DNA of 32,118 nt from a virus. Its lineage: Duplodnaviria > Caudoviricetes. The stretch covers positions 1-32,118 of IMG/VR virus record IMGVR_UViG_3300045284_000308; one strand, written 5' to 3'. How positions within the stretch are numbered: the first letter of the stretch is position 1; the number at the start of each line of letters is the position of its first letter. A program made the position numbers and the translations under genes. The notes under the pieces are model-generated. The model was not told where the DNA came from and ran no database searches. It was given only the letters and a program-made list of their open reading frames with translations. Positions 1-32,118 of this stretch are shown here, in pieces.

Positions 1-101
1 CTTTCGCTTTAAATTCTGCACATTTAGATCCGTTCGAATCCGGTTGGACTTAGGTCCTGGGCCGGTGGGCTATGGTTGGGTGGGCGACGAAGGGTGATGA
101 G

Positions 102-863
102 ATGAGGGGGCCAAAACCGACGCCGACGCATCTAAAAATCCTACGCGGCAATCCTGGCCAGCGCCGTTTGCATCCTGAGGTTGAACCGGCTGCCGCCGCA
201 GACATTCCCGATCCGCCCGGGTTTTTGACGTCCGACGCCAAGGTGGAATGGCGGCGAATTGTCACCGAGTTATATCGCTTGGGATTGTTGACGCTTGTCG
301 ACGAACGCCCGTTCGCGGCTTACTGCCAGGCTTACGGGCGTTGGGTCGCGGCGGAAAAAGCGATTGCCAGGATGGCCGAAGGCGACCCACTGAACCACGG
401 ATTGATGATCAAGTCTGACACCGGCAACACGATTAAGAACCCACTGGTCGGGATTGCCAGTCAATCTGCCGCCGAGATGGTGAAATATGCCGCCGAGTTC
501 GGATTTACTCCTGCCGCCCGCGCCCGCATCGCCGCTGGGGTTGCTTCCGGAAGCGTCAAGTCGAAGTTTGCCGGCCTTATCGGCGGAAGTGAAGCGGACG
601 CTGGACGGAAGGCGGCGCGCGGCGCGCGTTATCAGGTTCATCGAAACGCTGACGGTGCCGAGTGGGAAGGGCCAGGGGAAGCGGTTCAAGCTGGCGACGT
701 TCCAGAAAAATTGGATTCGGGACATCTACGAGCCGCACCGGAACGGGCGCCGGGTGGTGCGCCGAGCGATCCTGTCCATCGGCCGGAAAAATGGCAAGAC
801 GGCGTTGATCGCGGCGCTGGCGCTAGCACACTTGGTAGGACCGGAAGCGATTCCGAACGGTGA
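102..863 (+). CDS. terS: Terminase small subunit (P27-like family); the reading frame runs about 275 nt into terL
   Basis: The N-terminus RGPKPTPTHLKILRGNPG, the PDPP..L...A..EW.R segment, AYCQAY and the C-terminal NPLV...EFGFTPAARAR are typical of P27-type small terminases. ATG at 102 was chosen over 72. The recognisable protein ends near KFAGLIGG (about 587) but the frame stays open to 863. Confidence 0.85.
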   Translation: MRGPKPTPTHLKILRGNPGQRRLHPEVEPAAAADIPDPPGFLTSDAKVEWRRIVTELYRLGLLTLVDERPFAAYCQAYGRWVAAEKAIARMAEGDPLNHGLMIKSDTGNTIKNPLVGIASQSAAEMVKYAAEFGFTPAARARIAAGVASGSVKSKFAGLIGGSEADAGRKAARGARYQVHRNADGAEWEGPGEAVQAGDVPEKLDSGHLRAAPERAPGGAPSDPVHRPEKWQDGVDRGAGASTLGRTGSDSER

Positions 864-2160
864 AATCTATTCGGCAGCGAACGATCGCGACCAGGCGGCG
901 ATCGTGTTCAAGTTCGCTCGCCAGATCATCGAGCAGGAGCCCGAGTTGGTGGCGATGGTCGAGGTGGTGCCTTCGACCAAGACCATGGTGGCGCGACCGA
1001 CCGGCTCGATCTATCGCGCGGTGTCGGCGGAAGCTGGTACGAAGCACGGCTATTTACCGAGCCTCGTCATCTACGACGAGCTGGCACAGGCGAAGAATCG
1101 CGATCTCTACGACGTCCTCGACACTTCGTTCGGCGCCCGCGAGGAGCCGCTGTTCGTCACCATCAGCACGCAATCGAACGATCCCGAGCACATCCTTTCG
1201 AGGCTGATCGACGACGGATTGTCGAAGACTGATCCGGCAATCGTTTGTCATCTGTACGCCGCGGACGAGGACTGCGCGCTCGACGATGAAGCGCAATGGG
1301 TGAAGGCCAATCCGGCGCTCGGCATCTTTCGCGATCGCGAGGACCTGGTCACCGCGGTGCGCAAGGCGATGCGCATGCCGGCGGAAGAGCCGAAGGTCCG
1401 CAATCTGTTTCTCAATCAGCGGGTCTCGCCGTCATCGCCGTTGATCGCTCGCGCCGAATGGTTCGCTTGTGCCGCAAGCGGCCCGATTGAGTTCGTCGAT
1501 GGTGAGGACGTTTATCTCGGCCTCGACCTGTCGAGCGTGCTCGATCTCACCGCGCTGGTGATGGGCTCGGTCGATGAGCCGATGCGAGTGCAGTCTTGGT
1601 TCTGGAAGCCGGCCGAGTTGTTGCGTGAGCATGGCGATCGCGATTTCGGCGCTGGCAACCAGCGTTATGTCGAGTGGCACGACGCCGGCCATCTCAACAC
1701 CAGCCCTGGCAAGAGCATCGCGCCCGAGGTGATCGCGCGGTTCGTGGCTGAACTGACACAGCGCTACCGGATTCGCGGCCTGGCCTATGATCGCTGGCGC
1801 ATCGACGAACTGATGCGTGAATTTGATCGGCTCGGGCTGCAGACCTACAAGGACGGCGACAAGGGCGATGGCTTGCGCGTGGTGCCGTGGGGCCAGGGCT
1901 TCAAGGACATGGCGCCGGCGATCGATGCGCTCGAGCTCGCGATCACCGAGCGCTCGCTCGTGCATGGCAACAACCCGCTCTTGAACTGGAACATCGGCAA
2001 CGCCATCGCCACCACCGATCCGGCCGGCAACCGCAAGCTCGACAAGGGCAAGGCGCGATTCCGCATCGACGGTGCGGTGGCGCTCGCGATGCTGCTCGGG
2101 CTCCGCGCGCGCGATCGGCAAACGGACAAGCCGATCGATATCGAAGCTCTTATCGGGTAG
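589..2160 (+). CDS. terL: Terminase large subunit
   Basis: Walker A ILSIGRKNGKT, Walker B LVIYDELA, coupling motif ISTQ, nuclease motifs GLDLS, YDRW and RIDGAVA. Probable GTG start at 589; the ORF track extends to 487. Confidence 0.95.
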   Translation: MKRTLDGRRRAARVIRFIETLTVPSGKGQGKRFKLATFQKNWIRDIYEPHRNGRRVVRRAILSIGRKNGKTALIAALALAHLVGPEAIPNGEIYSAANDRDQAAIVFKFARQIIEQEPELVAMVEVVPSTKTMVARPTGSIYRAVSAEAGTKHGYLPSLVIYDELAQAKNRDLYDVLDTSFGAREEPLFVTISTQSNDPEHILSRLIDDGLSKTDPAIVCHLYAADEDCALDDEAQWVKANPALGIFRDREDLVTAVRKAMRMPAEEPKVRNLFLNQRVSPSSPLIARAEWFACAASGPIEFVDGEDVYLGLDLSSVLDLTALVMGSVDEPMRVQSWFWKPAELLREHGDRDFGAGNQRYVEWHDAGHLNTSPGKSIAPEVIARFVAELTQRYRIRGLAYDRWRIDELMREFDRLGLQTYKDGDKGDGLRVVPWGQGFKDMAPAIDALELAITERSLVHGNNPLLNWNIGNAIATTDPAGNRKLDKGKARFRIDGAVALAMLLGLRARDRQTDKPIDIEALIG

Positions 2161-2176
2161 CACAGTAAGACCGCCG

Positions 2177-2464
2177 ATGTCCGAGCGCGAGGCCTGGCAT
2201 CATTTTTATGGCGGCTATTGGCAGCGGCGCCGGCGGTTGCATCTGCTCGAACACCCGCTTTGCAAGTTCTGCGCTGAGAACGGGCTGGTCGTCCGTGCGA
2301 GCGTGGTCGATCACGTCAAGGCGCACCGCGGTGACTGGAATTTGTTCGTGCTCGGTGAGCTGCAATCGCTGTGCAAGCACTGCCACGATTCGATCAAGCA
2401 GAGGCACGAGCAGACGGGTGTAAGCGCCGTCGATGCCGACGGCTGGCCGCTCGATCGGAGATGA
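2177..2464 (+). CDS. HNH endonuclease, HK97 gp74-like terminase cofactor
   Basis: HPLCKFC...VVDHVKAHRGD...LQSLCKHCH gives two CxxC pairs and the DH motif. About 95 aa, next to the terminase genes. Confidence 0.88.
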   Translation: MSEREAWHHFYGGYWQRRRRLHLLEHPLCKFCAENGLVVRASVVDHVKAHRGDWNLFVLGELQSLCKHCHDSIKQRHEQTGVSAVDADGWPLDRR

Positions 2465-2610
2465 AAGGGTTCGGAGAGAGGCTTCTGTTTCTGCTGACTC
2501 GCCGCCTTGCATTTGGCGGTGGGAGCTTCAGGCGACTTGCTGCTTGCGCTTACGCCATCCGGCCGCTTTGTGTCCGTCCTCTCACCGAACCCTTCGGGGG
2601 TTCTTTCTGT
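2465..2610. other. Structured intergenic element: a 17-bp closing stem, an internal hairpin and an overlapping UUCG hairpin
   Basis: 2465-2481 pairs with 2578-2594 (one mismatch). An internal hairpin spans 2494-2531. GAACCC-TTCG-GGGGTTC (2587-2603) is followed by TTTCT. Confidence 0.5.
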
Positions 2611-2639
2611 GACCTACTGGCCATTCCCATTTCCGTCCT

Positions 2640-2730
2640 GATGTCAGTAATATATAGTATTCGAAGAATAGTGCAAGTATAGAAACGCGAATACTACAAA
2701 TTATCTCAACTATTTTTTAGACAATACAGT
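2640..2730. promoter_or_regulatory. AT-rich probable promoter region upstream of the capsid gene
   Basis: Sharp AT-rich island in a GC-rich genome. The minus strand reads TTGCAC-N16-TATATT (2676-2649). Confidence 0.35.
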
Positions 2731-2774
2731 TGAAGCCACACAGTAAATCACACACTACATCGCAGGAGTCCGAC

Positions 2775-4916
2775 ATGCGCATGCAACAGCGCCAGGGCGA
2801 TCTCTATCCCGCGCTCGATGAATCCTACATCGATTTCATGAGCCGTTGCGGCAATGAGATCGGCGATCAGGACGTCTGCCAACTGATCTGGGAGGACGCC
2901 TGGGACGAGGACCGCAGCGCTAAAAATGGCGACATCCGCCACAAGACCCATGCCGGCAAGACAGGCGGGCTCGAATATGTGCTGTCGGACGAGACGCCCG
3001 ATCGCATGGGCGACGTCATCATGGCTGATGGCTGGGACTTGGCGAACTTCCAGAAGAATCCGATCGCGCTGTTCGGGCACAACAGTAGTTTCCCGATCGG
3101 CAAATGGAAGAACCTGCGCGTCGTCGATAAGCAATTGCGCGGCCGCCTCGAGCTCGCAGCGGCTGGCACCAGTCCACGCATCGATGAAATCCGCGCGTTG
3201 GTCGACGCCGACATTCTGCGCGCCGTCAGCGTGGGCTTCGCCCCAAAGGAGTCCAGGCCGCGGCCGGAATCCGATTTCGGCGTGTTCTTCACCAAAGCCG
3301 AGTTGATGGAAACCAGCTTGGTTGCGGTTCCAGCCAATCCGAACGCACTGGCGGTCGCCAAGTCGCTCAACATTTCGCCTGCCACCATCGATCTGGTGTT
3401 TGCCGGGAAAGGCAACGGACATCAGCGCAGACGGCGCGGGCTCACCGGCGGGCAAGCCGAGACACCACCGCAAGTCATCAGAAAGGGCACGACCATGTCG
3501 TCGTTTGCTCAACGCATCACGGCTACCGAGCAGCGCCTCAACGCGCTGCGCGATCAACTTAACGAGCACTGGACTAAGACCGACGAAACCAATGTCAGCG
3601 ACGAGCAGCTGAGCACCGCTAACGGGATCACCGAGCGGATCAACCAAGAAGAGCGGGCGCTGGCCGGCTTGCGCGATGCCGAGCGTCATCTCGCCTCCAC
3701 GTCGGACGATGGAACCGGCTCTCGCGCACTCGTTCCAGCACGGGCGGCACAATCATCGATCGTCACCGCACCTGCGGTTCTGACGCCGCGCCCGTTCAGC
3801 CTGGCGCCCAAAAAACAACTGAGTGCCCTCGATCATCTGGTGCGCGCTGGCACCGTGATGCTCAAAGCGCATTGCGATCGCGCGCCTTTCCAGCAGAAGC
3901 TGGTGGAAATCTACGGCCAGGATGAAGGCACGCGCGCGGTGCTCGAATGGACGCAGCGCGCCGCTTCTACTGTGGCGACGACCACGCAAACCGGATGGGC
4001 CGCCGAGCTATCCCAGACGCTGTTCACCGCCTTTATGGAGGTGCTGTATCCGAAGGCGATCTATCCGCGGCTGGCGGCCAAGGGCCTGTCGCTGAGCTTC
4101 GGCCCTGCGGGAAAAATCCTCATTCCGACGCGGGCGACCACTCCGACCGTCGCCGGCTCGTTCGTCGGCGAAGGACTGCCGATCCCGGTCCGCCAGGGTT
4201 TGTTTACATCACAAACGCTGACGCCAAAGAAGATGGCGGTCATCACGACTTGGACCCGGGAAATCCAGGACCATTCGGTGCCCGCGATCGAGGGCTTACT
4301 GCGCGACGCCGTGCAGGAAGACACCGCAATTTCGCTCGACTCGGTGCTGCTCGACGCCAACGCGGCGACGACCGTGCGCCCGGCCGGCATCTTGAACGGC
4401 GTTAGCGCCCTTACGGCGACGACTGGCGGCGGCTTCGCGGCGCTGACCGGCGACATCAAAGCGGTCTCCGGGGCTCTGCTCACCGGCACCAGGGGCAATG
4501 TCCGCAACCCGGTTTGGCTGATGAATCCGCAACAGATCAACAGCGCGCTCTATGTTGCGGCTCCCGGTGCAGGCGTGTTCCCGTATCGTGGTGAGATTCA
4601 AGCCGGTCAGTTGGGCGGCTGGCCGATCATCGATTCCGGCACGGTCCCGGCCGGCACCGTAATTGCCATTGATGCCGCGGACTTCGTTGCGGTGGGCGGC
4701 GATGCTCCACGCTTCGAAATCAGCGACCAGGCGACGCTGCACATGGAGGACACCACGCCGCTCGACATCGGCACGCCGGGCTCGCCGGCCACGGTAGCGG
4801 CGCCGGTCAAATCGATGTGGCAGACGGATTCGCTTGCCCTGCGGTTGATCCTGCCGACCAACTGGACGATCCGCCGCGCGGGCGTCGTCGCCTGGGTTGC
4901 CGGGGTCACATGGTAG
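2775..4916 (+). CDS. Fused HK97-type prohead protease / scaffold / major capsid protein
   Basis: RBS AGGAG precedes ATG 2775. Protease motifs DRMGDVI, NPIALFGHN, PIGKW, AVSVGF and ETSLVAVPANPNA are followed by a coiled-coil segment, then capsid-like FVGEG...LTPKK...RPAGIL...WLMNP...MWQTD. Confidence 0.93.
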   Translation: MRMQQRQGDLYPALDESYIDFMSRCGNEIGDQDVCQLIWEDAWDEDRSAKNGDIRHKTHAGKTGGLEYVLSDETPDRMGDVIMADGWDLANFQKNPIALFGHNSSFPIGKWKNLRVVDKQLRGRLELAAAGTSPRIDEIRALVDADILRAVSVGFAPKESRPRPESDFGVFFTKAELMETSLVAVPANPNALAVAKSLNISPATIDLVFAGKGNGHQRRRRGLTGGQAETPPQVIRKGTTMSSFAQRITATEQRLNALRDQLNEHWTKTDETNVSDEQLSTANGITERINQEERALAGLRDAERHLASTSDDGTGSRALVPARAAQSSIVTAPAVLTPRPFSLAPKKQLSALDHLVRAGTVMLKAHCDRAPFQQKLVEIYGQDEGTRAVLEWTQRAASTVATTTQTGWAAELSQTLFTAFMEVLYPKAIYPRLAAKGLSLSFGPAGKILIPTRATTPTVAGSFVGEGLPIPVRQGLFTSQTLTPKKMAVITTWTREIQDHSVPAIEGLLRDAVQEDTAISLDSVLLDANAATTVRPAGILNGVSALTATTGGGFAALTGDIKAVSGALLTGTRGNVRNPVWLMNPQQINSALYVAAPGAGVFPYRGEIQAGQLGGWPIIDSGTVPAGTVIAIDAADFVAVGGDAPRFEISDQATLHMEDTTPLDIGTPGSPATVAAPVKSMWQTDSLALRLILPTNWTIRRAGVVAWVAGVTW

Positions 4917-4961
4917 CCTGGGGTTCATCCTGAACTTTCCCATAACAGAAGGAGGTCCATC

Positions 4962-5327
4962 GTGACCGACACCGATCATCAAGCACAGGCGCAAGAACGA
5001 GCTCGCGCCACTGAAGCGCAAAATGAAGCCGTCAAAAAGCGCCTCGCCGAGGAGCGGCAAGCGCGTGAAAAGGCGCACGCCGAACACCGCGATGCGCTCG
5101 GCGGCGGCAACGTAAAGCCGACGCCGACGCAGGAGGAGAATGATCTCGCGGCATCGGGCGTCCATATCATCGAGCACGAGCCGGACGGCTCGCCGCCAGA
5201 TCCGGGTATCAACCAGCCGGCGCCGCTGGGCAGTACCGCCGGCCACATCACGCGGCAGGTCGAGCCGGGCAAGCCGGCGAGCCGTGGCGCCTATCCGACC
5301 CGCAGCGTGACGCCAGAAAAAGTATGA
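4962..5327 (+). CDS. Hypothetical head-associated protein
   Basis: Strong RBS AAGGAGG before GTG. Charged helical N-terminus and PTPTQEEND motif. The stop overlaps the portal start (ATGA). Confidence 0.75.
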   Translation: MTDTDHQAQAQERARATEAQNEAVKKRLAEERQAREKAHAEHRDALGGGNVKPTPTQEENDLAASGVHIIEHEPDGSPPDPGINQPAPLGSTAGHITRQVEPGKPASRGAYPTRSVTPEKV

Positions 5328-6784
5328 CTGAGACGGCTGTCGCCAAGCCGCGGTTTCGCGTCAAGGCCGGGAGCGTTCCGACGCTTAGCAAGGCCGAGGG
5401 CGAACCGCACGCCGGCCCATGGCTGCTGCCGGTCAGCGGCGGCTGGCTTCCGGCCGACGTCGGCGACAGCTGGAACTGGTGGCAGAACGGGCACAACATC
5501 GTCGGGCTATCGACGCAATCGGCGATGGTCGAGGCTTGCGTGTCCGCCTATTCGCAAACCGTCGCCATGTGTCCCGGCGATCATTGGCGGCTCAACGACA
5601 AAGGCGGGCGCGAGCGCATCAAGACGTCGTCGCTCTCGCGCCTGCTTCGTCATCCTAACGACTATCAATCCATCAGTGATTTTCTGCTCAACGCAACACG
5701 CTCGCTCTACCTTTACGGCAACACCTATGCGCTCGGGCTGCGCAACGCGCGGTTCGAGATCGACGAGTTGCACCTGATGGACCCGCAGTTGTCCTATCCG
5801 CGCCTCGCCAGCAACGGTGAGATTTTCTATCAGTTGCACGGCAACCAGGTTGTCGAGAAGCGGTTCGGACCCGAGCCGATTCTCGTGCCGCAACGCGACG
5901 TGCTGCACATCCGCTTGCATACGGTGCAGCATCGCTACCCGTCGCCGCTGGTCGGCGAGAGCCCGATCGTCGCGGCCTATAGCGATATCGGCATCAACAG
6001 CGCGATCGGGCAGCAGCAGCTGCGCTACTATCTCAACCAGGCGCGGCCATCGGCCGTGATCTCGACCGATCTGACGCTCGACAAGGACCAGGTACAGGCC
6101 CTGCGCGACCGATGGAACGAGCAGGCAAAAGGCCTGCACCAGGGCGGCACACCGATCCTTACTTCTGGCCTGAAGGTCCTGCCCTGGTCGCAAAGCGGCA
6201 AGGATGCCGCCACCGCGGAGATGCTGAAGCTATCGAACGAGCACATTGCGCTCGCCTTTCGCATCCCATTGCAAATCCTCGGCATCGGCGGCACGACCTA
6301 CAGTTCAACCGAGTTGCTGATGCAGAGCTGGATCGCCAGCGGTTTGGGGTTCGCGCTCAATCACATTGAAGAATCGCTCGGGCTGTTGTTCGACCTCCAG
6401 GGACAGCCCGACGAGTACGTGGAGTTCGACACCGAAGCGCTACTGCGCTCGGCGATGAAAGACCGCATCGAAAGCCTTGCGCGCGGTGTGCAAGGCGGCA
6501 TCTTCGCGCCGAATGAAGCGCGGGCGCTCGAAGGCTATGAAGCAGTGCCCTACGGCGACGAGCCGCGCGTGCAGCAGCAGGTCGTACCGCTCAGCCAAGT
6601 CGGCAAGATTCCCGCGCCGGTCGCGCCATCAGCGCCGATCGCGGCGCCGCCAGCGCCGAACGAGCAGTCAAAGCCGCCAACACCGGCACCGCCGCAAAAA
6701 GGCAACCGCGATGACACTGCACGAAAGGTCCGAAGCATTCATGCCAGTGCCGACCGATTCGGACGACGCCGACCCGCTGCTTGA
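5324..6784 (+). CDS. Portal protein (HK97 family)
   Basis: VEACV, LLRHPN.YQ, LYLYGNTY, DVLHIR, GESPI, IALAFRIP, YSSTE, VEFDTEALLR and PNEARALEG, followed by a Pro-rich C-terminal tail. Confidence 0.95.
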   Translation: MTETAVAKPRFRVKAGSVPTLSKAEGEPHAGPWLLPVSGGWLPADVGDSWNWWQNGHNIVGLSTQSAMVEACVSAYSQTVAMCPGDHWRLNDKGGRERIKTSSLSRLLRHPNDYQSISDFLLNATRSLYLYGNTYALGLRNARFEIDELHLMDPQLSYPRLASNGEIFYQLHGNQVVEKRFGPEPILVPQRDVLHIRLHTVQHRYPSPLVGESPIVAAYSDIGINSAIGQQQLRYYLNQARPSAVISTDLTLDKDQVQALRDRWNEQAKGLHQGGTPILTSGLKVLPWSQSGKDAATAEMLKLSNEHIALAFRIPLQILGIGGTTYSSTELLMQSWIASGLGFALNHIEESLGLLFDLQGQPDEYVEFDTEALLRSAMKDRIESLARGVQGGIFAPNEARALEGYEAVPYGDEPRVQQQVVPLSQVGKIPAPVAPSAPIAAPPAPNEQSKPPTPAPPQKGNRDDTARKVRSIHASADRFGRRRPAA

Positions 6785-7733
6785 TGCGTGGAGCGAGGCG
6801 CTCGGCGAGGTGCTCGACACCGAGCGCCGGCAATGGCAGCGCGAGCGCGCTCTGATCGAGGCGCAGGCGGCCGAAGTCATCGCAACGCTGCGGGCTGAAG
6901 TTACAGAGCTACGTGCTGACGTTATGGCGCAGGTCATGGCGCGGCTTGGCGAGCTCAAGGACGGAGAGAAGGGCGAACGTGGTGAGCAGGGCGAGAAAGG
7001 CAATTGCGGCGAAGTTGGCGCGGCAGGCGAGCGCGGAGAGCAGGGCGAAGCCGGGGCGGCAGGCGAACGCGGAGAACAAGGCGAACGCGGAGAACAAGGC
7101 GAAGTTGGCGCAGCAGGTGCTCGGGGTGAGCAAGGCGAAGTTGGTGCGGCAGGCGAGCGCGGAGAGAAAGGCGAGCGCGGAGAGAAAGGCGAGCGCGGCG
7201 AGCAAGGTGCGCCGGGGCGTTTGAGCGTGGCGAAAGCATTCGTCGAGGGCGCGGTCCATTATGAGGGCGACGTTGTGCTTGCCTCGGGCAGTACCTGGCA
7301 GGCACGTTGCGATACCGCCCGCGCGCCACCGCACGAGGATTGGCTTTGCATCGCCGCCAAGGGGCGCGACGCAGCGATGCCAAACGTGCGTGGCACCTGG
7401 AGCGAGGGCGAAACCTATGCGGCGCTCGATATCGTCGCGCTCGGCGGTTCGAGCTTCATTGCCCGGCGCGACCAGCCCGGCCGTTGTCCGGGCGAGGGCT
7501 GGCAGTTGATCGCCTCGGCCGGCAAGCCTGGCATCAAGGGGCCGAAGGGCGACACCGGCGAACGCGGCGAGCCTGGTGTGCGCGGGTTGCCGGGTGCGGC
7601 GGCGCCGTTGATCATCGGTTGGACGATCGACCGTAAGGCTTATGCGGCCACGCCGATCCTCTCGGACCAAAGCCCGGCACCACCGCTTGAACTGCGCGCA
7701 CTGTTCGAGCAGTTCCACGACGAGGCGCGCTGA
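6741..7733 (+). CDS. Collagen-repeat virion protein with a coiled-coil N-terminus and two short CBM5/12-like aromatic repeats
   Basis: 29 consecutive Gly-X-Y triplets (6963-7223) and a second short run near the C-terminus. Repeats Y.GDVV..GSTW.A and W..GETY..LDIV..GGSSF.A. The start could be 6711 or 6741. Confidence 0.75.
   Translation: MPVPTDSDDADPLLDAWSEALGEVLDTERRQWQRERALIEAQAAEVIATLRAEVTELRADVMAQVMARLGELKDGEKGERGEQGEKGNCGEVGAAGERGEQGEAGAAGERGEQGERGEQGEVGAAGARGEQGEVGAAGERGEKGERGEKGERGEQGAPGRLSVAKAFVEGAVHYEGDVVLASGSTWQARCDTARAPPHEDWLCIAAKGRDAAMPNVRGTWSEGETYAALDIVALGGSSFIARRDQPGRCPGEGWQLIASAGKPGIKGPKGDTGERGEPGVRGLPGAAAPLIIGWTIDRKAYAATPILSDQSPAPPLELRALFEQFHDEAR
6963..7223 (+). repeat. Collagen-like Gly-X-Y coding repeat (29 triplets, rich in GEK/GER/GEQ/GAA)
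   Basis: Read directly from the translation. Confidence 0.95.
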
Positions 7734-8383
7734 TGGCGGATGTCTGGGTCAAGGTGCTGACGCCGGCCAATAGCTATGCGCTACTGACGCTGGACGAGCT
7801 GAAGGCCATGCTCAACGTGCCGTCGACGAACACCGGCGAGGACACGCAGCTGCAGTTGTGGATCGATCAGTACAGCGACGTGGTCGCGACCATGTGCAAT
7901 CGCGTGTTTGCTTATGAGACAGTCGAAGAGACCTGGCGCGGCGACTTGCTGCCGTTCGACGCTCCGCGTTTGTTCTTGACGCGCTACCCGGTCGCCGACG
8001 CCGACCTGACGGCGGTGGAATCGCCGCGAGGTTCAACGCTCGACCCGGCGAGCTACGAGATCGAAAACAGCTCCGGCAAGCTGCGCATCGAAGGGCGTTG
8101 GACCGAGCCGGTCATGGTAACCTACAGCGGCGGCTACCACCTGCCGGACGAGGCGCCGCAGGCACTCAAGGCAGCGACCGGGCTCTTGATCCAGGCCGCG
8201 CGGCTGCAGGCGCAGATCAATGCCTCCAAAGGCGTCCGATTGATCTCGCATCAAGACACCCGCATACAGTATTTCGATCCGGTGCAGATGTTCGGTGGCA
8301 AGTCTGGCAGCACTGGGCCGCTGCAGGCGGCAACCGACACCGTCAACGCCTTGCTCAACGCTTACATGCGCCTTCATGTGTGA
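7733..8383 (+). CDS. Head-tail connector (gp6/gp15-like adaptor)
   Basis: LLTLDELKAML, D..L..W, CNRVF, V.VTY.GGY and P..LK.A motifs, in the expected position after the portal module. Confidence 0.8.
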   Translation: MADVWVKVLTPANSYALLTLDELKAMLNVPSTNTGEDTQLQLWIDQYSDVVATMCNRVFAYETVEETWRGDLLPFDAPRLFLTRYPVADADLTAVESPRGSTLDPASYEIENSSGKLRIEGRWTEPVMVTYSGGYHLPDEAPQALKAATGLLIQAARLQAQINASKGVRLISHQDTRIQYFDPVQMFGGKSGSTGPLQAATDTVNALLNAYMRLHV

Positions 8384-8392
8384 GCACGAACG

Positions 8393-8818
8393 GTGGATGG
8401 CGTGAGCGTCGACTATAGCGCGCTGCTGTATGATCCCGTCTACGCGGTAATCGGCGTGCCGGCCGTCATCGGCACTACGGAAATCACGGTCATTGACGCT
8501 ACCCGGGCGAAGGCGCTCCCGGTCTCAGGGGGAGGCCAGACAGCGGAGGTGAGCAGCGTCGGGCCTGCGGCTTTCGCGCGTGTTTATGAACTCGATGCTA
8601 AAGGTATCACTCGCGATGTTTGGCTTGATGCGCCGCTCGCTTTCAACGGCAGAACCTGGACGGTGCGTTCCTGGGAGTTGCGTGGCAGTCCCAACGGCGA
8701 AGACCTGGGCGAGGTGCGGTTTTTGCTGAAAGAGTACAACGCCGGCAACGGCGGCGGCGGCGGCGGCTTTGTGTCGAGCTCCGTGTCGAGCCGCTCGATT
8801 GCGGGAGGGGCGATCTAA
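8393..8818 (+). CDS. Probable head-closure / head-tail joining protein
   Basis: Follows the adaptor, small and beta-rich, with FNGRTWTV...GEVRFLL. The start could be GTG 8393 or 8402. Confidence 0.6.
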
Positions 8819-10116
8819 TGACCGTGATGGGAACGCCGTTCGACCGCGTTGTGTGCCCTACGGCCACGCTCGGTACCGGCAATGTCGTAGTCACCGACCC
8901 CGAGCCGCGGTACATGCGCCCCTACGATGCCGGCGTGCGCGATGGCGATCCGGTCACGCTGCTGCTCGAGGAAGGCAGTGATTTTGAACTATCAGAAGCC
9001 ACGGCCAGTAATTGCACAGCACAGAGTTGCACGTTCGCGCGCAATGCGGTGCGATACTCTTCGATCGGCGGGGTGGTCAGTCAAGCCAAGCTGAGCTTGA
9101 AGGGCGCGGCGCAAGTCTCTGTCGTTGCCGGCGCTGCCGATCTCAACGTGCATCGCGGTGGCACGATCGACGGCAACATCATCCTCAACGGCGATCTCTC
9201 GATCAGCGGCACGCTCACGGGACCGAATCTCCCGGCCGGACCTCCTGGGCCGCAAGGGCCGCAAGGCGACCCGGGGCCGCAGGGTCAGGTTGGCCCGCAA
9301 GGCCCGCAAGGGTTGCAAGGACCGCAGGGCGCCCAGGGTCAGCCAGGTGTAGCCGGACCGCAAGGCGTGCCGGGGGCGGCATCCACCGTTCCCGGTCCAC
9401 AGGGTCCGCCCGGGCCTACGGGGCCCGCTGGTGCGGATTCCACCGTTCCTGGTCCTCAGGGGCCGGCAGGGGCAACTGGCGCACCAGGAGCCACCGGAGC
9501 CCCAGGGGCGACGGGCCCGCAGGGGCCAAAGGGCGACAAGGGCGATGCTGGCAGCGCTGGCACAACGGGCCCGCAAGGCCCGGTTGGACCGGCAGGGCCG
9601 ACTTCCGTCAGCGCCAACGCTGGAAACCTAGCCAAGCTCGGGACCGACAGCCTCATCTACGTTCCGAACACTGGTCCGATCAAAGGCGTGACCGACGGAA
9701 GCGATGCTGCTGCGGGCATGGTGGGCGAGGTTATCTCGTCTACTAATTTTGGCGGAATCGCCTTGACCACGAACGTGTCGATTAACGTCACCTACATAAC
9801 CCTGTCACCTGGCGACTGGAACGTGGGCGGGGTGGTTATCTTTTCGCCGGCCAACACCGGGCCCAATTCCGTCATTGCGGCGCTGAGCCAGACGGCGGCG
9901 ACGTTGCCGTCAGACAACGACGTGGCCACAGGCAAGGCCATCATGCAGCAGATTTGGGCGAGTTCGATGCCTTCGAACAAGACCCAGACAACGCCAACGA
10001 GCCTCATTCGCGTCAACACCAGCACGCCGAAGCCAGTGTATCTGGTGGCGTTCGCGACCTTCGGCGGCGGAACGGTGAGCGTGACCGGCTATATATCTGC
10101 TAGAAGAGTACGATGA
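8818..10116 (+). CDS. Collagen-like fibre protein
   Basis: The N-terminus FDRV...T.GTG...FELSE resembles a fibre attachment domain. 38 Gly-X-Y triplets in three blocks are followed by a beta-rich C-terminal domain ([15 protein letters not shown]...LSPGDWNV...ISARRVR). Confidence 0.8.
9238..9603 (+). repeat. Collagen-like Gly-Pro-X repeat (16+5+17 triplets, interrupted twice by STVP)
   Basis: Read directly from the translation. Confidence 0.95.
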
Positions 10117-10124
10117 GGTAGGCC

Positions 10125-10649
10125 ATGCAATTGCTGCCAATTGTAAAGCGGGTAAGCGGGAACAACTGGCATCCCGGAACTCTTGTTTTTAGAACCGTTG
10201 CTCATGCCCAGGTGGACGATAAGCACTTCGGGTACTTGAGCCAGTTTTGTTGGACATTCATTGGCGAGGGCTATCCGCGCAGGCGAGAAAGAGATCGGTC
10301 AATCTATCTTCATCACGAAGTGTGGAGACTGGAGGGGTTACTTCCGGTGAAGCGATTGGATCATATCGACACCAATGTGCGAAATGCACAGTTGATTAAT
10401 CTCAGGCCAGCTACCCAGTCCGAGAATGTTGCAAATTCAAATCTGCGCAAAGGCTCAATGACTGGATTGAAGGGAGTCAGTTGGTACAAGGACAGAAGCA
10501 AATACGTGGCACGGATCAAGTTTCAAGGAGAGACCGTTCGTCTTGGCGGATTTACCACCGCGGTCGAGGCTGCAAAGGCATATGACATTGCTGCTCTTAA
10601 ATACTTCGGACCATTTGCTTTGACCAATGAATCCTTGGGGCTCTTGTAA
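10125..10649 (+). CDS. HNH-AP2 free-standing homing endonuclease
   Basis: LHHEV...LDHIDTNVRN..INLRPATQSEN (HNH) plus G.KGVSW.K..KYVARI...LG.F.T..EAAKAYD.AA.K.FG (AP2). Visibly lower GC than the flanking genes. Confidence 0.92.
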   Translation: MQLLPIVKRVSGNNWHPGTLVFRTVAHAQVDDKHFGYLSQFCWTFIGEGYPRRRERDRSIYLHHEVWRLEGLLPVKRLDHIDTNVRNAQLINLRPATQSENVANSNLRKGSMTGLKGVSWYKDRSKYVARIKFQGETVRLGGFTTAVEAAKAYDIAALKYFGPFALTNESLGLL

Positions 10650-10679
10650 TGAACATCCTTGCTCGCCGAGTCCGATGAT

Positions 10680-11123
10680 ATGACCGACGTCCGCGAGGCT
10701 ATCCTCGATCGCCTGCTCGAGGTGGTCGCAGGCATTCCGAATATTCGCTGGGCGCAACGCAACAATACCGACGTTCCGCCCGACCAGTTTCCGGCCGGCA
10801 TTGTCTTCGATGCTGACGAGCAAAGTAACGGCGCGGACGACATAACGTCGGGGCGGCCGGCAAAGCGGTCGTACATTACGCAGATGACGCCGCACATCGT
10901 CATCATTGAGCAGGCAAACGCAGCAGGGACAGAACTATCCGTATTCCGACGAGAGGTGATCAAGCGCGTGGTGAACGACGCCACGATTACAGCGCTCGTC
11001 GGGACGAATGGGGCCGTCCGCTATCTCGGTGATCAGACTGACTTCGGCTGGGGCCGGTCGCTGCAAGGTGCGCTGGTCGTTGACTTCGTCTTCAAATATT
11101 CACTCAAGATAGAGGAGCTATAA
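10680..11123 (+). CDS. Probable tail terminator (lambda gpU-like)
   Basis: MTDVREAIL..L N-terminus and FPA.IVFD motif. About 147 aa, immediately before the tail tube gene. Confidence 0.6.
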   Translation: MTDVREAILDRLLEVVAGIPNIRWAQRNNTDVPPDQFPAGIVFDADEQSNGADDITSGRPAKRSYITQMTPHIVIIEQANAAGTELSVFRREVIKRVVNDATITALVGTNGAVRYLGDQTDFGWGRSLQGALVVDFVFKYSLKIEEL

Positions 11124-11128
11124 AGGCC

Positions 11129-11689
11129 ATGCCCGTGTCACCGAGTATTCAAAACTATCACATCGGCAAAGGTATCGTATCGTTCAAGGAGGATGGCGCC
11201 ACCGCCTTCCTCGATCTCGGCAACGCACCGTCGTTCATATGGACGCCGACGATCGCAAAGAAAGAGCACTTTTCGAGCAGAGAAGGGATCAAAGTCAAAG
11301 ACTTCACCGCAATCACTCAAGTCGGCGCGACAATCAAGATGACGCTCGACGAAATCAACGCGCCGAATTTGGGCATATTTACTCTGGGCGAAGTCGGGGC
11401 TCCCGACGTTGACGGTAGCGTTGCTGTATCTGCTTTCAAAAAGACCGAGATCGCCGGGATCATCAAAGTCGAGGGCACCAACGATGTCGGCCAGCACGTC
11501 GACTTCACCGGCCGCATCTCGGTTAATCCGAGCGGCGATTTCAAGCTCATCACCGACAGCGACGACTTCACGACATTGGAGATCGAGGCCGAGGTGCAGA
11601 AGGATGACACCACCGGAGACTTCGGCGTGTTCACCGTCCACGAGCCGGCGGGCGGCCTAACCACCCATAAGGTGCGGGCGCCTGCTTGA
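11129..11689 (+). CDS. Major tail tube protein
   Basis: NYHIGKG.V.F, DLGNAP.F, EHFSSR.G and TLDEIN..NL motifs. Position before the chaperone and tape measure genes. Confidence 0.8.
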   Translation: MPVSPSIQNYHIGKGIVSFKEDGATAFLDLGNAPSFIWTPTIAKKEHFSSREGIKVKDFTAITQVGATIKMTLDEINAPNLGIFTLGEVGAPDVDGSVAVSAFKKTEIAGIIKVEGTNDVGQHVDFTGRISVNPSGDFKLITDSDDFTTLEIEAEVQKDDTTGDFGVFTVHEPAGGLTTHKVRAPA

Positions 11690-11701
11690 AGGAGCTGATA
11701 T

Positions 11702-12172
11702 ATGGCCGACTTGTTGGATATTGCGCCATCGACCGCAAGTGCGGTTGTCAGGATTCAAGGCCAGCGGCTGGTTGTGCGCGGATTGAATGCGTCGGCAACG
11801 GCGCTGCTGGCATCGCGATTTCCAGAGCTGAGAAAGGTGTTCAGCGGTGGCTCCAATGACATCGTCGGACTGCTGATCGAGTTATGCGGATCGTCTATCG
11901 GCCCGATCATCGCCGCCGGCTGCGGTCATCTCGGTGATGAAAAATACGAACAGCAAGCCAGCGGGCTGCTGTTGGAAGAACAGGTGGAGTTGTTGACGGC
12001 AATTCTGGGACTCATGTTCCCAAACGGAGTCGGCTCTTTCGTGGAGAAGGTGACCACGCTCATGGGCGGCGGGGCGGGCGAAAGAGCAAAGACAGTCAAA
12101 ATGCGCTTGAGGAAATCGCCATTAACATCACAGCCCTCATCCGCCGAGGATTCCCGCCAGACTTTGCAATGA
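11702..12172 (+). CDS. Tail assembly chaperone (gpG-like)
   Basis: RBS AAGGAG. Lies between the tail tube and tape measure genes and contains the in-frame slippery heptamer C CCA AAC at 12019-12025. Confidence 0.8.
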   Translation: MADLLDIAPSTASAVVRIQGQRLVVRGLNASATALLASRFPELRKVFSGGSNDIVGLLIELCGSSIGPIIAAGCGHLGDEKYEQQASGLLLEEQVELLTAILGLMFPNGVGSFVEKVTTLMGGGAGERAKTVKMRLRKSPLTSQPSSAEDSRQTLQ

Positions 12173-12321
12173 TGCTGACCCCTCGTCAGATCGATGCTTA
12201 CCTTGAGTTCAGCGATAAGCTCGACCGCATTGAGCGGGCAAATAATCTGCAGATCATCGCCATCGGCGCGCAGGGCAACAAGGAAGCAATCGAGAAGAGG
12301 CTTAAGGAGTTGGGCGGGTGA
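12019..12321 (+). CDS. -1 frameshift extension of the tail chaperone (gpGT-like)
   Basis: The -1 frame is open from CCCAAAC to TGA 12319-12321 and encodes ...EEIAINITALIRRGFPPDFAMMLTPRQIDAYLEF...KELGG. An alternative ATG at 12169 overlaps the gpG stop. Confidence 0.7.
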   Translation, partial: PKRSRLFRGEGDHAHGRRGGRKSKDSQNALEEIAINITALIRRGFPPDFAMMLTPRQIDAYLEFSDKLDRIERANNLQIIAIGAQGNKEAIEKRLKELGG

Positions 12322-12328
12322 GCTTCCA

Positions 12329-12853
12329 TCAAAGTTTCCCCGCTTCAATTGTTGCATTGCGAACGCTTTGGGACGCAACATCGACTGTGCAGCTATATTT
12401 GATGGGCATCCAATTACCGAGACCGTTTTTGGCCTCGGCCTCGTCGCCGAGTAGACGGATGGTTCCGTCTTCGGCAACACGAGAACTAAATCGCGTATAA
12501 CTCAAGAGGAATGCAGCATTTTGACCAGAGTTCTTGCCCCAAAAAATACCGGGCGCCCGAATTTCATATTTTATGAGCCGATAGAGTTCTTTGCCGCACT
12601 CATAGCTCATCTTTCTTTCGATGTAGCGGAAATATTCTTGGCCGACATCCTCGCCGATCTTAGGGGTTGGCGGCAGTTGTGGTGGCTGTGGTGGTTGCGT
12701 GGAATCGACGTTCGTTTTCTTGCTTTGCAGGAGGCGCTGGCGGACCTCGGCCGTGAAGGCCGCATCCGGAGACGGCATCTTTTGCTGTGCGGCTGCGACA
12801 AGCGGCGCGAATATTCCGCCGACGACAATGCTAACTGCGAGCATCTTTCTCAT
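12329..12853 (-). CDS. Exported hypothetical protein (moron, antisense to the tail operon)
   Basis: RBS AGGAG, signal peptide MRKMLAVSIVVGGIFAPLVAAA, Pro/Gln linker and two Cys residues. Confidence 0.7.
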   Translation of the reverse strand: MRKMLAVSIVVGGIFAPLVAAAQQKMPSPDAAFTAEVRQRLLQSKKTNVDSTQPPQPPQLPPTPKIGEDVGQEYFRYIERKMSYECGKELYRLIKYEIRAPGIFWGKNSGQNAAFLLSYTRFSSRVAEDGTIRLLGDEAEAKNGLGNWMPIKYSCTVDVASQSVRNATIEAGKL

Positions 12854-12972
12854 TGTGCTCCTGCCTCTAATTGGTTTTGTCTTTCAGCAGATTTGCGCAG
12901 GTGCCCGGGGCCGGCGCAAAGGGAAAGAGTTGGCATTTCCCGCCAAAAGTTGTTTTTTGGCGCCAATCTGAC

Positions 12973-13515
12973 ATGAAGCTCATTTTCTCGGCGCAGGAAG
13001 CGGTCCTCGACCGGCTCATGAAGGAGATCGCGCGGGACATCGACGAGGCCAGGGCGGGCGCGGTAAAGGACGCTGCTGCATTTGCGGTGGCGCAGGGCCG
13101 GGCCAATATCGCGGCGGCCGGGTTCCCGGCACGTTGGCGAACAGCGCTGCAGTCGAGATTTTTCCCAAATAAGGGCGGCGATCCGGCGGCGCTGATCTTT
13201 GATACCATCCCGTTCGCGGGCGTGTTCGAGCGCGGGGTCACGATCCGGGGTCGGCCGCTGTTGTGGTTGCCGCTGGAGCGGAATCTGCCCGCAGTCATCC
13301 GCTCACCGCGCCAATACGGCCGCAAGCTGGTTTCGGTAAATGTCGCTGGGAAGCCGCCGCTGTTGTTCGATGCCGGCAACCGAAGTCTCGGGCCGCTGTT
13401 CGTCGGTGTGCCGCAAGTCACCATCCGCAAGCGATTGGATTTGTATTCTATCTTCGCACTGGCTGCAGGGCGCATGACTGAGTTCTATGAACAGCGGATC
13501 AAGGGCAGGGGCTGA
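12973..13515 (+). CDS. Probable neck / tail-completion protein (DUF6441 / HK97 gp10-like)
   Basis: Basic protein with R..IAAAG...W, FERG.TIRG..LLWLPL and VPQVTIRKRLD motifs seen in alphaproteobacterial phage tail modules. Confidence 0.6.
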   Translation: MKLIFSAQEAVLDRLMKEIARDIDEARAGAVKDAAAFAVAQGRANIAAAGFPARWRTALQSRFFPNKGGDPAALIFDTIPFAGVFERGVTIRGRPLLWLPLERNLPAVIRSPRQYGRKLVSVNVAGKPPLLFDAGNRSLGPLFVGVPQVTIRKRLDLYSIFALAAGRMTEFYEQRIKGRG

Positions 13516-13521
13516 CCGTCG

Positions 13522-16413
13522 ATGGCCAACACGATAAGCCAGCGCATCAGCCTTGAGGGCTCGGAGGACATCCGCAAGAAGCTGGAAGATCTCGGCAAGG
13601 CCGGCGAGAAGTCGTTCAAGCAGATCAGCGACGCCGCTTCGAATGTTAAGGTTGATCCGGCACGAGTAGACCAAACCAAGCAGGCATTCGATCGCCTCGG
13701 TGCCGCAGGCGCGCAACTGGGAGATCAATTCAAGGGGCTGGCCGAAAGCGTCGTCTCGTTCGGAAGCCGCGGTGTAAAGTCGGCCCTCGATGTCGCGTCC
13801 GGATTGCAGCAAACCGCGGCCGCAGCGGAACAGGTCGGGAGTGCAATCGGGCAGGCCTCGCAACAGATCGCGGTTTCCGGCCAGTCGGCCAGTCAGCGAC
13901 TTATTTCAACCGCCACCGCGTTCAAGATTGCTGCCGCCGGCATTGTTGGCGCCATCGCTGCCATCACCAACGCTCTAACCAAGGGCGCGGTAGAAACCGG
14001 GTCCACTATCGCCGACCAAGCCGAGAAATTGAAGATACCCACTGAGCAGTGGGTAGAGCTGCGCAAAGCCATTGCTGGCTCGGGTGTATCCAACGAAGAT
14101 TTTGTAAAATCAGCAGACACGGCCAATAAGCAACTCGACAAGATGCGGGATGAGCTCAAGGGAGTATTCCAGGAATTCGATTTCGGTGGGAACAAAGTCA
14201 CTGTCGTCAGCGGTTCACTATCGAAGGCAACCGGCGACTTGGCGAAGCTGTTTCGTGACCTCGGCCTCAACATCAATTCACTCCGAACTGGTGATAACGC
14301 CGCCGTACTGCGCGAGCTTGCGACGGCCATTAGCCGGATGCCGGATGCCACGAAGCAGGCCGCAGCAGGCGTGAAATTATTTGGCGAGAACTGGAAGGAA
14401 GTGATCAAAGTCCTGGCTACTGCGCCGGGTGCGATTACCGACCCGCTCAAGGCCTCGCGCGAGTTGACGGCAGAGCAGGTAGACACGGCAAAAAAAGTCA
14501 AGGAAGCGTGGGATGATCTTGGCAAGGCCGTCCGCGCCACCAGAGATCAGATCGGCGCGCTGTTTCTGGGTGGTGCATTGGGTCGAGCTGAATGGCTGAC
14601 AAACCTGGTCGACGGCACACGGGAGTTGCTGAAAAACTGGCTCGGGTTGTCCGAGGTAGAGAAAGGGGGATTCCTCGAAAACCTTGCCAGCGGTCCGGCG
14701 GAAACCGCGTTCAAGGTTTTGGTCGCGCTCGGCAACCAGTTGGCCGGGATTTGGCGCGACGTCCTGGTCCCGGCTGGTGAAATGATTGCGGGAATTATCG
14801 GGCAGATCGCCGACAATCTTGAGGGAGTAAAATCAACCGACATAGCGGCATTTTTCATAACTGCGGCGATTGCCGCCACCGGGTTGGCGATCGCGCTCAA
14901 GGGCATCCAAGTGGTGCTGACACCATTCTCGCTGTTGATTTCGTTGTTCTCCGGGTTCGGGCCCATCTTGATTCCGCTCATCGCTCTGGTGGCGCTGTTC
15001 TGGGATCAGATCAAGGAGGGCGCCACCAAGGCGATGGACTTGATCCCAAATGCAATATTGGGATTCAAGCAGGCGTTTGCGGCGCTGTTTGCGGGCGACT
15101 TTCAATCATTCTGGGGGCTGTTCGCGGCTTCGGCCGATGTCGCGTTCCGCACTATCAAGCAGTCTATTTTGCAGTCTGAAGGAGTACTTGGCGACTTCAT
15201 GCGGGCGATCACCGGAGAGGGCGCGGTACAGACTCCTTGGGTGAAAGAGTTTGTTGACTCCATCAAGGAGATTGCCAAGGAATTGCCGGCGGCGATTGGC
15301 GTGATCATTATTGCTTTTCTCGCCCTGCGCCGTGCCGGTGTAGCTCTCGCGCCGATCATGTCTCGCATATTCGGGACGGAGATCTCTGGTACGGGAGCGA
15401 TCCTGTTGACACTCATCGGATCGATGACGGGAGCACTGCAGGCGTTGGCGTCGGTGGCTACGGTCGTGGCGTCGGCATTCACTGCCTTCGGAGTTTCCTT
15501 CGGTATCTTGGCCACAATCGTCGGCGGCCCATGGGCCTTGGTGATTGTGGCAGCACTTGCGGCGATTGCTGCGGCATTGGCTGCGCTCATCATCTATTGG
15601 CCGGAAATAAAACAGGCTGCGATAGATGCAAGCAACGCCATTGAAGCAAAGTACAGGGCACTCAAGGCCTTCATTGATGAGTGGGTCACGACGCCGGTTG
15701 CGAACGCCTGGGGCTGGATCAAGGACACATGGAACGGTCTCATTGCGTGGGTCAACCAAAAGGTCGCCGAGGGGAAGGCCTTCATTAATGAGTGGGTCAC
15801 GACGCCCGTCGAGAATGCCTGGGGCTGGATCAATCAAAAATGGGATGAGATTATCGGCTACATCGGCACCAAGGTCGAGCAGGGCAAGCAGTTGGTTCGT
15901 GACTGGGTTACGACGCCCGTCGCGAACGCCTGGGGCTGGATCAAACAAAAATGGAATGAAATGCTGGCCTCGTTGGGCTTCGGCGGCGGCACACCCGCGC
16001 CTGCGGACGGCAACATTTCTGGCAATGCCCGCGGCGGTCTGATCGGCGGGCGGGGCACCGGGACATCCGACTCGAACCTGTCCTGGGTATCGCGCGGGGA
16101 ACACATCATGCCGGCGCATGCGGTGGCGCAGCCGGGCGTGTTGGCGTTTCTGGAATCGCTGCGACACTCGGGCGGCAACCTGCGCGCTGTGCTCGACGGC
16201 ATGGGCCGCTTCGCGCTCGGTGGCATGGTGCGCGCGCCAATCTCGATTCCCGCTTTTGCCGGTGGCGGCATGAACCATGTCACCATCAACTTCCCAGGGT
16301 TGCCCGAGATCACCGGCCTGCGCGCCTCATCGGGAGTGGTCGATGAATTGCGCAGGGCCGCTGCACTGTCACAGGTCCGAAGCGGCGGAAGAAAACCAAG
16401 TCGGTATAGCTGA
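13522..16413 (+). CDS. Tape measure protein
   Basis: 963 aa, Ala-rich and helical, with hydrophobic central segments, Trp-periodic repeats and the C-terminal motif ARGGLI.G.GTGTSDS...SRGEH.M.A.AV. Confidence 0.93.
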   Translation: MANTISQRISLEGSEDIRKKLEDLGKAGEKSFKQISDAASNVKVDPARVDQTKQAFDRLGAAGAQLGDQFKGLAESVVSFGSRGVKSALDVASGLQQTAAAAEQVGSAIGQASQQIAVSGQSASQRLISTATAFKIAAAGIVGAIAAITNALTKGAVETGSTIADQAEKLKIPTEQWVELRKAIAGSGVSNEDFVKSADTANKQLDKMRDELKGVFQEFDFGGNKVTVVSGSLSKATGDLAKLFRDLGLNINSLRTGDNAAVLRELATAISRMPDATKQAAAGVKLFGENWKEVIKVLATAPGAITDPLKASRELTAEQVDTAKKVKEAWDDLGKAVRATRDQIGALFLGGALGRAEWLTNLVDGTRELLKNWLGLSEVEKGGFLENLASGPAETAFKVLVALGNQLAGIWRDVLVPAGEMIAGIIGQIADNLEGVKSTDIAAFFITAAIAATGLAIALKGIQVVLTPFSLLISLFSGFGPILIPLIALVALFWDQIKEGATKAMDLIPNAILGFKQAFAALFAGDFQSFWGLFAASADVAFRTIKQSILQSEGVLGDFMRAITGEGAVQTPWVKEFVDSIKEIAKELPAAIGVIIIAFLALRRAGVALAPIMSRIFGTEISGTGAILLTLIGSMTGALQALASVATVVASAFTAFGVSFGILATIVGGPWALVIVAALAAIAAALAALIIYWPEIKQAAIDASNAIEAKYRALKAFIDEWVTTPVANAWGWIKDTWNGLIAWVNQKVAEGKAFINEWVTTPVENAWGWINQKWDEIIGYIGTKVEQGKQLVRDWVTTPVANAWGWIKQKWNEMLASLGFGGGTPAPADGNISGNARGGLIGGRGTGTSDSNLSWVSRGEHIMPAHAVAQPGVLAFLESLRHSGGNLRAVLDGMGRFALGGMVRAPISIPAFAGGGMNHVTINFPGLPEITGLRASSGVVDELRRAAALSQVRSGGRKPSRYS
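15670..15960 (+). repeat. Three 111-nt (37-aa) repeats within the tape measure gene
   Basis: (E/D)WVTTPV(A/E)NAWGWI begins at 15679, 15790 and 15901. Confidence 0.9.
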
Positions 16414-16414
16414 A

Positions 16415-16798
16415 ATGCCTGCCTATACGTTGCTCGCGATCGACGGCATCGACTTTTCTCAGTACGCCGTGCGCGGGATCACCATGACGCTCGCGCCGAT
16501 CGACCAAGCAGCGGCTTTGGCGCGCGATTGCCGCGGCGAACTCGCTGATATCTCGCTTGCACAGTTCCGACAATACAAGGTCAGCATCACCTGCACCGAC
16601 CATGAAGCCCCCGAGCTGACCGATGCGTGGCCAGGCACGGACATCACTATTACCTGTATTCCTGGCCTCGGTGCTGCCAACACGACCGGCGACGTGTTGA
16701 CCATTCTCGCCAAGGTGACGGCTTGGAATACATCGCGCGACGAGTGGGCGGCCGAGGTTGCGTGGACGCTTGAGGCACAGCAAAGGGTTATCGCCTAA
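16415..16798 (+). CDS. Probable distal tail protein
   Basis: Small beta-rich protein directly after the tape measure gene, with ATG at 16415. Its stop overlaps the next start (TAATG). Confidence 0.6.
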   Translation: MPAYTLLAIDGIDFSQYAVRGITMTLAPIDQAAALARDCRGELADISLAQFRQYKVSITCTDHEAPELTDAWPGTDITITCIPGLGAANTTGDVLTILAKVTAWNTSRDEWAAEVAWTLEAQQRVIA

Positions 16799-18792
16799 TG
16801 CCCGCCGGCATGCCGTACTTTGCCTGGATCGATCCTGGCGAGGACGTCTTCGGGCCAGGGCACATGCGTTGGGATGAGAACATCTTTTCATTCACGTTGA
16901 AGCAGGACGAGGGCGACCCGGCGAGCCTGACTGCGGTTGTCCGCCGACCGCGCAACGTGGATGGCGATCCGATCGGTCTGCTCGGGCCGGGCCGCAAGAT
17001 TTGGTGCTGGTTTGCTTTAGACTGCGGGCCGGACCTTATCCGCTTTCGTGGCCGCCTGGTCGGCGTGCCCACGAGCTTATTCGAGGAACTGGTGACACTC
17101 GAATTCGTGGCCCGGCCGATTGATCTCGTGGCGCAGAAAGCAGATTTGGCCGACACGTTGCGGGTGCTGCCGTATTACGACGAGGTGGTCATCGACGAGG
17201 CGCGGCGCACCGATCCGGAGGTCGTGCTCGAGGGCTATAGCGCGATCTGGCACTACGATCGCGAGACCCACGTCCTCAGCATCTCGGACGAAATCGACGG
17301 CGAAGACGGACTCGTCGAGTTCGACGGCGCCAGCGATGGCGGCAAGGTGCTCTATGACGGGCTCGGGCTTACGTTGACCAGCGGGCCGCTGTCGCGGGTC
17401 GATGTTACTGCCGAATACACCTGGACCCAACAAGCACGCGGGACGACCGATCTCACTCCAATCATTCTTGCCGGCTGGCCGAACGGCGTCATCACCTCAT
17501 ATTCTTTCACCGCCGACAATTGGCCGAAGGCGGGAGCAGGCATTGGCGATGGATGGGTCGTCACCGATTCAAGCGCGACGGCGCTTTACGATCTCACCGT
17601 TCACACCAAGACCGATGGCTCGACGCTTAAGGTAGATTTCGGCGATTCGAGTTTCAACACGACGTTCACCGAGACGAAATCTTTTTTGACTCCAGGCCCT
17701 CCGGCTGGCTCGATCAATCTCGGCACAGTCCTACTTAAGGACGACATCAAGGTCACCTATGGCGGCGGCGGCGAGGAGGCGATCAGAGCGACGTCTTACA
17801 GCCGTTCCTATTCAGACGTCAGCTCGTTCCTGCCGCTCAATTACACCAGAGCCACGCTGAGTGCTGCATACACGGCCAATCGGCAATGCACCGAACAGGT
17901 TTTGTTTTCCCTCTATGCCGACGTGCAGTCCATCCTCACCGATCCCGAGGATGGCGAGGCGTTGAGCATCACCGATATCAAATCTGTCAACTTGAGCGAA
18001 GCGATCGGTGAGGGCGCCGATGCTTATGTGCCGATCGGCAACACGGCGCGCCGGTCCTACATCGCGACCGAGCGCGGCAATCGCAGCCTCGAACACTTGA
18101 TCGCGGTTGCCCGAGCCAACATATTCAAACGCGCGCGGGTGGTCGAAATCGCGTTTGCACCCAAGCTCGAGCGCATGCCTGAAATCACCCTGCGCAAGAA
18201 CGGGTTCCTCGTCGAGCCGCGCGTCGGCGAGGCACTCGGCAAGATCATCGGGTATTCGCTGGCGCTTGATGGCAATGACGGTCAGATCAAATGCGAAATA
18301 CGCATTGGTTGCACCATCGGTCGCGGCGGCTCGGCGGTGGCATCCGGCGGGGAACCGACCTATTGCGACGTCGACTATTGCGGCGCCGATTATCAGGTCT
18401 TTACCGGGCGCATCGTCTTGTTCGACAGCTCGGTCGGCTATGCGCCGCCGGCATCGGACCCAAATGATGATGGTCTCGAATTGACTGGTGGTGGGCTGAC
18501 TGCAGGGCCTCATTTGCTTGCGACGCCGGTTGGCATCGAGAACCCGCCGGACGTCCAGCGGGCCCACATCATGAGCAATTTGGTGCCAAGTTCGCCGAAG
18601 CCGTCGAGCAGTGACGACGCTCGGCAAGCTATCGTCGCGGCGCGTGCTGAAGCGGTCAACAACGCGCTGGCCGAAGTCGAGACCAAGATCACATTCAAGC
18701 TCAAAAGCATGACTGGCGATTTCACCACCGAGTATGTGGTGCAGGTCACTGATGTGAAAGTGCCAGTCGGCTATGATCTTGAGGCAGCATGA
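16798..18792 (+). CDS. Tail-tip / baseplate hub protein
   Basis: 664 aa and beta-rich, with RFRGRLVG...VTLEF.ARP. Position after the Dit-like gene. Confidence 0.65.
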   Translation: MPAGMPYFAWIDPGEDVFGPGHMRWDENIFSFTLKQDEGDPASLTAVVRRPRNVDGDPIGLLGPGRKIWCWFALDCGPDLIRFRGRLVGVPTSLFEELVTLEFVARPIDLVAQKADLADTLRVLPYYDEVVIDEARRTDPEVVLEGYSAIWHYDRETHVLSISDEIDGEDGLVEFDGASDGGKVLYDGLGLTLTSGPLSRVDVTAEYTWTQQARGTTDLTPIILAGWPNGVITSYSFTADNWPKAGAGIGDGWVVTDSSATALYDLTVHTKTDGSTLKVDFGDSSFNTTFTETKSFLTPGPPAGSINLGTVLLKDDIKVTYGGGGEEAIRATSYSRSYSDVSSFLPLNYTRATLSAAYTANRQCTEQVLFSLYADVQSILTDPEDGEALSITDIKSVNLSEAIGEGADAYVPIGNTARRSYIATERGNRSLEHLIAVARANIFKRARVVEIAFAPKLERMPEITLRKNGFLVEPRVGEALGKIIGYSLALDGNDGQIKCEIRIGCTIGRGGSAVASGGEPTYCDVDYCGADYQVFTGRIVLFDSSVGYAPPASDPNDDGLELTGGGLTAGPHLLATPVGIENPPDVQRAHIMSNLVPSSPKPSSSDDARQAIVAARAEAVNNALAEVETKITFKLKSMTGDFTTEYVVQVTDVKVPVGYDLEAA

Positions 18793-19202
18793 GCGGCTTT
18801 GAAGTTGTCGTCCGGCCGGTTGTCTTTCCCAATATCCGGCCGCAGGCGCCGCGCGTTCTCGCGCCTGCGAGCGATCCCACCCAAGGCATCGCGACGATTG
18901 GCGGTAGCGGCGGGCGCGTGATCGATCTGCCGCACTCGTGGCAAGTGTCATCGTCGCATACGGTCGCACAGACTGAAACCGAGCGCACTTACGATGTGGA
19001 CCGGATTTATAAAAAGGACGATGGCGGCGTTATCGACGAGGACTCAGGGAGCTATGTCGATGTCGAGCGCATCAAAAAGGCCATCATGAAAGACCCAGAC
19101 GGGTCTGCTACAACGTATCATTATGCGGACCCGCCAACGGCGGACAACGTCAAGACCTTGCAGACAAACCTCGTGCGCAAATCGGACGGGCAGTCACCAT
19201 AA
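18789..19202 (+). CDS. Tail-associated hypothetical protein
   Basis: ATGA coupling with the upstream gene. N-terminus FEVVVRPVVFPNIRP. Confidence 0.7.
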   Translation: MSGFEVVVRPVVFPNIRPQAPRVLAPASDPTQGIATIGGSGGRVIDLPHSWQVSSSHTVAQTETERTYDVDRIYKKDDGGVIDEDSGSYVDVERIKKAIMKDPDGSATTYHYADPPTADNVKTLQTNLVRKSDGQSP

Positions 19203-19203
19203 A

Positions 19204-19998
19204 ATGACAATTGTATATGTCACCGATGGCGCCTGGGGTGGCGGCACCGGCACGCCCAATAGTGCCGCGCAAGTCGACGGCAGTTTCTGGGATCTCGACC
19301 AGCGCGTCGTCGCGCTGAACGCCGATCTTGCCGCCGGCAAGATGATCGAGAGCGTCACCTATACCGAAAGCTCGTTCACGTTCCACTTCACCGATGGAAC
19401 GTCGCAGGTCATTCTGCTGCCGGTGGCGACGTTGACGTTCGTCGGCGAATGGTCGAACTCGACACCCTATACTCGCGCCAACATTGTGAGCGTCAAAGGC
19501 CAGGGCATTTTCCAGGTCCTGCAAGATCACACCACGCCAGCACTGCCGGCCGTGTTCGACCCGGGCGCGGTGGACGGCAGCGGCAATCCGCTATATGCGC
19601 TTTGGGTTCCGATCGGCGATACCAATTACGACGCGGCGATTTTTGTACCTGGCACGGTCCAGCGCTCGGCCGGTGAGTTGTTGTTTGTCGGCATTGCCAA
19701 CCGGACCATGCATCTCGCCAACGGCAACGCGAACGCCTACGCCTATCTCGATGTCGGCGTCGCCACCGGCACCAACATCGTTATCTCGATACAGAAGAAC
19801 CGCACCGAGATCGGCACCGTCACATTTACGGTGGGCAGTGGGATCGACACCGCGGGCGGGCAAGTTGGGGCGGTCTATGTGGCAACGGCGACCGACTTTG
19901 CCGAAGGCGACCGCTATGCTCTGCGGGTGACGGCCTCGAACAACGCCGCGCCGTCCGGTCTGTCGGTGACGCTGCCGTTCCTGCGGACGGATATTTAA
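19204..19998 (+). CDS. Tail fibre-associated virion protein
   Basis: G.W..G.GT...AAQVD..FW.L N-terminus, a CBM-like segment GEWSNSTPY..ANIV and a beta-sandwich-like C-terminus. Confidence 0.7.
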   Translation: MTIVYVTDGAWGGGTGTPNSAAQVDGSFWDLDQRVVALNADLAAGKMIESVTYTESSFTFHFTDGTSQVILLPVATLTFVGEWSNSTPYTRANIVSVKGQGIFQVLQDHTTPALPAVFDPGAVDGSGNPLYALWVPIGDTNYDAAIFVPGTVQRSAGELLFVGIANRTMHLANGNANAYAYLDVGVATGTNIVISIQKNRTEIGTVTFTVGSGIDTAGGQVGAVYVATATDFAEGDRYALRVTASNNAAPSGLSVTLPFLRTDI

Positions 19999-20177
19999 TG
20001 GCGTCCGCCGGAAGCGGCTTCGCTCAGGACATTTTAACCCGCATCATCAATGTGCATTGGGCGACGGGCGGGCTTGCCGTTGAATTCGGCGATAAAGATC
20101 AGGACGCGCCTGGGATGGGATCGGTGGCATCAAGGTCAGTTGGGGTGGAGGCTCCCCGCAATCGGGAGAAGGCATGA
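19998..20177 (+). CDS. Small hypothetical protein (59 aa; absent from the ORF track)
   Basis: MASAGSGFAQDILTRIINVHWATGG...EKA*. It is coupled on both sides (TAATG and ATGA overlaps) and exactly fills the gap. Confidence 0.7.
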   Translation: MASAGSGFAQDILTRIINVHWATGGLAVEFGDKDQDAPGMGSVASRSVGVEAPRNREKA

Positions 20178-21751
20178 GCTATCTGCAAATCATCAGCGGC
20201 ATCCCGAATTTTTCCAAGGCTGTGATCTCGTTCTGGTTTCGATGCCCGAAAGAGACCATGGCAAAAGCCTATGACAATAGCACGTCCATAGACTTGTTGG
20301 CATTCGGTGGTCGGCAAACAAATCAACGTCTAGTTGGCACGACTTTGGAAAAAACGATGAACGTTCAGTATTGGAAGAACTCGGGTCCGAGTACACCGTA
20401 TTTTTCGGTGTCTCCGGTTATGCAACAGTTTCTTGGTAACGATTCAATTCTTACTGAAGCTGCTGAGCCAATTAAAGTTCCGCCGTGTTTGTTCTACCTG
20501 GATACGAATGGTGACGTCCTCATTTTTCATATCGATCTGCAACTGAGTAAGTCGGGGACTGGCGCAGGAATCGCGTTCACATCGACGATCGACGCTACGA
20601 CTACCCTGAACGCAGTGACTCCTCCCAACGGTATCCCGACCATCACCGACGATTACGGCACCACTTTGGGGTACCAACCGCCGCCGTTTCATGTCGATCA
20701 CCAAAGCACCGACGTTACCGAACAAATATTAGATGCGAGCAACGATAGTTTCCTCATCGGAGGATCGATGGTTGGCCTCGAAGGAAGTCGTTCATGCTTG
20801 GTAACGCCAGACGAATGGCATCATGTGTTGTTCTCCATCGACATGGGCGGAAAGATGCAGGCGAACGGTACTTTGTTTTCTACGATAGTTACTCAAGGAG
20901 CCGATCCCCCTTATGAGCGGGTCGTGGATACACCTCCAGCAATCTCATCTATTTGTAAAGTGTGGCTTGCCATCGACGACGAAAACGTCTTCGGACAAAG
21001 TCTTACTGGGGCATTTCCTGAAATGGGGCTCGACAAAAATGATCTAGTATCGCGGCAGACGCTTAATGCTTGGCACGCCGGTAATACAAATAATTACACC
21101 ACGCACAGCTTTGCACAATCCATCACGGAGGGTCATTCCGGTTTTGGGTTCTGGGAAGAAGCTTACAAAGGAAATGACATATTACCGAGTTACAGCTTAA
21201 GCGGCGCTCGGCTTGAGACAGACGGGAAACCTATCGGTATTCCATCGACCAAGGAGTGGGGGATCGATGAACTGCCGGGTTCGATCCTTCGTAGCGAGAT
21301 GGCCGAGTTCCAGATGTGGACTGACGTCACGCTCGACACCGCTGTCGAGATCAACCGCCGTGCCTTCATCGATTACGAGCGCGACGGCAATGGCCACCCG
21401 GTCAGGGACAACGATGGAAATTTCACATTGATGCCGGTCAAGCCGGAAGGACAACCTGCGACAGATGACCGGCCAGTGCAGCCGGCGCCGGCAGAGAAGT
21501 TGTTGGGAAAGAAACCGGAAATCCTGCTGCACGGCAGCAACAATTGGATCGATGGCAAGAATACGGGGACCACAGGTTTCGACTACAGCACCGATCCTCC
21601 GACAGTAAAGCCAATCGGGCAATTCAATCGGACTGGTGGGATCAAAAAATATACCCCTGACCCAAGCCTAAAACAAAATCCGCCTCCACCTGGCAGCAGT
21701 CGCAAGGCTCGGCCGGCGCTGACCAAGAAGCCTGCGGATGCTCGTCTGTAA
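20174..21751 (+). CDS. Putative receptor-binding protein, LamG/concanavalin-like
   Basis: AVISFWFR, DEWHHVLFSID and MAEFQMW are the three LamG-like strand motifs. The interior has lower GC. Confidence 0.6.
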   Translation: MSYLQIISGIPNFSKAVISFWFRCPKETMAKAYDNSTSIDLLAFGGRQTNQRLVGTTLEKTMNVQYWKNSGPSTPYFSVSPVMQQFLGNDSILTEAAEPIKVPPCLFYLDTNGDVLIFHIDLQLSKSGTGAGIAFTSTIDATTTLNAVTPPNGIPTITDDYGTTLGYQPPPFHVDHQSTDVTEQILDASNDSFLIGGSMVGLEGSRSCLVTPDEWHHVLFSIDMGGKMQANGTLFSTIVTQGADPPYERVVDTPPAISSICKVWLAIDDENVFGQSLTGAFPEMGLDKNDLVSRQTLNAWHAGNTNNYTTHSFAQSITEGHSGFGFWEEAYKGNDILPSYSLSGARLETDGKPIGIPSTKEWGIDELPGSILRSEMAEFQMWTDVTLDTAVEINRRAFIDYERDGNGHPVRDNDGNFTLMPVKPEGQPATDDRPVQPAPAEKLLGKKPEILLHGSNNWIDGKNTGTTGFDYSTDPPTVKPIGQFNRTGGIKKYTPDPSLKQNPPPPGSSRKARPALTKKPADARL

Positions 21752-22238
21752 CGTTAGCCTGCTGCAACGGCGGGCGGCAATCGCGGTCGATCTCGCCGAG
21801 GCTGCTGCGGCGCTGGACACGCCAGGCACCGGCAACGTCGTCTTCGCCACGCTCGTCGACGACCCGGCGTCGGTGGGCGACCACGTCGATGCATTCCTCG
21901 GGCAGATCATGCTGGAGGCGGCGAGCGCCAGTTCGACCGTCACCGCTGGACTCGCTTACGCGGCCGCGATCGTAGAGGCGGCAACCGCGATCGATGCGGC
22001 TTCCGCTTCTCGCCAGACGAGTGACGCGGTGGCAGAAACGGTTGCCGCCGATTCCGCGCAAGACGCCACGGTGGTGTCCGCACCCATTGTGAGCGGAACG
22101 GTGACCGAGGCGGCGAGCGCGGCTGACTTGGTGAATGCTTCTGTGACTGCTGGCCTGATCTTTGGCGGCATGCTCGCGCTCGACGGGCCGATCATGCCAG
22201 GCGCGACGGCGCCGGCTGTAATTTATATCGAGGGGTAA
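21738..22238 (+). CDS. Ala-rich virion hypothetical protein
   Basis: Recurrent E.A.A.D motifs; overlaps the upstream stop. Confidence 0.65.
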   Translation: MLVCNVSLLQRRAAIAVDLAEAAAALDTPGTGNVVFATLVDDPASVGDHVDAFLGQIMLEAASASSTVTAGLAYAAAIVEAATAIDAASASRQTSDAVAETVAADSAQDATVVSAPIVSGTVTEAASAADLVNASVTAGLIFGGMLALDGPIMPGATAPAVIYIEG

Positions 22239-22242
22239 GACC

Positions 22243-24039
22243 TTGGCCTTCGCTGACACCACTTGGTACGTAAATGCTGGAAATCAGTCTTCGACTGGTT
22301 ACTACGCAGTGCCGCAATTTGCCGCCTCGACTGCTTACTCGGCCGGTCAATTAGTTCGCCAACTCACCGCTCCGACGGTTGGCAACGAGCGTGTGTTCGT
22401 CGTCATTATTGCTGGCACGAGCAGCACCGAGCCGTCGTGGACAGTAACGCGCGGCGCGAAGAACACATCCGGCGGCGTGACCTTTCAGGAATGCACTGGC
22501 GCGGCGTCTTTAAATGGAGATGCCACCAACACGCCGAACTGGACTGCGCAGAAGGCGGCAGGCAATCCGACGCTCGGCGCCATAATCAAAAGGAACAACG
22601 GCGCCAGCTATCAGATTTGCTCGACGGCCGGCACGCTGGGCGCGTCCGAGCCGGCATTCAGTGACACTGCTGGCACGACGACGACTGAAGGCACGACCAC
22701 ATGGACTTCGCTCGGCCCGGTTTCCGGTTTCACCGGCGGGCAGGCTCCATTCGCCAGGCTTGCAAGCGTGTTCGGATCGAACTGGTTCGCGGCGGGCAAC
22801 ACGGTCTACGTCGGCGACAACCACGCCGAGTCACAGACGACGACGATCAACATTTCACCCACACTATCCAATACGACTATGGGCCGGATACTCTGTCACA
22901 ATCATTCCGGTAGCTACCCGCCTGCCAGTTCGGATTTGACTGCGGGGGCGACGGTTTCAACGACGGCTGCGGCCAGTATTAATTTCAGTCCTTCGGGGGG
23001 CGGAATCTATGTTCGCGGCATCGGGCTCATAGCCGGTGCCGGACAATCAACCAGCGCGTCTGTGCTTTTGGGGCCAACCGGTGCTTTTTACTACTTTGAC
23101 AATTGTCTTTTTAAAGTCGCCACTACTTACCAATTTGCAGGTATGCAAATCAACACCAACACCGCAGGCGTCGTCATATGGAATAATTGCACTGCCTATT
23201 TCGGGCATGCAGGACAATACATCAATCTAGGTGTTGCCCTCTTCACCTGGCAAAATACCGGAGCAATTCTCGCCAGCGGGTCGTCGGTGCCTACTGGGCT
23301 ATTTGGACAAGGTAGCAACAATCAGTTGGGCAACATCACGTTGGAGGCCATTGATCTTAGCCAATTTACGGGTGCTATCGATAAACAAGCATCTAGTTAT
23401 CAGATGGGTAATTGGCTGCTCAAGGATTGCAAGCTCAATGCGTCGATGACGATCCCGACACCGTTGGCTTTCGGGCAAACCATTCAACTCGTTCGTTGCG
23501 ACAGCGGCGCCACTGCTTACAAATCCGCACGCTACCTCTACGAAGGTACCGAGACCACCGAGACTTCGATCACCCGTGTCGGCGGCGCAGCCGATCCCAC
23601 CGGGCAGGCGCAGTCGCGCAAGATCGTCACCACAGCGAACTCACAATGGCTGCGGCCGTTCAAGGCCGAGCCTTACGCGATTTGGAACGCGGTTACAGGC
23701 GCCAATGTCACGGTCACGGTCTACGGCACCATCAACGCGGGTGCGTTGCCTTTCAATGACGACATCTGGTTGGAGGTGGAATACCTCAGTGCGTCCGGGT
23801 CGCCGCTGGGTACGATAGTCACGACGACCAAGGCCAGCGTGCTCGCTGCCAACGCTGCGGTGGCATCCGATAGCTCAACCTGGAACGGCGGCGGCAGCGG
23901 CGCCGGCTGGACGCCCTTCAAGCTCGTCGCCACGTTGTCTTCACCGCAGCCCGGTCTCGCCGGCTACCTGCACGCGCGGGTGCGAGCGGCGAAGCCGAGC
24001 ACGACGTACTACCTCGATCCCCAGATCGTCCTGACCTGA
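22243..24039 (+). CDS. Tail fibre / spike-like protein
   Basis: Two AGT...EP.(W/F)...T.G.(V/T)T(F/W) repeats, a Thr/Gly/Ser/Asn-rich beta-helix-like middle of lower GC, and C-terminal YYLDP. TTG start with RBS GAGGGG. Confidence 0.7.
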   Translation: MAFADTTWYVNAGNQSSTGYYAVPQFAASTAYSAGQLVRQLTAPTVGNERVFVVIIAGTSSTEPSWTVTRGAKNTSGGVTFQECTGAASLNGDATNTPNWTAQKAAGNPTLGAIIKRNNGASYQICSTAGTLGASEPAFSDTAGTTTTEGTTTWTSLGPVSGFTGGQAPFARLASVFGSNWFAAGNTVYVGDNHAESQTTTINISPTLSNTTMGRILCHNHSGSYPPASSDLTAGATVSTTAAASINFSPSGGGIYVRGIGLIAGAGQSTSASVLLGPTGAFYYFDNCLFKVATTYQFAGMQINTNTAGVVIWNNCTAYFGHAGQYINLGVALFTWQNTGAILASGSSVPTGLFGQGSNNQLGNITLEAIDLSQFTGAIDKQASSYQMGNWLLKDCKLNASMTIPTPLAFGQTIQLVRCDSGATAYKSARYLYEGTETTETSITRVGGAADPTGQAQSRKIVTTANSQWLRPFKAEPYAIWNAVTGANVTVTVYGTINAGALPFNDDIWLEVEYLSASGSPLGTIVTTTKASVLAANAAVASDSSTWNGGGSGAGWTPFKLVATLSSPQPGLAGYLHARVRAAKPSTTYYLDPQIVLT

Positions 24040-24046
24040 CCATCAA

Positions 24047-24646
24047 ATGGAGAAACCCATGACTGAGGAACGCGCCAACGCGCGCGAGCATAACGACGCG
24101 TCTGTTGTCCGCGGCAGTGGCCTCGGCGAGCAGGCCGAGGCGCATGGCCGTTATGAGGTCGAATGCATCAGTGCGGACGGCAAACTCAAATGGCGTGACA
24201 CGATCGAAAACGTCGTGCAGACGGTCGGTAAGAATTTGGCGCTCGATACTTTCCTGGCCGGATCGGCATACACCGTGGTCGGGCCCTACATGGGCCTGAT
24301 CTCGTCGGTGTCCTACACGACGGGTCCGGCGGCCGGCGACACGATGGCGTCGCATTCGGGATGGCTTGAGGCCGGCGGCACCAACGCGCCGACTTATTCC
24401 GGCAACCGCAAAACCGCAGTTTGGTCGGCGGCAGCATCGGGATCGAAGGCGTTATCGGCGGCGCTGTCGTTTGCGATTACGAGCACGGGCACCGTCAAGG
24501 GCGCGTTCCTTTGCTTCGGCTCAGGCGCGGTCGCCACCAAGGACGACACCAACGGTGTGTTGTGGTCGGCGGGCACGTTCTCGACCGGCGATAAGTCGGT
24601 CGTGAATGGGGACACTCTCAATGTAAATTACTCGACGAGCCTTTGA
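24047..24646 (+). CDS. Conserved-looking virion protein (tail fibre-associated)
   Basis: GRY.VEC...G.LKW.D...N.V...GKN..LD and VVNGDTLNVNY motifs. The start could be 24047 or 24059 (GGAG RBS). Confidence 0.7.
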   Translation: MEKPMTEERANAREHNDASVVRGSGLGEQAEAHGRYEVECISADGKLKWRDTIENVVQTVGKNLALDTFLAGSAYTVVGPYMGLISSVSYTTGPAAGDTMASHSGWLEAGGTNAPTYSGNRKTAVWSAAASGSKALSAALSFAITSTGTVKGAFLCFGSGAVATKDDTNGVLWSAGTFSTGDKSVVNGDTLNVNYSTSL

Positions 24647-24659
24647 TAAGGAGGCGATC

Positions 24660-24887
24660 ATGTCCCTTGGTGGCATCTTGTTGGGAATCATCGACATCGC
24701 GATCGTCGTCGCGATCCTTTTGTTGGTGGGCGCGGTCATCATATGGTTCATGTCGTGGATGGGGCAAAGCGTGCCTCCGAACGTGCAGAAAGGGTATATG
24801 ATCGTGGTCGCCCTCGTCGGGCTCTACATGCTGGTCGCCCTATTGCTCGGCATCCCGTCGGTCCACCTCATCGGGGCTGTAAGGTAG
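24660..24887 (+). CDS. Small two-TM membrane protein (holin candidate)
   Basis: RBS AAGGAGG, two hydrophobic helices, upstream of the endolysin. Confidence 0.65.
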   Translation: MSLGGILLGIIDIAIVVAILLLVGAVIIWFMSWMGQSVPPNVQKGYMIVVALVGLYMLVALLLGIPSVHLIGAVR

Positions 24888-24891
24888 CCAA

Positions 24892-25119
24892 ATGGTCGCG
24901 GAGGAAGTCGCCAAGGTCGCGACGTCAACTTTGGAGGCGATGAAGTCGACGCCGCTCGCGATCGCGCTGCTGGTCGTCAACGTCGGCTTTCTCAGCTTCG
25001 CCGCCTATGTGCTGGGCGAGGTCGCCGCCAACGCCAGCGAGCGCAACAAGTCGCAGCTTGAGCTGATCAGCAATCTTGTCAGAGACATTCGCGACTGTCG
25101 GCAAGGACCGCCGACATGA
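24892..25119 (+). CDS. Small single-TM protein (lysis cassette)
   Basis: TM segment PLAIALLVVNVGFLSFAAYVL followed by a short amphipathic helix ending in ...RDCRQGPPT. Confidence 0.65.
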   Translation: MVAEEVAKVATSTLEAMKSTPLAIALLVVNVGFLSFAAYVLGEVAANASERNKSQLELISNLVRDIRDCRQGPPT

Positions 25120-25205
25120 GTTCGCTCGACTGGCGCGCTGTCCTGTTCGGCATGCTCGCGATTGGCGCGGTCGTGATCATTCTGGTGATCTTGTTTGGAG
25201 TTTGA
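25116..25205 (+). CDS. 29-aa single-TM peptide (absent from the ORF track)
   Basis: MSSLDWRAVLFGMLAIGAVVIILVILFGV*. ATGA overlap, RBS AAGGA, and it ends 3 nt before the endolysin start. Confidence 0.6.
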   Translation: MSSLDWRAVLFGMLAIGAVVIILVILFGV

Positions 25206-25208
25206 ACC

Positions 25209-26201
25209 ATGACTGCATATAGCCGCATCGTTATCTCGTCCGGTCACGGCAAGCATGTGCGCGGTGCTTCCGGCATCATCGACGAGGTCGACGAGGCGAG
25301 GCGCGTGGTCGAACAGTTGGCCGACGAGCTGCAAGCCAGGGGCATCGACGTGAAGGCGTTTCACGACGACACCAGCCATTCGCAAAACGAAAACCTCCAC
25401 ACCATCGTTGATTATCACAACAAACAGACCCGCGACCTAGACATCAGCGTGCATTTCAATGCCTATGAGCAGGTGTCAAAACCGATGGGGACCGAGGTAC
25501 TTTATGTGACGCAGAGCGCGCTTGCCGGGCAAGTGTCGGCGGCGATCGCGTCGTCCGGCTTCGTCAACCGCGGTGCGAAAAAACGTACTGACCTGTTTTT
25601 CCTCAACAACACGGAGATGCCGGCGATCCTGCTCGAGGTCTGTTTCGTCGATAGCGAGGCCGACTGCGATATCTATGCGGATCAATTCGATGCAATCTGC
25701 AGTGCGATTGCCGACGTGCTCGGCGGTGAGGATGATGCGGGTATTGATCGCCCGCCGCGGCCACCGTCGCCTGGTGAGGACGAGGCACTGCTGCACGTTA
25801 CCGGCAAGGTCTCGCATTTCGGCGGACCCGACGACACTGGGGTTTCATCCAGCGAAGGGCTCGCTTTTATCCACGATATCGACGAGCACAGCCAACATCT
25901 GTTCCTGCCGATGCAGCCTGCGGGAACGACCGGGCTCGCGCGCCGGCTCAATGAACATGTGCATTATATCGCCTGCCGGTGGGACTATGATGTAACGCCG
26001 AAAGAAATGTTGCGCACATCCGGGCAGGTCGCGTTGGTGCGCTCGCCAGACACTGAGATTGCACTGACGGCGTTTCCGGCTGACTGGGGCCCGAACGAGA
26101 CCACCGGCCGCGTGGCCGACCTCTCGCCGAGCCTTATGGCCGATCTCGGTATTACGACTGACGATGAGGTCGAGGTTATCTATCCGTATCCCAAAGCCTG
26201 A
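25209..26201 (+). CDS. Endolysin: N-acetylmuramoyl-L-alanine amidase (Amidase_3) with a C-terminal DPBB/RlpA-like domain
   Basis: ISSGHG, E, ISVHFNA, GTEV, NRGAK, LFFL..T.MPAILLEVCFVDS. After a Pro linker come DWGP...GRVADLS..L..DLG motifs. Confidence 0.92.
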   Translation: MTAYSRIVISSGHGKHVRGASGIIDEVDEARRVVEQLADELQARGIDVKAFHDDTSHSQNENLHTIVDYHNKQTRDLDISVHFNAYEQVSKPMGTEVLYVTQSALAGQVSAAIASSGFVNRGAKKRTDLFFLNNTEMPAILLEVCFVDSEADCDIYADQFDAICSAIADVLGGEDDAGIDRPPRPPSPGEDEALLHVTGKVSHFGGPDDTGVSSSEGLAFIHDIDEHSQHLFLPMQPAGTTGLARRLNEHVHYIACRWDYDVTPKEMLRTSGQVALVRSPDTEIALTAFPADWGPNETTGRVADLSPSLMADLGITTDDEVEVIYPYPKA

Positions 26202-26224
26202 TCGAATTGTCTCGCCTCGTCAGT

Positions 26225-26262
26225 CCAGACGTGACGATCATCGCGCCGGCGCCCATCATGGC
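26225..26262. repeat. 38-bp direct repeat, copy 1 (35/38 identical to 27694-27731)
   Basis: ccagacgtgacgatcatcgcgccggcgcccatcatggc. Confidence 0.9.
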
Positions 26263-26546
26263 CGCTTGAACAGGACGGCGAACCCCCAAGTAAGCGAACC
26301 GCCGATCCACACCAGCAACAACGCTATTGCGTTCAAAACGCCCTGCGCCCGACCCGTAATCACAACCTCAAGTCCAAGAAAAAGGCATGGCAGACCGAAC
26401 AAGACCTGATGCATCCAAAAGATTACGAAGAGTGTGCGCCCTGGTGTGACTTTTTCTGAAAGGTAAAAAGGACAGAACGGTTCTTCACACAATGGGTTTT
26501 GATCGTCAATTTGCTCGCCGCATTTGCTGCACTTGGTCAGGGCCAT
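26256..26546 (-). CDS. Zinc-ribbon-containing membrane protein
   Basis: MALTKCSKCG...LCEEPFCP followed by two TM helices. Confidence 0.65.
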   Translation of the reverse strand: MALTKCSKCGEQIDDQNPLCEEPFCPFYLSEKVTPGRTLFVIFWMHQVLFGLPCLFLGLEVVITGRAQGVLNAIALLLVWIGGSLTWGFAVLFKRP

Positions 26547-26561
26547 AACTGTTTTGTTGCC

Positions 26562-26732
26562 TTATCCGAACACTTTAACGAAGGCGATGGCGGCACCGAA
26601 CAGAGCCGCGCCCGCAGTCATGAACGTTAGCGCCATCTGCCATGGCGCAAACTTGATTTCCTGTCGCTTGCGATCGTGATCGGCCAGAGCGTTGTCTATA
26701 TCAGCGAGGACTGATTTCAGTAGATCGGACAT
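26562..26732 (-). CDS. 56-aa protein with a C-terminal TM helix (absent from the ORF track)
   Basis: MSDLLKSVLADIDNALADHDRKRQEIKFAPWQMALTFMTAGAALFGAAIAFVKVFG*. TGATG coupling to the upstream HTH gene. Confidence 0.65.
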   Translation of the reverse strand: MSDLLKSVLADIDNALADHDRKRQEIKFAPWQMALTFMTAGAALFGAAIAFVKVFG

Positions 26733-26938
26733 CAAACCACCACTCGACGCCTTCCATTTGGCTTTGATCCGATCTGCTTGAGATGGAGTGCGAGCAATTG
26801 GGCGATCGGTTTGGGGATGGGACGTTCTCCGATCGCGTAGCCTGCCGAAGTACGATGGCAGACGCCGAGCAAGTCGCCAGCCTCACGTTGCGACAGGCCG
26901 AGCGTTTTCAGGGCGACCTTGTACTGGTGTGAGGTCAT
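26732..26938 (-). CDS. Small XRE/Cro-like HTH DNA-binding protein
   Basis: MT..QYK.ALK.LGLSQ.EAG.LLGV..RT...YA.GE.PIP..IA.LL. Confidence 0.8.
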   Translation of the reverse strand: MTSHQYKVALKTLGLSQREAGDLLGVCHRTSAGYAIGERPIPKPIAQLLALHLKQIGSKPNGRRRVVV

Positions 26939-27020
26939 TGGTTTTCCAAACTTTCGAGTCATCATTGTCCGGCATGTCCTCAGTTGCCATTTTGTGGTTC
27001 CTGTTTGTACCGAGGCGAGG

Positions 27021-27545
27021 TTATTGGGTTGCTTTTGCTCGTTCGACGACGACAATCTGAGCGAGCCCCGTGGCTGTTGCCGATATCCACCAGCATTTGT
27101 CGCTGGTCGCTGGCTTCAGGCAGTAATTAGCAGTGTGGAACATCGAGTGTTCGTTGCCGCTAATGTCTTTCTGCTGCACGGTGAATCGGACATTCTTATC
27201 CGGCGCCCACTCACAGGAGTAAGCTTGGGCCATCGCAGACTTTTGTCCGGCCTTCTCGGCCTTGATAGCCTTCCATGTGTCGTTATTGATGCGCATGGTT
27301 TGCCTTAGTTGTTGTTCACCGACGAGGTAGACAATTTCCATGTCGCTCCGCTTCGCACACATGATCGTGGAGGCGGGATATTGAACGGTCACTACGTTCC
27401 CCACCTCGGCAGCTTCGGCTGCAGTTTTGGCTGCAGTTTTGGCTGCAGTTTTCGTTGTGTTCCCGCTTCCAGATGAGAAGCCGCCAATGACGACAGCAAA
27501 CCCAAGTAGGACGAGCACGGGGACCAGCAATCTTTCAAAACTCAT
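27021..27545 (-). CDS. Exported / membrane-anchored hypothetical protein with a (KTAA)3 repeat
   Basis: N-terminal hydrophobic segment, four Cys residues, lower GC. Confidence 0.7.
   Translation of the reverse strand: MSFERLLVPVLVLLGFAVVIGGFSSGSGNTTKTAAKTAAKTAAEAAEVGNVVTVQYPASTIMCAKRSDMEIVYLVGEQQLRQTMRINNDTWKAIKAEKAGQKSAMAQAYSCEWAPDKNVRFTVQQKDISGNEHSMFHTANYCLKPATSDKCWWISATATGLAQIVVVERAKATQ
27417..27452. repeat. 12-bp tandem repeat GGCTGCAGTTTT x3
   Basis: Three perfect copies, in frame in the 27021-27545 gene. Confidence 0.9.
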
Positions 27546-27680
27546 TGTGTTTCTCGTTCATCTTGGGCGTGGGCGGAACTGCCCGGTGCCGTGACCGCAA
27601 CATATGCACACGTCGCATATATGTAAAAGTTGCATAGTTGTTCAAGCCGGCCAGAAAGTTGACCTTCGCTGCCAAAGTCT

Positions 27681-28230
27681 TCAATTGCTGCGGCCAGAAG
27701 TAACGATCATCGCGCCTGCGCCCATCATGGCAATGCCGAGCACGAGCGCGACCATAGTCGGCAGCAGTGACGGTGGGTGGCGGCGGTCCATGGCGGCCGG
27801 CCCGATCTGGCCGTCGTCGATGGGGACATCGCGACGCAGAGGGCCGGTAGGTGCGACCACCGCCGCGTCCGATACTAGTCCTCGATAGAATTCCGTCCAG
27901 TCGCTCGCGGGCCAGCGTTCGCCGATCGTGATCAGCAACGCGCCCGCTTCGGCCTGGGCGGGCACTGGTGCGGCCGGCGGCCGAGTGGGGCGGGTTGTAG
28001 CCTGCGCTCGATCCGCCGCAGCCTGGCGCGCCTCTGCGGGCCAGTAGAGATCAGTCTTGGCCAGGCGTCGGCGGCCTGGGTACCAGCAGCGCCGCCCGTC
28101 CACCTCACGCCACGAATAGTATCCGGAGCCACTCTTGTGCGCTGCGCACTCGATCGCGGTAGCGGCGCGGGCGGGTTCGGCACCGGCGAGTGCGGCTAGG
28201 ACGGCGGCCAGGATTGCCGTTCTCGCTCCG
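27681..28230 (-). CDS. Exported protein with a C-terminal TM anchor; start codon unclear (possible pseudogene)
   Basis: Signal-like RTAILAAVLAALAGAEPARA, motif C...YYSWREVDGRRCWY.G...L.W, Pro/Ala linker and C-terminal TM. The ORF-track extension to 28469 crosses attP and is probably not coding. Confidence 0.55.
27694..27731. repeat. 38-bp direct repeat, copy 2
   Basis: ccagaagtaacgatcatcgcgcctgcgcccatcatggc. Confidence 0.9.
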
Positions 28231-28248
28231 TTTCTGATCCCGAATTCC

Positions 28249-28504
28249 TGGGGCGGTTTCTGGGGCGGTTTCTGCGGCCGTTGGGGCGGTTTTAATGTTT
28301 TGTTCGGGGTTTTACCCCATGTGGCGTTTTCGCCCCACTGGCCGTAAACCCTTTGATTTGTTAGGTGATTTTTGGTCGGAGCGGCGAGATTTGAACTCGC
28401 GACCCCCAGTCCCCCAGGCTTGCGCGCCGGAACCAAATCAGCACGACGGCGCAAAGGGTTAGGTCTCATCGGTCAAATCCGTGGGGCGGTTTCTGGGGCG
28501 GTTT
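28249..28504. repeat. Probable integrase arm-type sites: TGGGGCGGTTT direct repeats flanking the att core
   Basis: Perfect copies at 28249, 28261 and 28282 (left) and at 28482 and 28494 (right), with a degenerate copy at 28273. Confidence 0.75.
28373..28417 (-). mobile_element. attP: attP core: 3' half of tRNA-Pro(GGG), from the anticodon loop to CCA
   Basis: The minus strand reads CTGGGGG-ACTGG-GGGTC-GCGAG-TTCAAAT-CTCGC-CGCTCCG-ACCA. There is no tRNA 5' half upstream, and a tyrosine integrase lies about 1 kb away. Confidence 0.88.
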
Positions 28505-28546
28505 TGGTCAGAGCAATTACCATTTGGCTTCTTCAAATGGGTGGGG

Positions 28547-28885
28547 TCAAAAGATTCCTCCGCGCTCGCTGGCCTTTTTGGCCGCGGTCTCACCAAGGAT
28601 AAATTCCACATCGATGACATCGCCGTCCCTTAGCTCGTGCCAGTGCTCTTGGATGTAGTTGTGGGCGACACGGTGCGTGCGCGGGTTTGCCGGCCAGTCA
28701 TAGCAATCGTAGGCAACGCCCCGGCACTGCGCTTTGATGTAGATGATGCAGGACTCGCTTGGATCGCCTCGGTAACCGTCGCGTCTGAGCAGATAGCGCT
28801 GCTCCTCGTTCACCGGCACCGGCCGAATGCATATCACCGGAACGAACGTGCCGCTGTCGCGAACCTCCAGACATTTTGTTTCCAT
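28547..28885 (-). CDS. Hypothetical phage protein (112 aa)
   Basis: RBS GAAGGA supplied by the upstream repeat. Globular composition with EVRD.GTF.PV, LLRRDGY and DGDVIDVEFILGE. Confidence 0.75.
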   Translation of the reverse strand: METKCLEVRDSGTFVPVICIRPVPVNEEQRYLLRRDGYRGDPSESCIIYIKAQCRGVAYDCYDWPANPRTHRVAHNYIQEHWHELRDGDVIDVEFILGETAAKKASERGGIF

Positions 28886-29116
28886 TTATCCCACATCCTT
28901 CAATTTGGCTTTGGGAGGTTGGGGCGGTTTGCGCTTGTCCCTGCGTTCGATTTCAATGAGCTGCCGAATACGCTGAAGAATGTTTATTGAATGCGTGGGC
29001 CGACCTTCCACCTCACCACCAGCCGTGGTGACGATGGCAGCTATGGTGCCACGCAGCGCCTCATTTTCCTCAAATAGTCTGAGGGCTTCCATTCGCATTT
29101 CATGATCTGTGGTCAT
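28886..29116 (-). CDS. Hypothetical protein ending KAKLKDVG
   Basis: TGATG coupling, RBS GAAGGA and short coiled coils. Confidence 0.7.
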   Translation of the reverse strand: MTTDHEMRMEALRLFEENEALRGTIAAIVTTAGGEVEGRPTHSINILQRIRQLIEIERRDKRKPPQPPKAKLKDVG

Positions 29117-29382
29117 CACAGCACATCCTTCAATTTTGCTTTGGGCGCCTTGCGGCGTTCCTTTGCCAGCCGGTCGGCAATATTTTTCAAAACCGTTAGC
29201 AAGTCATCGTAAGCGAGGGCCTTCTCGATCAGATGTTCGACCTCGCGCGAGATCGTGCGACCGCTCTCCTTCATCGCCGCGAGTAGCCTCTCCTTGGTAT
29301 TGCCGCCGATGATGACGCCGATCTGGGTGCGCTCGCCTTTCGGCACTTTCTTGATAGGACGGCCGCCTTGGTGCTGTGCCAT
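29116..29382 (-). CDS. Arc/TraY-like ribbon-helix-helix DNA-binding protein ending KAKLKDVL
   Basis: GRP...RTQIGVII (strand), TKERLLAAMKESGRTISREVEHLIE (helix-G-R-helix). Confidence 0.75.
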   Translation of the reverse strand: MAQHQGGRPIKKVPKGERTQIGVIIGGNTKERLLAAMKESGRTISREVEHLIEKALAYDDLLTVLKNIADRLAKERRKAPKAKLKDVL

Positions 29383-30542
29383 CACCCCACATCCTTCAAT
29401 TTAGCCCTGGGCGCCTTGCGGCGTTCTTGCGCCAGCCGCTCGACCACGTCGGCGACCTCGTCGCCGAGGAGGTGCGCATAGGTGCGCAGCGTGATCGCGA
29501 TGTCGGAATGGTCGAGCGCCGCCGATACGACCTTGATGCCCGCGGCGCCCTCAACCGCGCGCAGTGCCTTACTGGCAAAGTCATGGCGCAGGTCGTGAAA
29601 GCGAAACCGGTTCTCGCCGGTCAGCAAGCCGGCTTCCGCGCGTATCGTATTCCAGACCCGCTTGAGCCCGTCCTTAGTGATCGGGTAACGCTCGCCCTTG
29701 ACGAAGACGTGGCGCTTGCCGCGGATCACCTTGTCGATCGTGCGCTCGGCCACGAACGTGAACACGCGGCTCGGATGATGCCCGCGCAACGGCCAGAGCA
29801 GCTCGCGGACTACGGGCGCGATCTTGATTGAGATCGGCTTGCCGCCGCCGGTGCCCTTGCCCTTGATCTCGATCACGCCGCGGTCCCAATGGACCTGGCT
29901 CCATTCGAGCGTGATGCAGTTGTCCTTGCGCTTGGCGACGGTGCGGGCGAACTCGATCAGCGGCCAATAATCCGGCCGGCATTTGGCGATCGCGGCGTCA
30001 AGGCGCTCGCTTTCGCTGGCGCTTAGTTCGCGCACGTGCTCGCGCGGCTCGTCGAGCCAGAGGTCTTTCCATCGCGGCTCGCATGGGAAGGTCGCGCCGC
30101 CTGTCTTGCAATACGTGAATAGCTTCTTGAGTTGTTCGATGGTGTCGTTGACGGTGTAGGCCGACACGCGCTGCGCGTTCTTGCCGTTGGCCGTCTGGGC
30201 GCGGCGCCAGCGCCGCAGCGCCAAGGTATCGTCGTGGGTGATCTCGCTCAAGGGTTTGAGCGGCCCAAAATGATGCAGCAAAAGCTTGACCAGCCGGTCG
30301 GTATTGTCGGCGCCGGCATGATGGTCGCCGACGTCGAGCATGTAGCGCGCGGCCACGTCGCCGAGCTGCAGCGAGGCCCCGGCTTGCGCCTCGGCCTTGA
30401 ACTGCGCAATCAGTCCGTCCCGATGCCGCTCAGCAGCTTTTTGCGCCTCGCGCTTATCTGTGATTCGCGAAGTAAAACTATATTTTTTCCCCTCGACCCA
30501 GATGTCCGCGCGGTAGTTTTTCCCGTTCTTGTAGACTCGCAA
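29382..30542 (-). CDS. int: Tyrosine recombinase / phage integrase
   Basis: Catalytic R (AKRKDN), K (IKGKG), FRFHDLRHDFAS and LDHSDIAITLRTYAH. The N-terminal beta-rich arm-binding-like domain starts at TTG. Confidence 0.95.
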   Translation of the reverse strand: MRVYKNGKNYRADIWVEGKKYSFTSRITDKREAQKAAERHRDGLIAQFKAEAQAGASLQLGDVAARYMLDVGDHHAGADNTDRLVKLLLHHFGPLKPLSEITHDDTLALRRWRRAQTANGKNAQRVSAYTVNDTIEQLKKLFTYCKTGGATFPCEPRWKDLWLDEPREHVRELSASESERLDAAIAKCRPDYWPLIEFARTVAKRKDNCITLEWSQVHWDRGVIEIKGKGTGGGKPISIKIAPVVRELLWPLRGHHPSRVFTFVAERTIDKVIRGKRHVFVKGERYPITKDGLKRVWNTIRAEAGLLTGENRFRFHDLRHDFASKALRAVEGAAGIKVVSAALDHSDIAITLRTYAHLLGDEVADVVERLAQERRKAPRAKLKDVG

Positions 30543-30727
30543 GTGCGCCTCCGTTTCCGCCGCTCGATAAAGGCATCCAGATCGGTCTGGTCGAACATCA
30601 TGCGCGGCCGTTTCTTGCCGCGGCCGGTGTTGACGAAAGTCAGTTCCCCGTCATGGACGAACCCCCAGACCTGGTCGACCGTACACCGCAATTGCATAGC
30701 GACTTCCTTCGGTCTTAACAGACTCAC
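30410..30727 (-). CDS. xis: Excisionase-like HTH protein
   Basis: RBS AGGAGG before GTG 30727. LLRPKEVA..L......V..GEL....G....R..FD..DLDAFIERR. Directly upstream of and overlapping int. Confidence 0.8.
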   Translation of the reverse strand: MSLLRPKEVAMQLRCTVDQVWGFVHDGELTFVNTGRGKKRPRMMFDQTDLDAFIERRKRRRTCESTRTGKTTARTSGSRGKNIVLLRESQISARRKKLLSGIGTD

Positions 30728-30745
30728 GACGCTACCTCCTTGCAT

Positions 30746-30865
30746 TGCCTTGCCTTGCCTCGCCCGGCCCAGCCACGCCTTGCCCTGCCTTGCCCGGCCG
30801 CGCCGTGCCGAGCCGCGCCAAGCCACGCCATGCCCAGCCTTGCCTTGCCTTGCCGAGCCTCGCCT
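30746..30865. repeat. Pentamer array (NGCCN)24
   Basis: 24 consecutive units with invariant GCC, variable 2-nt spacers and no indels. Confidence 0.95.
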
Positions 30866-30874
30866 ACTGAGAAC

Positions 30875-31396
30875 TCACGACGCAATCTCCACAGGTTTGG
30901 ATTTGTCCAAATAGCCGCCATGCAAGCGCGACACCGCATGCAGCCGGAAGCCTTGCTCGCGCAATTGCCCCTCAATGGCGGCGAAGTGCGCGCAGAACGG
31001 CGAGCGGCCGGCGTCAAGCATCGCAGCGAGTTTCCGCATGCCAGTGAACATCGTCGAGTGGTCGCGGTGATGTGCGCGTGCGATGCCGGCACACGACATC
31101 CAGACATACCGGGCGCATAATTTCATGCTGATCCAGCGCGCGATCGTGAGCCGTGTTCCCCGCACCGGGCTGATCAGCTCATCGACGCTGATCCCGAACC
31201 GCGCTGCGACCAATTGTTGGATTTCATAGATGCGTGGACGGCGCTTTTTGTTGTTGTGCGCAAAGAGCCCGCCAATCGGGGCGCATCGCTTCGGGCATTG
31301 CCCGTGGGCGTCCGCGACGCAATCGCCGCACCATAGGCCGCAGCGACAGTACTCGGTGTCAGTGGGATCGGTCGCCTTCCAGTAATCGTAGCCCAT
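30875..31396 (-). CDS. DnaA C-terminal-like HTH DNA-binding protein with a Cys-rich N-terminus
   Basis: IQQLVAARFGISVDELIS..R......AR.ISM.L......S...IAR..HRDHST......K. The N-terminus CRCGLWCGDC...C...C follows RBS GAGGA. Confidence 0.8.
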   Translation of the reverse strand: MGYDYWKATDPTDTEYCRCGLWCGDCVADAHGQCPKRCAPIGGLFAHNNKKRRPRIYEIQQLVAARFGISVDELISPVRGTRLTIARWISMKLCARYVWMSCAGIARAHHRDHSTMFTGMRKLAAMLDAGRSPFCAHFAAIEGQLREQGFRLHAVSRLHGGYLDKSKPVEIAS

Positions 31397-31411
31397 GGAT
31401 AATCTAATCCT

Positions 31412-31521
31412 CGCCTTGCCTAGCCTTGCCTAGCCTTGCCCAGCCCGGCCGCGCCTGGCCGCGCCCTGCCCCGCCTTGCCCTGCCGTGCCTTGCCGAGCC
31501 CCGCCGGGCCGCGCCTTGCCG
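31412..31521. repeat. Pentamer array (NGCCN)22
   Basis: 22 consecutive units with invariant GCC and no indels. Confidence 0.95.
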
Positions 31522-31525
31522 TGAA

Positions 31526-31566
31526 GAAAACCCGCCGAGCGATGCGGCCATGAACTCGGCGGGCTG
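31526..31566 (-). terminator. Probable intrinsic terminator downstream of the PEP-CTERM-like gene
   Basis: Stem CCCGCCGAG (31531-31539) / CTCGGCGGG (31556-31564), followed on the minus strand by TTTTCTT. The loop is long (16 nt). Confidence 0.55.
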
Positions 31567-31606
31567 TTTGCCGGCAGGCGGGGCAGGTGCCTACCGGCTC
31601 ACTTCG

Positions 31607-32118
31607 TTAGGTGTTGCGCCGCCGGCGCCGCCAGCCAAGGCCGAGCAGGCCAAAGCAGGCCGCGATCAGTCCGGGCAGTCCGGCGCCTGCGATGGGGCCG
31701 GGGACGGCGTTGACCGCGAACCCAAGCGCCTGGTTTGGCGCATTCACAGCGTCGGTCAGGACAGTGAGCGTGCAGGTCGGGCAATCGATCGATCCACCAG
31801 GTGCGCTGTCGGCGAGCTCGAGGTTCATGCGGTTGAGCAGCGCGGTGGGCAGATTAGCGAACACGATCGCCGCGCCATACTCCACGCGCCAGATGGCGAG
31901 CTGCGTTGCCGCGTCGTCCTGGTTGGCGTCGAGACCGCCCAGCGTCAGGCCGCGCAGCATCAGGCTAGCAATCTGCCGTAGCTGACCGCCATCAAAGCCG
32001 CCGGTAGGAAGTCCAGGAAAGGTCTGCCCAGCGCCGAGTTGATGCAATTGGAACGTGTAGGGTACAGTCAACAGATCATTCACGTCCAGGCACCAGACCA
32101 ATAGATCGGCGGTGGGAT
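31607..32118 (-). CDS. PEP-CTERM/VPLPA-like sorting-signal protein (5' truncated by the window edge)
   Basis: The C-terminus VPGPIAGAGLPGLIAACFGLLGLGWRRRRRNT is a signature, TM helix and Arg cluster. WCLD and QLAIW motifs are present. The frame is open to the window end. Confidence 0.75.
   Translation of the reverse strand, partial: PTADLLVWCLDVNDLLTVPYTFQLHQLGAGQTFPGLPTGGFDGGQLRQIASLMLRGLTLGGLDANQDDAATQLAIWRVEYGAAIVFANLPTALLNRMNLELADSAPGGSIDCPTCTLTVLTDAVNAPNQALGFAVNAVPGPIAGAGLPGLIAACFGLLGLGWRRRRRNT

Follow-up and report, generated by a model that had tools for sequence, protein, structure and literature searches.

Two GGC-NN repeat arrays in a temperate tailed phage as predicted VIPR guide arrays

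The locus and its phage

The window, i.e., the whole analysed stretch of DNA, a virus record of 32,118 bases, belongs to a temperate tailed phage in which terminase, portal, capsid, amidase, and integrase were recognized with Pfam. The terminase is 74-88% identical to copies in the genomes of Bradyrhizobium and soil Alphaproteobacteria, and two relatives of the integrase bear the name Xanthobacteraceae. Because of these identities and names, the host probably belongs to the Xanthobacteraceae group. No relative of the integrase was found in the GTDB genomes and none of the DnaA C-terminal-type (DnaA-C-type) gene in JGI metagenomes; Rfam and tRNA scans gave no match.

Near the right end, two arrays of GGC-NN pentamers enclose the DnaA-C-type gene, which has no Vipr profile match (Table 1). 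The excisionase-like gene xis lies directly 3' of the downstream array, and its tail overlaps the start of the integrase gene. The contig ends inside a gene, the C-terminus of which resembles a PEP-CTERM-type sorting signal. This gene is followed by two stacked hairpins (31521-31606, minus strand, z -5.62). A similar basic motif, K-A-P/K-x-K-L-K-D-V, ends the integrase and the next two ORFs (29116-29385 and 28886-29119, minus strand), which suggests short duplications or integration scars downstream of int.

Table 1. Features at the right end of the window.
Feature	Position	Strand	Evidence or assignment
Tyrosine integrase	29382..30542	-	PF00589 E 8e-17; phrog_1 E 2.8e-38
Excisionase-like HTH gene (xis)	30410..30727	-	PF12728 E 4.2e-6; phrog_66
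Downstream GGC-NN array, 24 units	30745..30864	-	Predicted vrRNA
DnaA C-terminal-type HTH gene, 173 aa	30875..31396	-	PF08299 E 1.6e-12
Upstream GGC-NN array, 22 units	31411..31520	-	Predicted VIPR guide RNA (vrRNA)
Intrinsic-terminator-like hairpin with U-rich tail	31521..31566	-	-24.4 kcal/mol, z -4.75, 0/200 shuffles as good
3' part of gene cut by contig end	31607..32118	-	Reading frame; no Pfam match

An earlier sequence-only reading had described the arrays as (NGCCN)n runs, and this description stands. The GCC triplet has a period of 5 nt, with 24 copies at 30747-30864 and 22 at 31413-31520, equal to the spans 30746-30865 and 31412-31521. Both arrays are fully in phase and free of indels, read GGC-NN on the minus strand, which is the strand of the neighbouring genes, and differ in spacer order, at most two consecutive NN units being common to both. 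From the GCC/GGC frequency of the window, the probability of such arrays by chance is roughly 1e-28, and no further array of this kind occurs anywhere in the window. Positions 31241-31547 are matched without any difference by a contig from the public run X1, possibly the source sample. The terminator-like hairpin noticed a few bases before the upstream array was likewise recovered, with a fold well beyond the shuffles (Table 1) and a stem that is kept in two sister phages; a simple terminator scan limited to loops of 3-8 nt found 0 terminators and missed this hairpin.

Likeness to VIPR guide RNAs and a protein family beside the arrays

Recent preprints describe VIPR as a CRISPR-related phage system comprising a RAMP protein and vrRNAs of 9-16 YNNGG repeats, the NN positions of which read DNA with a one-base skip and silence the transcription of competing phages; staggered vrRNA arrays are described in the legend of fig. 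S18, and vrRNAs are reported to lack self-targets (10.64898/2026.04.26.720920). One Vipr protomer binds each GGY/NN unit, with H17, D177, R138, W178, and R179 as G-reading residues, and Asp177 of SUSP1 is required for silencing (10.64898/2026.04.26.720927). In another preprint, 99 VIPR-like period-5 clusters were recovered (10.64898/2026.10.21.760802). The words DnaA and RecT are absent from the supplement PDF of the discovery paper (PMC13142463), and a literature search on GGCNN phage repeats gave no relevant paper by title and start of abstract.

The sequence-only reading knew of no characterised function for such arrays, a statement overtaken by these 2026 preprints, since the arrays match VIPR guide RNAs with their GGY/NN code and 1-nt skip. 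Its idea of a binding track for an oligomeric protein was right in outline, one Vipr protomer sitting on each RNA unit (10.64898/2026.04.26.720927), but it missed that NN is a gapped DNA-targeting code. With VIPR (PDB 36PP, SUSP1 Vipr) the arrays share GGY/NN pentamers with a fixed triplet and free NN, a phage-borne, intergenic position on the vipr strand, a Vipr homologue in a near-identical sister phage, and the lack of a self-target. Where vrRNA repeats are defined as four or more YNNGG units in a row that keep GGY and are hypervariable at NN, the window has 24 and 22 of them.

Several features differ from the published systems, and most of them count against the VIPR reading. The arrays, with 22 and 24 units, exceed the published 9-16 units per guide. 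An invariant structured 3' tail, the pseudoknot of type II, is lacking, as the sequences downstream of the two arrays differ and each array runs into a start codon within 16-20 nt. In the sister phage, arrays are scattered between unrelated early-operon genes, up to about 3 kb from vipr, and the Vipr has Thr for Asp177. Finally, no vap-like partner was found, no window protein falling in the 25 largest neighbour clusters; the DnaA-C-type gene, considered as a vap, was rejected for this reason. A second protein family does lie beside vipr in 17 of 80 loci (L046:2429-2977 and 16 others) and is probably a vap gene.

Bacillus TRAP, a protein unrelated to Vipr, binds about 11 (G/U)AG-NN leader repeats with one protein subunit per repeat; the spacers of these repeats are not known to carry a targeting code. 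The triplet with a 2-nt spacer and the one-subunit-per-repeat layout are shared with the TRAP leader, but the triplet is a different one. The longest (G/T)AG-NN run in the window comprises 2 units, on either strand, so the parallel drawn with TRAP is an analogy only and a TRAP-binding leader was rejected.

When IMG/VR was searched with a 12-unit pattern, 136 loci matched, and about 750 stored stretches are estimated for the whole collection; neighbours were analysed in the 80 loci with full flanks, from 69 distinct contigs. One protein family occurs beside the arrays, within about 3 kb, in 66 of these loci, corresponding to 55 of the 69 contigs; the other 14 have no vipr in the fetched flanks. 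Its profile matches PDB 36pp_D, 'SUSP1 Vipr protein', with E 1.5e-31, its alignment A1 (40 of the 66) has a C-terminal glycine-rich loop, and Pfam holds no model for it (0/40). Arrays in vipr-bearing loci lie on the vipr strand in 191 of 197 cases and on both sides of vipr in 19 of the 55 contigs. A phage-wide scan had been proposed earlier; it returned the strand bias and a co-occurring family, while placement relative to ribosome-binding sites proved loose (see below).

Strict phase, also claimed at first, is true of both window arrays but not of all relatives: among 212 related arrays, 38 continue into a run that is out of phase by -1, as in the staggered arrays of the discovery paper, and the ortholog of the upstream array in the sister locus L137 is split into 13+12 units by a +1 break. 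Long runs holding several guides are likewise found in staggered vrRNA arrays, from which the window arrays differ in having no phase shift, and guide boundaries are unmarked because of this. The upstream array may possibly represent two guides of about 11 units in tandem, and the 13+12 split in L137 suggests that both window arrays may consist of two guides. A slippage microsatellite, in which units should be near-identical, was rejected, since the 345 distinct arrays of at least 6 units together use every one of the 16 dinucleotides and the commonest, AA, accounts for 13%.

Sister phages and the predicted position of vipr

A profile search of all six frames found no Vipr in the window (best E 3.8). 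Three related phages were compared. G001 and G002 (loci L137 and L138) were found through the DnaA-C-type gene and are the same phage species by sequence; G003 (L139) was found through the excisionase. G002 is 100% identical to window positions 1-17000 and 99.5% identical to 16901-26186; overall, 87% of the window is covered at 99.3%; near the arrays, identity to L138 is 91-92%. G003 is more distant (37.5% of the window at 82%); it is 53 kb long, with direct terminal repeats, a CheckV completeness of 72%, and no vipr match. A search with the terminator plus array start matched only the two known sisters, and no Vipr was found in five host-like genomes.

In G002, a vipr gene lies at L138:548-1177 (E 2.6e-36; hhalign probability 99.8), with an exonuclease-type gene on one side and recT on the other. 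A Vipr with thumb and G-loop is recognized in both the neighbour family and the sister protein, 36pp_D being matched with the above profile E value and, for the single sequence, directly with E 0.002. Base 32118 of the window corresponds to L138:3258, and the vipr of L138 ends 2081 nt upstream of that base. Upstream of the cut gene, L138 carries an 18-unit array, a 122-aa gene, recT, a 20-unit array, vipr, and arrays of 38 and 8 units. The operon arrays (8+38, 20, 18, and 24 units) are on one strand, and all matches fall within about 3.7 kb. G001 is a fragment that begins inside recT, without a vipr match there, and is uninformative in this respect. Because the near-identical sister G002 has vipr at this place, the vipr of the window phage most likely lies about 2.1 kb past the contig cut.

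Taken with the array survey, these comparisons make it quite probable that the arrays are VIPR guide arrays of GGY/NN layout whose vipr is just off the contig. An otherwise unexplained repeat thereby becomes a predicted guide-RNA locus, and such arrays can lie kilobases from vipr or past a contig end. The mosaic right arm of the phage counts against vipr in cis. Identity to G002 is 99.5-100% up to 26186 and continues in patches beyond (26187-32118). The xis-int pair of the window matches that of G003 (87%), whereas G001 and G002 have a different one, and G003, with the xis-int of the window, is without vipr. The window leaves L137/L138 at 30927, inside the DnaA-C-type gene and shortly before the downstream array, and then follows L139; L137 and L138 have no array at the place of the downstream array.

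Orphan arrays offer another explanation. Phages and satellites that are vipr-null, 346 and 23 of them respectively, have been described as carrying solo vrRNAs (10.64898/2026.10.15.759431), and the window phage might have lost vipr, its arrays loading onto the Vipr of a co-infecting or resident element as decoys or redirectors. The window itself encodes no Vipr, and 14 of the 69 contigs in the survey have no vipr in their fetched flanks. G003, with its terminal repeats, has one 12-unit array (L139:5917-5976), 7 units of which are AA, before the same xis-int, i.e., at the place of the downstream array of the window; a different 255-aa ORF replaces vipr between yqaJ and recT. This array is a candidate solo or decaying vrRNA, and the window resembles F5 satellites and VIPR-null SUSP1-like phages in having arrays without vipr on the available sequence. 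However, the contig ends inside a gene, so that the absence of vipr is probably due to the contig end, and the closest relative, G002, has vipr 2.1 kb further on, G003 being far more distant. Guides of the window match no vipr genes or proteins above shuffles and no other vrRNA loci, and a SUSP1-type pseudoknot tail is lacking. Orphan guides are therefore regarded as unlikely, and as less likely than a vipr just off the contig.

The Vipr of the sister keeps R138 and R179 of SUSP1 and has Phe for W178 and Thr for D177. It belongs to a large clade (2365 proteins at E<=1e-10) in which Asp and Thr replace SUSP1 His17 and Asp177, respectively. In A1, the Asp177 place is occupied by T/S in 11 of 11 sequences with an FDR motif and by D/E in the 25 others scored (4 unscored), and all 120 closest homologues of the L138 Vipr (P0124-P0243) have Thr. 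The arrays beside the L138 Vipr are still GGC despite this Asp/Thr pair; therefore, G1 may be read differently.

A DnaA-C-type homologue (P0003) and a Vipr 90% identical to that of L138 (P0126) each occur on 7 contigs, the longest of 46,385 bases, which hints at a further relative carrying both genes.

Ribosome-binding sites and the enclosed gene

The two window arrays both end within 6 nt of a Shine-Dalgarno-like motif. For the downstream array this motif is AGGAGG, lying 6 nt beyond the final GGC and 7 nt ahead of the GTG of xis. At the upstream array it is GAGGA, which does abut the array; its distance to the ATG, however, is 11 nt, and both sister phages have GAGGG instead. Adjacency is thus true of the window and a mere tendency among relatives. 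When the distance from the end of an array cluster to a start preceded by a Shine-Dalgarno motif was measured in 103 clusters, it was at most 15 nt for 6 of them and at most 40 nt for 31; for random positions, the corresponding shares were 1.8% and 5.3%. These control positions are mostly coding, and therefore any intergenic element would look enriched near ribosome-binding sites. The adjacency of the arrays looks incidental.

The same figures bear on control in cis as the main function, by which a Vipr-like filament on the leader would block or free the ribosome-binding site or aid terminator read-through, NN being secondary. Consistent with this are the motifs at both array ends, the strong hairpin just before one array, and the excess within 40 nt. 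The composition of the controls and the small number of clusters within 15 nt weaken this case, no array precedes xis in L137/L138, all 16 NN types are in use, and NN is published as setting DNA specificity (10.64898/2026.04.26.720920). Control in cis is accordingly considered very unlikely as the main role.

The arrangement of two arrays around one gene had also been thought meaningful, and this did not survive comparison. The DnaA-C-type gene has 3 homologues among 57 candidates, is no recurrent partner of the arrays, and has an array on one side only in the sisters. Given the few homologues and the one-sided flanking, the arrangement is an accident of an operon with arrays in several intergenic gaps, and the gene is a bystander or passenger.

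Proposed mode of action and target searches

By analogy with the published systems, the predicted guide arrays probably direct a Vipr protein against competing mobile DNA so as to silence it. They would be transcribed with the minus-strand recombination and excision operon, the upstream array presumably requiring read-through of the terminator. If the second stacked hairpin terminates, the upstream array and xis-int would need read-through, which might confine them to lytic growth. Vipr protomers would then coat the RNA, one per unit, burying GGC and presenting NN, as is known for SUSP1 and P. fulva VIPR and assumed for the window. On double-stranded DNA, the NN pairs would recognize two bases and skip the third, and in the alphaproteobacterial host this could shut off the transcription of a competing phage, prophage, or satellite.

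Targets were sought with exact seeds or partial unit windows, so that the following results have low sensitivity and are no proof of absence. Within the window, the best self-matches were 16/20 and 17/24, in the range of shuffles for skips of 0, 1, and 2, which agrees with the lack of self-targeting. Guide matches were also at shuffle level on both strands of the fetched loci, which total about 0.49 Mb, and for nine guide arrays in the three sister genomes. In IMG/VR, four exact 8-unit seeds gave 18, 13, 13, and 17 stretches, the best of which matched 11/32, 9/28, 12/32, and 12/28 outside the seed. Two exact 9-unit seeds gave 18 and 34 stretches in the GTDB genomes (one stretch at a contig edge was unscored), with at best 13/30 and 9/26 outside the seed and none in the likely host family by title; one 10-unit seed gave 0 in JGI metagenomes. 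Among 401 genomes of the G004 family, two 12-unit patterns with up to 3 mismatches had 1 and 2 matches, against 0 for the reversed-pattern control; all of these host-family matches have 3 mismatches and none extends (27/48, 26/44, and 27/44), which is about chance level. A codon-level scan of 120 relatives of the window integrase and 120 Vipr proteins gave a lowest p of 0.1 of 40 shuffles for a window guide. Since no target was found in these searches, the DNA-targeting step is based on the published systems, not on the window locus.

Turnover of guide sequence

The orthologs of the upstream array in L137 and L138 follow the same terminator and share the same 3' flank. Their 300-nt flanks are identical to the window at 270-283 of 300 positions (90-94%), whereas just 2-5 of 22 NN units are equal, depending on the anchoring. 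Between L137 and L138, the 3' part of this ortholog is common and the 5' part differs (3/13 units), the next 18-unit array upstream being identical. Guide content thus changes faster than its flanks, probably by recombination between arrays. A block of 7 units in the downstream array (units 3-9; 30820-30854) is also present in the upstream array of each sister; AA makes up three of these units, and the next longest block common to any other fetched array comprises 5 units. In IMG/VR, blocks of at least 4 common units occur in 2.2% of 458 within-contig pairs, compared with 0.2% of 5882 sampled between-contig pairs, and a block of at least 5 units in only 3 of 48 multi-array contigs. Public runs gave an X2 contig with a 20-nt in-phase insertion at 30750, an X3 contig with two 5-nt insertions near 31516, and one X2 contig (depth 7) that runs from the 3' end of the DnaA-C-type gene through the start of the downstream array directly into the 3' part of the upstream one; these are single contigs of depths 4-28, matched at 82% likeness, and their joints may stem from other organisms or repeats. 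These patterns fit occasional recombination between arrays.

Recombination anchors for swapping the enclosed gene had been suggested from the start, and in its strongest form this idea makes the arrays mainly anchors or selfish repeats for cassette swapping, with no RNA function. As a side effect, such exchange has some support in the shared blocks, their within-contig excess, and the X2 joint, and the window does switch relatives shortly before the downstream array. Yet the crossover at 30927 is inside a gene and outside any array, the free NN positions reduce the homology that an anchor would need, and neither the link to Vipr nor the strand bias is accounted for. Arrays that are chiefly anchors are hence judged most improbable.

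Within the VIPR reading, a further idea can be put forward for the long, tail-less arrays in the yqaJ-recT operon of this phage. They might form a self-rewriting guide library in which NN blocks are copied or swapped between arrays and strains by the single-strand-annealing recombinase of the phage itself through GGC microhomology, and which is used by the Asp/Thr Vipr clade with its altered G-reading residues. This is possible, if doubtful, and a role of RecT in array exchange is speculation from gene order. If true, the library would give VIPR new guides without a Cas1-like acquisition module. The origin of new vrRNA sequence is left unanswered in the accessible parts of the 2026 VIPR preprints, and near-identical strains that differ in whether they carry vipr and whose guides have been rewritten offer a natural series for how vrRNAs gain it. 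The features that stand out here are this strain series, the length and dispersal of the arrays, and the Asp/Thr clade.

AA is commonest at the 3' end of arrays, where it makes up 20-25% of the final two units scored. For the AA excess, a diversity-generating retroelement mutagenizing a GGCAA template was considered, but among the common neighbours no reverse-transcriptase-like cluster was seen. Three loci, L095, L108, and L126, repeat a single NN throughout, either AA or AG, and represent true microsatellites or blank arrays.
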